Assembly: GCA_030834985.1 (NCBI GenBank)
Contig: JAUQWV010000001.1
Span: 120,979-184,978, forward strand
DNA length: 64,000 nt
Source: Candidatus Dojkabacteria bacterium
GTDB taxonomy: Bacteria > Patescibacteriota > Dojkabacteria > J137
Direction: 5' to 3'
How positions within the stretch are numbered: the stretch's first letter is position 1; each line of letters opens with the position of its first letter. A model generated the notes under the pieces. The model had not been told where the DNA came from. It worked only from the letters and a program-made list of their open reading frames with translations, and did not search any database. This document shows, in pieces, positions 1 through 64,000 of this stretch. The position numbers were made by a program, and so were the translations under genes.

Positions 1-421
1 CAAGCAACAACAGATCAGGATTAATTAAGTATGCAATAGCAAGATTAACTTTAGTTAGTTCGCCACCGCTTAAGGTGTTTAGTTTTTGATTCGGATCAAG
101 ATCTTTACCGCTAAAATGAGTTTTAAAAACTTCTAATACCTGCCACCACTCATCAAAATACTTGGATATATATTCATGGGCAGGTATCTTTTGATTTAAA
201 AGTTCTAAATCTAATTGAGGAACGTAATAGATAGTACCAAATAAAAATATACCTGTCTGTTGAGTGATGATTGCATTTAGTAATGAAGTTTTACCACTTC
301 CGTTTGCTCCAACTAGTCCGATTTTTTTATCTATAGATACAGAAGCAGAAACTTCTTTTAATAAAGTTTTGTTTTCGACTTCGATATTTAGTTTTTGGAT
401 TGATAGGATTTGCTTTGACAC
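1..421 (-). CDS. ABC transporter ATP-binding protein, N-terminal part (3' end beyond window edge); GTG start at 421
   Basis: Minus-strand translation reads VSKQILSIQKLNIEV...GLVGANGSGKTSLLN (Walker A)...NTLSGGELTKVNLAIA (ABC signature LSGGE), continuous to position 1. The listed + ORF 264..470 is antisense to it. Confidence 0.75.
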   Translation of the reverse strand, partial: MSKQILSIQKLNIEVENKTLLKEVSASVSIDKKIGLVGANGSGKTSLLNAIITQQTGIFLFGTIYYVPQLDLELLNQKIPAHEYISKYFDEWWQVLEVFKTHFSGKDLDPNQKLNTLSGGELTKVNLAIAYLINPDLLLL

Positions 422-467
422 ACAAAGATTATATCCTATTAGGTTGAAGATGTTTATGGATGTTGGT

Positions 468-498
468 TAGGGGCGCTGCTCAAGCGCCCCTAACCTGT
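468..498 (-). terminator. GC-rich perfect hairpin (13 bp stem ggttaggggcgct / agcgcccctaacc, 5 nt loop) downstream of the 518..883 gene
   Basis: Palindrome read directly from the sequence; it lies between the stop of the minus gene 518..883 and the GTG start of the ABC gene. Confidence 0.5.
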
Positions 499-517
499 AG
501 ATGATTGAGAGTATTGC

Positions 518-883
518 TTAGTTCAGGTAGGCGTTTTCTGGCGGGATACCGTACTTATAGTACATACTTTCTTCAAGCTCGCGTAGAAACGCGATTCGGT
601 CTTCCGCGTGTTTAATTCCTACACACAGCGCCATGAAGAATTTTTCGTACATAAACGGTCTGGTATCCATGCCTTGCGCCCACAAGTGGAATTCCCCGGC
701 AAGGAACACGCCTTCCTGCCACACCTGAAGGTGTAGTCCTACTTTCTCAGGATTAGGGCAGTCCTTGACGACGAAAACGGCGTTGATACCGTTATCCGCC
801 AGTCGGTTCTGCGCTTCTAAGCTGAGTCGTTCAAGAAGGTCTTTGGCTTCGCTGTAATCCGTGGACATTTCTACTCTCCTCAT
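518..883 (-). CDS. hypothetical 121 aa protein; visibly GC-rich relative to flanks; paralog of 1624..1974
   Basis: Intact ORF. Shares a conserved core with the 1624..1974 product (AVFVVKDCPNPEKVGLHLQV vs AIVHIDDCDENPEGEVCLQLII, plus N-terminal Y.EA.DLL.R). G+C by eye ~45-50% versus ~30% around it. Confidence 0.6.
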   Translation of the reverse strand: MRRVEMSTDYSEAKDLLERLSLEAQNRLADNGINAVFVVKDCPNPEKVGLHLQVWQEGVFLAGEFHLWAQGMDTRPFMYEKFFMALCVGIKHAEDRIAFLRELEESMYYKYGIPPENAYLN

Positions 884-984
884 TGTTTACGAGCTAATAA
901 TTTTATCAATTTTGTCGCCAGCTATCAATAACGCGTATATATAGATAATTTTGTAAAAGAGGACATGTGATATAAAATTCGTGA

Positions 985-1581
985 ATGGAAGATCAGAATT
1001 CGGAGAAAAAATTCAGTCGAAAAAAGATTAACTTTGAAACTTTTTTAAAGCTTGAAGAATTTGCAAGAGTTAATCCAACTCAGTTCAGACGTTTATGGCT
1101 GTTGTATCAATACCAGGTTTTTAGAGTAACTTTAGATTTTAGTACTGCTAATTTTATTATTAAAAGTTGGGTTGTAGATAACGCGCTGAGATCTAGGTAT
1201 CCTGAATATGTATATACAGCTACGCGATCTCAGCGCTTAGGTAAGATGTATGAACAAAAACAGGATGAATTTATTGATATGTATACAAAGCAGACTGCAG
1301 CTGAAGGTTTTGATATTTTTGATTATGCCATTAAGTCTGAGCCTGAGGATTTGTTGCATTTAACTGAAAAATCAGCCATATTCGTTGAAGATTTTTTTAG
1401 AAAGGTATTAAAACTTCCTGCTGATATATGGCAGGCAATTATTAGTGGCAACATTGAGGCTATGCAGAACGTCTATATCCCTTTACCTACAAGACTTGAG
1501 AAATACTTGGCAATAAGTCTAGCTTCTAATAACGGTAACTCGGATTTAGATGTTGATTGGGAATCTTTTTTTGAAAGTTGA
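985..1581 (+). CDS. hypothetical protein (198 aa)
   Basis: Intact AT-rich ORF flanked by the two GC-rich paralogs; no recognisable motif. Confidence 0.5.
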   Translation: MEDQNSEKKFSRKKINFETFLKLEEFARVNPTQFRRLWLLYQYQVFRVTLDFSTANFIIKSWVVDNALRSRYPEYVYTATRSQRLGKMYEQKQDEFIDMYTKQTAAEGFDIFDYAIKSEPEDLLHLTEKSAIFVEDFFRKVLKLPADIWQAIISGNIEAMQNVYIPLPTRLEKYLAISLASNNGNSDLDVDWESFFES

Positions 1582-1587
1582 GTATTT

Positions 1588-1620
1588 GGGAGCCGCGGCC
1601 TTTCAGGCGCGGCTCCCTTT
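1588..1620. terminator. GC-rich hairpin (gggagccgcg...cgcggctccc) followed by ttt; bidirectional terminator between convergent genes
   Basis: 10 bp perfect stem between the stop of 985..1581 (+) and the stop of 1624..1974 (-). Confidence 0.5.
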
Positions 1621-1623
1621 GAT

Positions 1624-1974
1624 TCAGTTCCAGACAGCTTCTGGACGAATCGATCCGTTCAGTATTTCTACAAGCTCCGATAACGACCGGAGCCCTTCTT
1701 TGAATACTTCCGCCGCTCTTTCTTGAAAGAGCAACGGGTCCATCGATTCGTATGTTTTATTCCATACCTCCTTTCTGAAACGGAATCTTGTTGCAAGAAT
1801 GGTGGCTTCTATTATCAACTGAAGACATACTTCGCCTTCAGGGTTTTCGTCGCAATCGTCAATGTGAACGATTGCGTCTGGGAGCCCACCCATTCCGTCT
1901 TCGCCCTCTCTCAGCCCTAGTTCTATTACTTTGGCTGTTCTTGCGAGAAGGTCTAACGCCTCGTGATACTTCAT
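1624..1974 (-). CDS. hypothetical 116 aa protein; GC-rich; paralog of 518..883
   Basis: See 518..883; shared DC(D/P)ENPE..V.L.LQ core; elevated G+C by eye. Confidence 0.6.
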   Translation of the reverse strand: MKYHEALDLLARTAKVIELGLREGEDGMGGLPDAIVHIDDCDENPEGEVCLQLIIEATILATRFRFRKEVWNKTYESMDPLLFQERAAEVFKEGLRSLSELVEILNGSIRPEAVWN

Positions 1975-2065
1975 GTCAGTCCCCTACCTTCTAGAGCGGC
2001 ACTATATATAACTTACGAGCACCGAATTTTAACAAATAATTATGTTATTGGAAACTGTAAACAAA

Positions 2066-2091
2066 GCGGCTCTTCAAAGAAGAGCCGCTTG
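2066..2091 (-). terminator. hairpin aagcggctcttc-aaa-gaagagccgctt downstream of 2115..2525
   Basis: Perfect 12 bp inverted repeat seen in the sequence. Confidence 0.4.
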
Positions 2092-2114
2092 TAAAATCAC
2101 TGATTAGTAGGGAG

Positions 2115-2525
2115 TTAAGCTGCGTTTTTCTTTACATTTTCTTCAAAATCCTTTTTTAACTGCTCTACTTGTTCTCTAATTTTTTCTCCTAAATTACCAG
2201 CATCCTCTTCTGCGGATTCTCTGGCATTCTTAATATCTTCTGATATAGCTTTTAATTGAGCTTTAAAGTCTTTTGCTTGATCGCTTTTTTCTATCTCTGC
2301 TTTTAATTCTTCAAAAGAAGCAGCTAGTTTATCTAAGAAATCTCCTCTTAGATTATCAACTAGTTCCTCTCCTTTTTCTTTTGCAGTATTTAAGCCCTCT
2401 GCAATTTTCTTTCTATTTTCTTCATCACTTAATATTTTTGCTGCAGCAACACCGGCTCCTACAACAGCAGCTCCGGCCAACACCTTACCTACAATGTTGT
2501 TATTGTTTTTCTTGTTATTCGCCAT
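2115..2525 (-). CDS. small membrane-anchored coiled-coil protein (YtxH-like architecture)
   Basis: N-terminal Gly/Ala-rich hydrophobic segment VLAGAAVVGAGVAAA followed by ~100 aa of charged, heptad-like sequence. Confidence 0.5.
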   Translation of the reverse strand: MANNKKNNNNIVGKVLAGAAVVGAGVAAAKILSDEENRKKIAEGLNTAKEKGEELVDNLRGDFLDKLAASFEELKAEIEKSDQAKDFKAQLKAISEDIKNARESAEEDAGNLGEKIREQVEQLKKDFEENVKKNAA

Positions 2526-2626
2526 ATATATTAAATAACAATTAAAGTAACTACCATTATCAGTATACCCTATAGGTGTTATTTAATATACCCAAGACAG
2601 CGTATTTCCTTTACCACACTGCTTTT

Positions 2627-4102
2627 TTAATCGATTCCTAACCAAACTAGTTTAGGTTTAAAATACAAAACAGAGTCGTTACTTACTTTAATACTTAATA
2701 ATTCTTTTTCTTCCTTAGTTTGAATATCAACTATTCTATACTCAATAATTGTTTCTGTTGCTGCGTTATAGTTTCGGTAGTAAGAAAGAGTGTTTTTTGC
2801 TGGGTTATAAATAAAATTGTATAGATCTTGAGGTAATTTAATAGATTCTATAGGTGACATTGTATTATCTTCATTGTTATATCTATTTATTGTGTATATG
2901 CGGTCACCGGAATAGTTCTCTGTATCTTCTGGTAATGAAGTTAACAAATATATGTCGTCACTACCAATTACTTCAATCTGATGCGTTGTTTCACTTTTTT
3001 CTAAATCTCTAATTTTTGTTAAAGATTTATCGTTAATGTTAAGTCTGTTGATACTTGGTCTATTTGTCTCAGGTGGATTGTAAGGATAATAATTCTGCAC
3101 AATAGCGTTTTCATTTTTTGCAGTTATAATGCTAAGAGATCCTGAATGTTGAACCTCGTTATATATATCAGTAAAATTTCTGTCCTTTAAGGCAAAAGCT
3201 TTTTGATATCCTGCATAGCCGCAGCCCAGGTACATAGAAACAACATTGTTAATAATATTTTTGTTATATGGTACGCAGTCTGGATTACCGTCTGTTAAAA
3301 CGGAAAATTTTGAAATATTAGAATCCGCTATATTGTAAAGGAGTAATTCGTTACCTTGAAGTAGAATGATTTTTGTATTATCACTATCGTATCCAACTAG
3401 TTTAATCTCGTGTGCACCAAGCCTATTACTTAAATCATAAGGTAGATACGAAGTATTATATCCTGCAGCAATATCATCTACGTATTCAACATAACTTACC
3501 GGATAACTAATCAATTCATCATACTCGTTTACATATACACTATAACTATTAGGATATATAACAATCTTTTTGTTATATACCTGCTGGTTTGTAGCTCCTA
3601 GATCAATTCTGTCTGTAGACCAAATTAGCTTATTTTCTCCTGTTTCTAAGTTCAGTTCAAAAACTTTGAATGCTATGGGATCAAATTTAAGCTTAGAAAC
3701 ATCCATATTAGATGCGAAAATTTTGTTCTTGTAATCTTTATCAGACAAACTGTAAGTAATTCTTTTTTTATCAGGCGATATAACATAGTCCATTATTTTT
3801 TCATCACCTGATACTAACTCTAGTTGCTTAACTTTATCTAATGTTGATGCAACAAGCTTATTATCATCTGTATTGTAAATAAAATCGTAGTTATCATAGA
3901 TTTTATCAGATGCTATATTTGGAGCAATTTGAACTTCAGGGGTCTTAGAACCATTTAGGACCAAGGCTATAACTGCAATCATACACAGCAGTACTACTGA
4001 AACAATCGCTGCTGCAATTTTAAATTTCCGTGTTTTGGCTAACGTTTTAAGTTTAGATAGTCTTGAAGCCTTTGTTTCGCCTTGGAGAGCTTGGGTTTCC
4101 AT
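2627..4102 (-). CDS. hypothetical membrane-anchored protein (491 aa), large extracytoplasmic domain
   Basis: One N-terminal TM helix (IAAAIVSVVLLCMIAVIALVL); the rest is polar and Tyr/Asn-rich, beta-rich-looking. Confidence 0.55.
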   Translation of the reverse strand: METQALQGETKASRLSKLKTLAKTRKFKIAAAIVSVVLLCMIAVIALVLNGSKTPEVQIAPNIASDKIYDNYDFIYNTDDNKLVASTLDKVKQLELVSGDEKIMDYVISPDKKRITYSLSDKDYKNKIFASNMDVSKLKFDPIAFKVFELNLETGENKLIWSTDRIDLGATNQQVYNKKIVIYPNSYSVYVNEYDELISYPVSYVEYVDDIAAGYNTSYLPYDLSNRLGAHEIKLVGYDSDNTKIILLQGNELLLYNIADSNISKFSVLTDGNPDCVPYNKNIINNVVSMYLGCGYAGYQKAFALKDRNFTDIYNEVQHSGSLSIITAKNENAIVQNYYPYNPPETNRPSINRLNINDKSLTKIRDLEKSETTHQIEVIGSDDIYLLTSLPEDTENYSGDRIYTINRYNNEDNTMSPIESIKLPQDLYNFIYNPAKNTLSYYRNYNAATETIIEYRIVDIQTKEEKELLSIKVSNDSVLYFKPKLVWLGID

Positions 4103-4209
4103 AGGAAAAAATATAAAAATGTTACATTAATTGTACTAAAATCATCTTACAAAATCTCTACATTTAAGAAAATCTGCGATTTTGCTATACTTACAAAGCT
4201 TACGTTGAT

Positions 4210-4284
4210 GGTGTTGTGGCCAAGTAGTAAGGCGAGAGTCTGCAAAACTCTTATGCGCGGGTGCAAATCCCGCCAACACCTCCA
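4210..4284 (+). tRNA. tRNA-Cys (GCA), CCA encoded
   Basis: Cloverleaf folded by hand: acceptor ggtgttg/caacacc, anticodon stem agagt/actct with loop ctGCAaa, T-stem gcggg/cccgc, discriminator t plus cca. The T-loop reads tGcaaat (G at position 55). Confidence 0.8.
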
Positions 4285-4298
4285 TTTTGAACTACCGG

Positions 4299-4389
4299 GG
4301 AGAGGTCGCATAGTTGGTCTAGTGCGCAGTCCTGGAAAGACTGTTTCCTCGCAAGGGGAACGCAGGTTCGAATCCTGTCCTCTCCGCCA
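4299..4389 (+). tRNA. tRNA-Ser (GGA), class II with long variable arm, CCA encoded
   Basis: Acceptor ggagagg/cctctcc, anticodon stem cagtc/gactg with loop ctGGAaa, 18 nt variable arm, T-loop ttcgaat, discriminator g plus cca. Confidence 0.8.
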
Positions 4390-4624
4390 TTTTTAAATGG
4401 TTCCACAAGACCTGCCTACCTCCTTCTGGTATCTTGAACGGTATTGTACATTGGCTTTCAGTAATTGCCAAATTCACAAAAAGTGCCTATTTTGCTCAAA
4501 AATAGCCATTATCGACTTTTAAACTTACCTCTCTGGTTCTAAGCTTTTTTGTTGCGGGTGTTGTGTATTCTTGATCGATGATTCTCGTTCTAATTTCGTT
4601 CCTCCCTTTTGATATAATTACTTT

Positions 4625-4858
4625 ATGAATAAAGAAAAGGATGTAAAAAAACAACATTACGTTCCACAAGTGTATTTGAGGAGATTTTCAATAAAAAATC
4701 AAATTAATGTATTGGATAAATTTAATGATAAATCTTACCCATCTAATATTAAAGATGTAGCTGAGGAAAATAGATTTTATGATATTCCTATCCCATCAGA
4801 AATAATTGAATTGGCTAAGAAGTCCGGAATAGAAATTGATCATCAATTTGTATTTTGA
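4625..4858 (+). pseudogene. truncated DUF4238-family gene (77 aa N-terminal fragment)
   Basis: N-terminus carries the HYVPQVYLRRF signature typical of DUF4238 proteins, which are normally ~300 aa. The ORF stops after 77 codons, directly downstream of the tRNA pair. Confidence 0.45.
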
Positions 4859-4928
4859 TGCAAGGCCATTGAATATCTATAGGTGATATAATCTTAAACA
4901 TCTATTTCGGATCTAGCTAATTTCTAAT

Positions 4929-5978
4929 ATGGCGAATATAAATTTTGATAGGGAGTACTATAAAAATTTAATAGCGAAGCACGGGTATCAAGAGCTGAAT
5001 ATTTCTGCAATAGATTTCAATCTTGGCGATATTAACAAAGATATATTACAGAGAAAATGGTTGTGTCACAGTAAAGGCTATATATTTGCAAAAGAACTTC
5101 TAGATAAAAAATCAATTGTAACAACTGGTATAGGAATAAGTGGTGCTCCACATATGGGCACTTTAGGACAAATTTTTAATTCTATATTCCTTCAGAACCA
5201 TGGTATTAATACGCAATTTGTATTAGGAGATTTAGATGCTTACAACGGTAAAAAACTTTCATTATCTTACGTAAAAGAACTTTCAGAACAGTATAAATCA
5301 TTTATTACTAAGTTAGGCTATTCTACAACGGATGGAAATATACTAAGGAATCAATTTGATGCAAGTGAAGTAACTAGGACAATGTATCTAATTGCAAAAT
5401 TTATAGAAGATAAAGATTTTGATAATGTGGAAGAAGATCTTCACAATTTTTATTCTGATAAAGGAAAAGTAGATAAGGATATGTCATTTAGACGTAAGAC
5501 TTCTCTTACTCTTATGACTGCAGATTTTATAGATCTTGTTATCAATCACAGTTTTACTAACGTGTTAGTTACATTAGGAGTAGATGAACATAAGTATGTT
5601 TTGTTTTCAGAAAAGATTCTAGAAAGAGTTATAGAGTCCGGTGAAATACTACCAAGCGACAGTATTATAAATTTTGGAGCAATGTACACTCACATAATTA
5701 GAGGCTTTAATAACTACCCTAAAATGTCGAAATCATTCCCTGATTCTTCGATAAATATTGAAATGAAATCAGATGAAATAAGAAATAGAATTTTGAATGA
5801 AAGAACAAACAAAATTCCAGAAGAAGACACTGTATATCAAATGATGTGTCTAGTAAGTAAATTTAATAGTGAGGAACTGTCAAAAAGATATATTGCATGC
5901 AAAGAAGATAAAGCATTATGGATGAAATATAAAAACGACTATATAGAATACTTGATAGATATTTTTAAACTGTGGTGA
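4929..5978 (+). CDS. class I aminoacyl-tRNA synthetase paralog, TrpRS/TyrRS family, divergent (349 aa)
   Basis: HIGH-region-like GIGISGAPHMGTLGQ, FVLGDLDA, and an intact KMSKS (YPKMSKSFPDSSINI...IRNRI). It has an extra ~65 aa N-terminal extension. First gene of a tightly packed operon. Confidence 0.6.
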   Translation: MANINFDREYYKNLIAKHGYQELNISAIDFNLGDINKDILQRKWLCHSKGYIFAKELLDKKSIVTTGIGISGAPHMGTLGQIFNSIFLQNHGINTQFVLGDLDAYNGKKLSLSYVKELSEQYKSFITKLGYSTTDGNILRNQFDASEVTRTMYLIAKFIEDKDFDNVEEDLHNFYSDKGKVDKDMSFRRKTSLTLMTADFIDLVINHSFTNVLVTLGVDEHKYVLFSEKILERVIESGEILPSDSIINFGAMYTHIIRGFNNYPKMSKSFPDSSINIEMKSDEIRNRILNERTNKIPEEDTVYQMMCLVSKFNSEELSKRYIACKEDKALWMKYKNDYIEYLIDIFKLW

Positions 5979-5979
5979 A

Positions 5980-7107
5980 ATGAAAAAATTTGCAAATGGC
6001 ATACAATTTAATAACCCTTTACACGAAGCGATATATCGGATAAACGTTGGACAAGATATAACTGAAGAGATGGCATACAATGCTTTTAGCTATACACTTA
6101 ACATTGAGGATGAAATTAATCGTGGAGTCTGCTTAGGAGTACTACTAAATGGTATAGTTTCCAAAAGACCCCAAATACATGAAATTCTCGGGATATTAAA
6201 AGCAACTCTTGACTATGATGGGATAGATATTACAAATCAAAAAAGATTGGAGATGCCTAACAATGCCCGAGTTATAGGCTATGCAGGGAGCGGTAAGAAA
6301 GGTATAAAAACTATTAATGTGTCTTCTTGCGCAGCCATCGTTGCTGCCACAGCGGGTACTTATGTGGCAAAATCATGTTCTGGTTCTACATCGTCTGTAT
6401 CAGGTTCTGCAGATTTCATTGAAATTTTAGGTGCCAATATTAGCCAAACTAATGAAGAGATGATAGATATAATGAAAAAGACTGGCTTAGGTTTCTTTAA
6501 AATTGAAAAAATGATCCCTAAGTTTGATAAGGTATATGGAGGTCATTTCTATGCACCTAATGCTCTAAGCTTTGGATTAGCAGGTATTTTATTGCCTTTT
6601 AGACCTGACAATTTATTTTACGGTTTAGCCCATCCTAATATTCACTTACTTATAAATGTACTAAAAGAATTAAATTATCGTTATGCATTCGTTGCATCAA
6701 CAACTGATGATGGAGTGCACTTTCTTGATGAGATTGGAATATTTGGTATGACTTCGGTTATTGGTATTCAGGAACATAAAATTGGTCATACTCTTACTTT
6801 CTCCCCAGCAGAAGATTTAAAATTACAAGGATACAATAGAAGTTCAATTGAACCAGGTAAGACTAGATTGGAGAATGTGAAAATGGGTGTCGATGTTTTA
6901 AGAGGGAAAGGCCAAATAGCTCATGAAGATTTGATTTGTGTAAATGCAGGAACCTTACTATGTTTAGACAAAAAAGCTAAAGACTTAACGGAAGGTTACA
7001 CTATATCAAAAGAGACTATCAAATCAGGGAAAGCAATAGAAAAATTAACTGAATTTATTACTGCAACTGGTGGTGATCTCAATACTTTAAATCAGTTTTT
7101 AGACTAA
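5980..7107 (+). CDS. glycosyltransferase family 3 fold protein (TrpD / nucleoside phosphorylase-like), divergent
   Basis: INVSSCAAIVAATAGTYVAKSCSGSTSSVSGSADFIEILGANI aligns by eye with the TrpD core [38 protein letters not shown]. The phosphate-loop GTGGD is replaced by GSGKKG and KHGNR by KSCSG. Confidence 0.55.
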   Translation: MKKFANGIQFNNPLHEAIYRINVGQDITEEMAYNAFSYTLNIEDEINRGVCLGVLLNGIVSKRPQIHEILGILKATLDYDGIDITNQKRLEMPNNARVIGYAGSGKKGIKTINVSSCAAIVAATAGTYVAKSCSGSTSSVSGSADFIEILGANISQTNEEMIDIMKKTGLGFFKIEKMIPKFDKVYGGHFYAPNALSFGLAGILLPFRPDNLFYGLAHPNIHLLINVLKELNYRYAFVASTTDDGVHFLDEIGIFGMTSVIGIQEHKIGHTLTFSPAEDLKLQGYNRSSIEPGKTRLENVKMGVDVLRGKGQIAHEDLICVNAGTLLCLDKKAKDLTEGYTISKETIKSGKAIEKLTEFITATGGDLNTLNQFLD

Positions 7108-8127
7108 TTGAAGGCAATAAAAATTTATAAAAATAAAATAGAATATACAGATATACATGAACCAAAAGTTGATGAAAAGTTTAATGTATTAGTAAGAGTA
7201 ATGTCAGTTGGTTTATGTGGAAGCGATGTACAAAGAATAGATTTTATTAATTCAAATAATCAAGAAATAAACCATCCAGTTTTAGGTCATGAAATTTCTG
7301 GAATTATCGAAGAAATAAAAGGAGAACAAGCTACTTTTAAAGTAGGAGATAGGGTGGCAATCGAACCTATTATCTACTGTAACAGTTGTAAATATTGCAC
7401 CGAAGGGAATTTCCAGTTTTGCGAAAATATCATTGCTTTAGGTAAAACTATTAATGGGGGATTTGCACAAAAAGTAGTTGTGCCAATAGAAAATATACAT
7501 AAACTACAAGATGATATAGACTTTGACACAGGAACTTTACTTGACCTATGCTCTGTCTGTGTACATATTCATAATTTAGCAGGTGATTTTTCAGGAAAAA
7601 ATATTGCAATAATTGGTGATGGTGCAGTAGGACTAATGACCGCAACATTTGTTGAAATATATGGTGGTAAAGCAATTATTATAGGAAAAAGGAAGAATGG
7701 TGGTTATAACTTTGTAAATTTTGAAGATGTTAGGAAACTAAAAGAAATCGAATCTACTTTTGACATAGTTATAGAAACAGTCGGTAGAAAAAATCTCACT
7801 TCCCTTAATCAAGCAATATCATTGAGCAAAATAAAGGGAAAGATTGTTGTCGCAGGTGTATTCGCACCAGAGTTTATGTTGCCAATAACTGCACGAACAC
7901 TTTTTTATAAAGAAATTACTCTTGTTGGAGCTAACTCATATAGTTATGATCATAATAAATCAAGAAGTGAAACTTTGTATGCAATTGAAATATTAAACAA
8001 ACATTATAAGAAGCTGAGTAATCTTATAACTCACAAGTACCCTCTTCAGAAATTTGAGGATGGACTTAATGCATTTAGAAATAAGGACACAAGTCATGCA
8101 ATAAAAATAGTATTTAACCCAAGCTAA
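7108..8127 (+). CDS. zinc-dependent alcohol dehydrogenase (MDR superfamily; sorbitol/threonine dehydrogenase-like); TTG start
   Basis: GLCGSDVQ, GHEISGII...GDRVAIEP, the structural-zinc Cys cluster CNSCKYCTEGNFQFC, and the Rossmann motif IAIIGDGAVG. Confidence 0.75.
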   Translation: MKAIKIYKNKIEYTDIHEPKVDEKFNVLVRVMSVGLCGSDVQRIDFINSNNQEINHPVLGHEISGIIEEIKGEQATFKVGDRVAIEPIIYCNSCKYCTEGNFQFCENIIALGKTINGGFAQKVVVPIENIHKLQDDIDFDTGTLLDLCSVCVHIHNLAGDFSGKNIAIIGDGAVGLMTATFVEIYGGKAIIIGKRKNGGYNFVNFEDVRKLKEIESTFDIVIETVGRKNLTSLNQAISLSKIKGKIVVAGVFAPEFMLPITARTLFYKEITLVGANSYSYDHNKSRSETLYAIEILNKHYKKLSNLITHKYPLQKFEDGLNAFRNKDTSHAIKIVFNPS

Positions 8128-8148
8128 TTTAACTTTTATTAAAATTTT

Positions 8149-9045
8149 ATGAGTACAAAAGAAGAGTTATATAAAAAATATCCTTGGTTAGAAGTAACAA
8201 CTACAATGGTTGATTATGTAAAGCCTAGTTACTACGATAAGATTATTAAGGAATACGAATATAAAGGAAAGAGTGATTTAGACTATACAATTGATTTTCT
8301 AAAAGATCAGACAAGAAAGGATTTGAGTGTTGTTGAGTTTGGAGCAGGTACAGGTAGAGGAACAAAACTTATAATGGAAAATATCGATTTTGATAAGCTA
8401 ACTCTTGTGGATCTAAGTCCTCAAATGATGGAGACTCTAAAAGAATTATTCAGCAAAGATTCTCGGGTACAGTTTGCACAAAGTGATCACCTAAACTTTA
8501 TGGAATCTACTGAGGATGTGTTCGATTTAATGGTGACACTATGGAGTTTATCTCACTCTATCCATCAACATTTTGGAAGAAATAAGGGAGATGATACTAA
8601 GATAGTTCAAATATTAAAAAAGTTCTTCACTAATAATATATCTAAGGAAGGAAAAGCATTCATTATCCACTTCGATACACTATCGGATGAGCAAAGAATT
8701 TTAACTAAACAATGGGCCAAAGTTTATCCTACCTTTGCTGATTATTACCACAATAAAATTCAATCTCCTTCTAAACAAATTGTTGATAAAGTATTAAATC
8801 AACTAAATGAGAGCAATACTATTTCATACAATTGTGAACATATAATAGGAGATGAAATTATATATAAAGATATGAATGAAGCTTTAGAGGTCTTCATGAA
8901 TTTTCATTTAGAATCACATTTCAATCAATTGGATATTGTCGAAGAAGTTGTAGAAGATTTAACAAATGAACTAAATAAATATAAAGACGAAGATGGAACA
9001 ATCAGAGTTAAGCCAGGCTTTTTCCTATACACTATAACAAGATAA
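8149..9045 (+). CDS. class I SAM-dependent methyltransferase
   Basis: Motif I VVEFGAGTGRGT followed by an acidic loop (LVDLSPQM). Confidence 0.6.
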   Translation: MSTKEELYKKYPWLEVTTTMVDYVKPSYYDKIIKEYEYKGKSDLDYTIDFLKDQTRKDLSVVEFGAGTGRGTKLIMENIDFDKLTLVDLSPQMMETLKELFSKDSRVQFAQSDHLNFMESTEDVFDLMVTLWSLSHSIHQHFGRNKGDDTKIVQILKKFFTNNISKEGKAFIIHFDTLSDEQRILTKQWAKVYPTFADYYHNKIQSPSKQIVDKVLNQLNESNTISYNCEHIIGDEIIYKDMNEALEVFMNFHLESHFNQLDIVEEVVEDLTNELNKYKDEDGTIRVKPGFFLYTITR

Positions 9046-9050
9046 TTGAA

Positions 9051-9905
9051 ATGACTAAACCTGAGAATTCTAAATTAATCGTATTAGATATTGATAACAC
9101 TATAAATACTAAAAATCTAAATGGAGAGATTCAATTAGTTAAAGAATTTATAGACTTACATACTAAGATCGATTTAAAGAAGAATATTAAAATTGCTTAT
9201 AATACAACTAGGGGAATCTCTCGGGTTTTGGAAATGCTAAAAGGTGAACAGGAATATTTCGGTAATGGAGTAATATCAGCATTAAATGGTTCTTTGATCT
9301 ACGATCTTAAAGGTATGCAACAACTTGAAGGTTATACTATCTCAAATGATATTAGAAAAATGTTGTCGGAATGGTTTATAAAAAACACAGATATAACATT
9401 TATGGCATTTTATACTAATAACGATATATATGGTCATGTATATTTGAAAGATGCTAATAATGTTGATGAGTTCTATAAATTGCATGAATCTTCTTTTAAT
9501 CATGAGAAATATAGATGTATATCTGATCCTAAAATCTTTGCTTCATGGATTGAACAAAAAGATATCAATATGATTGAATTCAAAACGGCTGATGAAAATA
9601 AAACAAATGAATTTTTGATTAATAATCCCAACATAAACTTCTCCTTTGATGGACATTTTTATATTAATCCTAAAGGTATAAATAAAGGATCAGGGTTAAG
9701 AGATTTAATAAGATTTATTTATAGAGATGAAACTAATTTGGATATTATAGTTGCTGGTGATTCTAAAACAGATTTAGCAATGTTTCTGGATTCAAACTAT
9801 ATGAATATTATTGTCGGAGAAAGACTACCAGAAATTAGAAATGAGAATTATACAAAAGTAAAAGATCCAAAAGAACTTTGCAGTATTTTAAGTAGCTTAT
9901 TATGA
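9051..9905 (+). CDS. HAD-superfamily hydrolase, Cof/IIB-type phosphatase
   Basis: Motif I LIVLDIDNTI (DxDxT), C-terminal IVAGDSKTDLAMF (GDxxxD), and a cap-domain-sized insert. Confidence 0.65.
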   Translation: MTKPENSKLIVLDIDNTINTKNLNGEIQLVKEFIDLHTKIDLKKNIKIAYNTTRGISRVLEMLKGEQEYFGNGVISALNGSLIYDLKGMQQLEGYTISNDIRKMLSEWFIKNTDITFMAFYTNNDIYGHVYLKDANNVDEFYKLHESSFNHEKYRCISDPKIFASWIEQKDINMIEFKTADENKTNEFLINNPNINFSFDGHFYINPKGINKGSGLRDLIRFIYRDETNLDIIVAGDSKTDLAMFLDSNYMNIIVGERLPEIRNENYTKVKDPKELCSILSSLL

Positions 9906-10813
9906 ACATATCCAGCAAAACAAAAGTTAACAGTGTATATCAATTGCCTGCTAATAAAAATGAATTATCAAAATTATCTGATATTACTACACTTGGGAAA
10001 ACATATAGCCTAATGAAATATGGCTCTCGGTTAGCAATCAGAGATTTCGCAGAACTAATATATAGCCAATACGAGAAGGACTTTGATTACAAAGATGGTG
10101 ATTTGTATATAACATCTACTCTAACCTCAGATATTGATTCCAGCTCACACTTTATTGCAAGGGAACTTCAAGAGATTATCAATAGAAAAAGATTAAAACT
10201 TAACCTCAAATCTTGTAAATATATTGAACTACTTGCACGAAAAAAAATACTTATTAGTAGCGATTACGGAAAAGTACAGAATAAAAAAGATAGAATTCAA
10301 TCACAAGGTAATATGGAACTTATAACATATCCAAATCTTAAGTCTGATGATTTACTACTTGTTATTAATGATTGTTTCGTGACCGGTGCTCAATGGGAAC
10401 TACAAGAAGAATTATTGAGAAGTAATAGGTTAACCTCTCTTATTAATTATTACTATATTATTAAATTTACTGAATCAAAAGGTAGCTTTGATATTAGTGT
10501 AGAAGACTTATTGAACAACTATGAAGTTAATAATGATTTAGATTTCTTAAATTTAATTATTAAGCTTTCGAAAGACAAACAGTTAACTTGGAATAAAAGA
10601 ACATTATTAAGGTCACTAAACCTTAATCAAAAACATTTTGAACTATTTATAGATGGGTTGAGAGTCGAAGATTTAGAAACTCTTTGTAATAATTCAGTAT
10701 TATCAGATACTCATCTTGTAAATAACGGAGAGTTTTTAGGCAAAATTGATTATATGTTCAATGTGTTGAAGAATAAAATCCAGAGAGAAGGATTCGAACC
10801 TCCGAAGCCCTAA
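9902..10813 (+). CDS. hypothetical protein with type I phosphoribosyltransferase-like PRPP motif
   Basis: SDDLLLVINDCFVTGAQ resembles the PRTase PRPP-binding loop. The last ~35 nt overlap tRNA-Tyr on the opposite strand, and the C-terminal ...REGFEPPKP is the antisense translation of the tRNA T-arm. Confidence 0.4.
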   Translation: MNISSKTKVNSVYQLPANKNELSKLSDITTLGKTYSLMKYGSRLAIRDFAELIYSQYEKDFDYKDGDLYITSTLTSDIDSSSHFIARELQEIINRKRLKLNLKSCKYIELLARKKILISSDYGKVQNKKDRIQSQGNMELITYPNLKSDDLLLVINDCFVTGAQWELQEELLRSNRLTSLINYYYIIKFTESKGSFDISVEDLLNNYEVNNDLDFLNLIIKLSKDKQLTWNKRTLLRSLNLNQKHFELFIDGLRVEDLETLCNNSVLSDTHLVNNGEFLGKIDYMFNVLKNKIQREGFEPPKP

Positions 10814-10862
10814 GGACGCCTGATTTACAGTCAGGTGCGATTGACCGCTCCGCCATCTCTGG
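10779..10862 (-). tRNA. tRNA-Tyr (GTA), long variable arm, no encoded CCA
   Basis: Minus strand reads CCAGAGA-TG-GCGG-AGCGGTCAA-TCGC-A-CCTGA-CTGTAAA-TCAGG-(15 nt variable arm)-GGAGG-TTCGAAT-CCTTC-TCTCTGG-A. Confidence 0.8.
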
Positions 10863-10991
10863 ATATGAGAAAGTATAACAAAAAGTGGGCTATTTTAGTA
10901 TGTGATGTTACGATAATACAAGACTTTTTGATGAAAAAAGTTTAAAATTAGCCAAATAAAATTAAGAATACTATTTATTCATAAAGAACGT

Positions 10992-12116
10992 ATGTTAGAC
11001 AATCTAAAAAATATAACAGAAGAAATTCTAGGAGAAGAAAGACTCGTAGAGCTATTAAATTCTAATATACAACCAGTACACTATATTGGATTTGAAATAT
11101 CAGGAAAACCTCATATCGGTTCAGGTATTGTTACCATGATGGTTATAAAGGAGCTATTGAAGCTAAATGTTAAATGTAAGATATTTTTAGCTGATTGGCA
11201 TTCATGGATTAATAACAAACTAGGAGGAGACATCGATTTTATAAGAGAGGTGGGCATCCCTTATTTTAAAGAAAACATTTTAGCTGCAGCAAAATGCGTA
11301 GGCGTTGATCCATCTAATATCGAATTTGTAATTGGTTCCGACCTTGCAAAAGATATGCAATATTGGGCTACTGTAGTAGATGTTGGTAGAAATACCAGTC
11401 TATCTAGAATTCAAAGAAGTATTACCATTATGGGTAGAAAGGAAGGAGATAGTGTGGATTTTGCGAAATTAATGTACCCAGCCATGCAAGCAGCAGATAT
11501 TTTCTACATGGGTATACATATCGCTCACGCTGGTATGGATCAACGTAAGGCACATGTTATTGCTATTGATGATGCAAATCATATGGACATAAATCCAATA
11601 ATAGTAAATGAGAAAAAATTTAAACCAGTAGCAGTTCATCAGCATTTACTGATGGGCCTTACTCCTCCATCAAAAGAGATATTAGAACGTATTGAAAAAG
11701 GAGAAATTTCTCCAAAAGATGTTTTAGGGGAATTAAAGATGAGTAAAAGTAAGCCAGACAGTGCTATTTTTATGAATGACTCAGAAGAAGAAGTTATTAG
11801 AAAGATTAACAAAGCTTATTGCCCTGAGGGAATTACTGTTTTAAATCCCGTTTTAGATTGGGTAGAAAACTTGTGTTTTAAATTCTCCAATTCAGAGATC
11901 AATATTCTAAGAGATGAGAAATGGGGAGGAAATATTACCTACAAAACATATGAAGAGCTAAAGAATGATTTTGAACAAAAGAAATTACACCCAAGTGATT
12001 TAAAGAAGGCAGTAGCACTATTTATAAATGATTTCCTTAGACCTGCCAGAGAGCATTTGTCCAAGCAAGAGATTGTTGAAATGGCAAAGAAAATAGAAGA
12101 AAAGGTAACTAGGTAA
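10992..12116 (+). CDS. tyrS: tyrosyl-tRNA synthetase, archaeal/eukaryal type
   Basis: HYIGFEISGKPHIGSG (HIGH region), ELKMSKSKPDSAIFMNDSEEEVIRKINKAYCPEG (KMSKS plus the archaeal-type TyrRS tail). ~374 aa with no bacterial-type C-terminal S4 domain. Confidence 0.8.
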   Translation: MLDNLKNITEEILGEERLVELLNSNIQPVHYIGFEISGKPHIGSGIVTMMVIKELLKLNVKCKIFLADWHSWINNKLGGDIDFIREVGIPYFKENILAAAKCVGVDPSNIEFVIGSDLAKDMQYWATVVDVGRNTSLSRIQRSITIMGRKEGDSVDFAKLMYPAMQAADIFYMGIHIAHAGMDQRKAHVIAIDDANHMDINPIIVNEKKFKPVAVHQHLLMGLTPPSKEILERIEKGEISPKDVLGELKMSKSKPDSAIFMNDSEEEVIRKINKAYCPEGITVLNPVLDWVENLCFKFSNSEINILRDEKWGGNITYKTYEELKNDFEQKKLHPSDLKKAVALFINDFLRPAREHLSKQEIVEMAKKIEEKVTR

Positions 12117-12749
12117 ATGAATAACTTTGAAATAGATAAAAAACAATTTACTTTTAAATATAATGATAAGAATTCAAAAATTCTTATCATTACAGGACCA
12201 AGGTCAGTTGGAAAAACTACACTTGCAAAACAATTTTATGAATCTATAGGTATAGATTTTCTGGATCTCGATGATTTAGTTAATGAGAAGCTGAGTGAAT
12301 TCTTTAAGTCTGGTTCCAAAACACCTTTAGAACAAGCTATGGAGGCAAAAAACTATGACTTAATAGAAAGTATAGTTAGAGATATTGTTCAGAGTTTTGA
12401 TAATATAAACCAAGCTACTGCCATTGCTTTTGCAGGAGGAGCGTATACAGGATACCAAGGGTTATCAGGAGATTTAAAATCGAAATTTATTACAATAGGA
12501 TTAATTCCATACGAGAATGACGATGAACTATCAGTAAAATTGCTAATTGAAAGAGAATCTAATCGGGAGCATTTCAAAAAACTTATTGATGAAGGGAAGT
12601 TAGATATGGAAACTTTATCTAATCGAGTACGAAATGATTATATTAAAGTAAATACTTATCTAAGAGCAAATACAATAGATGAATTAATTTTTATCCAACA
12701 AAAGACACCTATCGAAATAATGAACCAGGTGTTGGATTTATTAAAGTAG
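12117..12749 (+). CDS. P-loop kinase (shikimate/adenylate-kinase-like fold)
   Basis: Walker A ILIITGPRSVGKTTLAKQF followed by LDLDD. Its start overlaps the tyrS stop codon. Confidence 0.45.
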   Translation: MNNFEIDKKQFTFKYNDKNSKILIITGPRSVGKTTLAKQFYESIGIDFLDLDDLVNEKLSEFFKSGSKTPLEQAMEAKNYDLIESIVRDIVQSFDNINQATAIAFAGGAYTGYQGLSGDLKSKFITIGLIPYENDDELSVKLLIERESNREHFKKLIDEGKLDMETLSNRVRNDYIKVNTYLRANTIDELIFIQQKTPIEIMNQVLDLLK

Positions 12750-12752
12750 AAT

Positions 12753-13310
12753 ATGAAATATTTAGAGTATAAATTCGATAACTATAATATATTAGTTAGA
12801 AATATTGAAGAAGCTCAACGAATTGTAAACGAAAAGTTTGAAAAAGAGGAAGAGTTCTTTACAGATCCAGCTGACCCACGATTATTAACCTTACCTACTA
12901 TTAATACTGACGCATACATTCAAAAGGTGGGTGTAGATCAAAATAATCAAATAGCAGTCCCTGATAATATTCATTTAGCTGGCTGGTATATAAATAGTGT
13001 TAAACCAGGTGAAAAAGGCTTGAGTATAATAGATGGACACGTAGACGGCTTATTCAATCCTGGGGTTTTCCGTAACTTAAAAGAGCTTAAACAGGAAGAT
13101 ATTTTTACTATTGAATATGGTAATGGTAGTATCTATACATTTAAAGTTGTAGATAAAAAAGAAATTTCTACTGAAGATGCTGCAAAAGTTTTATTTTCAA
13201 AAAATCCTGGTATAGTAAGCCAGTTGAATTTAATTACCTGTGTTGGAGTATTCGATCCGTCAGTCCAAAGTTACGACAAAAGATTAATTGTAATTGCCGA
13301 AAAAATATAG
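12753..13310 (+). CDS. sortase-family transpeptidase-like protein with no N-terminal membrane anchor
   Basis: The catalytic triad is present in order: His (IIDGHVDG), Cys in LNLITCVG (TLxTC-like), and Arg 14 residues later (YDKRLIV). No hydrophobic N-terminus. Confidence 0.5.
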   Translation: MKYLEYKFDNYNILVRNIEEAQRIVNEKFEKEEEFFTDPADPRLLTLPTINTDAYIQKVGVDQNNQIAVPDNIHLAGWYINSVKPGEKGLSIIDGHVDGLFNPGVFRNLKELKQEDIFTIEYGNGSIYTFKVVDKKEISTEDAAKVLFSKNPGIVSQLNLITCVGVFDPSVQSYDKRLIVIAEKI

Positions 13311-13312
13311 AT

Positions 13313-13708
13313 ATGGATACTAAAGTTGTAACTAGAGTATTTATAGAAAATGAGGAAGGAGCTGTAATGTTGGGTAAGAGAACTAAAGGTGCAGGCGCTA
13401 AACAATGGGCTCTTATTGGTGGTAAACCTAATGAAGGAGAAGAGTTATCTGAAACTGTTGTCAGAGAAGTGAAAGAAGAAACGGGTCTGGATTTTGAACC
13501 TCTATATATTGGAAAAATAATAGATGCAAGTTTTGATGCAGATAGCCCTTGGCATGTATACTTGTTTAAAGGAAAAGCTACCGGAGAACTTAACCTTGAT
13601 TTAGATGAGATTTTAGAAATCATCTATGTTACTAAGGCGGACATAGATGGCCTAGATATCGCTTTTAATCACAAAGATTTGCTATTGGAATTCTTTGGCG
13701 AATCATAA
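13313..13708 (+). CDS. NUDIX hydrolase
   Basis: Nudix box GGKPNEGEELSETVVREVKEETGL (Gx5Ex7REUxEExGU). Confidence 0.8.
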   Translation: MDTKVVTRVFIENEEGAVMLGKRTKGAGAKQWALIGGKPNEGEELSETVVREVKEETGLDFEPLYIGKIIDASFDADSPWHVYLFKGKATGELNLDLDEILEIIYVTKADIDGLDIAFNHKDLLLEFFGES

Positions 13709-14750
13709 TTATTATATGGAACAACTAAATACAATACTTTCTTCAGCTAAAAAAGTATTTATAACGTCGCACCTTAAGCCAGATACAGATGCAGTCTCTT
13801 GTTTATTAGCTATGCATTATTATGTATCTCAAGTTTATCCTAATGTGCAGGCAGCTGCTTATCTTAGTGGTGAAATGACAGATTCTTTAAATGAACTTTA
13901 TGGATTTAGTCAAATTAAATGGGTAGCTGATATTTCAGGTTATGTTAATGAATACGATACATTAATATTTGTAGATGCTTCTCAATTACATCGATTCACT
14001 ATAAATCCAGATAAAATAGACCTAACTAAATTTAAGTCTATATGTTTTGACCATCATAATAACGAACCTTCTAAATTTACTTATATTGTTAATGAGTTTA
14101 ATGAACCTTCATGTTCTCAGGTATTATATAAACATCTATTTAAAGAACGCAGTGACCTACTGAATCCGGCAATTGGAGAGGTTTTGCTGACAGGGATAAT
14201 GGGAGATACAGGATCTTTAAGATACATTGGCAGCAAAACCTCAAATACTCTACTTTTAGTTAAGGAATTACTTGATGCTACTGGTTTGCAGATTAAAACT
14301 ATTCAGGAAAAGTATTTTGGATATCCAGTATCAGATTGGGAGATTATCACGGCGTTAATAACCAATACAAGGCTTGTATCTGACTATCAACACCCATTTT
14401 TATACTCTTATTTACCACTTGAATTTCTAGATAAGTATTCAACTAATACAATTAAACAAGCAAAAAATAAATTTTTGTTTTTAGTTAGCGGCACGATTAA
14501 AGGATATAAATGGGGATTTGTAGCTACTCCAGACACTTTAAAGAATGTAAATCTTTCATTTAGATCAGGTCCAGATTCTGTTAATGTAAGGCTTTTAGCA
14601 GAACAGTACTTTAATGGCGGTGGCCATGATCAAACTAGTGGTGGCGAGGTAGTATTATCTGATAATCAGACAGTCGAAGATCTTGTTTATAAGATGGAAA
14701 GTCAAATCAAATCGCTCTCTGATTTACCATTAATCGTGAAAACTCCATAG
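13695..14750 (+). CDS. DHH-DHHA1 phosphoesterase (NrnA-like oligoribonuclease / pAp phosphatase)
   Basis: DHH motif CFDHHNNEP, the Asp-rich FVDASQ motif, and the DHHA1 GGGH motif (NGGGHDQTSGG). Confidence 0.75.
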   Translation: MANHNYYMEQLNTILSSAKKVFITSHLKPDTDAVSCLLAMHYYVSQVYPNVQAAAYLSGEMTDSLNELYGFSQIKWVADISGYVNEYDTLIFVDASQLHRFTINPDKIDLTKFKSICFDHHNNEPSKFTYIVNEFNEPSCSQVLYKHLFKERSDLLNPAIGEVLLTGIMGDTGSLRYIGSKTSNTLLLVKELLDATGLQIKTIQEKYFGYPVSDWEIITALITNTRLVSDYQHPFLYSYLPLEFLDKYSTNTIKQAKNKFLFLVSGTIKGYKWGFVATPDTLKNVNLSFRSGPDSVNVRLLAEQYFNGGGHDQTSGGEVVLSDNQTVEDLVYKMESQIKSLSDLPLIVKTP

Positions 14751-14786
14751 ATTGACGAATTTTCTTAGGAAATTTGTGAAAACATC

Positions 14787-14815
14787 TTGCATTAGTCTTT
14801 CTCATGTACTACAAT
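14787..14815 (+). promoter_or_regulatory. putative sigma70-like promoter TTGCAT-17-TACAAT
   Basis: Hexamers read from the sequence in the 330 bp gap upstream of the GC-rich ABC exporter. Confidence 0.3.
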
Positions 14816-14908
14816 AAAACTTATCATTTTTACAGAATTATATCTATTTAATGACAAGAATTATTAAACTAACAATTAATAACTACGGGCAAGACTTTGC
14901 GCGTATAT

Positions 14909-14942
14909 CTTGTCGGATTTAACTTTCGTTACCTCCGACAAG
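14909..14942 (+). promoter_or_regulatory. GC-rich leader hairpin (cttgtcgga...tccgacaag, 9 bp stem) in the 5' region of the ABC exporter
   Basis: Perfect inverted repeat; the leader 14880..15082 is visibly more GC-rich than the surrounding intergenic DNA. Confidence 0.3.
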
Positions 14943-15082
14943 CCACTTTGGATTGGTCGGAAGGTTTGAATTACTACATACAAAAGACGTTGATTTCCTC
15001 CAAAGGTGGTTTGACGGGTGTAATGAGCTTACGCAAGTAGCTTAAGCACCTTGCTGTTTAACAACCTATTCTAAGGAGACGT

Positions 15083-16969
15083 GTGATGAAGCAGTATCGG
15101 CGTTCGCAGTACAAAAAGCTCTCAAAGCAAGGTGCTTTACATAGCTTCTTGGCTATCCTTTGGGAGTATCGGGCGTTTATGTACGTTCCGGCATTTTTTG
15201 TTTTAATGCTGGAGCTGGCACAGATGGGGGCAAGGGTCTTTATTTCAGAGATTCTTACCCGAATTGAGTTGGCTGACTGGGGAGTACTTGGCGTTCTGCT
15301 GATTTCTCTCTTTGCCTACAACATGCTCACTTTGCTTCTTGACGTTAAGATGGTACGAGCAGTCATTGAAAAGGTCGGCTATGACTTTGCATTTGCATTC
15401 GAAAATCGAGTCATAAGCCACGTAATTCGGCTAGGTCATACTTTCAATTCATCATTTCCTATCTCTGTAACCCTAGATAGGATCTCTAAGATTGAAAGGG
15501 TGTCTGACCTTGTTGAACAGGGCTTTTGGGCTTTGTTTAACAACCTGTTTCAAGGTGCAATAAGCATTGTGGTACTGGCAATCTACTTGCCACAGGCAGT
15601 TCCAATTGTAATCATTGTGTTCTTCCTGTTCCTTCGGTTCAATGGGCACATGATTGCAAAGCAGGGAGTTGTAAGGCGCCGGCGAAAAGATCGAGGTGAG
15701 GATAAAGCAGAAACTCGAATGAGACTGATTTCAGCAAATACTACTCTGCTCTCTAACAATGCGTTAGACCGGACAGAGGAAGAGGTATTTGCTCAGTCTA
15801 GAAATCTAAAGCGTGTGGGAATCCTTGAGTTGCTCTATGTTCTTCGGGGCAATGGGATAATCAGGGACATCCTTCTGTACTTTGGTCGGTTCTCGGTACT
15901 TTCATTTGCAGTGTACATGGCACAAATCAAACTGATAGACATCCCTAAGCTGGTTCTAATCTATACAGTAAGCGAGACCATGTTTATTGGTCTTTGGGGT
16001 GTTGTAAGGTTTATCTATTCGTTCATGTACGAAAGCCCGTCGATAATTAAAATCGATGAGCTGATGGCTATTAAGCCAACTGTAACAGAGCCTGAAAGTG
16101 CTGTGACCATTCCAAGCGGTCCTTTGGGATATTCTCTGCAAGGAGTAAGCTTTACCTACAAGGGAATCGAAAGTAAGTCAGAAAAACAGGAGAATCCGTT
16201 CTTTACGGAAGCTCTGAAGAAAGCGAATGCACTACGTCTGCAACTTGGCCTTGAAGAATATGTAGAAAGAAAAGAGGAGGAGAAGCCGCAGCATTTATGC
16301 GGACTTACTCTTAACATACTTCCAGGTCAAAAGGTTGCTCTGGTCGGGCAAAGCGGTTCGGGTAAAAGCACTCTAGCGCTGATGCTTTCTAAGCTTCAGC
16401 TGGCGGATACTGGCGAAGTTTATGTAAACGGTATCGAGATGAGAGAGCTTAACGGCTATGAACTCCGTTCCAGAATCGCTGTTGTACCTCAAGGCAGCAA
16501 TGTTGATATCTTCAACGATAGTCTACTTTACAATATCACATTGGGTGATCCGAGCTTCACCGAGCAAGATGTTATTGAAGCGTTAAAGGTAGCTGAGCTG
16601 TGGGATACAGTTTGTCAGTGGCCTTTGATGATCTTTGAAACTATCGGGGAGCGCGGGCGTACATTGTCGGGCGGTCAGCAGCAAAGGGTCGCAATCGCCC
16701 GCGCTGCAATCCGTAAACCTGACCTCATCATTCTAGATGAGGCTACAAGCGCATTGGATACTCAAACAGAGCGTGCAGTTCAGGATTCGCTAAATAAGCT
16801 GCTTGATGGACGAACAGCAATAATCATTGCTCACAGGTTATCCACAATTAAGGATGTGGATAAGATTGTAGTGATGAAAGACGGCTGTATAGTTGAAGAA
16901 GGCAGCTGGAACGAATTGGTCGGTCAAGACGGCGAATTTGCCGCGCTTGTAGATGCGCAAACCCTATAG
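15083..16969 (+). CDS. ABC transporter, fused permease/ATP-binding protein (exporter type), GC-rich
   Basis: N-terminal multi-TM domain; NBD with LVGQSGSGKSTLALML (Walker A), LSGGQQQRVAIARAA (signature), IILDEATSALD (Walker B) and IAHRLST (H-loop). RBS aaggagacgtgtgATG. Confidence 0.8.
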   Translation: MMKQYRRSQYKKLSKQGALHSFLAILWEYRAFMYVPAFFVLMLELAQMGARVFISEILTRIELADWGVLGVLLISLFAYNMLTLLLDVKMVRAVIEKVGYDFAFAFENRVISHVIRLGHTFNSSFPISVTLDRISKIERVSDLVEQGFWALFNNLFQGAISIVVLAIYLPQAVPIVIIVFFLFLRFNGHMIAKQGVVRRRRKDRGEDKAETRMRLISANTTLLSNNALDRTEEEVFAQSRNLKRVGILELLYVLRGNGIIRDILLYFGRFSVLSFAVYMAQIKLIDIPKLVLIYTVSETMFIGLWGVVRFIYSFMYESPSIIKIDELMAIKPTVTEPESAVTIPSGPLGYSLQGVSFTYKGIESKSEKQENPFFTEALKKANALRLQLGLEEYVERKEEEKPQHLCGLTLNILPGQKVALVGQSGSGKSTLALMLSKLQLADTGEVYVNGIEMRELNGYELRSRIAVVPQGSNVDIFNDSLLYNITLGDPSFTEQDVIEALKVAELWDTVCQWPLMIFETIGERGRTLSGGQQQRVAIARAAIRKPDLIILDEATSALDTQTERAVQDSLNKLLDGRTAIIIAHRLSTIKDVDKIVVMKDGCIVEEGSWNELVGQDGEFAALVDAQTL

Positions 16970-16992
16970 AATAAGGGGAATAGCAATAAAGA

Positions 16993-17021
16993 GGGGACGA
17001 CCACTTTGGGTGGTCGTCCCC
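16993..17021 (+). terminator. hairpin ggggacgaccac-tttgg-gtggtcgtcccc downstream of the ABC exporter
   Basis: 12 bp perfect GC-rich stem; only a weak T-tract follows. Confidence 0.45.
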
Positions 17022-17098
17022 GTAACCCTACATTTATTATACCATAGTCGGCGATAGTTTAACGTCTATCTGGTGGTTTAAGTAACAAAAAGTTACGA

Positions 17099-17392
17099 TT
17101 ATTCAACACCTACTTCATCTATTTCAGGAAAAACTTTTCTGACTTCACCCCAAAATTTTTCTGCTAATTTAGAGGTATAGTTGCCGAAGCCGGCACCTTC
17201 AGATCTACCGCATAGGATGCTTTCGTAATGACGGATTATTGCAATTATTTTTTCACCTTGTTTATTAAACTCTGCTCTATTCGACTTTGGATCTACCGAA
17301 AACTTAGCGTGTGTAACCATAAATTGTTCTAGTTCTGATTTATGATCAGTCCACATATCTTCAAATACTTTTTTAAATTTTGCTTGTGCCAT
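17099..17392 (-). CDS. hypothetical protein (97 aa)
   Basis: Intact ORF, no motif recognised. Confidence 0.45.
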   Translation of the reverse strand: MAQAKFKKVFEDMWTDHKSELEQFMVTHAKFSVDPKSNRAEFNKQGEKIIAIIRHYESILCGRSEGAGFGNYTSKLAEKFWGEVRKVFPEIDEVGVE

Positions 17393-17467
17393 ATATTTTA
17401 AATTTTATCATGAGAGGTAATTATTCACTTTTCTCTGCTAAAATACGAGTATATCAAATAATAAATT

Positions 17468-18160
17468 ATGGAGCTAAAAAGCGGGGATATCTTCTACATA
17501 AAATCGAATAATCAATACTTTGTTTACAAATTGCTAAAAAAAGATAAAGAAACTGGAATTCACCATGTATTGGTGTATAAACCATTCGATTTAGAACCTA
17601 AAGGTCAAGACTTTGTTAACTTAGAAATTTACACCGCTCATATACCAATAGATACTCCAAAAGATTATAAAATTATTGGTCATGATGAAGTTAGTATTTC
17701 AGAGCTACAGGGTTTTTATGATTATTTAAAATTAACAGATTTTGCCAGATATTTAGAAGAAACAGATAGAAAGTTAGAAGACGTAGTGAATGCAGCAAAT
17801 GAACATTTTAGGCAGGCGGATGAAGCGTATAAAGTTGGAAATTATAGACTGGCAATTCAGAAATATACAGATGCATTAAATGAATTTCCATTATTCTATG
17901 AAGCAATAGATAGACGCGCTTTTACCAAAATGGCTTTAGGTGAATTTATAGATGCGATTAAAGATTTTCAGTTTTCGTTAATGATTAATCCTAATTCTGT
18001 TATTGCTGAATTTGCTATTGGTGAATGCTATTACAAACTTGGTGATTTTGAAAAGGCTGTTGAGCAATTTGATCGGACAGTAAAGATGTTTCCTGATGAT
18101 TCTCTTTCGCAGGAATGGTTAGAGATGAGTAAACGCGAGCTAGCAGCATTAAATAATTAG
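17468..18160 (+). CDS. TPR-repeat protein with an N-terminal domain of unknown function
   Basis: Three or four TPR-like repeats at the C-terminus (YKVGNYRLAIQKYTDAL..., GEFIDAIKDFQFSL..., GECYYKLGDFEKAVEQFDRTV). Confidence 0.6.
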   Translation: MELKSGDIFYIKSNNQYFVYKLLKKDKETGIHHVLVYKPFDLEPKGQDFVNLEIYTAHIPIDTPKDYKIIGHDEVSISELQGFYDYLKLTDFARYLEETDRKLEDVVNAANEHFRQADEAYKVGNYRLAIQKYTDALNEFPLFYEAIDRRAFTKMALGEFIDAIKDFQFSLMINPNSVIAEFAIGECYYKLGDFEKAVEQFDRTVKMFPDDSLSQEWLEMSKRELAALNN

Positions 18161-18161
18161 T

Positions 18162-19316
18162 ATGGATTTGTCAGCTGATCAGCAAAATGCAATTTCTACT
18201 CTACTAATGTGGTATAAAAATCCAAAGAAATCTGCATTTATAACTTTAGGTGGTTATGCGGGTACAGGTAAAACTACCGTTATTTCATTATTACGCAGTG
18301 AGCTTAATAAGCTGAATTCTGAAATTAAAGTTGCATTCTGTAGCTATACAGGTAAAGCTACTAGAGTACTATCTAACAGACTAAAAGAATCTAACTCTAT
18401 TTATTCAGATGATTCTATAAGCACAATTCATGCCTTAATTTATTCCCCAATGGTAGATGATTCAAATGAAATTATTGGCTGGGAACGGAAAAAAACGATG
18501 GATGTTAATCTAATAATAGTTGATGAAGCTTCAATGGTAGATGAAGCAATCTGGCGTGATCTTCTTTCTTACGGAATTCCAATAATTGCTGTTGGTGATC
18601 ATGGGCAATTACCACCAATAAACTCAAAATTTAACTTGATGGAAAACCCAAATTTAAAATTAGAACAAATTCATAGACAGGCTGAAAATAATCCAATAAT
18701 TGAATTATCTATAATGGCTCGTACTAGTGGGACTATTCCTACAGGAAAGTTTGGCACTAATATTAAAAGGTTTTTACGTAACGATTTTGATGCAACAGAA
18801 ACAATAACTGAACTTTTACAGAATTATAAAAGCGACATATTAGTTCTATGCGGGTTTAATACTACACGTGTAAAGCTAAATAGATATATTAGATCTTCAC
18901 TTGGGTTTGAAACTCAACTACCAGAGCCTCGTGATCGTGTTATCTGCTTAAAAAATAATAGTACTAAAAATATTTTTAATGGCATGCTTGGTAAGCTACT
19001 ATATGCTACAGATGTTGATGAAGATATCCTAGATGTAGGTATTCAGATGGATGAAGAAGATTCGGAATATAACGGCTTAATTTTAAAAGAACAGTTTAAT
19101 TCAAAAGAAACATTAACAAAAAAGGCTAATAAAGAGATTGATCTCTTTGATTTCGGCTATGCGTTAACTGTACATAAATCGCAGGGTTCGCAATCAAAGA
19201 GAGTTATTTTATTTGAAGAAAGAGCTGGAGCAATGGATAATGATATTTGGAAAAGATGGCTCTACACTGCAGTAACTAGAGCCGAAGAAGAATTATTTAT
19301 TATTGGTCGAGAATAG
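18162..19316 (+). CDS. SF1B RecD/Dda/Pif1-like ATP-dependent DNA helicase (minimal, 384 aa)
   Basis: Walker A GGYAGTGKTT, Walker B/motif II IIVDEASMV, motif III GDHGQLPPI, motif V/VI TVHKSQGSQ. Starts 2 bp after the TPR gene. Confidence 0.75.
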   Translation: MDLSADQQNAISTLLMWYKNPKKSAFITLGGYAGTGKTTVISLLRSELNKLNSEIKVAFCSYTGKATRVLSNRLKESNSIYSDDSISTIHALIYSPMVDDSNEIIGWERKKTMDVNLIIVDEASMVDEAIWRDLLSYGIPIIAVGDHGQLPPINSKFNLMENPNLKLEQIHRQAENNPIIELSIMARTSGTIPTGKFGTNIKRFLRNDFDATETITELLQNYKSDILVLCGFNTTRVKLNRYIRSSLGFETQLPEPRDRVICLKNNSTKNIFNGMLGKLLYATDVDEDILDVGIQMDEEDSEYNGLILKEQFNSKETLTKKANKEIDLFDFGYALTVHKSQGSQSKRVILFEERAGAMDNDIWKRWLYTAVTRAEEELFIIGRE

Positions 19317-19318
19317 TT

Positions 19319-20116
19319 ATGGACTTAGCAAATGTTGTAATTTTAGCTGTTGTTCAAGGATTAACTGAGTATCTACCAATATCTTCTACTGCACATCTTT
19401 TAGTTTTGCAAAAGTTATTGAATACGCAGCCGAGTGTTTTATTTACAATAGTACTACAGTTGGGAACAATATTCGCTAGTATAGTCTATTTTAGAAAGAA
19501 AATTCTATCGGTTATAAAACACTCGGCTGCCAACGTTAAAAGCGGAAATATTAAGAATGATTTTGGAGTATGGATTCTAATAGGAATTATTCCTGTTATT
19601 ATTGTAGGTTTTGTTGCTAGCAATTATTTAGATCAAATTTATAATTATCCAATAATCATTGTTATAACTTCTATAGCATTTGGCTTTATGTTCTATGGTA
19701 TTGAAGTGTTCTACAAAAGTTCTAAAACACATTTGCAGCAACAAGATTTAAAACTTATTAATATTGTAAAAATTGGTTTAATGCAGATTTTGTCGTTAAT
19801 TCCAGGTGTATCTAGGTCGGGTGCAACAATTTCTGGCGGTCTAGCGCAAAAAATAGATTTTAAAGAAAGTATCGAGATATCGTTTTTAATGAGTATTCCA
19901 GTTATGCTTGCCGCAGGAATTTATGAGTTACTAAAGCATATAGGTTCCTTTACTCCGGAGCTATTAACTCAACTTCTAATAGGCGTAATAATTGCTTATT
20001 TTGCCGGTTTAGTGTCTATAAAACTTACACTTGGTTTTTTACTACGCAAAGGATTTCTTCCTTTTTTGATATATCGAGTTCTTTTTGGACTTTTTGTATT
20101 GATTGTAGTGGCCTAA
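19319..20116 (+). CDS. uppP: undecaprenyl-diphosphatase
   Basis: BacA/UppP signature GLTEYLPISSTAHLLV, a polytopic membrane protein, and the second motif region PGVSRSGATISGG. Confidence 0.85.
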   Translation: MDLANVVILAVVQGLTEYLPISSTAHLLVLQKLLNTQPSVLFTIVLQLGTIFASIVYFRKKILSVIKHSAANVKSGNIKNDFGVWILIGIIPVIIVGFVASNYLDQIYNYPIIIVITSIAFGFMFYGIEVFYKSSKTHLQQQDLKLINIVKIGLMQILSLIPGVSRSGATISGGLAQKIDFKESIEISFLMSIPVMLAAGIYELLKHIGSFTPELLTQLLIGVIIAYFAGLVSIKLTLGFLLRKGFLPFLIYRVLFGLFVLIVVA

Positions 20117-20121
20117 ATAAC

Positions 20122-21573
20122 TTAGAAAGCAAAACTTAGGATTAAACATAGCATAAGTATTAGCACAGTTCCTCCTAAAAGAAGAGCTTTATAGACTTTT
20201 ATTCTTCTTATTGCTTTTTTGCTCTCTTCTATTGCATAAACTACAGTAGCTAGATTAGCAGAAAGTAAAATAATACTGCTTTTTTCTTTTGCGATATCAA
20301 CTGCACTATCTGTAACAAGATTAACATTTGCGATATTTAAATTCTGTAATTGATCATATCCACGGCTTATATATCCTACAGTGCCCTCTTTTTTTAGCAT
20401 TTCAATAATCTTATATTTATCAGAATTATCTGTATCTGCAAATATATTCCCGTCAGCAGCTAAGCCAATAGATCTTGCTATATGACTAGCTATCTCCTTT
20501 GATTCTTCTGTTACAATCTTAAGCTGAATTCCAAGGTGGCTAGCCTCTTTAACAGCAGCTGCAACACCTTCTTGTATTTGGTCATAATAAAAATATGTGC
20601 CTATATACTTGAATCCTCGATTATGTTTTATAGCAAAAGCTACTGCTTTTAATCCATTTTTAGAGTTTTGGATAATTTTATTTTGAATTTCAGCGGTGTC
20701 TTTTCTAGTTAATCCAAAAATATATTCCGGATCACCTTTTATGATTTCAAAATCTTTAAATTTTCTAGATGAAAATTTGTTAATAGGATCAAACGGAGTT
20801 TCATGCAATAAAAATTCACTCTGTTCCTCAACATTTAAGAGCTTTAAATAATGCAAAATACATTTATCTAATGGATCTGTACTTTCTACAACAGACAAAT
20901 AGCTATATTTTAAAAACTCTTGAATATCAATTACTGAATCGTAAGATTCTACATTTAATTTGTTTAGAGTGAATGTTCCTGGAATGTCTGTAATTAAAAT
21001 GTTTATTGTACTTAACTCCTTAATTGCATTAGCATTTTTAATAATAACTTTATGTTTAGATAGTTTAAGCGCGGTATTTTTTAGTACTTTAGAGAAGATA
21101 CCTCCAGTATATTTGGAAATTGAATTACTAGCGGCAGCGCGTGGATACTTAATATTTTTGCCTGTGGCAAAAACCTTAACAATTGCGCTGCCGCCAACTA
21201 CATAACTTCCAGAATATACAATCCCATCTTGAGAATTTCGCTGAAGATTTAGATTCTCTTTTTTTGTAACTTCTTTAGCATTTCCTTCTACAAGTATAGA
21301 TTCATCAACTAATAAACTATCTTGTTCTAAAACAAATGAATCTGCACAAACAATATCACCTGCCTTTAAGAATAAAATATCATCTGGAACAACAGCAGAC
21401 TTATCTACCCAAGATTTTTTACCGTCTCTTAGAACAAGTGCACGGTTAGTAACTACTTTTGAAAGTTGAGTAAAAACATCATTTTGCTTCTTAGCTGCTA
21501 AAGGAACTAGGTTTTCACCATGTACTCTTATTGCCTTTGTTGCTTGATTCCAGCCTAATCCTTCTATATTCAT
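20122..21573 (-). CDS. P-type ATPase-like protein with degenerate catalytic motifs and only one C-terminal TM helix
   Basis: Actuator-like LRDGKKSWVDKSAVVPDDILFLKAGDIVCADSFVL...VDESILVEGN (TGES replaced by VEGN); phosphorylation loop ITDIPGTFT (canonical SDKTGTLT; Asp kept, Lys lost); hinge GYISRGYDQL in place of GDGVND; a single C-terminal TM. Confidence 0.5.
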   Translation of the reverse strand: MNIEGLGWNQATKAIRVHGENLVPLAAKKQNDVFTQLSKVVTNRALVLRDGKKSWVDKSAVVPDDILFLKAGDIVCADSFVLEQDSLLVDESILVEGNAKEVTKKENLNLQRNSQDGIVYSGSYVVGGSAIVKVFATGKNIKYPRAAASNSISKYTGGIFSKVLKNTALKLSKHKVIIKNANAIKELSTINILITDIPGTFTLNKLNVESYDSVIDIQEFLKYSYLSVVESTDPLDKCILHYLKLLNVEEQSEFLLHETPFDPINKFSSRKFKDFEIIKGDPEYIFGLTRKDTAEIQNKIIQNSKNGLKAVAFAIKHNRGFKYIGTYFYYDQIQEGVAAAVKEASHLGIQLKIVTEESKEIASHIARSIGLAADGNIFADTDNSDKYKIIEMLKKEGTVGYISRGYDQLQNLNIANVNLVTDSAVDIAKEKSSIILLSANLATVVYAIEESKKAIRRIKVYKALLLGGTVLILMLCLILSFAF

Positions 21574-21576
21574 ATA

Positions 21577-22599
21577 TTATTGAATTAATATAGACAGATA
21601 TTCGCCATCAATACTTATTCCTATTTGACTGATATCTTTGTTTAATATGTTATTACGATAAGTTGGATTATTCGATATCTTATCGAAAATATTAGCTGCT
21701 GTTTTAGGTGCGCTAATGCGAATGTTCATTTCTGCATAGCATTCAACCCCAGCATTAGCGCACCGTTCTTTATACGATAATCCATTAGATTCAACTGTAG
21801 AAAGCGATTGGTTATTATTCATCCACTGTGCATGAGATGTAGATAAATTAATTAGTACATTATTGGTTTGCAAAGTGTTTAATTTATTTTCTACTCTTAA
21901 ATTATTACCTAAGCAAATTATTGCATTTTCTAAAGATAGTTCACTACAATTTTCAAAACTACTTTCTTCTTCGACTTCAGCAACTGGTTCAAAGTTTTGA
22001 TTTGCCGTAAGATCTCTTAACTCTTCTGGCAATAAATTTTGATTTCTTAATAAATCAAGTAATTTTACAAAACTTACATTTGAAGCATAAACTGTTTTAT
22101 CCAGCTGTCTAACTGTAAATCTATCAACTTCCTTAACTAAAATTTCATTTACCTTTGCTGTTGTACGATTATTTGCTGCACTTCCTTTTAGTACATGTAT
22201 ACTTACTGGATTAGAGTTAATGATATATTCTCCTGCTTCTAGAGTTATATTTTCTGTGCCAAACACTGTTTGTATGTTTTCTATAACGTGAAAATAAGTA
22301 ACTCCATTTAAATTATTTATTTTGTGTTGATCAACGATTAAAGATATTGAATTTGAAACAATTACATAAGCTTTAGATTTTATTATTGTCGGCTCACTAA
22401 ATGTCACCGCTTCTAAGTAGTCTACTTTAATTGAATCTTTTTGATTCAATAGGCTAACTTCAATAGGCAATATACCAATGGCTCTTGCAAGAAGTCCATT
22501 TGGTGATCTAAAAGACAGATAGCCTATAACTGCTAATGAAACTGCAAATACAACTAATGCAATTATAGTGATAACTTTTTGTGTAAGCTTAAGATCCAT
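21577..22599 (-). CDS. hypothetical membrane-anchored protein (340 aa)
   Basis: N-terminal TM helix; 4 bp upstream of the P-type-ATPase-like gene on the same strand. Confidence 0.5.
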   Translation of the reverse strand: MDLKLTQKVITIIALVVFAVSLAVIGYLSFRSPNGLLARAIGILPIEVSLLNQKDSIKVDYLEAVTFSEPTIIKSKAYVIVSNSISLIVDQHKINNLNGVTYFHVIENIQTVFGTENITLEAGEYIINSNPVSIHVLKGSAANNRTTAKVNEILVKEVDRFTVRQLDKTVYASNVSFVKLLDLLRNQNLLPEELRDLTANQNFEPVAEVEEESSFENCSELSLENAIICLGNNLRVENKLNTLQTNNVLINLSTSHAQWMNNNQSLSTVESNGLSYKERCANAGVECYAEMNIRISAPKTAANIFDKISNNPTYRNNILNKDISQIGISIDGEYLSILIQ

Positions 22600-22711
22600 A
22601 TTATTAATATGATATCAATATTTTGATACAAATTCATTCTTGATTGAAGCTTCTATTGATGATGGTATTAAAAAATAGTATTATCGCACTGATAATTATT
22701 AATAATAATCT

Positions 22712-23299
22712 ATGGCAAATTTGGATAGAAAACCTAGCAGACTAATGCCTAACTTGTTGCATATTTTAGGAGCATATACAAATGAAGAAAAAAATGTTGT
22801 AAATGCAATTATAGAAGTTAATGCTGGTAGTAGACATAAATACGAATTAATTACTGAAACTGGCCATTTAAAACTAGATAGAGTTGGATATTCATCTTTA
22901 GTGTATCCATTTACTTATGGAGCAATTCCTGGTACTTGGGATTTGGATGGTGATCCTTTGGATGTTGTTATTGTAAATGTTGATGAAGCTTTAGTTCCTG
23001 GTTCTTTAGTTGAAGCTAGAATCATCGGTGTTATGAAATTTGAAGACGACGGTGAAGTTGATGATAAGGTTATTGCAGTCTTAAATGACGATAAAAGAGT
23101 TGATCATATTACTTCGATTGAAGATTTAGGCGAATACTTTATAAAAGAAACAACTTATTACTGGGAGCATTATAAAGATTTAAAGAAACCTGGTACTGGA
23201 AAAGTAGAAGGATTCTTTAATACAGCTACAGCAGTAAAAGTTATTGATGAATGTGTAGAAAGATATAACACTGAATACGCACCTAAGCTTGAAGATTAA
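22712..23299 (+). CDS. ppa: inorganic pyrophosphatase, family I
   Basis: EVNAGSRHKYE, the DGDPLDVVIV signature, and AVLNDD. Confidence 0.9.
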   Translation: MANLDRKPSRLMPNLLHILGAYTNEEKNVVNAIIEVNAGSRHKYELITETGHLKLDRVGYSSLVYPFTYGAIPGTWDLDGDPLDVVIVNVDEALVPGSLVEARIIGVMKFEDDGEVDDKVIAVLNDDKRVDHITSIEDLGEYFIKETTYYWEHYKDLKKPGTGKVEGFFNTATAVKVIDECVERYNTEYAPKLED

Positions 23300-23332
23300 A
23301 ATTGTTAAAAATTTTTGACCAAGCATTAAAGA

Positions 23333-23366
23333 AGCCCGATAGGGCGAATGCCCTATCGGGCTTTTA
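23333..23366 (+). terminator. rho-independent terminator (gcccgatagggc-gaat-gccctatcgggc then tttt)
   Basis: 12 bp perfect stem followed by a T-tract, immediately after the ppa stop. Confidence 0.6.
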
Positions 23367-23444
23367 CGTGCTTTTAAGTTCACTTTTATTCTACCCTCAT
23401 TTGTGAAAATTTCCAATAGTTTTTGACAGAATTTTGGATAATTT

Positions 23445-25259
23445 TTATTTGTAGCCCTGAGCTTGAGTGTAAAAAGCCTCTGCATATTTGCCGTTTAGCT
23501 TTATTAATTCTTCGTGGGTACCACTTTCAGCAATTGCTCCGTGGCTTAAAACATAAATCTTGTCGGCTTTTCTAACTGTAGAAAATCTATGCGAAACAAT
23601 TATTACTGTTTTATTTGCAGAAAACTCGTAAAGTCTTTCAAAAATTTCATACTCAGCTTTTGCGTCTATAGCACTTGTAGGTTCATCTAATATTAAAATT
23701 GGAGCATCTCTAAAAAACGCTCTGGCTAAAGCAATTCTTTGCCACTGCCCACCTGAGGGGTTAATCCCTCCTTCAATAGATTTATCAAGTACCTGTTCTA
23801 ATTTATTCATATAGCTGTTAATAAATTCCTCGGCATCGGCTTTGCGGACTGCCTCCTCTACTTTAGCTGTATTACCTAAGTTTTTCATATCTCCTAACTC
23901 TACATTGGTTTTAACATTAAACTGAGAGTATCTAATAAAGTCCTGAAACAATACCCCGATTTTGGTATATAAGCTTTCAAAGGTTAAATCTTTAATATCT
24001 ACTCCATCTATTAAAATTGCTCCACTTGTTACATCGTAGAATCGGCATAAAAGTTTAATTAAGGTTGTTTTACCAGCACCGTTTACGCCTACAAGCGCGA
24101 TTCGTTCGCCTGATTCTATAATTAAATTAAAGTTCTTAAGTATATAATTTTCAGAATTAGTATATTTAAACCATACATCTTTAAATTCAATTACAGGAGG
24201 TTTTCCTGTTGCACTAAGCTCTTTTTTTCCTTCTATAACATTGTTCTTTAAATCTAAGAATTTAAAGAAATCTACTAAATACAAGCTGTCTTCGTATTGA
24301 TGACTTAGCTGTCTAAAGAAGTTTGCTAGCGCATTAGAAAAGTTGTTAGTTGAAGACACATAGAAAGTAAGTAAACCTAATGTTATTTCGCCATTTAAGG
24401 TTGCAACTATTGCAATAATCCAAAAGCCCAATGTTCCTAATACACTTAGATTTCCAAAGATTGATTCTAAGAAAGCTTTTCTAACTTGGTTAGTTCTTTC
24501 TTTTTGGGTAAAGCGATCATATATTCCGCGAACAATGTCCATTAAATATCCTTGGGTTCTAAAAATTCTCAACTCCATAATTGACTCTTCACGACCAAGA
24601 ACATCTTTTGCCCAAAAATATCTTCTTCGGTCCAGTGCATTGGCATCCCAGACTCCCCAAGAGCCAGAACCAAGTTTGATATTAACTATTAATCCAGGTA
24701 GTGTAGTCAACAAAACAAGTAAAAACGCAGGAAATGAAAAAGTTAGTACAATTGCAATACTGGATAGTATTCTTGCCACATCTCCTGTCATCCATATAAA
24801 CCTATTAGCAACGTTTGAAGGTTTATAGTCGTACATATCCCTAACTTTTTGAATAAGATTGTTTGTATCGTTATCTTCAAAATGATACATATCTAGTTCA
24901 GAGATTTTTTTCAGAAAAAGGGTTTCTATGAGTTGATTTACTGAAAAATAGTGGCTTTTTTCTGCCAACGCAAGGAGTGCCCAAGTTACTTTATCAATAA
25001 CATTAATGATAATTACTATAACGATGAATAAAAAGAGCTGATTTATTATTCTTTCTGATGGCGATATACCAAGTAAATGTACAATTTCGTCTATTACTTT
25101 ACTGTCTATATAACTGCTAAGAAACGGTAAAACAGATACCAAAATAAGGCATACAAATAAACCTGCAAATGCAAGCCTGTTAGCTTTATAAGTTAATTTA
25201 ATAATCTTTATGAAAGCTTTGAATATCTCCTTTTTATTTTTCTTTTCGCTTTTATCCAC
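23445..25259 (-). CDS. ABC transporter permease/ATP-binding protein (MsbA-like exporter)
   Basis: LVGVNGAGKTTLIKLL, PSGGQWQRIALARAF, ILILDEPTSAID, IVSHRFST; N-terminal 6-TM domain. Confidence 0.8.
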   Translation of the reverse strand: MDKSEKKNKKEIFKAFIKIIKLTYKANRLAFAGLFVCLILVSVLPFLSSYIDSKVIDEIVHLLGISPSERIINQLFLFIVIVIIINVIDKVTWALLALAEKSHYFSVNQLIETLFLKKISELDMYHFEDNDTNNLIQKVRDMYDYKPSNVANRFIWMTGDVARILSSIAIVLTFSFPAFLLVLLTTLPGLIVNIKLGSGSWGVWDANALDRRRYFWAKDVLGREESIMELRIFRTQGYLMDIVRGIYDRFTQKERTNQVRKAFLESIFGNLSVLGTLGFWIIAIVATLNGEITLGLLTFYVSSTNNFSNALANFFRQLSHQYEDSLYLVDFFKFLDLKNNVIEGKKELSATGKPPVIEFKDVWFKYTNSENYILKNFNLIIESGERIALVGVNGAGKTTLIKLLCRFYDVTSGAILIDGVDIKDLTFESLYTKIGVLFQDFIRYSQFNVKTNVELGDMKNLGNTAKVEEAVRKADAEEFINSYMNKLEQVLDKSIEGGINPSGGQWQRIALARAFFRDAPILILDEPTSAIDAKAEYEIFERLYEFSANKTVIIVSHRFSTVRKADKIYVLSHGAIAESGTHEELIKLNGKYAEAFYTQAQGYK

Positions 25260-25331
25260 CAGTGCATTATAACTCCAATTTCAATCGATTTTTATGTTAG
25301 TGATATACTATTATTAGTTATTCTTTAGATT

Positions 25332-25802
25332 ATGCTTCAAGTAAACGACTTAGCTCCCATAGACATTCCTCTTACGAATCTAGAGGGCAACAAAACTACT
25401 CTAAAAGAGTTTCTAAATAAAAAGTATTTAGTTGTCTACTTTTATCCAAAAGACGATACTCCTGGATGTACAACAGAAGCTTGTGAATTACGCGACTATA
25501 ATCAAGATATTGAAAAGTTAGGTGCAAGAATAATAGGCATAAGTAAAGATTCTCCAAAGTCTCATAACAAGTTTAAAAGTAAATATAATTTAAATTTTGA
25601 GTTACTCTCCGATGAATCTCACAACCTTCAGGAAGCTTTTGGTATTTGGCAGCAGAAAAAGTTCATGGGAAAGACCTATATGGGCACTGTAAGATCTACT
25701 TTCATCTTAGATAACACAGGAAAAATTATAAAAGTTTGGGAAGAAGTTAAGCCCCAAGGCCATGCGAAGGAAGTATATGAGTTCTTGAGCACCATATATT
25801 AA
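25332..25802 (+). CDS. bcp: thiol peroxidase Bcp (peroxiredoxin)
   Basis: YFYPKDDTPGCTTEACELRD (peroxidatic Cys motif PxxxTxxC). Confidence 0.85.
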   Translation: MLQVNDLAPIDIPLTNLEGNKTTLKEFLNKKYLVVYFYPKDDTPGCTTEACELRDYNQDIEKLGARIIGISKDSPKSHNKFKSKYNLNFELLSDESHNLQEAFGIWQQKKFMGKTYMGTVRSTFILDNTGKIIKVWEEVKPQGHAKEVYEFLSTIY

Positions 25803-25831
25803 AGGTATATAAGAAATATATTATAGGCTAG

Positions 25832-25859
25832 TTGTTTGCTCAGGTTTCTCTGCTATAAT
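25832..25859 (+). promoter_or_regulatory. putative promoter TTGTTT-16-TATAAT upstream of the surface-protein gene
   Basis: Hexamers read from the sequence. The ORF-track TTG start at 25836 lies inside this element, which argues for a downstream start. Confidence 0.3.
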
Positions 25860-25898
25860 GAACAAAAATATAGTACTTTAGTTGTTATTTATACTATA

Positions 25899-28800
25899 GT
25901 GAAACGACTAACACACCAACTGCGCATTGGTTTGTATTTATCAATGCTAGCAATGTATTTTATTTCTCCCTTGGCTCCATTAGTAGCCGCAGATAATCCC
26001 CCAAGCTCATACCCTAGCGTTTTAGAGCAAGACCTAACGGATGGAACTGTTGAAACACCAGTGGAAGAGGAAGTTCCTGAACAAGAAACTCCTGTAACCG
26101 AGGAAGAACTACCGCTTACTTATCCTACTTCAAGCCCTTTACTTGAAGTTCCAAGTAAGGTTGTAGAAGGTAAAAAGGTTACTTACAATAACATTACTAC
26201 AGGTACAACATATATTTATGATTTCAATAGCGCTGTAACAATTAACTTTGCTGCTTTACCAGAAGGTGAATGGCATTTAAATATTGAGGAAGTTCAAGTT
26301 ACAGTAGATGGTCAAACTACAACAGGTTATGAATTCACTTCGAATTTAGTAGATGGAACTTTTGAATATGCAATGACCTTACCAAATCCTTACGGAACTT
26401 CTGCAGTTGTCAAATATTCTGAAGATGGCACTACTTATCAAGAATTAACTAACGAAGAAGTAGTTAGCAATGTACTAAGGTTCACTGCTGATCACTTTAC
26501 TGTGTTTGTAGTTGTACCTGATGACATTGTTCCAAGTAATATTGTCTCTTACTTTCATCAAGGCTGGAGATTAACTAGAGTTGGTAATGCTTCTATTGGA
26601 TTAACGGATATTACGACAGCAGGAGCTACCAACGCTTTTGGCCCTGACATTATTGGTATGAGTAGACCTGGAGGAGCTGGAACAAACAGGTCATTTCTTG
26701 GTTATTTTGATTATGGAAGAAGATTAAATGAAATAGAACAGATAAAATGGAATAGATTTAGTAATATTGGTAATGATACTTACCTAAACATATTTATTAC
26801 AAATTCCTTTGGAGGTTTTGGTGTTTTAGGTACAACAGCTACAGTTGTTGTTAAACCTAGCATTACACCTGGTGTTTGGCAAGAAGGAGTATTTGATAGT
26901 TCATCAACAGTAGATCTTAGAGTAGGAGGAACAACCTATACGCTTACATGGTCAGAATTAATGTCAACATACGGAAATTGGTTCATATACAATGATGCAA
27001 ATATATTGGCTAATAGGCAAGTAGGCGGAATTGTATTTGTGTCAGGCTCTTCAAGCCCTACCGCACAGCAAGAACATTATTACGATGGCGTTACTTTGGA
27101 TTTTGTAGGTGAAGATCCAATATTTTATGATTTTGTTCAAGAAGTTCCTGAGCAACCGGTGATAGAGATCTTAACTCCACTTTCTGGTTCATATGTAAAA
27201 GGAACAGTTAATGTAAGAGCTAGAATTACAGATTCAGGCTACGGTTTAAATCCTGACTATATTTGGGCAAAATTCTCAGATGGTATATCTCCTGCTGAGT
27301 TTGGCCCAACTTTGATGACATTAGTTCCTGGCGAAACTGATATTTATCAAGCAAATATCAACACAGTTCCTAATAATGGACTTTATAGTGTTGGCGTTGA
27401 TGTAATTGACAATATCGGTATGGGGAGGTCTGCTAAAAATATAAACGTCACGGTAGATAATACAAGACCAACCTTAGTATTTAATAATCCTTCTGTAGCT
27501 AATCAGCTTGTAGGAAGCGACTTTACTGTTAGTGTAACAGCTACTGATAATACTGTACTTAATTATATTGCTGTAAACTTATACAATGCTACTAACACAA
27601 CCTTACTTGGAACTTGTGGTGTATCACCAACTAATCTTGGAGTAAGTACATATACGTTTGAATGTAATATTGATGTAGATTCTTTATCTGAAGGAATCTA
27701 TACTTTGCGAGCAGGAACTTTTGATGCTGCAGGTAATAATCAAACAACAACTGCAACATTTAAGGTTGATAAAACCGCTCCTGTGTTGACAATTAAAGGT
27801 AGCGTATATGGTAATAGCTACACGCCTGAATCAATTGGAGTTGGTCCCTTAAGTAATGTATTTCAAAAAGTTAGCTTTAAGTTATTTGATAATAACTTAA
27901 TTGATAAAGTAACTGTAAACGGTGTTGTAAATGATATGTCAAATAATCAATGGAGTGATGCTAACAACATAATACCAAATAATTACTGGGGTGCTGTTGA
28001 GGGATTAAATACAATTGTACTATTTGACGCAGCTGGTAACAGCACATCATATGACTTTGTATTAGATACTACAGCGCCAGCTACTCCACTTGGCTTACAT
28101 TATTGGGATCCAAGTACTAGTTCTGAGCTAGCATGCGGATCTATTGTTCAACCAAAAAGTATATGGCCAAGATGGGATGCTAATACAGAAAGTGATTTCT
28201 CTCATTATGAATACACATCATTTGATGTAACTACTTCTGCTCCATTCTGGAGAGTTGGATTAGATGAACAGGTTCTAACCATAAACGAATTTCAACATAG
28301 CTGGGTCCCACCTATGGATGGAATTTACGGTTATGCAGTACGTTCGGTAGATGAAGTAGGTAATAAGTCAGACTGGGCTTTGGGTGGTACAGAAACTCTT
28401 GAAGATAGTTGTCAGTATACGGTTGATAGAGTAAGACCAGTTGCACCTGTAATTGTTTACCCTGATGAAAATGATGCCTTTAATGTAATGCCTATTCTTA
28501 ATGATTGGGAACATGAAGAGGAACTATTAGGAATAGACTTTTATAGAGTTGCCTATTTATATGATGATGGACACGTATTCGGCGGCAGTACATGTCCTGG
28601 CTTACAACTAGAAATAGATGGAGAGCTTAAAACTGTTAGCGGTTGTAGAGACGTAACAGCATCACAAAGATTCCATGTTCCAGATACTATAGAAGAAGGC
28701 GGTGTGAATTTTAAAGTTCAAGCATTTGACTTAGCTGGTAACGAAGGTGAATGGAGTGAATGGCGACATTATTATTACGATATTACTCAGCCATCCTCAT

Positions 28801-30704
28801 CCTTTATTTCACCTGCTGATGGAGCAGTATTCGGCGACAACGTAAATCTTGAAGGTGCTTCAGTGGATGTTATTACTTGGGTAGATGAAGTTTATTTAGA
28901 ATATAGCGAAGCTAATGCAGATAACTGGATTCTATTTGCTACATTGCCAAATACATTAGTTGCTAATCCATATGAATGGAGTTATTCTTGGTCACCTTTA
29001 ATAGAAGATGGTGTATACGATATTAGAGTAAGGGCAATGGATGCTGCAGGTAATGTTGAAAGCACAGATTATATTTATGATATTATATTTGATACTACTT
29101 CCCCATTAAATGTTCCTGTAATTACAGCGCCTACTGCTGAACAGTATTTCAACTCTATTCCAATACTAAATAAATGGACAGCAGTTGTTGATGAGCTAAG
29201 TGGTACAAACAGATATCAAGTAGCTTATTTATATGATGATGGACACGTGTTCGGCGGCAGTACATGTCCTGGCGTAGAGATTGAGATCAGTGGAGTACCG
29301 ACAGCAGTTAGCGGTTGTAGAGATACCTCAAATTTAGAAAGAAATCATACTCCAACACTTTCTGAACAAGGAGGTATAACAATCTGGGTAAGGGCAATTG
29401 ATAATGCTGAAAACGTAGGTGACTGGAGTGATCCTATCCATTACTATTACGATGCTACTGTGCCTGCTGTTCCAACAAATGGATTGCCACATAATCAGTA
29501 TAAAAATACAAATGATGGTTGGTACTTTACTTGGAGTGACGTTACTGACTCCGGTTCCCCAATTCATTATGAGTTTATAGCTTCTCAAAATAATTCAGTA
29601 GATGAGTATGGGGTTTTAAATTCTGGAGTTTGGTATAACACAAGTAGTAGCCATCCTGAACAGAATCCATTGAATTTACCACAGATACTAACTGTTGGTG
29701 CTGCTGAAGGTCAATGGTTCTGGCAAGTTCGCGCAATTGATGAAGCTGGTAATACCAGTAATTGGAGCGAAGTGTGGAATGTAACTATAGATATGACAGA
29801 TCCTGGTGTTGAAATCACATTACCAACTGATTCTTCACTACTTTCTGGCATTCAAGATATAAGAGGTACGGTACAAGACAGTAATCTTGCAGGTTACTTG
29901 ATTGCAATTCTTGATACTTCTCTTTCATTAATTGATGGCCCAATTATAGTTACTGACGGTATATCATTTATAGATGCACTATTACTTAACTGGGATACTG
30001 AACTGGAAGCTGATGGTGACTATGTGATTGTATTAGCAGCAGCTGACCTAGCATGGAATTGGTCAGTAGACTTTATTACTGTAACCATTGATAATACACC
30101 TCCGGTATTAGTATTAGAACCAACAGTAGTAATTAATGAAGGTCAAGTTCTTGGCGAAGGAGACATTTTGGAAGAAGGAGGGAATCCAGAAGATCTACAA
30201 ATAGTTTGCAATCCAGAGTTAGATTCACTACCTTTATCAGTGGATGAAGACGAGACAATTCCTGTTGAATGTACAATAACAGATGCTGCAGGCAATACTG
30301 CAACTCAAACAGTTATGGTAACAATTCTGGACGTTCCTGAAACACCAGAACAGCCTCAAGAAGAAACACCTAGTACTAACCCAGGAACTAATACTGGTAA
30401 CAACCCTGGAACACAGGCAACAGCTTTAGGAAACGCAGAAGTTTTAGGTGCTGATAACGAAGGTGATGTTGAAGGCAATAATCCCGCAAGCTTCCCTGTG
30501 GATGAAGATGACTTAACATCTGATGATTTAACAACAAGAAGCTCTGGTAATGTACAAGGTCTTGGTGACTCGCAAACTACTGAAGGTGAAGAAACAAATA
30601 CAACTTCACCATTATTGGTAATATGCTTAGTTGCTGGTGCTTTATTATTAATCTTATTATTCTTGTTCTTATTCTTAAGAAGAGATAACGAGGAAACGAA
30701 CTAA
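25899..30704 (+). CDS. giant secreted or cell-surface protein (~1600 aa) with multiple Ig-like/beta-sandwich repeats and a C-terminal hydrophobic anchor
   Basis: Probable GTG start at 25899 gives a signal peptide VKRLTHQLRIGLYLSMLAMYFISPLAPLVAA|DN (ATG at 25944 is an alternative). The body is Thr/Asn/Gly-rich with repeated ...YYYD.T.P... modules. C-terminus is ...TNTTSPLLVICLVAGALLLILLFLFLFLRRDNEETN. Confidence 0.7.
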   Translation: MKRLTHQLRIGLYLSMLAMYFISPLAPLVAADNPPSSYPSVLEQDLTDGTVETPVEEEVPEQETPVTEEELPLTYPTSSPLLEVPSKVVEGKKVTYNNITTGTTYIYDFNSAVTINFAALPEGEWHLNIEEVQVTVDGQTTTGYEFTSNLVDGTFEYAMTLPNPYGTSAVVKYSEDGTTYQELTNEEVVSNVLRFTADHFTVFVVVPDDIVPSNIVSYFHQGWRLTRVGNASIGLTDITTAGATNAFGPDIIGMSRPGGAGTNRSFLGYFDYGRRLNEIEQIKWNRFSNIGNDTYLNIFITNSFGGFGVLGTTATVVVKPSITPGVWQEGVFDSSSTVDLRVGGTTYTLTWSELMSTYGNWFIYNDANILANRQVGGIVFVSGSSSPTAQQEHYYDGVTLDFVGEDPIFYDFVQEVPEQPVIEILTPLSGSYVKGTVNVRARITDSGYGLNPDYIWAKFSDGISPAEFGPTLMTLVPGETDIYQANINTVPNNGLYSVGVDVIDNIGMGRSAKNINVTVDNTRPTLVFNNPSVANQLVGSDFTVSVTATDNTVLNYIAVNLYNATNTTLLGTCGVSPTNLGVSTYTFECNIDVDSLSEGIYTLRAGTFDAAGNNQTTTATFKVDKTAPVLTIKGSVYGNSYTPESIGVGPLSNVFQKVSFKLFDNNLIDKVTVNGVVNDMSNNQWSDANNIIPNNYWGAVEGLNTIVLFDAAGNSTSYDFVLDTTAPATPLGLHYWDPSTSSELACGSIVQPKSIWPRWDANTESDFSHYEYTSFDVTTSAPFWRVGLDEQVLTINEFQHSWVPPMDGIYGYAVRSVDEVGNKSDWALGGTETLEDSCQYTVDRVRPVAPVIVYPDENDAFNVMPILNDWEHEEELLGIDFYRVAYLYDDGHVFGGSTCPGLQLEIDGELKTVSGCRDVTASQRFHVPDTIEEGGVNFKVQAFDLAGNEGEWSEWRHYYYDITQPSSSFISPADGAVFGDNVNLEGASVDVITWVDEVYLEYSEANADNWILFATLPNTLVANPYEWSYSWSPLIEDGVYDIRVRAMDAAGNVESTDYIYDIIFDTTSPLNVPVITAPTAEQYFNSIPILNKWTAVVDELSGTNRYQVAYLYDDGHVFGGSTCPGVEIEISGVPTAVSGCRDTSNLERNHTPTLSEQGGITIWVRAIDNAENVGDWSDPIHYYYDATVPAVPTNGLPHNQYKNTNDGWYFTWSDVTDSGSPIHYEFIASQNNSVDEYGVLNSGVWYNTSSSHPEQNPLNLPQILTVGAAEGQWFWQVRAIDEAGNTSNWSEVWNVTIDMTDPGVEITLPTDSSLLSGIQDIRGTVQDSNLAGYLIAILDTSLSLIDGPIIVTDGISFIDALLLNWDTELEADGDYVIVLAAADLAWNWSVDFITVTIDNTPPVLVLEPTVVINEGQVLGEGDILEEGGNPEDLQIVCNPELDSLPLSVDEDETIPVECTITDAAGNTATQTVMVTILDVPETPEQPQEETPSTNPGTNTGNNPGTQATALGNAEVLGADNEGDVEGNNPASFPVDEDDLTSDDLTTRSSGNVQGLGDSQTTEGEETNTTSPLLVICLVAGALLLILLFLFLFLRRDNEETN
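28440..28798 (+). repeat. internal duplicated module, copy 1 (~120 aa domain)
   Basis: Copies share a 51 nt core with 2 mismatches (28571..28621 vs 29224..29274, gcctatttatatgatgatggacacgtattcggcggcagtacatgtcctggc) and the protein motif AYLYDDGHVFGGSTCPG...VSGCRD. Confidence 0.7.
29109..29475 (+). repeat. internal duplicated module, copy 2
   Basis: See copy 1; the two copies are separated by one unrelated Ig-like domain. Confidence 0.7.
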
Positions 30705-30730
30705 GAAAATAAGCTGATATTGATTGAAAA

Positions 30731-30758
30731 AGCCCCCCGATTATATCGGGGGGCTTCA
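30731..30758. terminator. bidirectional hairpin terminator (agccccccgat-tat-atcggggggct) between convergent genes
   Basis: 11 bp perfect stem with A/T tracts on both sides. Confidence 0.55.
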
Positions 30759-30780
30759 TTTACTTTATTTAAATTTATAT

Positions 30781-33700
30781 TTAAGAGAATAACGCGCAGT
30801 ATTCACACTGGCCGCATCTTGGATAATCATCACTTCCGAATTCAAGTTTACGAACTCTAGTGACTATATCGTTGATCTTATCTTTTACAATAGCAATGTC
30901 ATCTTCTGAGATTTGATAATTTACTTTTTTAAACACATTTTTGTCTTTATCTGGCTTTAAAAAGTCTACTTGCACCTCTGATACTATATATTTATCTAGC
31001 TTACCTTTTGGCTTAAAGCTTCTGTCAAGGTCTGTTAAAAGTTTATAGAAAATGAGTTGTCTATAAATATTACCTTTAGAATCTTTTGTAGTGCCTTTTA
31101 TTTGCCCCTCTGTTTTAGGTTCCGATGTTTTATAGTCTACCAATCTTACCTGATTGTTTTCCTTATCTAACCATTCAACTTTATCTATCTTGCCGGTTAA
31201 TTCGATTGGATCTTGATTAGGTAATTCTAGAAATATTCCTTTACTAAAGAACCCGTATTCTACATCTGCTGGTACCTCTATTAGGTCTTTATATTGTGTA
31301 AAATAATTTTTTAGGATCTTCAAACCCTCATCTTTGATTTGTTTGTATTCATCTTCATTTAGTAATTGTCTATCTAAGCTTACTAAGAACATTGCGTTTA
31401 CAAAGCTTATGTCTTTCTGCTGACTCTTAATTAGATTTCTAAAGTATTGCTCAAAGGCATAGTGAATTGCGGTACCCAATATCAAATTGCTATTAGATCC
31501 TTTAGGTGTTTTAATTAGACAGTTGAATTTAAATTTTAAGGGGCATTCTATATACTCATTTAAGGCAGATGCGCTTAATCTGAAGTCTTTAACCAAAGAC
31601 TTCAAATATTCTTCTTCTGTAATAGAATATGGAGCTAAAATATTGGTATTCAAGTCCTTAACGGTATTAATTTCTATAGTTGGAGTTGCATAATCATCGT
31701 GGAATTCAATATATTTTTTATCAAGCTCTGATAAAAATATACTTGGTGAGACCTCCTTTGTAGAGTTACCAGATGGATAAACCTTGGAGTAAGTAATATA
31801 GACCTTTTCACGGGCCCTTGTTAATGCAACAAAGAAAAGCCTACGCTCATCTTCCATATCATCAATGTCGATTTTTTCGGTATCATCTTCTTTTGTTAAA
31901 TCGTAAATGTCAGGAATAAGTTTTAACTTGTCTGCTACCCGGCTATTTCCCCAGTTCTTATCGTAAAACTTAACTATAAATACATATTTATATTCTAAAC
32001 CTTTAGATTTATGTGCAGTCATAAGGTTTACGCCTTCTTTTTCTAGAATAATATCACTTTCTTGTATGCTTAGTTTATTAGCTTCTAGCAAAGTTATATC
32101 TTCCAAAACTTCTGACAAAGTCAGATTTTTATTTTGTAAGTTTAGATTTTTAACATAATCAAAAAACGATTGTATTGAGTTTATTATTTCAAGATTGTTT
32201 TCTTTTATGAAATAGTCAAGGTATCCACTATCGTTGGCTACTTTAATTAAAAAGTTATAAAAATTATAATTTGCAGAATCTGCTTTCCAGTTAATGATAT
32301 TATTGGCTAGTTCAACAATTTTGGATTTATGTTCAATATGTGCTTCATCCAGCGCAGCTTCGTCTAACATTAAATCTATAATTGAAATTTTTTTATCTGC
32401 CGCTGCTCTAGTTAATTTAAATGCATCTAATCTATTTATACCTAAAAAGTTATAGAACATTATTGTGAATAAAAGCTTATCTCGATTTTTATCTGTAAAA
32501 TCAACGACTTTTAAAAGGTTAATAAGCTGCAGTATTTCCTGCTGATCTAAAGAGTTTTTACCAGCAGCGAGTTTGATAGGAACACCATTGTTAATAAGGT
32601 CTAGGGCAAGATCGCTGCCGTCAGCATGTCTTTTATAAAATACAGCAATATCGTTATAACTAATACCGTTTGCAGCAAGCTCTTTGATCTTTTGTATAAT
32701 AAAGTTATTTTCGTGCTGATAGTGCTCAAATTCGTAAACTTCAGCTAGATGGTTGGGAATACTCAATCCTGCTTTTAATCTTTTATCTACTCCTTTTAAA
32801 ATCTTATTGAGTCTTGCTTTATTGTTATCTATTAAGCTAGAAGACAAATCTAAAATATGCTGTGAAGATCTGTAGTTTGTAGTTAAAGAAATTGTAGTTA
32901 CATTCTCAAACTGTTTTTCAAAAAAAAGCAGATTTTCAACATTTGCACCCTGGAATCTGTAAATCGCTTGATCATCGTCTCCTACTGCAAAGATATTAGG
33001 GCTCTTATCAAAGGCAAAAAGCTTTAATAATTCGTTTTGAGAACCATTTGTATCCTGGTATTCATCAACTAAAATATATAAAAACTGCTCTTGGTATTCA
33101 GCTAAAAGCTCATCATCTTTTTTAAACTTATCTATTACAAATAAAATCATATCTTCGTAATCGTAAAAACCTTTTTCTAAAAGTACTTCGCTATATTTTT
33201 TATAAACCATTGCAAGTTCTAGGTTTTTTTTGTAAAGCTTAAGTTTATCTGTATAGTCTTTTTTAGGCTTACCTGTTCTTGAATTGATGTCTGGATTAGC
33301 TTCTAAATCTGCAATAGTTTCTTTACAAATATTTTCCAAAGTTTCGGCAGAAACGCCCTCACGCTTTAATGCCTGAATATTATCTAAAATATTTTTTTGA
33401 TATGTGTATTTATCGTAAAAGGGCACAATTGTAAGTTCTTGTTCGCTTGAAAGTTCATCTAAAATGAGCCTAATGATTTTGATTCTATTAAGGTCATCTA
33501 GTTGTGTTAATTCTTTTGCAAAGGAAAAGTTTTCGGGGTGAGATAATATTACTTCGTTGCAGAAGCTGTGAAAGGTATGAATTCGTACATACAAAGCTTC
33601 CTTACCTATCAGTTTTAAAAGTCTTTTACGCATTGCTGCTACTCCTGACTCTGTAAATGTTAAGCAAAGAATGTTATTTGCAGCAGCGTCAGTTGTGCTT

Positions 33701-33846
33701 AGAATATTAGCAATCCTAAACGATAATACCTGTGTTTTACCAGTTCCAGGCCCTGCAACTACAAGTACAGGACCTTCTATAGCGTTAACTGCTTCCTGCT
33801 GTGAGGGATTTAGCTTTAGTATCTCTGACTCAAGATTTGCATTCAT
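30781..33846 (-). CDS. UvrD/PcrA-family SF1A helicase fused to a C-terminal PD-(D/E)xK nuclease with Cas4/AddB-like cysteine cluster
   Basis: N-terminal VVAGPGTGKTQVL (Walker A), ILVDEYQDTN (motif II), helicase motifs through ~aa 700. C-terminal VDYKTSEPK...YRQLIFYKLL and CGQCEYC with an earlier Cys (YIECPLKF). Confidence 0.75.
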   Translation of the reverse strand: MNANLESEILKLNPSQQEAVNAIEGPVLVVAGPGTGKTQVLSFRIANILSTTDAAANNILCLTFTESGVAAMRKRLLKLIGKEALYVRIHTFHSFCNEVILSHPENFSFAKELTQLDDLNRIKIIRLILDELSSEQELTIVPFYDKYTYQKNILDNIQALKREGVSAETLENICKETIADLEANPDINSRTGKPKKDYTDKLKLYKKNLELAMVYKKYSEVLLEKGFYDYEDMILFVIDKFKKDDELLAEYQEQFLYILVDEYQDTNGSQNELLKLFAFDKSPNIFAVGDDDQAIYRFQGANVENLLFFEKQFENVTTISLTTNYRSSQHILDLSSSLIDNNKARLNKILKGVDKRLKAGLSIPNHLAEVYEFEHYQHENNFIIQKIKELAANGISYNDIAVFYKRHADGSDLALDLINNGVPIKLAAGKNSLDQQEILQLINLLKVVDFTDKNRDKLLFTIMFYNFLGINRLDAFKLTRAAADKKISIIDLMLDEAALDEAHIEHKSKIVELANNIINWKADSANYNFYNFLIKVANDSGYLDYFIKENNLEIINSIQSFFDYVKNLNLQNKNLTLSEVLEDITLLEANKLSIQESDIILEKEGVNLMTAHKSKGLEYKYVFIVKFYDKNWGNSRVADKLKLIPDIYDLTKEDDTEKIDIDDMEDERRLFFVALTRAREKVYITYSKVYPSGNSTKEVSPSIFLSELDKKYIEFHDDYATPTIEINTVKDLNTNILAPYSITEEEYLKSLVKDFRLSASALNEYIECPLKFKFNCLIKTPKGSNSNLILGTAIHYAFEQYFRNLIKSQQKDISFVNAMFLVSLDRQLLNEDEYKQIKDEGLKILKNYFTQYKDLIEVPADVEYGFFSKGIFLELPNQDPIELTGKIDKVEWLDKENNQVRLVDYKTSEPKTEGQIKGTTKDSKGNIYRQLIFYKLLTDLDRSFKPKGKLDKYIVSEVQVDFLKPDKDKNVFKKVNYQISEDDIAIVKDKINDIVTRVRKLEFGSDDYPRCGQCEYCALFS

Positions 33847-33876
33847 ATTAGAAGATTACCACGAGTATACCCAAAA

Positions 33877-35634
33877 TTGGTACAATTTAATAAGATGAAA
33901 ATTAAACTTGCTAAACTAGATAATAAAGAATTTAGAGCTTTTGGGATTCTAGCAGTGCTAATGCTTTTAATTGCTTTTATTAATGGTACGCCTTTTCTTT
34001 TTGGAGATTCTTTCGGTTACTTTCATGTAGGTAAAGTTTTTACAACGCAAGGAGTTTACCCTTCATCTGATGTTCCTGATTATTACCCATATACCGGTCA
34101 TGCTGTTGGCTATTTTAATGAAGAATATATAACACCCTATAGTGTTGGCCAGGGAATATTGTGGATTCCTTTTTTATTTGTTTCTTCGATATTTGATAAT
34201 GGCACAGTATTCGATAACTATTACAAAGCTTTTAATGGACATTCCTTGGCAGATGGATTAGCTGTATTACTTGCAGCCTGTACAGCAAGTTATTTAGGAA
34301 TAATATTTACTTATTTATTTTTAAAAGAGTTAGGATTCTCTAAAAGACGTTCTTTTTTTGTTACTTTAATGGTCTTTTTGTCATTATATTTGATTAGCTA
34401 CACGTTTGAGCAGCCCGGATACAGTCACGTGTATGAATTTTTTGCCTACTCCGGGCTGCTTTATTCTCTACTCAAATGCTTATCTACTAAAAGAGCGTTG
34501 TTCTTATACATTGCATCCATATTTGCAGGCCTGCTTGTTCTGATAAGAGTTGTTGATGTTGTGCTTATAATTCCAATATTAGCTCTTGCTGTTTACAGAA
34601 TTAGAAGTAAAAGACCGCTTTTAATAAGCGCTGTTATTTTGACAGTATTTGCTTTGATTTTCTTACTATATAACTATCTTTCTTACGGTAATGCGTTTAC
34701 AGTGGGTTATAACCTATCTTCAAATCAATCAGGAATTTCATTAGGAATAAATATTTTTAATCTGTTATTTTCAGATACTAGAGGATTATTTATTTGGTCA
34801 CCATTAATATTATTATCTGTTATAGGATTAGTATGGTATAGCTTAAAATCGAAAACAGCTATATTAATATTCCTGCTACCGTCAATCCTTCTTTTAGCTG
34901 TATACAATTTTTGGAGTAATTGGTGGGCAGGTGTATCGGCAGGTCAAAGGTTTTTTATTGTTTTGACTCCTTTATTTGCGCTTGGAATTGCTTATCTTTT
35001 AGAAAAAATTAAATATAAATCTGTTATTAAAGCTGCCGTTTTAATAACAACTTTCTATTCTTTAATTGTTGGTGTTTTGTATAGAGTTACACCAATTTTG
35101 AGTGTAGCAAATGACTTCCGTTTACCGGAACCAAGCAGAACAACACCGGCTGAGGAAGACTATAGGGTAAGTGATTTGTTTAGATATCATTATAGATTAC
35201 TAACACAAAGTGGCGGAGTTCAGAATTACTTAAACAACCTAACAGGAAGCCTAAATGGGGGCCGTAGTTTAATACTGTTGACATTAGGCGCAACAGATCC
35301 TTTAGTAAAAGTTGAAGCTATTTCGTCACAGGAATATAGAGTGCATTTTATACCTTCAAATACTCAAAAAAATATAACAACAAATACATTTGTTGTATTT
35401 GCCTCTGATAACATAGTAAAAAGTTATGTAATCCCAAATATGAATTATAAGTACTATTCTGTTATAGCAATAAAGTGTGATGCGCAACTAAATTGTAATT
35501 CTTCGGATATTGATTTGGTAAAAGCTCAAACTGACATTACAGAATTAGAGCTGATAAATGTGTCCTATAATATAAAAATGTATATTTATGGTGAAAGTAC
35601 TAAGCTTAATTTTATTAACCGTAAGTTGAAGTAA
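33877..35634 (+). CDS. polytopic membrane protein (585 aa), possibly a GT-C-fold glycosyltransferase
   Basis: At least 10 predicted TM helices; an acidic motif FGDSFGYF in the first extracytoplasmic loop; large C-terminal soluble domain. The family assignment is weak. Confidence 0.35.
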   Translation: MVQFNKMKIKLAKLDNKEFRAFGILAVLMLLIAFINGTPFLFGDSFGYFHVGKVFTTQGVYPSSDVPDYYPYTGHAVGYFNEEYITPYSVGQGILWIPFLFVSSIFDNGTVFDNYYKAFNGHSLADGLAVLLAACTASYLGIIFTYLFLKELGFSKRRSFFVTLMVFLSLYLISYTFEQPGYSHVYEFFAYSGLLYSLLKCLSTKRALFLYIASIFAGLLVLIRVVDVVLIIPILALAVYRIRSKRPLLISAVILTVFALIFLLYNYLSYGNAFTVGYNLSSNQSGISLGINIFNLLFSDTRGLFIWSPLILLSVIGLVWYSLKSKTAILIFLLPSILLLAVYNFWSNWWAGVSAGQRFFIVLTPLFALGIAYLLEKIKYKSVIKAAVLITTFYSLIVGVLYRVTPILSVANDFRLPEPSRTTPAEEDYRVSDLFRYHYRLLTQSGGVQNYLNNLTGSLNGGRSLILLTLGATDPLVKVEAISSQEYRVHFIPSNTQKNITTNTFVVFASDNIVKSYVIPNMNYKYYSVIAIKCDAQLNCNSSDIDLVKAQTDITELELINVSYNIKMYIYGESTKLNFINRKLK

Positions 35635-35636
35635 GG

Positions 35637-35942
35637 TTAGCTTGCCCCATCCCAGTAATACTTTTTTAAATCAACGATCTTTTCCTGTGAGAATTTGATG
35701 CCGTCAGCAAGCAGTCTTATTTTTTGCTCCTGCCACCCTCCAAGTGAAAATTTTTCTGCAAGTTTTCCTTCTTTATTAACAACTCTATGGCACGGAATAT
35801 TTTTATCTTGATTACCCCAAATAGCCCATCCAACTTGTCTGGCATCATTTATACCTGCTAACTTAGCAACTGTACCGTATGTTGTAACTTTCCCGGCTGG
35901 AATTCTTTTTACAATCTGTTTAATTTTTTCAAAATTATTCAT
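35637..35942 (-). CDS. MGMT-family DNA-binding/alkyltransferase domain protein (stand-alone C-terminal domain, active-site Cys present)
   Basis: PCHRVV active-site motif (NIPCHRVVN) plus a helix-turn-helix region TYGTVAKLAG; 101 aa. Confidence 0.7.
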   Translation of the reverse strand: MNNFEKIKQIVKRIPAGKVTTYGTVAKLAGINDARQVGWAIWGNQDKNIPCHRVVNKEGKLAEKFSLGGWQEQKIRLLADGIKFSQEKIVDLKKYYWDGAS

Positions 35943-36715
35943 AAAACTGGCGGTAAAGGATTTTCGACCTTTTGAATAAACATTTCTAGTTTATCACTAA
36001 ATTCATTTAAGCGGCTTATTTCTATTACTCTTGTTAAATCAATACTTTCGTATCCTATAGCGTGCACACCCCAATTATTTGTAAGTTTTAGATAAACGGC
36101 AAGGGCGCCAAGCTCTGTTGCTGGTATTATATCTGATCCTACATTGTCACCAAAGACTAACGTTCTTTCTGCTGGGATCCCGCCTGCAGCTATAGCGTTT
36201 TGCCAGTGCTCTTTAGTTTTTTTTACATCAGGTTGTACTACCCAAACCGTAGAAGGATCAAAATAATTGGTAAGGCCAGATTGTTCTAGTTTAAATTTAG
36301 TCCATTCATCCGAGGCGTTTGTGACAATACCAATTGGTATCCCTGCTTCTATTAATGTTAAGACCAGCTCTAGAGCACCTTCTTTAAGTACTATTGGTTT
36401 TGTATAAAGTTCTTGCATTATAGTCTGTACAAACTCTTGCTGAAGTTCTGCATCTAAAACTGGATATCTTAAACCTAAGTTTTCTAAAGTGAGTGTCCAG
36501 AGCGGTAAAGGATTTACATGATGTAATTTTCGAGACTCTAATTGGCACTCCTCAAAGTCTCTTTCTAATTGCTCCAGTGACACATTAAGCAGAACGGCAA
36601 TTCTTTGCCTAATTGATCCCAAAACTTCTATAAAAACATTATGAGTTTCTAAAAGTGTATCATCTAAGTCAAATAGAACTCGCTGAATACCTAGTCTGGT
36701 AAATGAATCTTGCAT
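35939..36715 (-). CDS. HAD-superfamily hydrolase (subfamily IA-like)
   Basis: VLFDLDDTLL (motif I), GIVTNASD (motif II region), VFGDNVGSDI (motif IV). Confidence 0.7.
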   Translation of the reverse strand: MQDSFTRLGIQRVLFDLDDTLLETHNVFIEVLGSIRQRIAVLLNVSLEQLERDFEECQLESRKLHHVNPLPLWTLTLENLGLRYPVLDAELQQEFVQTIMQELYTKPIVLKEGALELVLTLIEAGIPIGIVTNASDEWTKFKLEQSGLTNYFDPSTVWVVQPDVKKTKEHWQNAIAAGGIPAERTLVFGDNVGSDIIPATELGALAVYLKLTNNWGVHAIGYESIDLTRVIEISRLNEFSDKLEMFIQKVENPLPPVL

Positions 36716-36746
36716 ATTAGCTATTTAATCATAATATTTTAGCAAA

Positions 36747-36819
36747 AGCTGGAGCCGAGAATCGAACTCGGGACATTCGGTTTACGATACCGATGTTCTA
36801 CCAACTGAACTACTCCAGC
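36747..36819 (-). tRNA. tRNA-Thr (CGT), no encoded CCA
   Basis: Minus strand: GCTGGAG-TA-GTTC-AGTTGGTA-GAAC-A-TCGGT-ATCGTAA-ACCGA-ATGTC-CCGAG-TTCGATT-CTCGG-CTCCAGC-T. Confidence 0.8.
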
Positions 36820-36939
36820 TTAAATAGTCAAGTTGGGTAATTATATCAGAAATTATTCTATACTTTCTCTTTGACAATATTCACACTTTGCTAGTATTAT
36901 TTTTCGTATCACTTAAGTAAAAATTTAATTGTTTTCACT

Positions 36940-37983
36940 ATGTTTACTCCAAATTTTAATTATACCGATAAACTTGTTTCGTCCCTTGTAAAGCTTGAAT
37001 CTTTAAGAACTTATTTAGGCTCACTTGATTTGTCTTATCCTATAAGGCATAAGCTTTCAATGAACGCTAAAGCTCAAGATATCTTTCATTTTGGGCATAT
37101 TTTAGGCTTAGATATGACACTAAAGGATGCCGAAAAAATAGCAGGCGGACTAAGACTAGATTCTTTTAAAGACCAAAATGCATATATATTAAGTAACTTT
37201 AGAAATGCCCTTGAATTTAACCGTTCTAATATAGCAGATACATATTCTGAGCTAGATTTTACTGTTTTATTACATGTTAATAAGCTAATAACTTCAAGCT
37301 GGCGTGAAAGTTGGGATGCCAGATTTAGAAGTGTTAGCGATGAATTTATAGATAAAGATGAATGGTCAACATTACGCGATGAATCTATTGATGGAGCTCA
37401 AGTACAAAATCAAATGATTGAACTTGTAGAATGGTATAAATCGGCCGCCCCATCTATTACGCCAATTGTAAGGATTGGAGTTACTTTATTTAGAATGTTT
37501 GAAGTTGCACCATATTTTGCTGGAAATACTTTAAGCATTATCGGATTAGCAGACTATTTACTTGTAAAAAATGGTTTTGCTGGAAAAGTTTATTCCTCTT
37601 TTGTTAGGAATTTAGATATAAACGGCAGTGAGTATAAAGAAGCTTTTGCTGCTTCAAAAAAAGCAAATGACCTAACTTTCTGGTTAGAAACCTTGACACA
37701 AAATTTAATAAAAGAGCTTACAGAGATTAAAGAGAATTTAGGTAAGTTTACTGAAGATGAAGAAAAATCTAAAAATCAGCCATTCTTAGATTTGAATAAA
37801 CGACAACTAAAAGTTTTAAGATATTTGCAAAGTGTTCCAATGATTAAAAGAGAAGATTATTGTCATATGATGGAAGTTTCAACAATGACAGCTTTTAGAG
37901 ACTTAAACGACCTAGTTCGAAAAAAACTATTAAAAGTGGAAGGTAAAGGTCGAGGAACTAAATATAGATTATCTAGCATGTAA
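36940..37983 (+). CDS. Fic-fold-like protein with degenerate active-site motif and C-terminal winged-helix domain
   Basis: VAPYFAGNTLSIIGLADYLLVKNGF occupies the position of the Fic motif HPFx(D/E)GNGRxxRLL, with H, D and R all replaced. C-terminal LKVLRYLQSVPMIKREDYCHMMEVSTMTAFRDLNDLV looks like a wHTH. Confidence 0.4.
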   Translation: MFTPNFNYTDKLVSSLVKLESLRTYLGSLDLSYPIRHKLSMNAKAQDIFHFGHILGLDMTLKDAEKIAGGLRLDSFKDQNAYILSNFRNALEFNRSNIADTYSELDFTVLLHVNKLITSSWRESWDARFRSVSDEFIDKDEWSTLRDESIDGAQVQNQMIELVEWYKSAAPSITPIVRIGVTLFRMFEVAPYFAGNTLSIIGLADYLLVKNGFAGKVYSSFVRNLDINGSEYKEAFAASKKANDLTFWLETLTQNLIKELTEIKENLGKFTEDEEKSKNQPFLDLNKRQLKVLRYLQSVPMIKREDYCHMMEVSTMTAFRDLNDLVRKKLLKVEGKGRGTKYRLSSM

Positions 37984-37988
37984 TTAAT

Positions 37989-39284
37989 ATGGGAACATTA
38001 AAAAAGCTTTATATCTTTTTATTTGTGATTATTCTTGGGGTATTGGTTTTACCTCAGTTTAATTTGCAGATCGGTGATACTCAAATCCAATACCCCAATA
38101 TAGACTTTTCATTTGTGAGCCCAGACTCAACCTTAGGCAATTTTAGGAAAAGTTATGGTTTATACGACTCCAAGTTGTATACAGCTAGTGTAAGTATAGA
38201 TACAACTTTATCAGCACAGGAACAGGAAAATGAATTCAATCACTTAATTGATGTTATCCAAACAAGAATCGAGCATGCTAACTTATATGATGTTAAAGTT
38301 TATGGTCAAAAGCAGGATTCTCAATATTTTATTAAGTTAGAATTTCCTGATTACTATCAAGAAAGTGAAAAGCTAGCTACTCATCTAGTTAGTAAAGGGC
38401 AAATCTCTTTTATGAATGATCCTCAGATAACTGAGAATGCAATTATTGATTTATCAGACTCAGATATTGTTGGCCCTATTAAGGCTGTTTTTAACGATAC
38501 ATATGGAAGCTCTTTAGAATTTAAATTTGACGATTCAAAGCTTTTACAATTCTACTCTGCTCTTCAAAATGAAAGAGGCTACTTTTTAATGAATGTAGAT
38601 GCTTCATTTTTTGCTGTAATTCAAAATCCAAATTATGTTTATAACACTAATCTGCAAACATCTGTCTTTGCTGTGCCGTTTGCAGATATTAAAAGTAGTG
38701 TAAATGTTGCTATATATAACAATATTGTGGCAAGCTACTTCTTAACTGAACCATTAGATACACAGATTTTATTAACCGAAACTACTCCATTAATTGTTAA
38801 AAGAGACTTTGTACAAGATAAATTAAGCTATATCGGTTTATTTATGCTTGGTTCAGTTATTTTGATTATTGGAGCATACCTAATTAAAAAAGGTATGAAT
38901 AAGGGTTTTAAGTTTGGACTGATGTTAACTAGCTATATTGTATTGGTAGTATTCTTCTTAAAGATTCAATCCGCTGTGTTATCAGTATCTACGTTACTTG
39001 GTTTTGTTTTAGGTCTGATAGTAGCAATATATATAATTTATAGATTGTTAGAAGCAGATGATTCTGATTATAAAAAAGAGTTATCTAACTATACTAACTT
39101 AAGCATAGTATTGGGTCTGTGTTTATTTACAATTTTTAGATTAAATCAAAATATCGAAATATTGCTAGATGCTGTAGGTGTGATAATAGCAAGCATAGCT
39201 TCTATATTTATTCTAACTCTACTAAACTTTAGATACATTTTATCAATGGACTTTAATATTAATTTAAAGTTAAGAAGAAAGTAA
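37989..39284 (+). CDS. hypothetical membrane protein (1 N-terminal TM, ~260 aa periplasmic domain, 4-5 C-terminal TMs)
   Basis: Hydropathy pattern only. Confidence 0.5.
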   Translation: MGTLKKLYIFLFVIILGVLVLPQFNLQIGDTQIQYPNIDFSFVSPDSTLGNFRKSYGLYDSKLYTASVSIDTTLSAQEQENEFNHLIDVIQTRIEHANLYDVKVYGQKQDSQYFIKLEFPDYYQESEKLATHLVSKGQISFMNDPQITENAIIDLSDSDIVGPIKAVFNDTYGSSLEFKFDDSKLLQFYSALQNERGYFLMNVDASFFAVIQNPNYVYNTNLQTSVFAVPFADIKSSVNVAIYNNIVASYFLTEPLDTQILLTETTPLIVKRDFVQDKLSYIGLFMLGSVILIIGAYLIKKGMNKGFKFGLMLTSYIVLVVFFLKIQSAVLSVSTLLGFVLGLIVAIYIIYRLLEADDSDYKKELSNYTNLSIVLGLCLFTIFRLNQNIEILLDAVGVIIASIASIFILTLLNFRYILSMDFNINLKLRRK

Positions 39285-39286
39285 TT

Positions 39287-40216
39287 ATGAGAAAAATACA
39301 AAGATTTTTACCGGCTTTATTTATTTTGTTGGTAGTTATTGGAGCAATGCTGATTTATCAGAATGATTTAGTCAAATATTCTGATTTTGAATCTTCTATT
39401 AAAGTTGAATTGACTGGGATTGCTGATTATGAACAAATTTATGCTTCATTAAGTGAAAATCCAAATCTAATTGAAATAGATAGAGTAAATAATGTTGTGT
39501 ACTATCAAAAAGTTGGGCAAAGTGAAATACAAACAGAGGTATCATCCAAGCTTGAGGAATTTTCGGGTGTAACTGCTGTCTACTCTCAGACTTACTTTTC
39601 TATAAGCAAATTAGAAGCATTTAGCAAAACCTGGCTCTCTTTTGTTTTGATAGCTCTTGTATTTTTAGGCTCAACTTATGTACTTAAAACGAGATTTTAT
39701 AGATGGAGTTTGAAAACCTATTTAGTTATATATAGTGTGCTTACAATAATCTTTGCAGGAACTGCTGTGCTTTTGACAGGGTTAATTTCAGCAGTATCAC
39801 TAATTTATAAGGTTGGCTATTTAGAATTATTTTCATTTTACTTTACTGTATTTATATTGGCTTTACTGGTATGGCAAAACCTTTCAGATAAGACGTTAGA
39901 AGAGTTAAAATCAGATGTTTTATTGAAATTAAATAATCAAGTTTTTAAACTATTGCAAATTACCCTTCCAATAGTTGTTTTGCTTGCTTTTGGTCTGGGT
40001 CCAAAGATTGTTATTCCTGTAGTAATAATAATTGTATCGTTAGTTCTTATCTACTTAGCTTATTATGCAATTTTTACTACTTTACAGTTTCTTAATTTGA
40101 AACCTAATATAAGTTTGCCTAAAGTATCCTTGCCATCAAGAAAACCTAAACTAGTAAAGCCTGCTAAGACTAAAAAGGCTAAAAAAAGTAATAAATCCAA
40201 AAACAGGAAGAAATAA
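39287..40216 (+). CDS. hypothetical membrane protein with lysine-rich C-terminal tail
   Basis: Multiple TMs; C-terminus is SLPSRKPKLVKPAKTKKAKKSNKSKNRKK. Confidence 0.5.
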   Translation: MRKIQRFLPALFILLVVIGAMLIYQNDLVKYSDFESSIKVELTGIADYEQIYASLSENPNLIEIDRVNNVVYYQKVGQSEIQTEVSSKLEEFSGVTAVYSQTYFSISKLEAFSKTWLSFVLIALVFLGSTYVLKTRFYRWSLKTYLVIYSVLTIIFAGTAVLLTGLISAVSLIYKVGYLELFSFYFTVFILALLVWQNLSDKTLEELKSDVLLKLNNQVFKLLQITLPIVVLLAFGLGPKIVIPVVIIIVSLVLIYLAYYAIFTTLQFLNLKPNISLPKVSLPSRKPKLVKPAKTKKAKKSNKSKNRKK

Positions 40217-40256
40217 TCGCTCCGTGTTAAAATTTCAGAGTTATTAATACTATTGT

Positions 40257-41339
40257 ATGAACTTATCTTTAGGGATTGTAGGCCTTCCCAATGTTGGAAA
40301 ATCAACATTATTTAACGCTTTAACAAAGCAGAATGTTTTAGCTGCTAACTACCCTTTCGCTACTATTGATCCAAATGTAGGAATTGTTCCTGTTCATGAT
40401 GAGCGGCTGTATAAGATTGTGGAGCTCTCAAGGCCGGCAAAAGTAACGCCAGCTGTTGTTGAGTTTGTTGATATTGCCGGCCTTGTAAAAGGCGCTGCAC
40501 AAGGAGAAGGACTAGGAAATAAGTTTTTGAGTAACATTAAGGAAGTTTCTGCTATTGTGCACTTGGTGAGAGTGTTTAAAAATGCAAATATAACGCATGT
40601 TGAAAATAGTGTTGATGCAAAGCGTGATATTGAACTTATCAATACTGAGCTCATTTTAAAGGATACGGAAACAGTGGAAAATAGGATTAATGCTGTTAAA
40701 AGTAAGGCTAGATTCGACAAAGATTCATCAGAACAGCTTGAGTACTTAACAAATTTATTAAATCACTTAAATACTGGCAAGTTAGCTTCTGATTTTATAC
40801 AGACAGCATCAGAAAATACACTGTCAGAGCGTAAATCATTGTTCTTACTAACTGATAAGCCTGTAATCTATTTAGTAAATACTGATGATTTATCTGGAAG
40901 TGACACTACAGATACAATAAAAGAGATAGTAGGCGATAAAACGATAATTGCTATGGACGTAAAAACTGAAAGTGAGTTAGCTTCAATGTCCGATGAAGAG
41001 CGTGAGTTATTTATGCAGGAATTAGGTATAACAGAAACTGGCTTAGATAAACTTACAAGAGAAGCATATAAGCTTTTAGGTTTAATATCTTTCTTTACAG
41101 AAGGGCCATCGGAAGTCCGAGCTTGGACAATTAAGAAAGGATCTACGGCTCCTGAAGCAGCAGCGGCAATTCATACAGATTTTCAAAAAAGATTCATTGC
41201 CGCCGAGGTATGCCAATATAATGACTTTATAGAAGCTGGTAACTGGTTAAAAGCAAAAGAGAATGGAAAGGTTAGGTTGGAAGGCAAAGGTTATATGGTG
41301 CAGGATGGGGATATTATGATAATAAAACACAACGCTTAA
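40257..41339 (+). CDS. ychF: ribosome-binding ATPase YchF (Obg-family GTPase fold with C-terminal TGS domain)
   Basis: GIVGLPNVGKSTLFNALT (G1), DIAGLVKGA (G3), NxxxE motif region, C-terminal TGS (GKGYMVQDGDIMIIKHN). Confidence 0.9.
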   Translation: MNLSLGIVGLPNVGKSTLFNALTKQNVLAANYPFATIDPNVGIVPVHDERLYKIVELSRPAKVTPAVVEFVDIAGLVKGAAQGEGLGNKFLSNIKEVSAIVHLVRVFKNANITHVENSVDAKRDIELINTELILKDTETVENRINAVKSKARFDKDSSEQLEYLTNLLNHLNTGKLASDFIQTASENTLSERKSLFLLTDKPVIYLVNTDDLSGSDTTDTIKEIVGDKTIIAMDVKTESELASMSDEERELFMQELGITETGLDKLTREAYKLLGLISFFTEGPSEVRAWTIKKGSTAPEAAAAIHTDFQKRFIAAEVCQYNDFIEAGNWLKAKENGKVRLEGKGYMVQDGDIMIIKHNA

Positions 41340-41340
41340 G

Positions 41341-41405
41341 AAAGCGTGTATATGTTTTATCCGGTCCAAGCAAGTTGGAATTGTCTAAAACTATATACAC
41401 GCTTT
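41341..41405. repeat. 13 bp perfect inverted repeat (aaagcgtgtatat ... atatacacgcttt) with a 39 nt structured spacer, between convergent genes
   Basis: Read from the sequence; the spacer contains a nested small hairpin (ccaa gcaag ttgg). Confidence 0.35.
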
Positions 41406-41424
41406 AATAAATTATTATTATCTT

Positions 41425-42357
41425 CTACTTCTCTGTTGCGGTGATAAGGGCGGTAATGTCTATTTTTTTCATATCCAATAAAGCCTCCATTGCACGCTTA
41501 CCTTTTTCTTTATCTTCCTGATAAATAAGCTCATTTATTTGCTTAGGAACTATTTGCCAGCTTACTCCGTACTTATCTTTACACCATCCGCATGCTTCTG
41601 CTTCTGGTACAGCAGATAATTTTTCCCAGTAGTAATCTACTTCTGCTTGATCTTCACACTCCACAACAAAAGATACTCCTTCAGTAAAATTGAAGTCATG
41701 CTGACGTCCGCTATCCATTGCTGCAACCCAGGTATTTAGTATTTTAAAATCAGTGAACATTATATTTCCTTCTTTATCAGGTTCCATTCCTGCTGGATAT
41801 CGTGTTAATGTTCCGCGCGCGCTATCTTTAAAGACTGAGATATAAAAATTACTTGCTTCTTCGGCTTTGCCGTTGTTATCTCCAGCAAAAAGAAGTGAAG
41901 GTACAATTACAGGTCGCGCTTCTCCTTCCGGGTTTGTTAATATTAATTGCCAAGACACTCCATATTTATCTTGTATCCAGCCATACCACTTACTAAAAGG
42001 GTATTTACCAAGCGGCATTAATACCTTGCCTCCCTCAGATAATTTACCCCAAAGCTGATCTAGTTTACTACGAGAATCTCCTGCATTAACGTCATTTTTT
42101 GGATCAAAATTTACAATAAAAGAGATCGATGGATTGACTTTAAAAAAGGGCCCTCCATTAAGCGTTTGAAATCTTTGTCCTGCAATAGAAAAGTCAACAG
42201 TTATTATACTGCCAATTGGCTTATTAGATGGAGTTTCGGCGTTGTAGTAGTTTATTTCTCCAAGCTCTGCGTTTTCAAAAATATTAACATAAAAACGCGC
42301 CGCTTCTTCAGCTTCGTTGTCCATCCATAACTCTACGATTAGACCGTTGCTATTCAT
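41425..42357 (-). CDS. tandem PhnB-like VOC (glyoxalase-fold) domain protein
   Basis: Two copies of the PhnB-family C-terminal motif (WIQDKYGVSWQL and CKDKYGVSWQI), each at the end of a ~150 aa domain. Confidence 0.6.
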   Translation of the reverse strand: MNSNGLIVELWMDNEAEEAARFYVNIFENAELGEINYYNAETPSNKPIGSIITVDFSIAGQRFQTLNGGPFFKVNPSISFIVNFDPKNDVNAGDSRSKLDQLWGKLSEGGKVLMPLGKYPFSKWYGWIQDKYGVSWQLILTNPEGEARPVIVPSLLFAGDNNGKAEEASNFYISVFKDSARGTLTRYPAGMEPDKEGNIMFTDFKILNTWVAAMDSGRQHDFNFTEGVSFVVECEDQAEVDYYWEKLSAVPEAEACGWCKDKYGVSWQIVPKQINELIYQEDKEKGKRAMEALLDMKKIDITALITATEK

Positions 42358-42629
42358 TTTTTAGTTTTTAACAAATAAAACAATACATCTTTGAAGGAAA
42401 ATATCCCCCAAACTGCATTAACAACCATAAATGGTACTGAATTAGTGCTAGCAGCATAAACAAATAAACATATACTGCTAATTGTGTTCATCAGATCATA
42501 GATAGGAGAACTATTTTTGAGTTTATTAACCTGGTTTAATAAAAATGCTGTAAGAACTACTGTTGATCCTACAACTCCTATGATTGTGTAAACGTCCATA
42601 TTTGTATAGTTGTAAAAAGCTAAGTACAA
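42354..42629 (-). CDS. small 3-TM membrane protein (91 aa)
   Basis: Hydropathy only; start overlaps the preceding gene by 4 bp. Confidence 0.4.
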   Translation of the reverse strand: MYLAFYNYTNMDVYTIIGVVGSTVVLTAFLLNQVNKLKNSSPIYDLMNTISSICLFVYAASTNSVPFMVVNAVWGIFSFKDVLFYLLKTKK

Positions 42630-42655
42630 TATAGTATATAAAATTTATTAGGAAA

Positions 42656-43480
42656 TTGGCAATGGACTCTATTACAGTTAATTCGGTTAGAATTACTAAA
42701 CCTAACAAACTTTTATACTTAAATCCCGCTATTTCAAAGTTAGAAGTGATTGAATACTACGAAACTGTTTCAAAGCATTTTATTAATGAGTTAAGTGGCA
42801 GGCCGATTAGCATGGTTAGAGCACCAGAGGGTGCTAAAGGTCATAACTTTTATCAAAAGCATCCTACAGAATCTTTTCCTGAATATATTGAGCGTGTTGT
42901 TATTAAAGAAAAGAGCAAGGACGGGGTTTATATTACAATTGATGGGCTTAACGACATTACATACTTAGTTAATATTGGTGTTTTAGAATTTCATATATGG
43001 GGAAGCAAGATTGATGATATCGAACATCCCGATAGAATAGTTTTAGACTTAGATCCATCTGTTACAAATGAGAATGTGGTAGATGACTTAAGAGAGTTAA
43101 GTCTATCTGTAAAAGAATTATTTGAGTCGAATGGTTATAAGCCATTAATTAAAACTTCTGGCTCAAAAGGTTTTCATATTTATGCTGATGTTAAAGAGTT
43201 TGATTACTCATGGGATGAACTTAAAGTTGTTGCTAAAACTATTGCCGAAAAAATGGTTAAGCAAAATCCTAAAAAGTATACTATTGAATTTAATAAAAAA
43301 GATCGAGGAACAAAAATATTTATTGATTATTTAAGAAATCAAAGGGGCGCGACCATGGTCGCGCCCTATTCTCTACGTAGTAAAGAAGGCGCCTGTATAT
43401 CATTTCCTTTTGCGTGGGATAAGCTAAAAAATATAACTCCTACATTTTTCACAATAAAAAACTATCAGAGATACTTATAA
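42656..43480 (+). CDS. stand-alone NHEJ polymerase/primase domain protein (LigD Pol domain, AEP superfamily)
   Basis: LDLDPS (catalytic Asp pair region), KTSGSKGFHIYADV, and IDYLRNQRGATMVAPYSLRSKEGACISFPF, which by recollection match the LigD Pol-domain motifs KTSGGKGLHV and VDxLRNxRGxTxVAPYSVR. Confidence 0.7.
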   Translation: MAMDSITVNSVRITKPNKLLYLNPAISKLEVIEYYETVSKHFINELSGRPISMVRAPEGAKGHNFYQKHPTESFPEYIERVVIKEKSKDGVYITIDGLNDITYLVNIGVLEFHIWGSKIDDIEHPDRIVLDLDPSVTNENVVDDLRELSLSVKELFESNGYKPLIKTSGSKGFHIYADVKEFDYSWDELKVVAKTIAEKMVKQNPKKYTIEFNKKDRGTKIFIDYLRNQRGATMVAPYSLRSKEGACISFPFAWDKLKNITPTFFTIKNYQRYL

Positions 43481-43524
43481 TGTCTGAAACGTTATTATAA
43501 AATACTTAGTATTAGGTTTTTTAT

Positions 43525-44565
43525 ATGGGCGACATATCAATTTTAAGAATAAGAATTAACTACTCTGATTTAGAGGTTTTTACCTTAGTGTTTTTACAAG
43601 TTCACGTTATATATCCGCTTATTTTAATTGCTGTATTATTCTTGCTTAAGAATTTTATTTTCTGGTTTTTATCTTTCTTTAATAGAAATTCTATTTTTTC
43701 ATATTTAAGAATTCTGATAAATAAAATCAGACGGGCAAGGTATTGGGGAATTATTTATGACAGTAAACGATTATCACCTGTAAGGTTTGCTAGAGTTAAG
43801 TTAATAAAATTTGAAAAGCAAGGTGAAAAAGTAGTTAAAAAAATAGTTGGAACAACGATTTCTGATTATTTAGGAAGGTACTATTTTAACTATAAAGGTG
43901 AGTATAAAAATCTCTTTTTAGAGGTAAATTCATTTGGATACAAGAGATTTTATAAAGAAATAGACACTTTAAAGCATATCGAACTTAATAATGAAATTAT
44001 ATTTGATGCTGCATTAGTTAAATCAAAACAAGGTTTTAACCTTTCTAAATTCGCATACTTTGTTAACTTTATATTTGTAGTTTTAACGTTATTTTTAGCT
44101 GGTCTTGGCCTGATAGTGAGTATTTACTATCAGCTGTCTTCAATTAGAGCTGAAGCCTTTATATTCACTGCTATTTATGTATTTATATTATATATCAATA
44201 TTACAAATCTACTTAAGAGGTTCACACTTAAAAAGCTCGAGGTACTAGAATCTTTATTAATGCATAAAATCCCTGGTGCAGTAGTTAGACTGTACGATAA
44301 AAAAAATAATCTACACTTTGCAGTAACAAATAAAGACGGTTATGTTTTGCTTGATTGGGAACCTGGTGCCCATCAGATTATTGTTACAAAGCGTGGATAT
44401 CAAATATTGGATGATAATACAGGTACTGAAGATAAAAAAACATGGCTTACTCATACAAAACATGTTAGACTAAAACGTAAGTTTAAAAATCATACTGTAT
44501 CTACTACAGATAAAGATATAAAGATTAAGCCCGTTTCTTCTTTAAATAACCCTTTTACTGCTTAA
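43525..44565 (+). CDS. membrane protein with two carboxypeptidase-regulatory-like (CarboxypepD_reg) beta-sandwich domains
   Basis: ARVKLIKFEKQGEKVVKKIVGTTISDYLGRYYFNYKG and AVVRLYDKKNNLHFAVTNKDGYVLLDWEPGAHQIIVTKRGYQ match the V.L.D..G..(L/V)..TD..G.Y pattern; 3-4 TM helices. Confidence 0.45.
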   Translation: MGDISILRIRINYSDLEVFTLVFLQVHVIYPLILIAVLFLLKNFIFWFLSFFNRNSIFSYLRILINKIRRARYWGIIYDSKRLSPVRFARVKLIKFEKQGEKVVKKIVGTTISDYLGRYYFNYKGEYKNLFLEVNSFGYKRFYKEIDTLKHIELNNEIIFDAALVKSKQGFNLSKFAYFVNFIFVVLTLFLAGLGLIVSIYYQLSSIRAEAFIFTAIYVFILYINITNLLKRFTLKKLEVLESLLMHKIPGAVVRLYDKKNNLHFAVTNKDGYVLLDWEPGAHQIIVTKRGYQILDDNTGTEDKKTWLTHTKHVRLKRKFKNHTVSTTDKDIKIKPVSSLNNPFTA

Positions 44566-44595
44566 TTACCCTTAATTAGGTATACGTGTTATATA

Positions 44596-45843
44596 ATGTT
44601 TATTATGTTTGAACCTATACCTTCAAAATATAGACCAGAAACTTTAGATGAATTTATTGGTCAAAAGCATTTAGCAGCTAACGGAATGCCTATTAGAAAC
44701 TTTATTGAAAGTGGTAATATCCCTTCAATGATCTTTTGGGGGCCTCCTGGAACAGGTAAAACTACTTTAGCTAATATCATTTCTAAAAGTGTAAATGCAA
44801 ATTTTCATAAACTTTCGGCAGTGATGAGTGGAAAATCTACTTTAATGGAGATTATTGGAGAAGCTGTGGCTGAAACTAAGGATAATAAACTGTTCGAGCC
44901 TAAAAAAACTGTATTATTTTTAGATGAAATTCACAGGTGGAACAAATCTCAGCAAGATGCTCTACTGCCTTATGTAGAAAAAGGAACAATTATTTTGATT
45001 GGTGCTACAACAGAAAATCCATCTTTCTCATTAAATCCTGCCTTATTATCGCGAACGAGGGTTTTCACTTTTACAAAACATACAGCGGAAGATGTTAAGC
45101 AATATTTAGAATATTTATTGAAACGAGTTAAAAGTGAAAACCCTTCATTAGACTACGAAAAAGACGTTATTGATTTAATTGCTAAAGCTTCTGATGGCGA
45201 TTTACGAACTGCTGGCAATATTGTAGAAACTGCAATTTACTTAAGTGATGGTAAGAAAATCACTAAAGACACCCTTAAAAATGCTTTAGAAAATTTTTTA
45301 CAATACGAAAAAACAGGTGAAGATCACTTTAACATTATATCAGCGGTTCATAAATCGCTTAGAGACTCAGATGCTACTGCAGGAGTTTATTGGATTGTTA
45401 GAATGCTTCAGGCAGGAGATGATCCGTTATACATTGCGCGAAGGTTATTAAGATTTGCATCTGAGGATATTGGAAATGCTGATACAAACGCAGTAGTGTT
45501 AGCAAATACAGTATTTGAATCGTGCCAAAAACTTGGACGTCCTGAATGCGATATCTTTTTAGTACAACTTGCTGAATATTTAGCTAACGCGCCTAAAAAT
45601 AATTCAGCTTATGTGGCATTAGGCTTAGCTCAAAAAGATATCGCTGATTTCGGCTCATTGCCTGTACCTCTTCATATTAGAAATGCAGTAACTAATTTAA
45701 TGAAAGACTTAGGCTATGGAAAAGATTATAAATATGCGCATAATTATAAAAATGCTAAAGTCAATCAAGACCATCTGCCAAAAGAATTAAAAGGAAGAAA
45801 TTATTTTGCTGCTAAAGATAGACCTGAAGATAAAGACATTTGA
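44596..45843 (+). CDS. rarA: replication-associated recombination protein A (AAA+ ATPase RarA/MgsA)
   Basis: FIGQKHL, Walker A WGPPGTGKTTLA, Walker B LFLDEIHRWNKSQQDALLP, the ATTENP motif, and a C-terminal MgsA domain. Confidence 0.85.
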   Translation: MFIMFEPIPSKYRPETLDEFIGQKHLAANGMPIRNFIESGNIPSMIFWGPPGTGKTTLANIISKSVNANFHKLSAVMSGKSTLMEIIGEAVAETKDNKLFEPKKTVLFLDEIHRWNKSQQDALLPYVEKGTIILIGATTENPSFSLNPALLSRTRVFTFTKHTAEDVKQYLEYLLKRVKSENPSLDYEKDVIDLIAKASDGDLRTAGNIVETAIYLSDGKKITKDTLKNALENFLQYEKTGEDHFNIISAVHKSLRDSDATAGVYWIVRMLQAGDDPLYIARRLLRFASEDIGNADTNAVVLANTVFESCQKLGRPECDIFLVQLAEYLANAPKNNSAYVALGLAQKDIADFGSLPVPLHIRNAVTNLMKDLGYGKDYKYAHNYKNAKVNQDHLPKELKGRNYFAAKDRPEDKDI

Positions 45844-46193
45844 AACTTTAAGCTTTCGATTTCTTTGTTAACTTCTTCAGTATAGTTACCGCCTGTCTCA
45901 CTTAGGAGTTTATCAATATATTCGTTAAAATGTTTTTTAAAAACTTCTGAAACTGTCTGCTCTGCTACTTTTGTTCTGAAAGTACTTTGAAAAAGTCCTG
46001 GAGTTGTTACACTTTTTTTAAGTTCTTCAATAACTGCAGGGTCGACTCGTTTAATAACAGTTGTGAAAGTACTTACTGAAACTATCTTTAAAGCATCTTC
46101 AATAAATTGTTCACCTTCTTTAATTAGCTCTGCTAATTTAGTTATTTTCTGTCTAGCCTCTTCTGCAAATGGATATTGTCCTATATTTACCAT
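45801..46193 (-). CDS. hypothetical protein (130 aa)
   Basis: Intact ORF; its 3' end overlaps the rarA 3' end by ~40 bp (convergent). Confidence 0.4.
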   Translation of the reverse strand: MVNIGQYPFAEEARQKITKLAELIKEGEQFIEDALKIVSVSTFTTVIKRVDPAVIEELKKSVTTPGLFQSTFRTKVAEQTVSEVFKKHFNEYIDKLLSETGGNYTEEVNKEIESLKFQMSLSSGLSLAAK

Positions 46194-46195
46194 AA

Positions 46196-46366
46196 TTAAA
46201 AGAATATTCTGAATAGTTCACCTATACCAGTGATTGGGTTTAACAGTGCTTCACCAAATAGTTTTCCTGTTTCAACAGCTGCATCACCCAGCGTTGCACC
46301 AAGAAGTTCTTTGTTTAATTCTTCTGAACTTTTAGTTCCTCTTTCTAGTGTTTTTTCACCTTCCAT
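46196..46366 (-). CDS. unlisted small ORF (56 aa, MEGEKTLERGTKSSEELNKELLGATLGDAAVETGKLFGEALLNPITGIGELFRIFF)
   Basis: Translated by hand. Its stop codon is 2 nt from the ATG of the downstream 45801..46193 gene (translational coupling geometry). Below the 60 aa cutoff of the ORF track. Confidence 0.3.
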   Translation of the reverse strand: MEGEKTLERGTKSSEELNKELLGATLGDAAVETGKLFGEALLNPITGIGELFRIFF

Positions 46367-46422
46367 ATGATATTGCTAATATTTTTTCAACATTTTAAAA
46401 TGAAAATAAACAAAATTCAAAT

Positions 46423-47190
46423 ATGGATAATATAAACTCAAAGCAAATTGTTTTAAATGGTCTTCTAATAAATTACTATCTCAATAATATTGAAGATTCC
46501 AAAAAAACTATAATATTTATTCATGGCTGGTTAAGTGAATCGCGAGTTTGGTTTCATTTAATGCACGCTTTAACTAAAGCTAGCTATAAGTGTTTTGCAA
46601 TAGATTTACCAGGTTTTGGGCAATCTCAAGTTCCCGAAAGTTCCGTAGATAATACCTTTTATGCAGATATTATTGACCAATTTGTAAAAAAGCTGAATTT
46701 AAGCAATGTTGTACTAGTTGGGCATTCAAATGGAGGTGCAGTGTGTGTTAAATATTTAAATAAAGATTCTGCAAACGTAGTACAGCTTATTCTGATAGAT
46801 TCAGCAGGCATTCGTGAGCAAACAACAACTAAGAGGATTAAAAGATTTATTGCAGAAATTGTAAGGCCAATATTTAAATTTAGCTTATTAAAGCCGCTTA
46901 GAAATAAAATATATAGAGTTATGGGGTCTGAGGACTATATAAATTCAGAATACTTGCATGATACTTACAAAAACGTGGTAAATGAAGATATCTCTGACTT
47001 ATTTATTAACGTAAAAGTACCAACACTTATTATTTGGGGGGAAAATGACGGTGCGACCCCTCTAAGGTACGCAGATTTTATACATAGCAGTATTGAGGGG
47101 TCGCAGCTAGTAGTTCTTGATACTGGCCACTTCCCTTTTCAAGAAAAGCCGAGCGAGGTAATTAATGAAATTATTACTTTTATAAAATGA
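46423..47190 (+). CDS. alpha/beta-fold hydrolase
   Basis: HGW oxyanion region IIFIHGWLSE, nucleophile elbow VGHSNGG, C-terminal DTGHFP catalytic-His region. Confidence 0.75.
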   Translation: MDNINSKQIVLNGLLINYYLNNIEDSKKTIIFIHGWLSESRVWFHLMHALTKASYKCFAIDLPGFGQSQVPESSVDNTFYADIIDQFVKKLNLSNVVLVGHSNGGAVCVKYLNKDSANVVQLILIDSAGIREQTTTKRIKRFIAEIVRPIFKFSLLKPLRNKIYRVMGSEDYINSEYLHDTYKNVVNEDISDLFINVKVPTLIIWGENDGATPLRYADFIHSSIEGSQLVVLDTGHFPFQEKPSEVINEIITFIK

Positions 47191-47939
47191 ATATATTCGA
47201 AGACAGCATTAATCTATTAAAAGGTTCAGCCTTTACAGAGATTACTGTTAACGATACTTTTATTTTTTTAGAAAGCCCTGCAATTTTTAGCGAATATATT
47301 GTTCCTTTGACTTGGTTAGATAAATTTGATACTCAAACAGCTCATGAGCTTTTTCTAAAAGAAAGTGAAGAAGAAAAAAATATTTCATACTACATAAGAC
47401 ATACTTTACAAAGTGAATATAGCGGTTATCTAAAGAGTTTAAAACTTTCGCATGATTATACTGATTCGTATATGGTAAATGAGCTCAAGACTTTAACTAA
47501 GTTTGATGATAAAGGAACTACTTTATTAGAAGTGACTGAAAATACTTTTGAAGAATACAAGGCTATTGCACTTGATATTTTCAATACATGGGTTAATGAA
47601 GAAGACTATGTAAATCATTTTCATAATTTAGCAATAAATCAACAATCGGAAACTAAAAACTTTAAAGACTTTTGTCTTACTCTTAATGATACTATTGTCA
47701 GTATTGCTTCTGTAGTGTGGGATACAGAAATGAATTTGGCATATATTCATAATGCAGGCACATTAATTGATTTTAGAAAAAATGGATATTTTACAATAAT
47801 TAACGGTTACTTAGCTAATTATCTTTTCAACTTAGGAATTACTAGAATTTATGCTATCGTTGAAAAAGATTCGGATTCACAGAATATTTATAGACGATTA
47901 AATTTTAAAGAACAAGATACTTATTATTCTTATAGTTAA
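47187..47939 (+). CDS. hypothetical protein, possible GNAT-fold acetyltransferase
   Basis: C-terminal LAYIHNAGTLIDFRKNGYFTIINGYLANYLFNLGITRIYAIVEKD looks GNAT-like. Overlaps the upstream stop by 4 bp. Confidence 0.35.
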   Translation: MNIFEDSINLLKGSAFTEITVNDTFIFLESPAIFSEYIVPLTWLDKFDTQTAHELFLKESEEEKNISYYIRHTLQSEYSGYLKSLKLSHDYTDSYMVNELKTLTKFDDKGTTLLEVTENTFEEYKAIALDIFNTWVNEEDYVNHFHNLAINQQSETKNFKDFCLTLNDTIVSIASVVWDTEMNLAYIHNAGTLIDFRKNGYFTIINGYLANYLFNLGITRIYAIVEKDSDSQNIYRRLNFKEQDTYYSYS

Positions 47940-47948
47940 GACCACTAA

Positions 47949-49412
47949 ATGAAATTTCTGCCTCATAAGATACTTTTATATCACTTTTATATTTTTCAAT
48001 TAGAAGAATATGACTCCGCTAGGTTTATTAAAGCCATTATCGCAAAAGGACTATTCCCACCTGCTGACTTAAGAAAGAAAGCAAAGCTAACATCAAAAGC
48101 TCTGTTATTGATTGGCTTAACACTTCTTCAGCAAATACTGATTACTCTACTGTTAGCTTTGCTTTTGTACACTGTATTTAATAATCTGCTTGTTTTGATA
48201 CTAACTTCAGCAATTGTTATATATATATTTATTGTTTTGTCATTTATTTTTCTTATTCAGGCAAAAGATCTTTTATGGCCATTAGACTATTTTGTAAAGG
48301 TAAGAATGATTAATCAGGCTAAGAAAAAACTAAAGATACTGCCTAACTTAAAAATAATAGGGATTACAGGCAGTTATGGAAAAACCACAATGAAAGAAAC
48401 AGTTTATACATTTTTAAATGAGGAATTTAAAGTTGTTAAAACAGAAGGCAACAATAATACGCCGTTAGGAATTGCTAGAACAATACTAAATAAAGTCGAT
48501 GATACTACTGAAATATTTATTGTTGAAATGGGTGAATATATAAAAGGTGATGTTAAAGCTTTGTGTGAAATTGCTACACCTGATATTTCAATAATAAGCG
48601 GTATTAACGAAGCTCATTTAGAGCGTTACAAAACAATGGAAAACGCTATTTCTACTAAATTTGAAATTGTTGAATATGCAAAGCCCAATGCATTTGTTCT
48701 GCTTAATGCTGATGATGAATTAACCCTTGATAATTACAATAAATATATTACTAATCACAAATCTGAATGGTTTACTGCTAAAAATAATAAGTTAAGCGAA
48801 TACAGTACTACAAATTATGAATTCGATCAGAATGGCAAAGGGCAGGAGTTTAATTTATTACATAAAGGTAATGATCTAGGTAAAATTAAAGTTCCAGTAT
48901 TAGGCGAATATATAATAGGAAATATTATTGCAGGATTTATTGTAGGTAAGTTTTTAGGTATTGCAGATTCCAAATTAAGATTTGCAGCTTCAATGATAAA
49001 GCCTGTTGAACATAGATTAGAGCCTATTTACAATAAATCCTCTGATATTTTAGTAATTGACGACACATACAATGGCAATTCAGATGGTATTAAAGAAGGA
49101 ATAAGACTATTATCTAAATTTAAAAATCGAAGAAAAGTTTATGTTACACCGGGTTTAGTAGAAACTGGCGACCTTGCTGAGAGCATTCATTTACAAATTG
49201 GAGCTGACCTAAGCAAGGTCGCCGATCTTGTAATTCTAGTCAAAAACAGCGTAACACCTTTTATTTTTAAAGGACTTGTTGATAACGGTTTTACTGAAGA
49301 TAAAATAATCTGGTACGACAACTCTAAGAGTGTGTGGGAAGATCTTAATAAAAACGTAGTAAAAGGTGATGTTGTATTGTTGCAAAACGACTGGAGTGAT
49401 AACTACGTGTAG
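47949..49412 (+). CDS. murF: UDP-N-acetylmuramoyl-tripeptide--D-alanyl-D-alanine ligase with N-terminal transmembrane segment
   Basis: Mur ligase P-loop IIGITGSYGKTTMKE and the MurF-type DDTYNGNSDG motif. Residues ~50-105 form two strongly hydrophobic helices (LLLIGLTLLQQILITLLLALLL / LVLILTSAIVIYIFIVLSFIFLI). Confidence 0.75.
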   Translation: MKFLPHKILLYHFYIFQLEEYDSARFIKAIIAKGLFPPADLRKKAKLTSKALLLIGLTLLQQILITLLLALLLYTVFNNLLVLILTSAIVIYIFIVLSFIFLIQAKDLLWPLDYFVKVRMINQAKKKLKILPNLKIIGITGSYGKTTMKETVYTFLNEEFKVVKTEGNNNTPLGIARTILNKVDDTTEIFIVEMGEYIKGDVKALCEIATPDISIISGINEAHLERYKTMENAISTKFEIVEYAKPNAFVLLNADDELTLDNYNKYITNHKSEWFTAKNNKLSEYSTTNYEFDQNGKGQEFNLLHKGNDLGKIKVPVLGEYIIGNIIAGFIVGKFLGIADSKLRFAASMIKPVEHRLEPIYNKSSDILVIDDTYNGNSDGIKEGIRLLSKFKNRRKVYVTPGLVETGDLAESIHLQIGADLSKVADLVILVKNSVTPFIFKGLVDNGFTEDKIIWYDNSKSVWEDLNKNVVKGDVVLLQNDWSDNYV

Positions 49413-49478
49413 ACTGTCTACCACTAAGTACTAGATTTTATGTGATAGAATTTTAATAGTACTTGTTTCAAACAAATT

Positions 49479-50657
49479 ATGAATATTGCAGTTTTCTTTG
49501 GAGGAAAAAACACTGAACACGATGTATCAATCATTACAGGTCAGTTAATAATTTCTGGACTTAAAAAGATTGGGCACACTGTTTACCCGGTATATATTGC
49601 TAAAGATGGTAAATGGTACATTGATGAAAGAATGGATAATGTAGAATTTTTCAAACCATTCAACTCGAAAGGTTTAGGAGAGTTCAATTTAAATATGTCT
49701 CAGAATCTTGATGGTTCATTGACAATAAAGACATCTGGACTCTTTCCAAAAACATACAAAATAGATTTAGCTTTTCCCGCAATCCACGGAAAAAATGGTG
49801 AAGATGGAACTATACAAGGCATGTTTGAAATGCTTAATATCCCTTACGTAGGCTGTGGAGTGGTTGCAAGTGGTATTGCTATGGATAAGGTGTTAACAAA
49901 GCTTTTTTATCAGCGATTTAACTTTCCTACAACCAAATTTGTGCACTTTACAACACAGGAATGGCAGGAAAAGAAAGATAGTTTATTAAAAGAGATTAAT
50001 AATACTCTAACCTGGCCTGTATTTGTAAAACCAGCAAGGTTGGGCTCGTCAATTGGTATGACTAAAGTGAAGTCTGAAGATGATTTAGAGTTTGCTATTG
50101 AAGTTGCACTTCATTACGATAATAAAGTTTTAGTTGAAGAAAGTGTTGAAGATCTAATGGATGTCACTGTCTGTTTAATAGGTAATCAGAATCCCAGATA
50201 TTCTTTAATTCAGGAATCAGCTTTCTCAAGTGATTTTTTCTCGTATGAAGATAAGTATTTAAATGAAGGTGGAGCCCAATTAGGCAATGCTGAAAAAAGT
50301 ATAGTGATACCGGCAAGATTAGATGAAAAAACTACTCAAGAAATTCGAGAAATGGCCTCTGAAATATATATGCTGATGGGTATGTCTGGAATTGCACGGG
50401 TTGATTTTTTATATAACAAAACATATAAAAAGTTCTATGCAAATGAGATTAATACCCTACCGGGAACACTCTACTATCATTTGTGGAAAAAAAGCGGAAT
50501 TGAGCTAGATGATCTGCTTAAGATGCTAGTAGACTTTGCTTTAGAAAAGAAAAAAGAAGACGATAAACTAACCTATACATTTGAATCTACTATTCTAAAA
50601 TCAGCGAATTCAAACAAACTTCAGCTTAAAGGCAGGCAAAACTCTTCCAAAGGCTAA
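49479..50657 (+). CDS. ddl: D-alanine--D-alanine ligase (ATP-grasp)
   Basis: MNIAVFFGGKNTEHDVSIITGQ N-terminus, HGKNGEDGTIQG, ATP-grasp core, C-terminal NEINTLPG. Confidence 0.85.
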   Translation: MNIAVFFGGKNTEHDVSIITGQLIISGLKKIGHTVYPVYIAKDGKWYIDERMDNVEFFKPFNSKGLGEFNLNMSQNLDGSLTIKTSGLFPKTYKIDLAFPAIHGKNGEDGTIQGMFEMLNIPYVGCGVVASGIAMDKVLTKLFYQRFNFPTTKFVHFTTQEWQEKKDSLLKEINNTLTWPVFVKPARLGSSIGMTKVKSEDDLEFAIEVALHYDNKVLVEESVEDLMDVTVCLIGNQNPRYSLIQESAFSSDFFSYEDKYLNEGGAQLGNAEKSIVIPARLDEKTTQEIREMASEIYMLMGMSGIARVDFLYNKTYKKFYANEINTLPGTLYYHLWKKSGIELDDLLKMLVDFALEKKKEDDKLTYTFESTILKSANSNKLQLKGRQNSSKG

Positions 50658-50729
50658 TAACGCCTTGATTTATTTGTACACCTATATATACTAGATACTA
50701 GCTATTATTATTTTATTTACCTTTTATAT

Positions 50730-52574
50730 ATGAAGTCATTGATTGAGAAGATTAATGCAAACCCGAAAGCAGCCATTTTGACAGCAATAATAGGTGTTTT
50801 TGTAGTTTCAACTGCAGTGATCTTAATATTGATAGTGTCTTTAGACAATTCGATTAAAAATCCGGATTCTGTTGTTACACCGGAGGAAAAACGACAAGTT
50901 CTATCGGGGATTATCAAAAACAACACAAAGGAAGCAATTAAAGACCCTGTTACGCCAAATGCTCCGACTAATCCAACTACTGGCGGAAATCAGGCCACAG
51001 ATCCTCAAGTTCCAGTAGTTCCTCAACCTATACCAGTAGAACCGGTTGTTCCTGTTGCACCAGATCCAAAGGATTTACCCATAGTTCCAGATCTAAACGA
51101 GTATAATTATAGAGTAACTACAACGACTACTCAAAAAGGACCGTCATCAGAACTATGTAAAGCTATTACACTTTGGCATGGAGGTGGTTATATGACAGAA
51201 GACCCTTCTGCTGATTTTTTAAAAAGAGAATATCACGACTACTTTGAAAGATATCAAAGTTATAGTAAAGGTTCAGTATACGAGGGAGAAGAGTCTAACT
51301 TATCTGCATTTTACATCAATAAGTGGGGCAGAAAAGAGGCTTCTTACACTGATTATCTAAATGGGTCTTATGCCGTAAGCAATGTTTACAACCCATATCC
51401 TGAATATGATGCTTTAAGTGATGTTAGAACAACAGAAGACGACAATCTATCTGACTATACGATTGATGATTACTTTGGAGAAAACACAGAAATAATTAAT
51501 GTAACTATAGATTCAAAGGGTAATAAAATATATACAATTGTTTCAACATTCCAAACACACTGTAGTGTAAATTATAATCCTCATTTAAAGTTACCTGGCA
51601 TTGAACCATTAGTTCCCTCAACTATATATATTGTTCGAACTGTAAATGAGAAAGGTTTTGAAGTTACCAAAACTGAACGGTACTTAGATGAAATTAATGC
51701 TCAAAGCCTAGTCGATGTTACAATTTCTGAAACTGTAAGATCATTAGTGGATTATGAAAATATAAAAGATGTCTTTGAATTAGATAGTGATGTTGAAATA
51801 GTTACTAGGGATAGAAGACAGTTGCTACCTATTTTAAATACTTACGATGAGCTAGCTAGACAAGTAAACTACCTAGTAAATAGAAATCAGAACATTATAC
51901 TTCCTGTAAAAGATAATACTTTAGCAAGTTTATATGTAGCAGATTACAGACCTGAAAATTATGAGGATTTCTATTACTATCTAAAAGATATCGAGTTCTA
52001 CCCTGATACAGAATGGGGAAGATTTCTTTTTGATAGAACAATGGAAAGATTTTCGTACGATTCTAAGATAGTTTATACTGCAACAGCTTATGGCCTAGAT
52101 GGATATTATCTATATCTTGATAAGTTTGAAGATGGAGTTTCGGCTGATTCAGTAATTTCAGAAATTTTAGGTTTCCAGTCAACTACGACCCAAGTTACTG
52201 ATGGACTTGTATCCTTTGATTCTCTTGAAGATCCAATTATCGCAAAAAGGATAGAGAAATATTTTGAATATAATTATCCTATACCATCTTACCCTGTTTC
52301 TTACAGTGATTATAATTATCAAAGTACGAGTGTATTCTATGTATTTGAATATCGAGGTGATATATACAGATTAACATCTCATACTGCTGCTAAGCATGCG
52401 TACCTTACAGGTTTAGTTAAATTGGTAGATATAAACTTAGAACCATATCCTCAAACGTTGGGTGAAATTATTACTACAGTCTTTAAGTACTATAATAATT
52501 ACTTAAATATAATGGGTTGGCCAACTAGCTATCCGGAAAAGTATCCGATAAGCTACGGAGTTATTGAAGTCTAA
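50730..52574 (+). CDS. hypothetical N-terminally anchored extracytoplasmic protein with Pro-rich linker (614 aa)
   Basis: N-terminal TM, then PQVPVVPQPIPVEPVVPVAPDP linker, then a large Tyr-rich domain. Confidence 0.55.
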   Translation: MKSLIEKINANPKAAILTAIIGVFVVSTAVILILIVSLDNSIKNPDSVVTPEEKRQVLSGIIKNNTKEAIKDPVTPNAPTNPTTGGNQATDPQVPVVPQPIPVEPVVPVAPDPKDLPIVPDLNEYNYRVTTTTTQKGPSSELCKAITLWHGGGYMTEDPSADFLKREYHDYFERYQSYSKGSVYEGEESNLSAFYINKWGRKEASYTDYLNGSYAVSNVYNPYPEYDALSDVRTTEDDNLSDYTIDDYFGENTEIINVTIDSKGNKIYTIVSTFQTHCSVNYNPHLKLPGIEPLVPSTIYIVRTVNEKGFEVTKTERYLDEINAQSLVDVTISETVRSLVDYENIKDVFELDSDVEIVTRDRRQLLPILNTYDELARQVNYLVNRNQNIILPVKDNTLASLYVADYRPENYEDFYYYLKDIEFYPDTEWGRFLFDRTMERFSYDSKIVYTATAYGLDGYYLYLDKFEDGVSADSVISEILGFQSTTTQVTDGLVSFDSLEDPIIAKRIEKYFEYNYPIPSYPVSYSDYNYQSTSVFYVFEYRGDIYRLTSHTAAKHAYLTGLVKLVDINLEPYPQTLGEIITTVFKYYNNYLNIMGWPTSYPEKYPISYGVIEV

Positions 52575-52613
52575 ATGAGAATTTGGATTGTCTTTTGAGA
52601 TAAAAGTTTAGGA

Positions 52614-52639
52614 GGGGGCACCCGAAAGGTGCCCCCTTT
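52614..52639. terminator. bidirectional terminator hairpin gggggcacc-cgaaa-ggtgccccc plus ttt
   Basis: 9 bp GC stem between convergent genes. Confidence 0.55.
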
Positions 52640-52640
52640 G

Positions 52641-53537
52641 CTATCTTTCTAGTTCAGTTACTATATCTCTAAGTTCTGCAGCTTTTTCAAATTCCAGCAT
52701 ATCTGCGTACAACTGCATTTGAAACTTGATTTCTTTTAAGAATTTTTTCTGTTCAGATTTATTCATAGCTTTAAAGCTTTCGGCTTTTGCCAATAAGTTT
52801 TGTTCTTCAGCAGCTTCCTGCTCTGATTCGCTGCCCCCGGCAAAAGCCGAAAGCTGATCCTTAATCTCTTTTACGACTGTTGTAGGAGTAATTCCATGCT
52901 CTTTATTAAACTTATCTTGAATTGCTCTTCTGCGTCTAGTTTCATCAATTGCAAATTTCATAGAATCAGTAATTTTATCAGCATACATTATTACTCTGCC
53001 TTCAGAGTGTCTGGCTGCTCTACCTATTACCTGAATTAAACTAGTCTGAGATCTTAAAAAACCTTCTTTATCGGCATCTAAAATTGCTACTAACGATACT
53101 TCTGGCAAATCTAAGCCCTCTCTTAAAAGGTTAATACCAACAAGCACATCGTACTGTCCTAATCTTAATTCCTTTAATATCTTTACTCTTTCCAAAGAAT
53201 CTATATCTGAATGCAAGTATTTTGCCTTAATGCCTTTTTCAGTAAGATAGTCAGATAGTTCTTCTGACATTCTTTTTGTTAAAGTTGTAACTAGAACCCT
53301 TTGCTTTTTTTTAATGGTCGCCTGAATTTCATCTATTAAGTTTGGAACCTGTGGTTGAGTCCAATCTGATGCGTTATATAAAGGCATATCTGTATAGCCG
53401 TTTTTTTCTAAATCTTTTTTGAGGTTAGAAAATGTCTCGGGCAATGAAGGACGAACTTCTACAATAGGGTCAAGAAGCCCTGTTGGTCTAATAATTTGAT
53501 AAACAATTCCTTTGTAGTCTTTTGGTAAAATTGCCAT
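52641..53537 (-). CDS. uvrB: UvrB C-terminal half only (helicase domain 2 plus UvrC-binding UVR domain); N-terminal ATPase half absent, possible pseudogene
   Basis: [16 protein letters not shown], then [18 protein letters not shown]...[57 protein letters not shown], near-identical to recollected E. coli UvrB from ~residue 400. C-terminal [11 protein letters not shown] is the UVR motif. Only 37 nt separate it from dcd upstream, so there is no room for the missing half. Confidence 0.7.
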
Positions 53538-53574
53538 GCTTTAATTTTAGCACTGCATGGATAATTAGCGTAGT

Positions 53575-54138
53575 TTACTTTCTTGCCTTTTTAAGGGCTC
53601 TAAACTTACTTTCAGAATCTTTAAATACCCGACTCCCTACAGTATCAAGCTGACCCTGGTATTTGCCAAGGTAAGGTTTATCTGCTTTTTGGTCCATGTA
53701 ACAGAATACAAATTGGCAGATCCTTCTGTTCTTTTCTAAAACTATAGGTAAGGAATTCGCGTTGTATAGCTCTAAAGTAACTTTTCCTTTAAATCCTGGA
53801 TCTACCCATCCAGCGTTTTGAATAAATAATCCCATTCTGCCAATAGAGCTTCTACCCTCTACAAAGGCGGTAATATTATCCGGAAGTTCAATATATTCAA
53901 CCGTAGTAGCTAGTACAAAGCTATGAGAAGGTATTGCTATTTTATCTTTAACGATCTTTCTATACTTAATTTCTTCGCTCATACTTATTGTCGACATCTC
54001 TGAGTTGTCAATTTCTAAGAAGGTATCACCTAGTCTGCAGTCAATAGATGCAGGCTGAATTGATTCGTCAGTTAAAGGATCAACTACTAATTCACCACTT
54101 TTTATTAACCTTTTTAAAGTTTTGTCTGAAATTATCAT
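53575..54138 (-). CDS. dcd: dCTP deaminase
   Basis: PASIDCRLG, VDPGFKGKVTLELYN, and the dUTPase-fold length. Confidence 0.85.
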   Translation of the reverse strand: MIISDKTLKRLIKSGELVVDPLTDESIQPASIDCRLGDTFLEIDNSEMSTISMSEEIKYRKIVKDKIAIPSHSFVLATTVEYIELPDNITAFVEGRSSIGRMGLFIQNAGWVDPGFKGKVTLELYNANSLPIVLEKNRRICQFVFCYMDQKADKPYLGKYQGQLDTVGSRVFKDSESKFRALKKARK

Positions 54139-54152
54139 ATATGTTTAGTTAA

Positions 54153-55961
54153 TTATGTACGTTCTGAAAACTGTTGTCTAGAGTTGTAATCTGGTGCCGA
54201 GATATCTTCAGTCATTCCTACCAAAAATGGATCAGAGTTCTGTATAAGTGTAAGCATATCGTGTGCCATATCTCTATTAGAAATATCGTTACCAGTTGTA
54301 GAGCGTTGGTCTGTAAAGTAATCCAATTGTGTAGGTGGTCCGCTTAAGTGCATTCGCGTTTGATGTCCTAGTGGAAGCAGTTTTCTAATTACAGTTAGAT
54401 CTTTATTAGGAAATCTTGCCGCTAAATATTTATAGAATTCCATTAACTTTTGATAATATGCATTGGCATCAGCTTCCCATTGACCCTGTAAGTGCTGTAA
54501 ACCTTCAGTTTTAATAATTTTTGAACTTGTATTAAAGCCATTCGCGATCATAGCCTCATAGTCTACTTGGTCATTTTCGTTATAATCAAAATTTAGCAAG
54601 TATCCAATATCTTGTCTACCTAACGCTCTGTGTCGATTAAAGTCTCTTAATTGGGCTAATGCGGTATTAAGTACAAATAATTTATCACCTCTAATATCAC
54701 CTAGATTACCCATCTTTTCATGTCGAGTATGATTTTGGAATATAATTGAACCTATCTCTCTTTTTGCTTGATCATCTAATGTGGCCAACCAACTTAATAC
54801 TGTTGATTCTTTAAGATTAGGATATGCGGTGCAAATGTACTGCATTGCTACTAAAGCGCCACTTGGGGCGCCGTCAATAAGGGTTACTTCTGTTTGCCTT
54901 GCATAATCCACGGTGTTAGGGACGGCGCCCTCCAATAACTCATTAAATGCTGGCATTGCTTCCAAATATGCTCTTAAATTACTTACGTTTTCTCTTATTG
55001 TAAGTGTAGGATCAGTATATTTTATTAATGGTTCAAGATTCGCATTTACATCTTGCCCCTCTTCTGTTTCTGAAAGTGAAAGTGCAAATCTAAGTTGCTC
55101 TGCTAACTCTACATATTCCTGCTCGCCAGTTTCTTGCATTATTTTTATATAGTTATTGAAGATTCTTTGATTACCTAATAGGCACATAGAAGTAGTTGCG
55201 CCCATAGGAATCCAACTTCTTACTACATCTAACACTCTGGCTTTTATAGTATTGTCTTCTAATGGTTCATCTTCTGGATTGCCTGCAAACTGCTGTAGGT
55301 AACCCTGCTCAATTAATTGGTACCACTTAACGTAATTACCTTCAGCCATTGCTAATAGCTCATAATATTGCTCAATAATATGCTCTTTATCCGCTTCAGA
55401 TCCTGCAGGAATTACCGAAAAATCCATTAAATCTTCAATCCGCGGAAAATTCATCTTATTGAATTTTATATATCTGCTTGAAGATTCCTGTCCATCGCCA
55501 TACCATAGATGATGGAAAATCCAGTATGCCTGCTCTAGCGATATATTATTAAAGAATAGAAATACTGGAATCATTCCCAGGATAGATTGATGTCCATAAT
55601 CTAGTCCAAATTCCTTAATCTTTCTTGCAGCAGCAACAGGATCCATTTGTACAAGCTCCAATACTTCATCAAAGATCTCTTCATAGCTTTTTCTAGTTCT
55701 AGAGGTTCTGGCGCCGCTCCAGGCGGGAAAAATATGCTTATCTATTCCTCCTTCTGATTTCGGTTCACTAAATGGAAAGAATGAGACAATCGGTTTTGTA
55801 GGATCTTGTCTTTTAACCTGATATAGCAAGTTGTGCAGTTTACCGTCAACTTCTCTTGTTACAACATCGATAGAAAATTTAGGAGGGTGTTGTACTTCAG
55901 CTTCTGATTCTACAGATTCTGGCCGTGTTTTAGATATTTCTTGATTCTGATCTAAAGACAT
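54153..55961 (-). CDS. large ThyX-family (flavin-dependent thymidylate synthase)-like protein with duplicated-domain architecture (602 aa)
   Basis: C-terminal half: FNRHRALGRQDIGY (RHR motif) and RKLLPLGHQTRMHLSGPPTQLDYF, aligned by eye to recollected T. maritima ThyX [24 protein letters not shown]. N-terminal half: GHQSILGMIPVF and YWIFHHLWYGDGQESSSRYIKF versus ThyX GHETPFEHIVF / [20 protein letters not shown] (RHR degenerate, SxRY kept). Adjacent to dcd. Confidence 0.5.
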   Translation of the reverse strand: MSLDQNQEISKTRPESVESEAEVQHPPKFSIDVVTREVDGKLHNLLYQVKRQDPTKPIVSFFPFSEPKSEGGIDKHIFPAWSGARTSRTRKSYEEIFDEVLELVQMDPVAAARKIKEFGLDYGHQSILGMIPVFLFFNNISLEQAYWIFHHLWYGDGQESSSRYIKFNKMNFPRIEDLMDFSVIPAGSEADKEHIIEQYYELLAMAEGNYVKWYQLIEQGYLQQFAGNPEDEPLEDNTIKARVLDVVRSWIPMGATTSMCLLGNQRIFNNYIKIMQETGEQEYVELAEQLRFALSLSETEEGQDVNANLEPLIKYTDPTLTIRENVSNLRAYLEAMPAFNELLEGAVPNTVDYARQTEVTLIDGAPSGALVAMQYICTAYPNLKESTVLSWLATLDDQAKREIGSIIFQNHTRHEKMGNLGDIRGDKLFVLNTALAQLRDFNRHRALGRQDIGYLLNFDYNENDQVDYEAMIANGFNTSSKIIKTEGLQHLQGQWEADANAYYQKLMEFYKYLAARFPNKDLTVIRKLLPLGHQTRMHLSGPPTQLDYFTDQRSTTGNDISNRDMAHDMLTLIQNSDPFLVGMTEDISAPDYNSRQQFSERT

Positions 55962-56087
55962 TCAACAAAGCTGAAAGTTATTAGTTTATTCTAAAGCTCG
56001 AGTTGAAAAACTGTCAAATATAGTTCTTAAAATCGTTATCCTGTTGTAAAATATTTATGTAGGTATTTTAACTTTTACAGTCTTTCT

Positions 56088-56447
56088 ATGAAGTACCTCT
56101 TTACTGCCCCAGGCCTATCGGCTCCTACTTACGAAACATTAGAAGAACATACATATAAAGCTTTTGGAAAAATCGAAAGATTAGTTCCGCAGAATGGTGA
56201 TGGTGAAGCTACCCTAAGGATTTCAGTAGCAAAAGAGGGTGATGAATTTGTAGTAACGGGCGAATTATCTGTTTTAGGAGGGTGTGTGAGCAAAGAAAAA
56301 AATAGAGACCTACGGAGAGCAATAGATAAACTCTCACACGAAATACGTGCACTTATAGTTAAAAATAAGACTAAAAGAAGATTAAATAAAATGACTGATA
56401 AAATCCGTAATTTAAGAGATCAACTTTTGAATAGAAATATCGAATAA
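56088..56447 (+). CDS. possible ribosome hibernation factor / RaiA (YfiA-HPF family)-like protein
   Basis: Size (119 aa) and beta-alpha-beta-beta-beta-alpha-like pattern with a basic C-terminal tail; weak sequence resemblance only. Confidence 0.35.
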   Translation: MKYLFTAPGLSAPTYETLEEHTYKAFGKIERLVPQNGDGEATLRISVAKEGDEFVVTGELSVLGGCVSKEKNRDLRRAIDKLSHEIRALIVKNKTKRRLNKMTDKIRNLRDQLLNRNIE

Positions 56448-56518
56448 TCCTATTGTATAAGCCCTCTGATTTTATTAAAATCATTATTAAGTATTAATTT
56501 ATATATTATAAATCCGTC

Positions 56519-56899
56519 ATGAAAAGACTAGTAAGTAAAGTAGTTGCTGCAGGAGCTACTATTGTAGGTTCATCAATCGCTTTTGCCAGCACAGTAGCTG
56601 CTCAAAGATATACATATGATTACACTTATGATGCAACTGAAGCAGCAGCAGGAGGTGTTATTGCCAGCATGGGAATCCTCTTTTATTGCTGTATACTATG
56701 CATTCCTCTTCTTGTTTTATTTGGATTTGCATATTGGGTTTATAAAGATGCTACTAAATATAAAGTTGAAAATCCTGCTTTATGGGGACTTTTAACATTT
56801 TGTACAGGAATTGTAGGCTTATTGATTTATTTCTTGGCAATTAGGCCTGAAGCTGTAAAAAAACTAGAAGGCGGATCAAAGCCAGATAATGCTAGTTAA
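56519..56899 (+). CDS. hypothetical small membrane protein (2-3 TM)
   Basis: Hydropathy. Confidence 0.45.
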   Translation: MKRLVSKVVAAGATIVGSSIAFASTVAAQRYTYDYTYDATEAAAGGVIASMGILFYCCILCIPLLVLFGFAYWVYKDATKYKVENPALWGLLTFCTGIVGLLIYFLAIRPEAVKKLEGGSKPDNAS

Positions 56900-56930
56900 T
56901 AGTTAAATCTGTTTAGATGAATTTTAAAAA

Positions 56931-56954
56931 GCCCCGGCTTAAGCCGGGGCTTTT
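56931..56954. terminator. bidirectional palindromic terminator gccccggc-ttaa-gccggggc flanked by aaaaa / tttt
   Basis: Perfect palindrome between convergent genes. Confidence 0.6.
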
Positions 56955-56970
56955 AGTTACAAAAGATATT

Positions 56971-57516
56971 TTAGTAACCAGCTTCTTTAAAAAAGCTAAT
57001 AAGATTGCTGATGTGATCATTTAAAGGAAGTCCAATAAGCTCAACTCCTTTATATATATCTTCTCTGTTTACATTTGCAGCAAATCTTTTATCCTTTAGT
57101 CTTTTTACTACAGACTTAGCCTCCATATCAGCTAAACCACTAGGTCTTACAAGGCTTGCAGCATTAATAAAACCGGATAATTCATCACAAGCAAATAGAT
57201 ATTTTTCTATTTCACTTTCAGGATTCTTACCAGTTCTATCGGGTGCATGAGCCTTAATAGCATTTAAAATCATCTCTGAATAACCTTTTTGCAGCAGAAT
57301 ATTATTAACAGCATAGTTAGGATGTTCGTCTGGATATTTTTCCCAGTCTAGGTCGTGCAAAAGCCCTGCAGTCCACCAAGTTATAATTTCTTCATCTGGT
57401 AATCCTAACTTTTTAGCATAGCCTTCCATAGCAGTTGCTACCATTTGGCAGTGTTTAATAAGGGCATCATTTTGAATATACTCGTGCAATAGTTGTAATG
57501 AGTCTTCTTTATTCAT
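56971..57516 (-). CDS. HD-domain phosphohydrolase
   Basis: H...HD metal-binding motif (HCQMVA...GLLHDLDWEKYPDEH). Confidence 0.7.
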   Translation of the reverse strand: MNKEDSLQLLHEYIQNDALIKHCQMVATAMEGYAKKLGLPDEEIITWWTAGLLHDLDWEKYPDEHPNYAVNNILLQKGYSEMILNAIKAHAPDRTGKNPESEIEKYLFACDELSGFINAASLVRPSGLADMEAKSVVKRLKDKRFAANVNREDIYKGVELIGLPLNDHISNLISFFKEAGY

Positions 57517-57519
57517 ATG

Positions 57520-58614
57520 TTAGAAACTTTTTAATATATATGAGTTTAAATTATAACTTTTAGCAAGCTCAATGAGGTAGTTTTGACTTAGATGTTTTGG
57601 GTAAACTATATAATTAGTTTCAATCCCGGTACCGATTTGGGCGATATTATCATCTAATTGATAATTATTTAAAACAGTTATGTTTGTAGATGATAATATC
57701 GCTTCAAGCTGACTCGCATTTAAAACTTCAACCTGCTGAGTACTTAGAACATAGTTATCTACATAATTATCTGTAATTTCTCGATTAGGCCATTTATAAG
57801 TGATATTGTTAATCACCAAGGTTATTTTTGAAGGATTAATGCCTTTATAAATATAGTATTGAATTATATTTTCGGCCCAATCGTTTTTGGTAATAGGTCC
57901 AACACTATTTGAGTTAATAGTTGTATAGCCGTAGGCATGTATTCTTACTTTATTACTTAGATTATTTATTACACTGATAGAAGCTGCCGACTTATAAAAA
58001 TTAGAAACAGGTGCTAGATAATCGTAATCCATTACATCACTCCACTTAGGGGGTAATCCTACATTTATTTTGATATTCTTATCTACTGTAAGTTTAGCCA
58101 GTTCTCTTAAAACATCTTCAATATTATTAACTTTATTTGTTATTGAAACATCAATATCGATTTCCTTTAATTCATTATCTATTATTGCGTCGTAAATAAC
58201 ATTTGTTACTTGCTGATCAGGTAAAGTTCCTGAATTCGGATCAGTAAAGAACAATGGGATTATATCTTCTTTTAAGTCACTTACAACTTCAACCTGCAGT
58301 GAATCTTCACTTTTAGTAAGTTTAAAAGTATATTGAATATTTTCCACTACAGGATTTATATCTGATTGATCGCCATTTATAAAATGTGCCTGATTTATGT
58401 TTCCGGGTTTACTATTTTTTTTAACTAAAGAGTCTAAACTAAGTTCTTCAGCTTGCACATTTGAAATCGTATTGTCTGTTATATCAATCCTTTGATCTAT
58501 ATATGTAACGTTTTCTGCTTTATAAGAGGTGTAAAGGTAATAATTTAATGTACCGAGTGCAGCAATTATTAAGATTTGTAAAAATATTAGTATAGATAGA
58601 ATCTTCTTAAACAT
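57520..58614 (-). CDS. hypothetical membrane-anchored protein (364 aa)
   Basis: N-terminal TM; rest polar and Asn-rich. Confidence 0.5.
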   Translation of the reverse strand: MFKKILSILIFLQILIIAALGTLNYYLYTSYKAENVTYIDQRIDITDNTISNVQAEELSLDSLVKKNSKPGNINQAHFINGDQSDINPVVENIQYTFKLTKSEDSLQVEVVSDLKEDIIPLFFTDPNSGTLPDQQVTNVIYDAIIDNELKEIDIDVSITNKVNNIEDVLRELAKLTVDKNIKINVGLPPKWSDVMDYDYLAPVSNFYKSAASISVINNLSNKVRIHAYGYTTINSNSVGPITKNDWAENIIQYYIYKGINPSKITLVINNITYKWPNREITDNYVDNYVLSTQQVEVLNASQLEAILSSTNITVLNNYQLDDNIAQIGTGIETNYIVYPKHLSQNYLIELAKSYNLNSYILKSF

Positions 58615-59014
58615 TATCCCGCTCTAAAGAGTCTAAAATAATATTGACAAGTTTGTCAGCATGTTTATTCTCAGCTCTAGGAACATGGGTAAATGATATT
58701 GAAGAAAAATCTTTTGCAAGTTCTTTAACTTTGCTTACAAGAGGCTTAATATCCGCACTGGATACTTTGTATTCACCATTGATCTGTTTTACTACCAGTT
58801 CACTATCTAAAAAACACGCTACACTGTCTGTATGCTTTTTAGCTAGTTTTAAGCCTTCAATAAGTGCGTTATACTCTGCAAAATTATTTGTAGCAGATCC
58901 CAGAAATTTTGCTCCAAGATCTATTAGATCGTTATCGTTAAATAATAAAAATGCTGCTGCGCTGCTACCAGGATTTCCGCGTGAGCCGCCATCTGTGAAT
59001 AATTTAAAATTCAT
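58607..59014 (-). CDS. rnhA: ribonuclease HI
   Basis: TDGGSRGNPG, NNFAEYNALIEGLKLA, DSELVVKQI, HVPRAENKHADKLVN (DEDD plus His). Confidence 0.85.
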   Translation of the reverse strand: MNFKLFTDGGSRGNPGSSAAAFLLFNDNDLIDLGAKFLGSATNNFAEYNALIEGLKLAKKHTDSVACFLDSELVVKQINGEYKVSSADIKPLVSKVKELAKDFSSISFTHVPRAENKHADKLVNIILDSLERDNV

Positions 59015-59021
59015 AAGATAA

Positions 59022-59639
59022 TTATAATTGATTAATAAACCATGTTACATTTCTAATCCATTGTGATTTATCATCACTTGGGCCTGCATAGCGATTTATT
59101 ATACATACTAAATCATTATTGCAAGGAACTAAAAATCTTTGGGTTATAACACACGATAAAAATGATAGTGAATCATTCCAATCAGTATATTGTTTCCCGT
59201 CTAAATAACCATAAGGATTATATAGTTTATATGGAATTCTTCCAAGACCAGACTCATTTCCGGCAATGCCAATGATTATTCTATAATCAGCTGAAGCTCC
59301 GCATTCTTCTACTCGTCTAAAAATCAATTCTCCATATCCTTGCATGGGTGAGTTATACCTTTGAAATAAAGCTTCAATTCTGTCAATTTTTGCTTGTCTT
59401 TCGGCTGCTTCTAGTTTTTGTTTTTGTTCAACTTTTAAGCGATTAATACTATCTTTTACAGGTTCTATTGGTACAAAACTTTGATCTGGATTATAAGTAA
59501 TACCGCTTATGTAGCTTGTATTTGGATTATAAGTAACCCTTTGAGGCTCACTATATTTAAAAAAAGTAGCTGTTAAAACAACAAAAGAAAGAATTGTTGT
59601 TGCGGTATAAAAACCGCGTTTTATCTTCTGATTATTCAC
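59022..59639 (-). CDS. hypothetical membrane-anchored protein (205 aa)
   Basis: N-terminal TM helix; no motif recognised. Confidence 0.45.
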   Translation of the reverse strand: MNNQKIKRGFYTATTILSFVVLTATFFKYSEPQRVTYNPNTSYISGITYNPDQSFVPIEPVKDSINRLKVEQKQKLEAAERQAKIDRIEALFQRYNSPMQGYGELIFRRVEECGASADYRIIIGIAGNESGLGRIPYKLYNPYGYLDGKQYTDWNDSLSFLSCVITQRFLVPCNNDLVCIINRYAGPSDDKSQWIRNVTWFINQL

Positions 59640-59652
59640 GCTTTTATACTAG

Positions 59653-60840
59653 TTATTTCGATAGTAAAGCTAGTATATCAGATTCCTTACCCTGTATAAA
59701 ATCTGTTAAGAGTGTTCTGTCTAACGATATAAAGTTGAATCTTTTTGGTTTTATTTTTAATAAAGTCATTGCTTGAGCTACATCGCTGCCTATTGCAACT
59801 TTAAAGCACTCTTTGGGAGTAGATAATGCAATGTATTCACCTACTGCTTCGGTACCTTTGCTGAATTCTTCTACAGTATAGTTACCCATAGCTCCATCCC
59901 AAATTACATTCTTTGCACCTTCTAGAATCTCTCTAAATGTCACTAATGTTTTTGGGCCAATATCCATACCCGTAAGTCCTTTAGTAATTTGCTGTGTTGT
60001 AATTTCATGAACTTTATTATCTTTTGAACTAGCAGTTATATGATCAACGGGTAGTACAATTTCAGCTTTATTCTTTTGGGCGATTTTGATAATCTTTTCT
60101 ATTTTTGACAAAAGTTTAGCGTCTCCTTCGAAATCACCAACTTCAACTCCCATAGATTTTAGAAAGTAGTATGCTAAGTTACCACCAAGCAATAAAGTAT
60201 TATTTTTTTGAACTAGAACTTGTAATAGTTCAATTTTATTTTGAATATCGCTGCCCCCAAGTACAGCTGTTATAGGTGCTTTTAATTCTGCTAGTTTTTT
60301 TGCAGTAGCAACTTCTTGTTCAAAGTGTAATCCTGAATAAGTAGGAAGCTTTACAGCTACTCCTGTAACAGAAGCTACATTTGCGTCAATTCCATAGGCT
60401 TCAAATACGTATGCATCTGCTAGTTTAACTAGTACTTCTACATATGACGCTCGGTCTTCTGATTTTTTTGTGGTTTCAAAAGGACTAAATCTTAAGTTTT
60501 CAAGTAATAGAACTTCGCCAAAATCCATAAATTTAATGGAATTCTCACAAGCGGCTATATTAGCAAATTTAATCTGCTTTTCAAGCAATCTGCCAAGGAC
60601 AAATCTAACATCCATTAAAGATAATGTATCATCTTGTTTTCCTTTAGGATCTCCTAGATGTGATAATAGAATTACTTTGCAGTTATTTTTTAATAGTAGT
60701 TGGATAGTTGGAATAGCAGCTCTAATTTTTGTGTCGTCGATTATAGATCCATTATTGAAAGGAACGTCAAAATCTACTCTTACCAAAACGGTTTTATTAG
60801 CAATATTCGCATTTGAAAGCGACTTTGGTATTTTGTTCAT
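59653..60840 (-). CDS. pgk: phosphoglycerate kinase
   Basis: VLVRVDFDVP N-terminal signature and the two-domain length. Confidence 0.9.
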   Translation of the reverse strand: MNKIPKSLSNANIANKTVLVRVDFDVPFNNGSIIDDTKIRAAIPTIQLLLKNNCKVILLSHLGDPKGKQDDTLSLMDVRFVLGRLLEKQIKFANIAACENSIKFMDFGEVLLLENLRFSPFETTKKSEDRASYVEVLVKLADAYVFEAYGIDANVASVTGVAVKLPTYSGLHFEQEVATAKKLAELKAPITAVLGGSDIQNKIELLQVLVQKNNTLLLGGNLAYYFLKSMGVEVGDFEGDAKLLSKIEKIIKIAQKNKAEIVLPVDHITASSKDNKVHEITTQQITKGLTGMDIGPKTLVTFREILEGAKNVIWDGAMGNYTVEEFSKGTEAVGEYIALSTPKECFKVAIGSDVAQAMTLLKIKPKRFNFISLDRTLLTDFIQGKESDILALLSK

Positions 60841-60908
60841 ACCCTTGTATTATAACACGACCCGCTAATTCAATCCACCATTTTTAGATAGAAAATGATA
60901 CGCTTTTG

Positions 60909-62279
60909 TTACTCTCGGTTTTTAGATACCAAGTTTTTACCAACAAAGTCTCTTAATACATCAGGTACATTTAAATCACCATTTTCAGTTTGATAGTGTT
61001 CAATAATAGCTATTAAGAGTCTATGCGTAGCTCCTGTATCGTTTAGTGTATAAGGGTATTTAAGGTTGCCTTCCTGATCTCGATATTTGATATTCAAGCG
61101 CCTAGTTTGGAAATCCGTAGTTATACTGTCAGACATAACTTCCATATATTCTGCAGTTGAAGGCAACCAAACTTCAACATCGTATTTTTTGGCTGCCGCA
61201 TAGTAGCCTAGATCACCTGTGCACATATTAATTATGTGGTAAGGCAGCTTTAGCTCCTGCAGTAGCCACTCATTAATTGATAATAAGTATTCGTGCATTT
61301 CTCTAGCTTTCTCGTCATCAGCTTCAATAATCATGTTCATTTCAAGCTTATCAAATTGATGAGTTCTTTTTATACCTCGAACATCTTTACCCCATGAACC
61401 TACTTCAGATCTAAAGCAGGCAGTTTGTGCCATTACTTTTACCGGTAGCTCATCAAAATTAAGAATCTTATCCATAAAATAAGCAAAGTTGCTTGGCTCT
61501 GATGAACCTAATAAATACAGCTGACTGTTATCTTCAACGTATTTATTTTCTAGCTTGTATATCTGGTCTGCATCTCCAGGAAAGTGTCCAGAACCATATA
61601 ATACTCTTTCTTTTACTAAAAGAGGAACCAGCATTGGGTCAAATCCATCTTGAAGAAGCTTCTTCATTAATAAGTTAAACACCGCCATAATTATTAAAGC
61701 ACCTTCCTTTTTTATATAGTAAAACCTGCTTCCTGATACTTTAGGGCCTGCTTCCAGATCCATAATATCTAATGCAGGACCGATCTCCCAATGAGGTCTT
61801 GGCGTAAAATTTTTTGTTGAATTTACTGCGTATTTAGGCATTGACGCGGCACTACCCTCTGCTCCGCTTAACTTTTCAGCTGGTAAATAGCTACTTTCGG
61901 GCGTCCAGGCCTTAAATTCAATATTCTGATTAGAAGTAGTTCCTACTGGAACCTCTTCGTAAGGAATATTTGGAATCCAATCCAATATTCCCTGCCACTG
62001 CTTTGTAAGTTCTTCAATTTGTGTATTTAATTGTGTAGATTCTTCCTTTAGTTTTCTACCTTCCTCTTTTAAACTTTCTATATCTACTCCTTGTTTTCCT
62101 TTTTGTGCAAGCTCATTTCTTTTCCGATTTATCTCATCTAGCTTGACTAGAAGTTCTCTACGTTGTGTATCTAAATAAAGCCATTTATCGATATCAACTT
62201 TATCATTAGATGCTCTTCCGATATTTACCAAATTTCTAATTTTGTCAGGATTTGCCCTTATATAATTTACGTCTAACAT
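60909..62279 (-). CDS. serS: seryl-tRNA synthetase (class II); probable start at the MLDVNYIRANP methionine
   Basis: N-terminal coiled-coil arm, motif 2 FRSEVGSWGKDVRGIKRTHQFDKLE, motif 3 region GDLGYYAAAKKYDVEVWLP. The ORF-track start at 62315 adds 12 codons not typical of SerS. Confidence 0.85.
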   Translation of the reverse strand: MLDVNYIRANPDKIRNLVNIGRASNDKVDIDKWLYLDTQRRELLVKLDEINRKRNELAQKGKQGVDIESLKEEGRKLKEESTQLNTQIEELTKQWQGILDWIPNIPYEEVPVGTTSNQNIEFKAWTPESSYLPAEKLSGAEGSAASMPKYAVNSTKNFTPRPHWEIGPALDIMDLEAGPKVSGSRFYYIKKEGALIIMAVFNLLMKKLLQDGFDPMLVPLLVKERVLYGSGHFPGDADQIYKLENKYVEDNSQLYLLGSSEPSNFAYFMDKILNFDELPVKVMAQTACFRSEVGSWGKDVRGIKRTHQFDKLEMNMIIEADDEKAREMHEYLLSINEWLLQELKLPYHIINMCTGDLGYYAAAKKYDVEVWLPSTAEYMEVMSDSITTDFQTRRLNIKYRDQEGNLKYPYTLNDTGATHRLLIAIIEHYQTENGDLNVPDVLRDFVGKNLVSKNRE

Positions 62280-62345
62280 CTGGATAAAGTAATATTTAAT
62301 CATTTGATTATACAATATTTATCTTGGCAGATTTTGAAAATCAGT

Positions 62346-62374
62346 TTGACCGATTAAAATCAAAATAATATAAT
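62346..62374 (+). promoter_or_regulatory. consensus sigma70-type promoter TTGACC-17-TATAAT
   Basis: Exact hexamers with 17 nt spacer read from the sequence; the T-box leader lies downstream. Confidence 0.5.
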
Positions 62375-62394
62375 CAAATTGAAAATTGAATATC

Positions 62395-62527
62395 AGCAGT
62401 GATATTGCTTGGCAACAATGGAGCTGAAATTGAGAGGGCTTATGAGTAATCATAAGAACTAGGGTGGAACCGCGGTTGAAAGCCGTCCCTAAGGTGGAGT
62501 AATATTTACCTTAGGGACGGCTTTTTG
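62395..62527 (+). promoter_or_regulatory. T-box riboswitch leader (tRNA-sensing antitermination element), putative Gly specifier
   Basis: T-box consensus AGGGTGGAACCGCGG at 62461..62475 with the UGGA bulge, overlapping an intrinsic terminator (agccgtccctaaggt ... accttagggacggct then ttttt, 62480..62527). Candidate specifier GGC-A at 62411..62414. Confidence 0.6.
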
Positions 62528-62556
62528 TTTATCTATATTTTTAATAAACTATATAT

Positions 62557-63024
62557 ATGAATACAGATCACGATGTTTGTGTTGAAATGCATAGAAGCGA
62601 TAGACATACAGGAGGAAATCCAGAAGCTGCGCAAATAAGCTATATTCTTACTCCTTATGGAAAAAGACAGTCATTAGATAGTCTTTTAGCCTATGGGTCT
62701 ATTACAGAAGATATGCTTAAACAGGCACTTGCTCAAGTTAACTGGGCTGACCCCGCTATGTTTAAAAATATTCGTGAGCTCTGTGAATTATTAGCCCAGA
62801 ATCCTTCAAATACAGGTGAGTTAGTAGCTTTTATTGAGAAAGCACTTACAGACAGTGAGTATTTAGATGATGCCGTTACTAATCTAAGTGAGGTAATAAA
62901 ATTTATCTTTGAAAATAATCCTGCTTTATATATGAAAATTCAGGAATATTTTGATGATAAAAGCGAAGTTTTTGGTGTAGCAGTATTAAATGTATTTAAC
63001 CTATCTTTTCAGATGGAAGCTTAA
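62557..63024 (+). CDS. hypothetical protein (155 aa) between the T-box leader and glyQS
   Basis: Intact ORF; no motif recognised. Confidence 0.45.
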   Translation: MNTDHDVCVEMHRSDRHTGGNPEAAQISYILTPYGKRQSLDSLLAYGSITEDMLKQALAQVNWADPAMFKNIRELCELLAQNPSNTGELVAFIEKALTDSEYLDDAVTNLSEVIKFIFENNPALYMKIQEYFDDKSEVFGVAVLNVFNLSFQMEA

Positions 63025-63041
63025 TATTATTATCTTAACTT

Positions 63042-64000
63042 ATGAAGAAATTAGAAAATCTAGAACAATTTAAGGCTTGGGCAAAGGAAAATGCATTTAT
63101 TTACCCCTCTAGCGAGATTTATGGTGGTTTTGCTGCTGTATACGATTACGGACACTATGGAACATTATTAAAAAATAATATCCAGAATGCCTGGATTAAG
63201 TCGATGGTTCAGGATCGAAACGATGTATATATTTTAGACTCAGGGATATTTATGCATCCTAAAACATGGGTAGCAAGCGGACATGTTGGAGGTTTTTCTG
63301 ATGTTTTAGTTGAGGATAAAAAAACTCATAAAAGATATAGAGCAGATCACTTGATTGAAGAATGGTTTGAAAACAAAGGTGAGAAGGTAGATATGGATAA
63401 AAAAACTGCTGAAGAATTGGCTGACATTATTAAAACTAATAATATAAAATCGCCTGAAGGTAACGATTTAACTGAATCTAGGAGCTTCAATCTGCTGGTT
63501 AAATCTAACATGGGAACTACAGATGCAACCTTTAGTGATGAAAATGTAACTTATTTAAGAGGAGAAACATGTCAAGGAATTTACCTAGAATATAAAAACT
63601 TTGTTGATACCCTAAGGCTAAAGCTGCCTTTTGGTATTGCTCAGGTTGGTAAAGCATTCAGAAATGAAATTGTAGCAAGGCAGTTTGTGTTTAGAACTAG
63701 AGAATTTGAGCAGATGGAGATGCAGTACTTTCATAAACCTGAAGATAAAAAAGAATTATTTGAAATGTGGAAACAAGCAAGAATGGGTTGGCTAGTAAAT
63801 GAATTAGGAATTAGTAAAGAAAATTTAAGATTTAAAGAACATGAAAAGTTAATTTTTTATGCAACTGCTGCGTTTGATATTGAATATAACTTTAGAACTT
63901 TAGGCGGTTTTAAAGAAATTGAAGGAATTCACGATCGTGGCGATTACGATTTAACTCAGCACGCAAAGTTCTCTGGTCAAACGCTTGATTATTTCGATCA
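63042..64000 (+). CDS. glyQS: glycyl-tRNA synthetase, dimeric (GlyQS) type, 5' part (continues beyond window)
   Basis: FIYPSSEIYGGFAAVYDYGHYGTLLKNN N-terminal signature of alpha2 GlyRS; class II motif 2 region FRNEIVARQFVFRTREFEQMEMQYF. Confidence 0.85.
   Translation, partial: MKKLENLEQFKAWAKENAFIYPSSEIYGGFAAVYDYGHYGTLLKNNIQNAWIKSMVQDRNDVYILDSGIFMHPKTWVASGHVGGFSDVLVEDKKTHKRYRADHLIEEWFENKGEKVDMDKKTAEELADIIKTNNIKSPEGNDLTESRSFNLLVKSNMGTTDATFSDENVTYLRGETCQGIYLEYKNFVDTLRLKLPFGIAQVGKAFRNEIVARQFVFRTREFEQMEMQYFHKPEDKKELFEMWKQARMGWLVNELGISKENLRFKEHEKLIFYATAAFDIEYNFRTLGGFKEIEGIHDRGDYDLTQHAKFSGQTLDYFD

What the first reader, a model, noticed from the sequence alone, without database searches (positions are those of the whole stretch)
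518..1974. Two paralogous GC-rich small genes flanking an AT-rich hypothetical gene
ORFs 518..883 and 1624..1974 (121 and 116 aa, both minus strand) share a clear common core (Y.EA.DLL.R...A(V/I)..(V/I).DC.ENPE..V.L.LQ), and both are visibly far more GC-rich than everything around them. They flank an AT-rich 198 aa ORF in a divergent/convergent arrangement, and each of the three genes has its own GC-rich hairpin terminator. Compositionally distinct paralogous small genes are typical of recently acquired cargo such as immunity or antitoxin-like modules, phage accessory genes or polymorphic-toxin-associated genes. I could not assign the family.
Basis: seen in the sequence. Interest (0 to 1): 0.55.

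Follow-up and report, generated by a model that had tools for sequence, protein, structure and literature searches.

The report
Orphan GC-rich paralogous small genes
Two small, related, unusually GC-rich genes in an AT-rich Dojkabacteria (CPR) genome are real protein-coding genes of a family found nowhere else; they sit in a hypervariable spot beside a mobile-element insertion site, and their function is unknown.

Summary
ORF A (518..868/883, minus) and ORF B (1624..1974, minus) are true paralogues: about 30% identity end to end, plus homologous promoters. They have the two highest GC3 values of the window's 57 ORFs (0.59 and 0.47; background 0.24±0.05). Substitution patterns show both encode proteins under purifying selection, not RNAs. 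The proteins are small, acidic and soluble. The family is an orphan: an exhaustive HMMER scan of 1.84 billion representatives, Pfam, NCBIfam, PHROGs, PADLOC, PDB, phage, plasmid, viral and GTDB collections all gave nothing. Only two hairpins serve the three genes. The third hairpin belongs to the neighbouring 136-aa gene.

"Recently acquired cargo" is only partly supported. A divergent relative (L018) keeps a GC-rich A-type gene beside an AT-rich middle gene despite saturated synonymous divergence. Three mosaic B alleles are each GC-rich. So the GC richness is long-lived. In near-clonal strains, the tract from the middle gene to B (~900–1950) is hypervariable. It contains the insertion site of a 4.9-kb serine-recombinase element present in sibling strains; the window is the empty site. 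No toxin, phage or defence link was found. My best guess for function, an immunity-like or modulator binding protein, is an inference with low confidence.

The parts
465..495 (-). Terminator-like hairpin downstream of ORF A: 13-bp perfect GC-rich stem, 5-nt loop, no U-tract.
   Evidence: dG -26.9 kcal/mol, z -7.2. It lies between the A stop (518) and the promoter-like site of the next minus-strand ABC gene (456->428).
518..868 (-). ORF A: 116 aa plus stop (an upstream in-frame ATG at 883 would give 121 aa). Small, acidic, soluble protein of an orphan family. GC 0.50, GC3 0.59.
   Evidence: pI 4.86. Purifying selection against the L001/L009 alleles (pN 0.007, pS 0.055-0.069). Against the L018 orthologue, differences by codon position are 35/25/60, p=3e-4.
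874..880 (-). Shine-Dalgarno sequence (AGGAGAG) 5 nt upstream of the ATG at 868.
   Evidence: Read from the sequence. The L018 orthologue starts at the equivalent Met.
887..928 (-). Promoter of A: -35 TTGATA (928-923), extended -10 TGATAAAAT (to 900), conserved CTCGTAA (893-887).
951..978 (+). Promoter-like site of the middle gene, back to back with A's promoter.
   Evidence: This is a consensus match only.
985..1581 (+). Middle gene: 198 aa, AT-rich (GC 0.338), predicted all-helical. An orphan with moderately hypervariable alleles (91-95% nt identity among near-clonal strains).
1536..1548 (.). Insertion site (attB zone) of a 4.9-kb serine-recombinase element present in sibling strains. The crossover is around TCG at 1540-1542. 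The site is empty in the window.
1588..1617 (.). Bidirectional GC-rich hairpin shared by the convergent middle gene and ORF B. The stem is conserved and the loop varies among alleles.
   Evidence: dG about -26 kcal/mol on either strand.
1624..1974 (-). ORF B: 116 aa plus stop, paralogue of A. GC 0.47, GC3 0.47. Hypervariable mosaic locus with three alleles at 100, 82 and 77% nt identity.
   Evidence: pI 4.61. pN 0.074 against pS 0.47. Differences by codon position 15/7/35, p=1.8e-5.
1981..1991 (-). Shine-Dalgarno region of B (GAAGGTAGGGG). It is predicted to pair with codons 8-10 (ACCUUCU).
   Evidence: The pairing is predicted only, and there is no variation with which to test it.
2013..2054 (-). 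Promoter of B: -35-like TTTCCA (2054-2049), extended -10 TGTTAAAAT (to 2026), conserved CTCGTAA (2019-2013). Homologous to A's promoter.

Best explanation
A and B are real protein-coding paralogues that arose by duplication of a whole unit (promoter plus coding sequence) within a narrow lineage of Candidatus Dojkabacteria. Each is its own transcription unit, with an extended -10 promoter carrying a conserved CTCGTAA start region, a Shine-Dalgarno sequence, a 116-aa ORF and a strong GC-rich hairpin. Each encodes a small, acidic, soluble protein of a family with no detectable relative outside this lineage.

Together with the AT-rich middle gene they form a resident three-gene block. Its middle-gene-to-B half is a recombination hot spot that coincides with the attachment site of a 4.9-kb serine-recombinase element. 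The GC-rich synonymous codon usage is not a fading trace of recent transfer. It has persisted through saturating synonymous divergence. Either it is held by selection on the transcript or codon choice, or it is repeatedly renewed by recombination with an unsampled GC-richer gene pool.

Shown: coding status, paralogy, orphan status, the compositional anomaly and its persistence, the allele mosaicism, and the empty insertion site.

Inferred: function. I commit to small cytoplasmic binding proteins that neutralise or modulate a partner (immunity-like or antagonist-like), with the middle protein as the most likely partner. My probability for that specific function is only about 0.25. The confidence given here (0.55) is for the statement as a whole apart from the function guess. 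The structural and evolutionary parts alone I would put at about 0.8.
For: Coding: B1 against B2 gives pN 0.074 and pS 0.47, with 35 of 57 differences at codon position 3 (p=1.8e-5). A against A' gives 35/25/60 (p=3e-4). Rfam finds nothing.

Paralogy. The shared promoter motif is exact only at these two sites, which hold two of the only three CTCGTAA heptamers in 64 kb.

Orphan status: the only true hits in 1.84 billion representatives are the genes themselves. The hits P0004 and P0005 are repeat-summed artefacts. Nothing was found in Pfam, PHROGs, PADLOC, NCBIfam or PDB, nor in GTDB, IMG/VR, phages, plasmids or JGI contigs.

Composition: top two GC3 values of 57 ORFs.

Persistence: the L018 A-type gene has GC3 0.55 beside a middle-gene homologue with GC3 0.32. 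Third positions differ at 69% and 54% respectively. Each B allele patch is GC-rich.

Residency: the block is present in all sibling contexts.

Hypervariability: the tract ~900-1950 varies while flanks are 98.6-100% identical.

Element and empty site.

Protein properties: pI 4.6-4.9 and no hydrophobic segment. A-middle adjacency is kept in the divergent L018 lineage.
Against: There is no functional evidence of any kind. No toxin, nuclease or defence gene is adjacent, and the three genes are not co-transcribed. Both AF2 models are low confidence (pLDDT 53 and 56), and the fold searches are meaningless.

The persistence argument rests on one 1.5-kb contig (L018, with a truncated A') and on allele patches of unknown origin.

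Strong mRNA folding (z -2.4 to -6.2) is not specific to A and B. The window's other GC-rich gene, the ABC exporter, shows z down to -5.6. The three B alleles give no covariation support for a conserved fold.

Low pN/pS in B and the middle gene is not the signature of an arms race.

An unrelated third GC-rich ORF at the same locus in L018 fits cassette-like import better than selection on one family.
Confidence: 0.55

Rival explanations
1. Plain horizontal acquisition. A and B (and the extra L018 ORF) are cargo imported from a GC-richer donor or mobile gene pool into an integration hot spot. Their GC richness is donor signature only. It is kept high because chromosomal copies are repeatedly replaced or patched by recombination with that pool. 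No selection on composition is involved.
For: There is a large GC3 anomaly. Another GC-rich gene in the window, the ABC exporter at 15083..16969, suggests the genome does take up GC-richer DNA. L018 has an unrelated GC-rich 128-aa ORF at the same locus. The B alleles are recombination mosaics with abrupt boundaries. A serine-recombinase attachment site lies inside the block.
Against: No donor or mobile-element homologue was found in any collection. A, A' and B share an AT-rich, host-like promoter, so the unit has been resident since before the A/B duplication and the L018 split. A-middle adjacency is conserved across saturated divergence. The block is fixed in all sampled strains. The element that actually uses the site is AT-rich (GC 0.32) and does not carry A or B.
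Confidence: 0.3
2. A three-gene toxin-immunity or toxin-antitoxin-like module. The middle protein is a toxin or effector, and A and B are alternative acidic neutralisers. Allelic co-diversification of B with the middle gene reflects specificity matching.
For: A and B are small, acidic and cytoplasmic. B and the middle gene are the hypervariable part of an otherwise clonal region, and the B alleles switch abruptly. A-middle linkage is conserved in L018. The conserved acidic/aromatic C-terminal tail of the middle protein (…SFFES) is replaced when the element inserts.
Against: There are no toxin, antitoxin or immunity domains. The genes have separate promoters and terminators and lie on opposite strands. 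pN/pS is about 0.1 in both B and the middle gene, which is not diversifying selection. A is conserved while the middle gene varies. No profile similarity links the two families.
Confidence: 0.15
3. The GC-rich islands are structured non-coding RNAs, as GC-rich islands in AT-rich genomes usually are, and the ORFs are incidental.
For: The GC islands resemble the tRNA island at 4210-4389. Folding z-scores are very negative on both strands.
Against: The strong third-codon-position bias and low pN/pS across alleles and orthologues show that the reading frame is under selection. Good Shine-Dalgarno sequences are present. There is no Rfam match. Covariation is unfavourable, with 2 compensatory against about 19 broken pairs. 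The GC-rich ABC exporter, an undoubted protein gene, has similar z-scores.
Confidence: 0.03
4. Highly expressed native genes whose GC-ending codons reflect translational selection for optimal codons.
For: C-ending codons are enriched (C3 0.32 in A against about 0.1-0.14 in host genes). Both genes have strong promoters and Shine-Dalgarno sequences.
Against: G-ending codons are equally enriched (G3 0.24-0.26). First-position GC is also raised. No other gene in the window, including housekeeping genes, approaches these values except the ABC exporter. No expression data exist.
Confidence: 0.05

Closest known systems
Orphan (ORFan) accessory genes in genomic islets at mobile-element integration hot spots
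   Same: Atypical composition, lineage-restricted, no known domains, small autonomous transcription units. They are embedded in a locally hypervariable tract that contains an integrase attachment site, and gene content varies at the same locus in a relative (L018).
   Different: The block is fixed in all sampled strains, and its GC-rich composition has not ameliorated over saturating divergence. The mobile element that uses the site is AT-rich and does not carry these genes.
Immunity proteins of polymorphic toxin systems (CdiI, Imm and SUKH-type; orphan immunity arrays)
   Same: About 110-120 aa, acidic, cytoplasmic, paralogous copies. Alleles show abrupt switches from identity to deep divergence.
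   Different: No toxin gene or toxin C-terminal domain lies upstream. There is no match to any immunity family. The genes are on their own promoters and flank a non-toxin-like helical protein. pN/pS is low.
Type II toxin-antitoxin modules
   Same: Small acidic proteins next to a second small gene, and association with mobile DNA.
   Different: The genes are not an operon. No antitoxin DNA-binding domain or toxin fold was detected. There are three genes in divergent and convergent orientation.
Genes regulated or protected through unusual codon or nucleotide composition (for example bldA/TTA-dependent genes in Streptomyces, or ACA-less mRNAs that escape MazF). These are recalled from general knowledge as analogies only.
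   Same: A small set of genes whose synonymous composition departs sharply and stably from the genome's.
   Different: No cognate tRNA or RNase link has been shown here, and the direction of the bias is opposite (GC-rich codons in an AT-rich genome). This was not tested.

Membership tests
Type II toxin-antitoxin module | Toxin and antitoxin genes adjacent and co-transcribed as an operon | tested here: not met
   A, the middle gene and B each have their own promoter-like site and hairpin. A is divergent from the middle gene and B is convergent with it.
Type II toxin-antitoxin module | Recognisable toxin or antitoxin domain | tested here: not met
   No Pfam, NCBIfam, PADLOC or PHROGs match for A, B or the middle protein.
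Type II toxin-antitoxin module | Toxicity of one partner, neutralised by the other | not testable with these tools
   Needs expression experiments.
Polymorphic-toxin immunity protein | Encoded immediately downstream of a toxin gene or toxin C-terminal domain, or within an orphan toxin/immunity array | tested here: not met
   The neighbours are a YtxH-like 136-aa protein, a 491-aa hypothetical, the 198-aa helical orphan and an ABC ATPase. There is no toxin domain.
Polymorphic-toxin immunity protein | Membership of a described immunity family (Imm, SUKH, CdiI and so on) | tested here: not met
   No Pfam or NCBIfam match at E<=1. The PDB profile search was empty.
Polymorphic-toxin immunity protein | Small cytoplasmic protein with allelic hypervariability and abrupt divergence boundaries | tested here: met
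   116 aa, pI 4.6-4.9. The B alleles are mosaics with sharp boundaries. This holds for B only; A is conserved.
Structured non-coding RNA | Match to an RNA family, or covariation supporting a conserved fold, with no coding constraint | tested here: not met
   No Rfam hit. The covariation term is +2.1. Codon-position bias p=1.8e-5 and 3e-4.
Recently acquired genomic island cargo | Atypical base composition and codon usage | tested here: met
   GC3 of 0.587 and 0.474 against 0.237+-0.054.
Recently acquired genomic island cargo | Patchy presence among close relatives, or detectable homologues in a donor lineage or mobile element | tested here: not met
   The block is present in every sibling context. 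No homologue was found in any other organism, phage or plasmid.
Recently acquired genomic island cargo | Composition decaying toward the host's with divergence (amelioration) | tested here: not met
   A' in L018 and all B allele patches remain GC-rich despite saturated synonymous divergence. This rests on limited data.
Integron gene cassette | attC recombination site after each ORF and an IntI tyrosine integrase nearby | tested here: not met
   The hairpins are short perfect palindromes of 10-13 bp with no attC architecture, and they differ from one another. The only recombinase at the locus, in sibling strains, is a serine recombinase.
Anti-defence (anti-CRISPR or anti-restriction) gene | Carried on a phage, plasmid or integrative element, often next to an HTH (aca-like) gene | tested here: not met
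   A and B are chromosomal and are present with or without the element. The element's HTH gene lies inside the element, not next to A or B. No PHROGs match.

The most novel reading that the evidence does not exclude
The GC-rich synonymous composition is itself the selected trait. In a roughly 33% GC CPR genome, this duplicated pair (and perhaps a few other genes) is kept GC-rich over long evolutionary time. That would make the transcripts unusually stable or structured, or invisible to an AU-directed RNase or toxin, or dependent on rare GC-ending-codon decoding. It would be a composition-based layer of regulation or protection for a small conflict- or stress-related module.
Probability: 0.2. 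Interest if true: 0.65.

Novelty: new member of a known kind. Interest (0 to 1): 0.38.

Why it matters
If the reading is right, this defines a new protein family with no relative among about 15 billion catalogued proteins, restricted to a narrow CPR lineage. It also gives a clean natural example of genes whose foreign-looking composition does not decay, which runs against the usual use of GC and codon anomalies as a clock for recent transfer. The locus further documents an active small serine-recombinase integrative element in Dojkabacteria, with both occupied and empty sites, and a sharply bounded hypervariable tract around its attachment site. That is useful for understanding how tiny symbiont genomes exchange DNA. 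The practical weight is limited while function is unknown and the persistence argument rests on few sequences.

Tried and rejected
1. Non-coding RNA: rejected. Rfam gathering scan was negative, there is clear coding constraint, and there is no covariation.

2. mRNA structure as specific evidence: weakened. A control showed that the other GC-rich gene folds equally well.

3. The 2,414-aa and 790-aa hits from the exhaustive search: rejected. They are repeat-summed artefacts, a vertebrate Sushi/CCP-repeat protein and a eukaryotic tandem repeat.

4. Structure route: AF2 of B (pLDDT 53) and of the middle protein (pLDDT 56) were too poor. Foldseek against PDB gave only E>0.6 generic helical matches. 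By eye, the A/B sequences look alpha-beta-beta-beta-alpha, not all-helical, so I do not trust the B model.

The element's integrase is absent from IMG/VR. A distant genome (L017) with a homologue of the 491-aa neighbour has lost synteny and has no block.

6. DGR-type mutagenesis of B: rejected. The substitutions are not adenine-specific, and no reverse transcriptase is present (reading).

7. Integron cassettes: rejected (hairpin architecture, no IntI).

8. The 11-bp inverted repeat inside the middle gene (1183-1193 / 1226-1236): not conserved in L018.

9. A 13-bp target duplication at the element junctions: corrected. Only about CGA is shared by attB, attL and attR.

10. The Nei-Gojobori pS of 0.96 in the B patch is inflated by two-fold codons. 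A direct count gives roughly 60% of identical-residue codons changed, which means near saturation and nothing beyond it.
Full report
**Source and setting.** The window is an AT-rich genome (GC 0.334). Source names attached to identical proteins place it in Candidatus Dojkabacteria, a CPR/Patescibacteria lineage. The finding covers three genes at 518–1974, between an ABC ATPase gene (minus strand, starting near 423) and a YtxH-like 136-aa gene (2115..2525, minus).

**1. The observation.** Both minus-strand ORFs exist. Their GC is 0.495 (A) and 0.473 (B). These are the two highest 350-nt GC peaks in 64 kb, where the mean is 0.334 and the sd 0.043.

The anomaly lies mainly at synonymous positions. 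GC3 is 0.587 and 0.474, against 0.237±0.054 for the other ORFs, so A and B rank first and second of 57. GC2 (0.32–0.35) is host-like.

The proteins are paralogous. BLASTP gives 30% identity over 63 aa with E=3e-4. A full-length alignment gives 29–31% identity, with shared motifs from the N-terminus (Y.EA.DLL.R) through DC and a conserved F…W, to the C-terminal PE…N.

Their promoters are also homologous. TTTG(A/T)TAAAATT-N5-CTCGTAA precedes A, B and the L018 orthologue of A. The exact pattern occurs only at those two sites in the window. They account for two of the only three CTCGTAA heptamers in 64 kb. The duplicated unit was therefore promoter plus coding sequence.

Two corrections are needed:
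- A most likely starts at the ATG at 868. An AGGAGAG Shine-Dalgarno lies at 874–880, and the L018 orthologue starts at the equivalent Met. That gives 116 aa, the same as B.
- Only two hairpins serve the three genes. Hairpin 465–495 follows A, and 1588–1617 is shared by the convergent middle gene and B. The hairpin at 2064–2090 terminates the neighbouring 136-aa gene.

**2. Protein genes, not RNAs.** GC-rich islands in AT-rich genomes are usually structured RNAs, so I tested this first.
- Rfam and ARAGORN find only four tRNAs, all elsewhere.
- An 82%-identical B allele (L001) differs at codon positions 1/2/3 by 15/7/35 (p=1.8e-5), with pN 0.074 and pS 0.47.
- A against its L018 orthologue differs 35/25/60 (p=3e-4).

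The reading frames are under purifying selection.

Both transcripts do fold much better than shuffled controls. Coding sequence alone gives z −2.4 to −2.8 for A and −4.9 to −5.0 for B. Full transcripts give −5.4 to −6.2, including the independent B2 allele. Two results stop me from reading a functional RNA into this:
- The three B alleles give an unfavourable covariation term, with 2 compensatory pairs against about 19 broken.
- A control shows ordinary host genes at z −1.9 to +1.9, but the window's only other GC-rich gene, the ABC exporter at 15083..16969, at −0.8 to −5.6.

Strong folding goes with GC-rich genes here in general.

**3. An orphan family.**
- Pfam, PHROGs, PADLOC and NCBIfam give nothing for A, B or the middle protein.
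- Word-indexed searches of 5.8 billion clusters find only A itself, B itself and one B variant.
- A profile search of all 1.84 billion 50%-identity representatives finds A and B plus two artefacts. One is a vertebrate Sushi-repeat protein and the other a eukaryotic tandem repeat. Both score by summing weak matches over near-identical repeats.
- A PDB profile search, GTDB species representatives, IMG/VR, JGI metagenome contigs, GenBank phages and PLSDB plasmids are all empty.
- No further paralogue exists in the window or in any fetched locus.
- The middle gene is equally isolated and unrelated to A and B.
- Both AF2 models were low confidence and the fold searches uninformative.
- The proteins are acidic (pI 4.86 and 4.61) and hydrophilic, with no hydrophobic segment.

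**4. Context in sibling strains.** Many public contigs carry the same locus with flanking genes 98.6–100% identical. B always follows the 136-aa gene, and I saw no strain lacking the block.

Three things vary.

(a) In L009-type contigs, a 4,893-bp AT-rich element (GC 0.32) lies between B and the middle gene. It carries a serine recombinase (Resolvase plus Recombinase domains), an HTH protein and five unknown ORFs. Its insertion replaces the last ~12 residues of the middle protein. attB, attL and attR share only about CGA, as expected of a serine recombinase. This places the crossover near window 1540–1542. The window is the unoccupied site.

(b) Divergence is sharply localised. The tract from about 900 to 1950 is hypervariable while everything outside is nearly clonal. 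That tract covers the A–middle intergenic region, the middle gene, and B up to about codon 10. Nucleotide identities are:

| Gene | nt identity among strains |
|---|---|
| B | three alleles: 100%, 82%, 77% |
| Middle gene | 91–95% |
| A | 98–100% |

The B alleles are patchworks. Identical stretches switch abruptly to stretches with near-saturated synonymous divergence. This is recombination with deeply diverged alleles under purifying selection. It is not hypermutation, because the changes are not base-specific.

(c) The gene beyond A differs among strains: a 510-aa ABC-F protein, or a 238-aa ABC protein plus a 236-aa protein.

**5. The GC richness is old.** Contig L018 (1.5 kb) carries a middle-gene homologue at 58% identity. 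It is AT-rich (GC3 0.32), and 54% of its third positions differ from the window's.

Divergently upstream, behind the same promoter motif, lies an A-type gene truncated at 88 aa by the contig end. It has 48% identity to A, and 69% of third positions differ. It is still GC-rich (GC 0.50, GC3 0.55). Each B allele is likewise GC-rich within its own divergent patch, with GC3 0.44–0.55.

Under the host's AT-biased background, saturated third positions should have drifted toward GC3 of about 0.24. They have not. Two explanations remain:
- Composition is held by selection on transcript stability, structure or codon choice.
- The chromosomal copies are repeatedly patched from an unsampled GC-richer pool that carries the same family.

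L018 also has an unrelated GC-rich 128-aa ORF inserted between A′ and the middle gene. It is a singleton in the protein collection. That favours the second reading. The shared AT-rich promoter, the conserved linkage and the lack of any donor favour the first. I cannot separate them with the data available, and the argument rests on few sequences.

**6. What it most likely is.** With good confidence, this is a resident, lineage-restricted three-gene block. Two duplicated, autonomously transcribed genes for small acidic soluble proteins bracket an unrelated helical protein, and the block sits at a mobile-element attachment site that is a local recombination hot spot.

Function is inferred only. 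Size, charge, paralogy, mosaic alleles and conserved linkage to the middle gene fit binding proteins that neutralise or modulate a partner, in an immunity-like or antagonist-like way. I give that about 0.25. Against it, there is no toxin or defence domain, no operon structure and low pN/pS.

Atypical composition and mobile-element-associated variability are real. "Recently acquired" and the immunity, antitoxin or phage labels are not supported by any test I could run.

**7. Novelty and score.** The family is new in the sense that it is undescribed. But orphan small genes with odd composition in variable islets are a familiar kind of thing, especially in CPR genomes. The unusual aspect is that the foreign-looking composition has not ameliorated. 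I rate interest at 0.38. The most novel reading not excluded, composition itself as the selected trait, gets a probability of about 0.2.

Noticed in passing
window 1536-1548 (empty site); L009:9307-14199, also L010-L016, L024, L025, L027, L030: A 4,893-bp AT-rich integrative element is inserted into the 3' end of the middle gene in sibling strains. It carries a serine recombinase (292-aa Resolvase+Recombinase ORF followed by a 201-aa ORF that reads across attR), an HTH_Tnp_1_2/CII-like protein and five unknown ORFs. It replaces the conserved C-terminal tail of the middle protein. attB, attL and attR share only about CGA. The integrase has no relative in IMG/VR.
   Followed up: partly
window 15083-16969 (+): A 628-aa fused ABC exporter (membrane plus ATPase domains, read from the sequence) is the window's only other strongly GC-rich gene (GC 0.45, GC3 0.455). 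Its mRNA segments also fold far better than shuffles (z down to -5.6). It is either another foreign gene or another case of maintained GC richness.
   Followed up: partly
L018:407-793 (+): An unrelated GC-rich 128-aa ORF (GC 0.475, GC3 0.55, pI 8.1, hydrophobic C-terminus) sits between the A-type gene and the middle-gene homologue in the divergent relative. It has its own Shine-Dalgarno sequence and hairpin. It is a singleton in the 15-billion-protein collection with no family match.
   Followed up: partly
window 1-430 and beyond; L001:3929-5363 against L009:15327-16859: The gene next to A differs among otherwise near-identical strains. Some have a 510-aa ABC-F-type ATPase followed by an EamA transporter. 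Others have a 238-aa ABC ATPase plus a 236-aa ORF followed by different genes. The first ~430 nt are shared, which suggests a rearrangement breakpoint inside the ABC gene.
   Followed up: no
window 1183-1193 / 1226-1236: There is an 11-bp perfect GC-rich inverted repeat (GCGCTGAGATC … GATCTCAGCGC) inside the AT-rich middle gene. It is conserved in the close alleles but not in L018, where the left arm changed without compensation. It is probably incidental.
   Followed up: yes
window 1674-1693 (within ORF B; alignment A4 columns ~363-401): A roughly 40-nt block of B that contains a 10-bp hairpin (GGGCTCCGGTCGTTATCGGAGCTT) is identical in all three otherwise mosaic B alleles, and is flanked by divergent patches. 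It could be a recombination boundary or a constrained nucleotide element.
   Followed up: no
window 4929-7107 (+): A 349-aa class-I aminoacyl-tRNA-synthetase-like gene (Pfam tRNA-synt_1b, from precomputed hits on sibling contigs) sits directly upstream of a 375-aa Glycos_transf_3 (TrpD-like) gene. Sibling contigs carry a second tRNA-synt_1b gene nearby (L010). This is an unusual pairing and might be worth a look.
   Followed up: no
search result P0004 / P0005: Method note. The exhaustive profile search reported E=3.5e-12 for a vertebrate Sushi-repeat protein and 1.9e-6 for a eukaryotic tandem-repeat protein. In both cases weak per-repeat scores add up over near-identical repeats. Such hits should not be read as homology.
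   Followed up: yes

Follow-up and report, generated by a model that had tools for sequence, protein, structure and literature searches.

A gene cluster in a Dojkabacteria genome, linked to tyrosyl-tRNA synthetase across its family, that may join tyrosine to a ribose-derived scaffold

Results

Gene content and layout of the locus

We analyzed a 64,000-nucleotide stretch of a Candidatus Dojkabacteria contig (the window), in which six co-directional genes lie between a tRNA-Ser and a tRNA-Tyr, with a tyrosyl-tRNA synthetase (TyrRS) gene just beyond. The features of the locus are:

4210-4284, + strand, tRNA-Cys (ARAGORN/Rfam)
4299..4389, + strand, tRNA-Ser(GGA), the left landmark, whose 3' end is the junction of a strain-variable region (ARAGORN and Rfam)
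4625..4858, + strand, DUF4238 N-terminal stub, 77 aa (Pfam PF14022, E 4.5e-13)
4929..5978, + strand, class-Ic aaRS-like protein, 349 aa, the signature gene (tRNA-synt_1b)
5980..7107, + strand, TrpD-like/nucleoside-phosphorylase-II-fold protein, 375 aa (Glycos_transf_3)
7108..8127, + strand, Zn-dependent medium-chain dehydrogenase (ADH), 339 aa, Tdh/polyol-DH-like (ADH_N/ADH_zinc_N)
8149..9045, + strand, SAM-dependent methyltransferase, 298 aa (Methyltransf_25/12/11)
9051..9905, + strand, HAD-IIB (Cof-type) phosphatase, 284 aa (Hydrolase_3)
9902..10813, + strand, marginal type-I PRTase-like protein, 303 aa (PF15610, PRTase_3)
10778..10863, - strand, tRNA-Tyr(GTA), with a C1-G72 pair and a long variable arm (ARAGORN/Rfam)
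10992..12116, + strand, archaeal-type TyrRS, 374 aa (NF006330)

Seen from the sequence, the original prediction had been of a single operon, made of a truncated DUF4238 gene and six closely packed genes, between the two tRNAs. ARAGORN and Rfam place both tRNAs at the predicted coordinates and strands, and the open reading frames are as described, with spacings between the six genes, in order, of +1, 0, +21, +5 and -4 nt and no terminator-like site found inside the operon on the + strand. Pfam and NCBIfam profile searches likewise returned the families that had been assigned to the proteins. The arrangement is not due to chance: two other assemblies carry the block 4845-12851 at 92-93% identity, and dozens of loci from different phyla share the core gene set.

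The operon is also accessory, as had been proposed, rather than the housekeeping TrpRS and TrpD of the lineage: relatives (L081-L083) share the tRNA-Ser(GGA)...tyrS bracket and do not have the operon, such that in L081 the tRNA-Ser(GGA) is followed by 5.4 kb of other genes and then by tyrS. Its suggested acquisition as an island has to be revised: the variable hotspot runs from the tRNA-Ser 3' end to about 4845, and the operon lies beyond it. From 4845 on, where similarity to L011 and L012 starts, the operon is collinear in both with tRNA-Tyr, tyrS and the downstream genes, and the DUF4238 stub is absent from both, while the L003 sequence is 100% identical to the window from 4384 on, with different genes upstream (MmeI-like RM, AAA_21, PycTM). 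We interpret the stub, which covers only positions 1-52 of the 281 in the PF14022 profile, as a relic of the variable region that lies outside the pathway. The interval contains no integrase, as first reported, and no att-like repeats were found in it.

Enzymes of the operon

The aaRS-like protein matches tRNA-synt_1b in Pfam at 41 bits and the TrpRS and TyrRS equivalog models of NCBIfam at 39-45 bits (cut-offs 176-478). It is about equally far from archaeal TyrRS and from archaeal/eukaryotic TrpRS, and the earlier label of "TrpRS-like" was thus too specific. Its AF2 model (pLDDT 88) reaches TM 0.6-0.7 against archaeal/eukaryotic TrpRS and against M. jannaschii TyrRS, at 13-18% identity, and shows the complete class-Ic architecture, down to the C-terminal helical domain with which TyrRS and TrpRS bind the anticodon. 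In the family alignment (A1), P-H-x-G-T, K-M-S-K-S and G-D-L-D are invariant and L-M-T-A-D-F is near-invariant; of the altered catalytic motifs that had been claimed, the second His of HIGH is indeed changed (H-x-G-T) but KMSKS is intact, both being family-invariant. The residue matching Y32 of M. jannaschii TyrRS is Thr. The aaRS-like domain is fused to a TrpD-like domain in P0321, P0343 and P0312 and to a HAD-IIB domain in P0245. We predict a tyrosyl ligase or Tyr-tRNA-dependent transferase, and such a biosynthetic role is more likely than the self-resistance copy that had been offered as an alternative.

The TrpD-like protein matches Glycos_transf_3 at 116 bits and the trpD model TIGR01245 at 150, against a cut-off of 199. 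The reported changes to its catalytic motifs proved real and family-wide in the family alignment (A2) and its comparison with solved TrpDs: GTGGD has become GSGKK and KHGN has become K-x-x-S, with the Mg-binding D-E pair retained. The anthranilate-binding residues are lost across the family, and the constant partner is TyrRS rather than TrpRS, which argues against the Trp- or anthranilate-derived product first envisaged. We predict that the protein transfers a phosphoribosyl group from PRPP to an acceptor other than anthranilate, although GSGKK may mean a donor other than PRPP.

The ADH (ADH_N, 86 bits) finds its best NCBIfam matches in Tdh, idonate DH and galactitol-1-P DH, all well under cut-off, and carries the motifs GLCGSD, GHEISG, GDGAVG and a CxxCxxC...C structural-zinc motif. 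The phosphatase (Hydrolase_3, 57 bits; TIGR01484 at cut-off; motifs DIDNT and GDSKTD) fills a conserved slot, with HAD-IA or HAD-IIB enzymes at the equivalent place in other loci. The methyltransferase, whose motif I is VVEFGAGTG, has homologues in L011 and L012 only, and the methyltransferases present in actinomycete and subfamily-B clusters are unrelated to it, marking it as a lineage-specific tailoring enzyme. Just two homologous clusters were found for the PRTase-like protein, which falls marginally short of the PF15610 gathering score (28.6 bits vs 28.7; E 1.1e-6; profile 22-252 of 264), carries a PRPP-loop-like LLLVINDCFVTGAQ and gives an unusable AF2 model (pLDDT 48). The last 11 codons of its ORF are antisense tRNA-Tyr sequence, and P0241 reads this tail in another frame. 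Three features are additions specific to this lineage, namely the methyltransferase, the PRTase-like gene and the phosphatase being of HAD-IIB type.

Distribution of the family and its conserved core

The aaRS-like family is small and sharply separated, comprising 285 representative clusters at 50% identity among 1.84 billion, and its carriers are scattered over CPR bacteria, DPANN archaea, Firmicutes, Actinomycetes and others. Among subfamily-A loci, 37 have 5 kb or more of sequence on each side (full-flank loci); in these the TrpD-like gene was present in 34/37, the ADH in 33/37, TyrRS in 34/37, a HAD phosphatase in at least 23/37 and a HIT hydrolase in 8/37. Of the six functions in the original proposal, only four are conserved across the family: the aaRS-like protein, TrpD-like protein, ADH and HAD phosphatase. 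Pairwise identities of the ADH and TrpD-like proteins track those of the aaRS-like protein closely (Spearman 0.81 and 0.78), and those of TyrRS only weakly (0.41).

Some loci add HIT hydrolases, MFS exporters, an NRPS module or radical-SAM genes. These hallmarks of secondary metabolism include a cassette on the B. thuringiensis plasmid pBMB172 (aaRS-like/TrpD-like/ADH/HAD/MFS/tyrS) that is flanked by IS elements and whose tyrS is an additional one, an L. iners cluster with HIT, MFS and an A-PCP-C NRPS module, and other loci with GTP cyclohydrolase III and a B12-radical-SAM enzyme. In Woesebacteria, the core genes lie among aaRS genes and a CCA-adding enzyme gene.

Linkage to TyrRS and tRNA-Tyr

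The original prediction had set the neighboring tyrS aside as outside the interval. This does not hold, as 34 of the 37 full-flank loci have a TyrRS gene no more than 8 kb from the aaRS-like gene, a linkage as tight as that of the TrpD-like and ADH genes, so tyrS is probably part of the system, and tRNA-Tyr perhaps too. All linked class-Ic synthetases of subfamily A score as tyrS (TIGR00234 at 248-405 bits, or NF006330), and they belong to unrelated types (bacterial, 400 aa; archaeal, 337 and 374 aa; a long form of 446-540 aa). These differing types, together with the weak tracking of the aaRS-like protein, point to repeated independent recruitment of TyrRS. In the distant subfamily B the partner is TrpRS in place of TyrRS, so which synthetase is linked depends on the aaRS-like clade.

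The window's own TyrRS (NF006330, 386 bits vs a cut-off of 220) is the lineage's ordinary type, with orthologues 66% identical in Dojkabacteria that do not have the operon, and so is not demonstrably an extra or resistant copy. Its tRNA-Tyr(GTA), a possible substrate supply for the pathway, adjoins the operon in L011 and L012 too; it is absent next to tyrS in L081-L083, and no tRNA lies within 10 kb of the cluster in L013, L033, L040 or L078.

Discussion

A proposed pathway and its precedents

From the observed gene content, family-wide linkage, gene fusions and mobility, we propose, at about even confidence, a compact biosynthetic cluster in which tyrosine would be joined to a ribose-derived scaffold, functionally tied to TyrRS. 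The TrpD-like enzyme would transfer 5-phosphoribosyl from PRPP to a non-anthranilate N or O nucleophile, the HAD phosphatase would remove the 5-phosphate, and the Zn-dehydrogenase would oxidize or reduce a sugar carbon (e.g., ribosylamine to ribitylamine, or hydroxyl to carbonyl). The aaRS-like enzyme would then attach tyrosine, using ATP directly or taking the residue from Tyr-tRNA(Tyr) that the neighboring TyrRS produces, and the methyltransferase and second PRTase-like enzyme would tailor the product in this lineage. That product may be a tyrosyl-adenylate mimic that inhibits the TyrRS of competitors or hosts, with the linked TyrRS (here archaeal-type, with a C1-G72 tRNA-Tyr) serving as Tyr-tRNA supply and/or insensitive target copy. 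The aaRS-like, ADH, HAD and methyltransferase proteins all have intact catalytic motifs.

No described system of this exact composition appears in the literature searched, as first stated, but the logic has precedent in ascamycin and SB-203208 (PMC12945691). In ascamycin, AcmF uses Ala-tRNA made by AcmD, itself also a resistant AlaRS, so that an aaRS-like enzyme and an extra cognate aaRS share one cluster; in SB-203208, the transferase SbzA resembles IleRS and uses its HIGH and KMSKS residues to hold the acceptor (PMC12945691). Both AcmF and SbzA draw on a tRNA-borne aminoacyl donor, and by analogy the window's enzyme may do likewise, or may instead work directly with ATP. HIT hydrolases are known to confer resistance to aminoacyl-nucleotide antibiotics (PMC7157772).

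Several observations weigh against the tyrosine-ribose pathway. The amino-acid pocket of the aaRS-like protein offers no Tyr-specific reading and its L-M-T-A-D motif looks more TrpRS-like; the window operon has no exporter inside; and some loci (L018, L049, L086 of Woesebacteria and L056 of L. iners) are without any TyrRS. With a TyrRS of ordinary type, adjacency in the window could also partly reflect an insertion hotspot. To our knowledge, antibiotic clusters are rare in CPR and DPANN genomes.

Alternative readings

A rather unlikely alternative is a function in translation, where the aaRS-like enzyme acts on a tRNA, probably tRNA-Tyr, and the TyrRS linkage reflects this shared substrate; variants would be charging with a ribose-modified aromatic amino acid (made through the TrpD-like, ADH and HAD proteins) or a GluQRS-like aminoacylation or modification of a tRNA nucleoside. 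The modeled class-Ic architecture with its C-terminal helical domain would suit such a role, as do the invariant HxGT and KMSKS, the tRNA-Tyr abutting the operon in the window, the company of aaRS and CCA-adding enzyme genes in Woesebacteria, and the small Thr at the Y32 equivalent, given that engineered M. jannaschii TyrRS variants with a small residue there accept bulky para-substituted analogues. However, the other lineages noted above carry no dedicated tRNA within 10 kb, the patchy, rare distribution is unlike that of a translation factor, and a diffusible small molecule is suggested by the MFS exporters, by the NRPS module and by the presence of the cassette on a plasmid between IS elements.

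It is improbable that the cluster is an anti-phage or conflict system, that is, a chemical defence that would stop translation or replication in infected cells by means of a nucleoside-like or aminoacyl-nucleoside poison. Defence genes do occur in the strain-variable region between tRNA-Ser and the operon (those of L003; RM, OLD and ArdA in L082; the DUF4238 stub of the window) and adjoining the L085 cluster (DndB/HEPN), but the operon itself lies outside the variable segment, most other loci are outside defence islands, none of the six proteins (0/6) has a meaningful PADLOC hit, and no homologue was found in the phage collection. A TyrRS inhibitor of the kind proposed above could itself serve defence, and the two readings overlap to that extent.

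Decidedly improbable is a module of salvage or primary metabolism that would serve reduced-genome auxotrophs for tyrosine or for a cofactor containing ribose, with tyrS adjacency as co-regulation. Many carriers are CPR and DPANN with minimal metabolism, the logic of PRT plus phosphatase plus dehydrogenase is known from the primary pathways of histidine and riboflavin synthesis, and HisZ is an aaRS paralogue working with a PRT; yet the module is absent in close relatives and rare overall. Actinomycetes, whose primary metabolism is complete, carry it too; on the Bacillus plasmid it is flanked by IS elements and accompanied by an MFS transporter and an additional tyrS; and other hosts combine it with an NRPS module or with radical-SAM tailoring genes. 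That the enzymes form a resistance cassette inactivating an external TyrRS-targeting antibiotic, with TyrRS as target replacement and MFS as efflux, is highly improbable in spite of the tyrS and MFS transporter in the mobile Bacillus cassette and the HIT hydrolases of some loci, as four-step inactivation pathways are unusual and the four conserved, co-evolving, sometimes fused enzymes are more constant than TyrRS, MFS or HIT, which fits a biosynthetic core with interchangeable immunity genes.

Of the possibilities first raised for this operon, a pathway that makes an aminoacylated or ribosylated small molecule and is tied to aaRS targeting thus fits the comparative evidence, and the cluster family to which it belongs is rare, horizontally spread and apparently undescribed.

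Gene content of the operon and its fit to known families

We evaluated the locus with Pfam and NCBIfam profile searches, which bore out the six family assignments of the original prediction (a tRNA-bracketed accessory operon with TrpRS-like and TrpD-like members), and we confirm the locus as described there, with corrections. Its features, in window coordinates, are listed here.

Features of the locus: coordinates, strand, identity and basis of assignment.
4210-4284, +, tRNA-Cys (ARAGORN, Rfam)
4299-4389, +, tRNA-Ser(GGA) (ARAGORN, Rfam)
4625-4858, +, 77-aa DUF4238 stub ORF (positions 1-52 of 281 of the DUF4238 profile only)
4929-5978, +, aaRS-like protein (tRNA-synt_1b, 41 bits; PHMGT, KMSKS)
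5980-7107, +, TrpD-like protein (Glycos_transf_3, 116 bits)
7108-8127, +, Zn-ADH (ADH_N/ADH_zinc_N; GLCGSD, GHEISG, four-Cys structural zinc motif, GDGAVG)
8149-9045, +, SAM methyltransferase (profile match; VVEFGAGTG motif)
9051-9905, +, HAD-IIB phosphatase (Hydrolase_3; DIDNT, GDSKTD)
9902-10813, +, PRTase-like protein (PRTase_3, 28.6 bits against a gathering score of 28.7; PRPP-loop-like LLLVINDCFVTGAQ)
10778-10863, -, tRNA-Tyr(GTA) (ARAGORN, Rfam)

The six operon ORFs are spaced by +1, 0, +21, +5 and -4 nt, and a promoter and terminator scan revealed no terminator-like site on the + strand within the six-gene operon; neither these scans nor Rfam showed a leader, riboswitch or T-box. All operon proteins scored below the curated housekeeping equivalog cut-offs (trpS 44 versus 177, trpD 150 versus 199, tdh 140 versus 458), and motif reading of the sequences found the catalytic signatures of the aaRS-like protein, ADH, methyltransferase and HAD intact.

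For the methyltransferase, HAD-IIB and PRTase-like genes of the window, homologues were found only in L011 and L012, two MAGs that share the operon; these three are lineage-specific genes for tailoring or for filling a slot. HAD-IIB is also fused to an aaRS-like domain in one protein (P0245). The PRTase assignment of the sixth protein is marginal: a word-indexed homology search returned just two close clusters, and an AlphaFold model could not be used, its pLDDT being 48 with three sequences as input. The PRTase-like gene abuts the tRNA-Tyr 3' end exactly, with the end of its ORF being antisense tRNA-Tyr (10778-10813). The window protein thereby ends in ...IQREGFEPPKP, whereas a 92%-identical homologue (L011 15849-15894) reads through the tRNA-Tyr sequence in another frame to end in ...SREKDSNLRSPKDA, and since the same tRNA-Tyr sequence is translated in differing frames, the true C-terminus is arbitrary.

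The aaRS-like protein and the canonical synthetases

An exact match to the aaRS-like protein is recorded as a hypothetical protein of 'Patescibacteria group bacterium' (locus tag DOJK_00320). Its equivalog scores reached 39-45 bits against cut-offs of 176-478 (TIGR00233, 44 versus 177; NF006330, 42 versus 220), its HIGH motif reads H-x-G-T with KMSKS present, and a threonine stands at the position equivalent to TyrRS Y32, so we rejected its identification as a canonical TrpRS or TyrRS. An exhaustive profile search placed 285 representative clusters among 1.84 billion in the family, with a sharp separation such that the bulk of canonical TyrRS and TrpRS was not drawn in by the profile; we interpret the family as rare and as a clade of its own apart from the canonical synthetases. 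Throughout the aligned family P-H-x-G-T, K-M-S-K-S and G-D-L-D do not vary, and L-M-T-A-D-F hardly does. No homologue of the aaRS-like protein was found in a phage collection.

In the AlphaFold model (pLDDT 88) the class-Ic synthetase fold is complete, C-terminal helical domain included, and it matches both archaeal/eukaryotic TrpRS and M. jannaschii TyrRS at TM 0.6-0.7 and 13-18% identity. The original label 'TrpRS-like' holds as far as class-Ic aaRS-like, and its preference for TrpRS over TyrRS does not: the label is no better grounded than 'TyrRS-like', because the TM range is the same for both and M. jannaschii TyrRS is a slightly better match for the sequence profiles. A call of tyrosine versus tryptophan specificity from profile-profile alignment to archaeal TyrRS was set aside, the Gln155/Asp158 region being too uncertain.

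The TrpD-like enzyme and its acceptor

The TrpD-like family aligns over its full length with solved TrpDs (104-181 bits), and the window protein scored 149.7 against TIGR01245, for which the cut-off is 199.05. Compared with the TrpD/nucleoside phosphorylase-II superfamily, the fold and the NIST, SSxxGSxD and Mg-binding D-E motifs are held in common, whereas GTGGD has become GSGKK and KHGN has become K-x-x-S, both invariantly across the family, and the anthranilate-binding Arg region is replaced. Among the loci examined, the gene was never in a trp operon context. The fold has been retained, and probably ribose-phosphate chemistry as well. With GTGGD, KHGN and the Arg region lost and the score below cut-off, we rejected anthranilate phosphoribosyltransferase as its identity and read its acceptor as something other than anthranilate, so the Trp- or anthranilate-derived product that the original prediction had anticipated loses its basis. 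The TrpD-like domain is fused to the aaRS-like domain in three proteins (P0321, P0343, P0312), and the fused domain has the GSGK motif too.

Conserved neighbourhood and distribution of the aaRS-like family

We surveyed 67 loci around aaRS-like family members and clustered all ORFs, distinguishing a main, TyrRS-paired branch (subfamily A) from a distant, TrpRS-paired one (subfamily B). Gene counts come from the 37 subfamily-A loci whose two flanks each extend for at least 5 kb; a TrpD-like gene occurs in 34, a Zn-ADH in 33, a HAD phosphatase in at least 23 (the HAD subfamilies vary) and a HIT hydrolase in 8. A class-Ic synthetase gene lay within 8 kb in 34 of the 37, and every one was a TyrRS; at subfamily-B loci the partner was TrpRS in 7 of 9.

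The linked TyrRS takes different forms. Woesearchaeota pair a bacterial-type copy of 400 aa with an archaeal-type one of 337 or 374 aa, Bacilli have two copies, both of bacterial type, and Actinomycetes and Clostridia have one long copy (446-540 aa) inside the cluster. Because the TyrRS types linked in different lineages are unrelated, we dropped the idea that the aaRS-like gene descends from the linked TyrRS by tandem duplication. Pairwise identities followed those of the aaRS-like protein for the TrpD-like protein (Spearman 0.78) and ADH (0.81) and only weakly for TyrRS (0.41), a pattern that fits co-inheritance of the enzymatic core with repeated, independent recruitment of TyrRS. For the loci of Woesearchaeota, Bacteroidota and Methanosarcinales, identity was 62-64% for the aaRS-like protein and for TyrRS alike, and some TyrRS copies have moved between domains together with the cluster. 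The type to which the window's own TyrRS belongs, 374-377 aa long, is common among DPANN archaea and is also present in several CPR lineages and Caldisericia.

Homologues of the aaRS-like protein at 36-54% identity have a patchy host range, spanning Patescibacteria, Woesearchaeota, Nanoarchaeota, Aenigmarchaeota and Asgard and Methanosarcinales MAGs; Bacteroidota, Proteobacteria, Clostridia and Bacilli (including Lactobacillus iners and the Bacillus cereus group); and many actinomycetes, among them Saccharopolyspora spinosa, Amycolatopsis, Nocardia and Promicromonospora. At 110240-116636 of NZ_CP021438.1, the B. thuringiensis plasmid pBMB172 carries the order aaRS-like, TrpD-like, ADH, HAD, MFS transporter, tyrS, bordered by IS6/recombinase and IS4 elements; RefSeq labels its aaRS-like and TrpD-like proteins hypothetical, and its plasmid-borne tyrS is presumably an additional copy. 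The cluster of L. iners DSM 13335 comprises HIT, MFS, aaRS-like, TrpD-like, an A-PCP-C NRPS module and ADH. Extra genes encode GTP cyclohydrolase III, a B12-radical-SAM enzyme, a second HAD and a phosphodiesterase at the Bacteroidota and Methanosarcinales MAG loci, and a methyltransferase, a GT2 and a 355-aa protein of no assigned function at the actinomycete loci. Subfamily B (L065-L073, L077; 27-30% identity), from Parcubacteria, Berkelbacteria, Saccharibacteria and Thermotogota, has the layout TrpD-like, UbiA prenyltransferase, aaRS-like, NAD-epimerase-like and methyltransferase with TrpRS as partner.

Four variant loci from uncultured Bacilli/Tenericutes MAGs (L058, L060, L062, L071) have neither TrpD-like nor ADH genes. 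They carry an APH-type kinase, a 554-aa protein, the aaRS-like protein, a CAT-like acetyltransferase, a 5'-nucleotidase-like protein, a YgjV membrane protein and others, and two TyrRS genes close the cluster. In two further proteins (P0272, P0310) a long uncharacterised N-terminal region is fused to the aaRS-like domain, and this region may be the counterpart of the 554-aa protein.

tyrS and tRNA-Tyr beside the operon

In the window, tyrS (10992-12116, +) begins 179 bp past the operon stop codon with tRNA-Tyr between them. Its product is archaeal-type (NF006330, 386 bits), its nearest named relative is from Candidatus Dojkabacteria, and it is the lineage's ordinary type. In the tRNA-Tyr(GTA), a long variable arm of bacterial style goes together with A73 and the C1-G72 identity pair of archaea and eukaryotes, and CCA is not encoded. 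The operon's partner here would be this archaeal-type TyrRS, with its cognate tRNA-Tyr abutting the operon. Directly after tyrS, with zero gap, comes a small gene for an NTPase/kinase-like P-loop protein (AAA_14; weak matches to shikimate kinase and of a PSTK-like kind), and sortase, NUDIX hydrolase and DHH phosphoesterase genes come next (12117-14750, +). Clostridial clusters hold a small AAA_33/KTI12-like kinase and a metallophosphoesterase, the likeness to the window P-loop protein being the P-loop only.

Local history and mobility of the locus

The stretch from 4845 to 12851 (operon, tRNA-Tyr, tyrS and next gene) is 92-93% identical in L011 and L012. In L003, a further assembly that carries the operon at strain level, 100% identity begins at window position 4384, six bases short of the tRNA-Ser 3' end, and everything to the left is replaced by a 9.4-kb segment (L003 1-9455) that has no tRNAs and encodes an MmeI-like RM/methyltransferase, a 1020-aa AAA_21 protein, a 542-aa protein, PycTM (Pycsar effector-like) and a 241-aa protein. 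The tRNA-Ser 3' end thus marks a defence-island insertion point, and the interval from there to ~4845 is a strain-variable hotspot of which the DUF4238 stub is a relic.

The comparison with relatives that the original prediction had suggested turned up loci without the operon. Three relatives with 66% identical TyrRS (L081-L083) keep tyrS and have neither the operon nor remnants of it, so the operon is accessory; L081 retains the tRNA-Ser(GGA)...tyrS bracket, and other genes, several of them defence-related, lie upstream of tyrS in all three. For the suggested acquisition as an island, a strain-variable junction exactly at the tRNA-Ser 3' end stands, and a tRNA-integrated island does not, with no integrase in 4390-10777 and no att-like direct repeats in the interval by repeat search, where the sole similarity was between the T-arms of the tRNAs. 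Composition gave no strong signal of foreignness either, deviating mildly (GC 30.2% in the operon versus 33.7% elsewhere; tetranucleotide distance 0.17, inside the window's upper range).

Other variable or deviant stretches lie nearby. Three compared loci (L001, L002, L005; 1714-6608) carry, upstream of the tRNAs, a ~5-kb element missing from the window at ~1536-1548 and encoding a serine recombinase (Resolvase + Recombinase) and an HTH_Tnp-like protein. A 491-aa ORF (2627-4102, -) just to the left of the two tRNAs has no Pfam, NCBIfam or PADLOC match; it is present in most assemblies of the strain and absent from L003, L011 and L012. A 628-aa ABC-type transporter (15083-16969, +) sits in a 44-46% GC stretch against a window mean of 33%, the strongest GC outlier of the first 20 kb; the gene is possibly of foreign origin, and its product possibly an exporter. 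The largest tetranucleotide deviation of the window (0.20-0.23) spans 24000-31400 and coincides with a 1622-aa ORF (25836-30704).

Comparison with known aminoacyl-transferring systems

The closest logic is that of ascamycin from Streptomyces sp. 80H647, where AlaRS-like AcmF aminoacylates a nucleoside sulfamate from Ala-tRNA made by AcmD, an extra AlaRS that is both Ala-tRNA supplier and resistant target (PMC12945691). There, as here, each cluster has a divergent aaRS-like enzyme and a canonical aaRS of one amino acid, and aminoacylation of the nucleoside-type acceptor by AcmF yields an aminoacyl-adenylate mimic (PMC12945691). AcmF is a truncated class-II AlaRS-like protein with its ATP-binding residues lost, whereas the operon's enzyme is full-length class-Ic with HxGT and KMSKS invariant. 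The sulfamate, halogenation and adenosine-tailoring genes of ascamycin are absent here, and no sulfamate or sulfonamide nucleoside scaffold family appeared among the Pfam and NCBIfam matches of the window and related loci; the scaffold genes are instead TrpD-like, ADH and HAD, the amino acid would be tyrosine, and the hosts are CPR, DPANN, Firmicutes and Actinomycetes. In SB-203208, IleRS-like SbzA transfers Ile from Ile-tRNA, with HIGH and KMSKS modelled as holding the acceptor (PMC12945691). SbzA (SB-203207/SB-203208, altemicidin) is likewise a class-I aaRS-like protein keeping both motifs, and serves also as a self-resistance copy against an aaRS inhibitor (PMC12945691). It is, however, a near-canonical IleRS with an editing domain, whereas the aaRS-like protein here is only 13-18% identical to any TyrRS or TrpRS and is accompanied by a separate canonical TyrRS; the scaffold chemistry differs too, with no sulfonamide.

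Cyclodipeptide synthases (CDPSs), which serve secondary metabolism, derive from class-Ic aaRSs, and some of them use Tyr-tRNA(Tyr) (PMC12945691; PMC2922099). CDPSs such as Rv2275 and AlbC have about 230-300 aa and a Rossmann domain alone, without HIGH or KMSKS; the 349-aa aaRS-like protein, with a C-terminal helical domain, both motifs invariant and no CDPS Pfam match, was therefore rejected as one. Among natural products, the TyrRS inhibitor SB-219383, produced by Micromonospora sp. NCIMB 40684, is a tyrosyl dipeptide with a sugar-like bicyclic part beside the tyrosine (PMC9054317, PMC3089240). A Micromonosporaceae MAG and other Actinomycetes (L054, L040) carry an expanded cluster version with internal TyrRS, and a relation between it and SB-219383 is a lead only; the searchable literature, which is incomplete, yielded no description of a SB-219383 biosynthetic cluster. 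HIT hydrolases, for their part, protect against aminoacyl-nucleotide antibiotics (PMC7157772).

Within the limited library that we could search, no description of the operon's gene combination was found, which is absence of evidence only. Aravind's 2010 treatment of class-I aaRS-like proteins reportedly deals with CDPSs and a MetRS paralogue and not with this aaRS-like family. The pairing of an aaRS-like enzyme with an extra aaRS is known logic, and what is new are the enzyme families, the scaffold chemistry, the putative target (TyrRS) and the host range. The originally proposed lack of precedent hence holds for the composition as far as the literature was searched and fails for the logic, where ascamycin and SB-203208 came before (PMC12945691).

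A proposed tyrosyl conjugate and its alternatives

Across loci, the layout is a divergent aaRS-like enzyme, a canonical aaRS of fixed specificity and scaffold enzymes, with or without an exporter and with or without HIT. Since this reproduces the logic of ascamycin and SB-203208, we propose a four-step route in which the TrpD-like enzyme would phosphoribosylate a nucleophile, HAD would take off the 5-phosphate, ADH would set the oxidation state of the sugar, and the aaRS-like enzyme would add tyrosine, using ATP or else drawing on Tyr-tRNA(Tyr). What results would be a mimic of tyrosyl-adenylate that inhibits TyrRS. We give this overall reading, an operon making such a mimic against TyrRS and tied to the linked TyrRS, an even chance; we are more confident that the operon belongs to a TyrRS-linked specialised-metabolite cluster, and less so that TyrRS is the specific target. 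Aminoacyl transfer to a small-molecule acceptor is suggested by gene context and by the TrpD-like and HAD fusions.

Other functions account for parts of these observations. The full synthetase architecture, invariant motifs and small residue at the Y32 position would suit an aaRS-like enzyme that acts on tRNA or on a non-canonical amino acid, but with no dedicated tRNAs at loci elsewhere, and with exporters, an NRPS module and plasmid carriage, we find this unlikely. A defence role draws on the hotspot context only and is somewhat less probable still, given that PADLOC 2023 had no match for five of the six operon proteins and one weak, irrelevant match for HAD (REase_II, E 5e-4); lacking a meaningful match, the operon was not assigned to any known defence system. 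A salvage module fits poorly with the distribution and with an enzymatic core that is conserved and fused, and we consider it very unlikely. There is also a slim chance that the aaRS-like protein is a true extra synthetase, with TrpD-like, ADH and HAD making a ribose-modified aromatic amino acid to be charged onto a host tRNA (tRNA-Tyr or another), with incorporation by the ribosome or a tRNA-borne modification as the purpose. In that case the operon would extend the translation repertoire in nature and spread horizontally, mainly in CPR bacteria and DPANN archaea, while the paired TyrRS preserves normal tyrosine decoding. A resistance cassette fits the distribution and the fused core as poorly as salvage and is the most improbable of all.

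If true, the tyrosyl-conjugate proposal would mean that compact biosynthetic clusters built on four core enzymes form a family not yet characterised, with a product that hits TyrRS, a validated antibacterial target for which very few natural inhibitors are known. AcmF and SbzA, which make up the very short list of aaRS-like enzymes of aminoacyl natural products, would be joined by a class-Ic (TyrRS/TrpRS-derived) member, and the GSGKK TrpD-like proteins would define a new PRPP-type enzyme subfamily. As the six-gene plasmid cassette of B. thuringiensis and the locus of L. iners DSM 13335 come from culturable organisms, the hypothesis is directly testable. Ultra-small CPR/DPANN episymbionts, a vaginal Lactobacillus, Bacillus plasmids and Actinomycetes would then have one mobile chemical weapon in common, and the partner switch between TyrRS and TrpRS from one sub-branch to the other suggests a programmable scaffold for aaRS inhibitors.

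Follow-up and report, generated by a model that had tools for sequence, protein, structure and literature searches.

A TybB-type aminoacyl-tRNA synthetase paralogue probably opens a tyrocitabine-like biosynthetic operon in a Dojkabacteria genome

The closest described system to the locus reported here is the tyrocitabine (tyb) gene cluster of Lactobacillus iners. As far as the account of Patel et al. 2022 given in PMC13235161 goes, TybC uses PRPP to glycosylate L-tyrosine, an Amadori rearrangement probably ensuing, TybE reduces the glycated product to a linear form, and TybB, which resembles a synthetase, adenylates the tyrosine carboxylate independently of tRNA and leaves the AMP on it; acylation of the AMP ribose by the NRPS TybD turns the compound into a prodrug, which TybA exports. 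The same account states that heterologous expression of the L. iners cluster yields a small-molecule nucleotide product, that tyrocitabine inhibits at the post-transcriptional level with its target reported as unknown, and that a BLAST survey by Patel et al. recovered related clusters, each of which encodes a TybB homologue, among Archaea and many Candidatus bacteria (PMC13235161).

We have analysed a stretch of 64,000 nucleotides from a CPR bacterium, Candidatus Dojkabacteria (contig JAUQWV010000001.1; referred to here as the window), in which the gene at 4929–5978 probably encodes a TybB-type class Ic aminoacyl-tRNA synthetase (aaRS) paralogue and opens a tyrocitabine-like biosynthetic operon at 4929–10813, the pathway being assigned by homology to L. 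iners. The protein aligns with that at the tybB position of L. iners DSM 13335 over 347 aa with 40% identity and 63% positives (E 5e-84), and the next two proteins of the operon match those at the tybC position (26% identity, with AGSGKK in both) and the tybE position (27% identity). The DSM 13335 locus (L068) encodes an MFS protein (401 aa), an aaRS-like protein (343 aa), a GT3 protein (352 aa), an A-PCP-C NRPS (1019 aa) and a Zn-ADH (309 aa), an order that matches tybA–E; the genes are equated by this order alone, the published cluster being from another strain. These homologies, taken with the matching order, indicate that 4929–5978 is a TybB orthologue in a tyb-like cluster. The TybB-type kind has been known since 2022, when the abstract of Patel et al. 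is said to have used the terms 'Amadori synthases' and 'abortive tRNA synthetases', and the Dojkabacteria gene is an unannotated member of it, in a cluster that is an NRPS-less CPR variant with extra genes. The assignment would correct the annotation of the family, since the homologues in our protein search are all named in public records either 'hypothetical' or, by JGI and wrongly, 'tryptophanyl-tRNA synthetase', and it would mean that an ultra-small CPR genome encodes a pathway like those for nucleotide antibiotics.

Table 1. Features of the tyb-like cassette and its right-hand flank (positions are those of the window).
Feature	Position	Strand	Remarks
Putative extended -10-like element TGATATAAT	4884..4892	+	37 nt upstream of the 4929 ATG
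TybB-type aaRS-like adenylating enzyme ('abortive tRNA synthetase') gene	4929..5978	+	ATG start, 349 aa; function by homology
TybC-like TrpD-family phosphoribosyltransferase ('Amadori synthase')	5980..7107	+	375 aa; PF00591 116 bits
TybE-like Zn-dependent polyol/ketose reductase	7108..8127	+	339 aa; ADH_N + ADH_zinc_N
SAM-dependent methyltransferase	8149..9045	+	298 aa; Methyltransf_25/12/11
HAD-IIB (Cof-type) phosphatase	9051..9905	+	284 aa; Hydrolase_3 57 bits; TIGR01484 at cut-off
PRTase_3 (ComF-like) protein, borderline	9902..10813	+	303 aa; PF15610 28.6 bits vs cut-off 28.7
tRNA-Tyr (GTA)	10778..10863	-	ARAGORN; between cassette and tyrS
Archaeal-type tyrosine--tRNA ligase (tyrS)	10992..12116	+	374 aa; NF006330 386 bits vs cut-off 220

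The six cassette genes share one direction of transcription, with intergenic distances between -4 and 21 nt, the aaRS-like gene first (Table 1). The TrpD-like protein scores 150 bits against TIGR01245, under the cut-off of 199, has GSGKKG in place of the TrpD motif GTGGDG, and finds its best PDB relatives among anthranilate phosphoribosyltransferases; the nearest solved relatives of the reductase are ketose reductase and the threonine, galactitol-1-P, xylitol and arabinitol dehydrogenases. The cluster is thus like L. iners tyb in having the same TybB family, with its HxGT and KMSKS motifs, next to a TybC-like TrpD and a TybE-like Zn-ADH, but it differs in lacking the NRPS TybD and an adjacent MFS TybA, in adding genes for a methyltransferase, a HAD-IIB phosphatase and a PRTase_3-like protein, and in lying beside a tRNA-Tyr and an archaeal-type tyrS in a CPR host. 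No AMP-binding, PP-binding or condensation protein was found in the operon or the neighbouring ORFs scanned, and no MFS exporter near 4929–5978, the nearest exporter-like gene being that for an ABC transporter (15083–16969) 4 kb downstream. With neither NRPS nor MFS gene, and with three other genes present, the end product must differ from that of the tyrocitabine pathway.

The methyltransferase, HAD-IIB and PRTase-like trio is confined to the window and its sister loci, L012 and L013, and homologues of the methyltransferase (cluster c34) and of the PRTase-like protein (cluster c36) occur among 93 loci in these three alone. The PRTase-like protein has no NCBIfam match, and the 3′ end of its gene overlaps the opposite-strand tRNA-Tyr. 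We considered from its PRTase_3 match a Ter-associated 'nucleoside-like metabolite' pathway and set it aside, the match being borderline and the gene lineage-specific; a role in anti-phage defence was likewise rejected, as PADLOC gave no match for the six cassette proteins save one at chance level.

We predict the substrate, product and activity in the Dojkabacteria host by analogy with the L. iners pathway. The TrpD-like enzyme would couple PRPP to the α-amino group of L-tyrosine, the N-riboside would undergo Amadori rearrangement, and the Zn-dependent reductase would turn the ketose into a linear polyol chain. The aaRS-like enzyme would then adenylate the carboxylate of the N-glycated tyrosine by means of its HxGT/KMSKS ATP site and, with no acyl transfer to tRNA, would release a stable tyrosyl-adenylate-like nucleotide that could inhibit translation. 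A tyrosine-like substrate is suggested because Asp199 aligns with the specificity Asp of related synthetases and because TyrRS is the constant genomic partner, both described below. The CPR variant would omit the NRPS prodrug step, and from the gene set it seems that the HAD-IIB phosphatase, the methyltransferase and the PRTase-like protein probably tailor the product, the phosphatase likely taking off the PRPP-derived 5-phosphate.

The ATP-site motifs are well conserved. The 4929–5978 protein has GAPHMGT at residues 72–78 (APHMGT at nt 5145–5162, PHMGT at nt 5148–5162), in a HIGH-like region that reads TTGIGISGAPHMGTLGQ, and YPKMSKS at residues 263–269 (KMSKS at nt 5721–5735), read as NYPKMSKSF. 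Both had been picked out in a sequence-only reading of this DNA, and both are invariant in an alignment of 35 homologues (P74, H75, G77, T78, K265, M266, S267, K268 and S269), as are G100-D101-L102-D103 and E220-H221, with D199 and D219 invariant or nearly so; the invariance of the HIGH-like and KMSKS motifs in the family shows that they are under selection and not there by chance. That reading had called the HIGH region altered, and it does read APHMGT, but the change is mild: H-x-G-T aligns with HLGH of M. jannaschii TyrRS (MjTyrRS) and TIGN of B. stearothermophilus TrpRS (BstTrpRS), the first His and the Gly being kept (this and the other residue comparisons with MjTyrRS and BstTrpRS depend on the reference sequences used and are provisional). 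It had also proposed an N-terminal extension; the first Rossmann strand (E62–69 in the AF2 model) indeed comes after some 60 residues, but they are no add-on, because this part is conserved in the family, with Y20, F30, W44, C46 and H47 invariant in the same alignment, and because residues 11–340 align with positions 19–346 of the archaeal-type TrpRS model NF008927, making it a feature of the fold type.

A search of a 5.8-billion-protein set gave 193 homologues at 40–55% identity, with hosts among Patescibacteria, Woese-, Nano-, Heimdall- and Thorarchaeota, the Bacillus cereus group and Clostridium beijerinckii. Scanning one genome per species (126 loci, 80 kept) adds many Streptomyces, Kitasatospora, Saccharopolyspora, Dactylosporangium, Nocardiopsis, Amycolatopsis and Micromonosporaceae, as well as Alpha- and Gammaproteobacteria, Bacteroidota and L. 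iners itself. The family is a tight one of about 350 aa, with at least 193 homologues that are 35–55% identical, and spans CPR bacteria, DPANN and Asgard archaea, Firmicutes, Proteobacteria and many actinomycetes. Its conservation over some 90 loci extends to gene content: the core trio of aaRS-like, TrpD-like (GT3) and Zn-ADH genes is present in essentially all 93, and in most a HAD phosphatase of varying subfamily follows the core genes. The accessory genes differ from lineage to lineage: the B. thuringiensis plasmid pBMB172 carries an MFS pump, with the whole module between IS elements; Clostridium loci carry a GT4 glycosyltransferase, and actinomycete loci have radical SAM, methyltransferase, GT4-like, GT2 and carbamoyltransferase genes.

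In 81 of the 93 loci, tblastn places a TyrRS gene no more than about 5 kb from that for the TybB homologue. Five of the other 12 are short or truncated contigs, and the well-flanked loci with no TyrRS nearby are L008/L009, L019, L053, L072, L076 and that of L. iners. The linked TyrRSs pass the bacterial equivalog TIGR00234 (263–374 bits), even in Nanoarchaeia and Heimdallarchaeia, and form clades that cross phyla; in one, enzymes from Nanoarchaeia, Heimdall, Woesearchaeota, Bacteroidota and a Methanosarcinales MAG share 63–68% identity, and in a second those of the Bacillus plasmid, a gammaproteobacterium and three CPR phyla share 59–70%. Since these clades are mirrored by the TybB homologues, the TyrRS appears to move with the cassette, although the mirroring is a broad one, with a Spearman rho of only 0.29 (p 3e-19, over non-independent pairs). 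In Woesearchaeota loci the bacterial-type TyrRS stands in tandem with an archaeal-type TyrRS, and 18 of the loci also carry a HIT gene of the HinT-like kind.

Comparison of the linked TyrRSs shows substitutions at the column that binds the α-amino group, which is Gln in all four of the solved bacterial TyrRSs aligned. Among 62 distinct linked TyrRSs it is Met in 35, Val in 11 and Gln in 16, and the TybB family itself has a Met at the equivalent column. Because tyrocitabine is an N-substituted tyrosyl-adenylate analogue, the linkage and the changes at this Gln point to TyrRS as the obvious candidate for the target and to the linked enzyme as a candidate immunity determinant; in view of the Met of the TybB family at the same column, the linked TyrRS may instead handle N-glycated tyrosine. 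Immunity of this sort accompanies other adenylate-mimic antibiotics, such as agrocin 84 with a resistant LeuRS, albomycin with a SerRS copy, and microcin C-type compounds with HIT-family phosphoramidases. The tyb-like systems resemble these in that the conjugate of nucleotide and amino acid blocks translation and in that the loci have a co-travelling TyrRS, a HIT gene and efflux pumps, but differ in that the tyb compound is an N-glycated tyrosine adenylate made by an aaRS paralogue rather than by a ThiF-like or other enzyme. We tentatively propose, as a possibility that we rate somewhat below an even chance, that tyrocitabine-class metabolites hit TyrRS, that the co-travelling TyrRSs are either immunity enzymes or enzymes that handle N-glycated tyrosine, and that the NRPS-less cassette of the window, with its methyltransferase, phosphatase and PRTase, lies beside tyrS and tRNA-Tyr and makes a new analogue, directed against the organism on which this bacterium lives or against its competitors. 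The TyrRS linkage, the substituted amine-binding residue and the frequent HIT hydrolase would give the tyrocitabines a concrete candidate target, and the linked TyrRSs a ready set of putative resistance alleles.

The TyrRS of the window keeps the α-amino-binding Gln, its relatives at 52–66% identity are widespread in CPR and DPANN, and in Dojkabacteria relatives a TyrRS of this type sits without the cassette. It is probably a housekeeping enzyme of the ordinary CPR/DPANN archaeal type, and we rejected its co-transfer with the cassette on account of this common type and of the close relatives that have no cassette. The tRNA-Tyr lies beside the cassette in L012/L013 as well, and beside the cassette-linked tyrS in L038; being seen in two lineages only, it was dismissed as a constant component. 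A T-box specifier was considered as a clue to the substrate and discarded, the one T-box found being before the tyrS copy in L038 and not before the cassette.

Class I aaRS paralogues that keep adenylation outside translation are known, for example MshC, the mycothiol ligase and a paralogue of CysRS, and GluQRS/YadB, a paralogue of GluRS. The TybB family is like them in this respect, but they belong to another aaRS subclass and pass the aminoacyl group to GlcN-Ins or queuosine, whereas TybB reportedly leaves the AMP. It could be argued that the 4929–5978 protein is a tRNA-directed enzyme in the manner of GluQRS/YadB, modifying or charging tRNA-Tyr, maybe with glycated tyrosine, alongside the linked TyrRS; the proximity of TyrRS in most loci, the adjacent tRNA-Tyr in two independent lineages and the retained C-terminal helical domain would agree with this, as would the Met or Val of many linked TyrRSs where the TybB family has Met, since both enzymes could handle an N-substituted tyrosine. 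We think this unlikely, however, as most loci lack a tRNA-Tyr, as the MFS exporters, glycosyltransferases, carbamoyltransferase, radical-SAM and NRPS genes across the clusters fit a secreted metabolite, and as heterologous expression of the L. iners cluster led to a nucleotide-type small molecule, according to the account in PMC13235161.

Less likely still is an MshC-like ligase, which would transfer tyrosine (or Trp) to a sugar-derived acceptor supplied by the TrpD-like, ADH and HAD enzymes, yielding an aminoacyl-sugar of the SB-219383 type that inhibits TyrRS, in place of a retained adenylate. The pairing of a polyol dehydrogenase with a phosphatase does recall iminosugar and ribityl chemistry, and the family has members in Micromonosporaceae, but the published homologous pathway, at least as related in PMC13235161, keeps AMP on the tyrosine carboxylate. 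No published SB-219383 biosynthetic cluster was found in the literature searched, and we abandoned the idea of an SB-219383-type aminoacyl-iminosugar cluster, which the tyrocitabine match supersedes.

The assignment to the TybB type can also be set against the scores and structure of the protein. It matches PF00579 (tRNA-synt_1b) at 41 bits, and scores 44.4 bits against the TrpRS model TIGR00233 (cut-off 176.75), 45.3 bits against NF008925 (cut-off 451) and 39.1 bits against NF008927 (cut-off 478), missing the TrpRS equivalog cut-offs by a factor of 4–10, and 42 bits against the TyrRS model NF006330 (cut-off 220); scores of 39–45 bits against cut-offs of 177–478 place it outside both TrpRS and TyrRS. 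The AF2 model (pLDDT 91, pTM 0.91) predicts a complete class Ic fold. Its best Foldseek matches are archaeal and eukaryotic TrpRSs (TM ~0.7, 16–17% identity, alignments spanning 351–377 columns), with archaeal TyrRS next and a Foldseek probability of 1.00 to TrpRS/TyrRS; among PDB entries the family profile reaches archaeal TrpRS and the TyrRS of M. jannaschii only at E ~1e-10, and the distance to TyrRS is about equal to that to TrpRS.

With the archaeal/eukaryotic TrpRSs and archaeal TyrRSs alike, the protein shares its whole-chain fold (TM ~0.6–0.73), the Rossmann core, the N-terminal extension, the HIGH-like and KMSKS motifs and the Asp of the specificity helix. It differs from them in its 14–18% identity and unmet equivalog cut-offs, in a conserved insertion of ~25 residues relative to MjTyrRS and BstTrpRS (EEDLH.FY...GKVD..M.[YF]RRK), in having Glu220 for the Gln of the GxDQ motif, and in a C-terminal domain shorter than that of MjTyrRS or BstTrpRS, in which the anticodon-contact positions of MjTyrRS are not conserved; ~80 residues follow KMSKS and there is no S4 domain, but the AF2 model has a C-terminal domain of three to four helices, which may still allow tRNA binding. 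In the alignment to TrpRS and TyrRS that the sequence-only reading had recommended, the specificity Asp is kept, Asp199 aligning with MjTyrRS D158 and BstTrpRS D132, the residue in contact with the Tyr hydroxyl or the Trp indole NH, but the other Tyr-binding residues of MjTyrRS are changed: the Y32 column is Thr, Ser or Ala, Y151 is Ser192, and Q155 is Met196, which also aligns with BstTrpRS M129.

A divergent housekeeping TrpRS of a reduced CPR genome would account for the best fold matches, for the JGI name of several homologues, for the alignment of Met196 and Asp199 with the Trp-pocket M129 and D132 of bacterial TrpRS, and for the 64-kb window having no other TrpRS-like ORF beyond its two class Ic genes in a family HMM scan (524 bits for the 4929–5978 ORF vs 22 bits for the neighbouring TyrRS). 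This is very improbable, however, given 44–45 bits against TrpRS cut-offs of 177–451, the presence of family members in L. iners, Clostridium and Streptomyces and, between IS elements, on a plasmid of B. thuringiensis, all of them hosts expected to have a normal TrpRS, the operon with TrpD-like and ADH genes in essentially all loci, and a characterised homologue that, in the PMC13235161 account, charges no tRNA. The failed cut-offs, the plasmid location in B. thuringiensis, the shortened C-terminal domain and the lack of conservation at the anticodon-contact positions of MjTyrRS all argue that the enzyme is not translational. The earlier suggestion of a non-translational aaRS paralogue with an intact ATP site thus gains support, as the characterised relative is described as adenylating an amino-acid derivative and charging no tRNA (PMC13235161). 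Its label of TrpRS paralogue does not hold, in that TyrRS is equally distant, the characterised homologue acts on a derivative of tyrosine, and it is a TyrRS, not a TrpRS, that accompanies the gene in the genomes. The search for a second trpS becomes dispensable, because orthologues occur on the B. thuringiensis plasmid, in L. iners and in Streptomyces and because the TrpRS cut-offs are failed; all three hosts are expected to own a canonical TrpRS.

Duplicate aaRS genes beside biosynthetic genes are often immunity genes. The active-site motifs here are intact, but an antibiotic-resistant aaRS copy, comparable to the indolmycin-resistant TrpRS and raised earlier as a resistance enzyme, is scarcely credible, since the protein is no equivalog of any aaRS, since the gene opens a biosynthetic operon in which, by the knock-out-based pathway as given in PMC13235161, TybB is biosynthetic, and since the genes with the profile of immunity determinants are the bona fide TyrRSs passing TIGR00234, so that the resistance candidate is the neighbouring or co-travelling tyrS.

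Examination of the boundaries of the TybB-type cassette gave no convincing direct repeats flanking 4850–10870 and no clear deviation in GC content. A generic promoter and terminator scan found fewer sites than in shuffled controls and is thus uninformative; the putative element TGATATAAT does not appear in it because it has no -35 match. Comparison of the window with L012 and L013 shows sequences that are unrelated upstream of ~4850 and nearly identical from ~4860 to the ATG, TGATATAAT included, the similarity beginning ~70–90 nt upstream of that codon. Because the DNA further upstream is unrelated, the cassette lies in different left-hand contexts in these close relatives.

In L092–L094, three Dojkabacteria relatives that lack the cassette, the DNA preceding the tyrS orthologue contains genes for restriction-modification, OLD-family and ArdA proteins, so the surroundings of tyrS form a variable hotspot in this lineage. 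A small AAA ATPase gene lies immediately 3′ of tyrS in the window and is also present in the two sister loci, L012 and L013; its product has weak PADLOC similarity to PDC-S01 and PtuA-type ATPases (E values of 2e-7 and weaker).

Examination of the left edge of the cassette shows that one of the listed ORFs, of 104 aa, is surely spurious since it overlies both tRNA-Cys and tRNA-Ser. The 77-aa ORF that follows matches DUF4238 only over approximately the first 52 of the 281 model positions, and it is therefore what remains of a truncated gene. Its end, at 4858, coincides with the onset of similarity to L012 and L013 (~4850), and this point marks the left boundary of the cassette common to all three loci. 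At the right edge, the final 36 nt of the PRTase_3-like ORF (10778–10813) overlap the minus-strand tRNA-Tyr gene, and the same overlap is seen in L012 and L013 (ORF 14974–15894, tRNA 15849–15934); either the real stop may lie earlier, or the overlap may be a trace of insertion at the tRNA.

Features of the window at the edges of the cassette and beyond it
Feature	Position	Strand	Remark
104-aa ORF	4082–4396		surely spurious
tRNA-Cys (GCA) and tRNA-Ser (GGA)	4210–4389		immediately upstream of cassette
77-aa ORF	4625–4858		remnant of a truncated gene
PRTase_3-like ORF	9902–10813	+	
tRNA-Tyr (GTA)	10778–10863	-	
AAA ATPase	12117–12749		
ABC exporter	15083–16969		GTG start
Ig-like-domain protein	25836–30704		1622 aa
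ORF with ThyX match	54153–55961		602 aa

In the Bacilli MAG locus L038 (7551–10472), a pair of almost identical tyrS genes and then tRNA-Tyr come after the cassette, with a T-box leader (8875–9063, 107 bits) ahead of the second copy only; this looks like a host tyrS that was duplicated in situ and recruited to the cassette. A tandem of bacterial-type (~403 aa) and archaeal-type (~337–374 aa) TyrRS sits immediately upstream of the TybB homologue in seven loci of Woesearchaeota and Nanoarchaeota (L014, L016–L018, L020, L035 and L051). Among the 62 distinct cassette-linked TyrRS of the bacterial type, 46 carry Val or Met instead of the LQxYD-motif Gln that binds the α-amino group, a position occupied by Gln in all four solved bacterial TyrRS used for comparison; Val is found in L006, L010, L014–L018, L020, L021, L026, L035 and L051, and Met in most actinomycete and clostridial loci.

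Elsewhere in the window, the ABC exporter gene lies inside a stretch of 44–46% GC (15001–17000) flanked by DNA of ~30% GC, and may have been acquired horizontally. The 1622-aa protein contains several bacterial Ig-like domains and is probably a surface protein. The 602-aa ORF has only a partial match to ThyX (Thy1), and is far longer than a normal ThyX.
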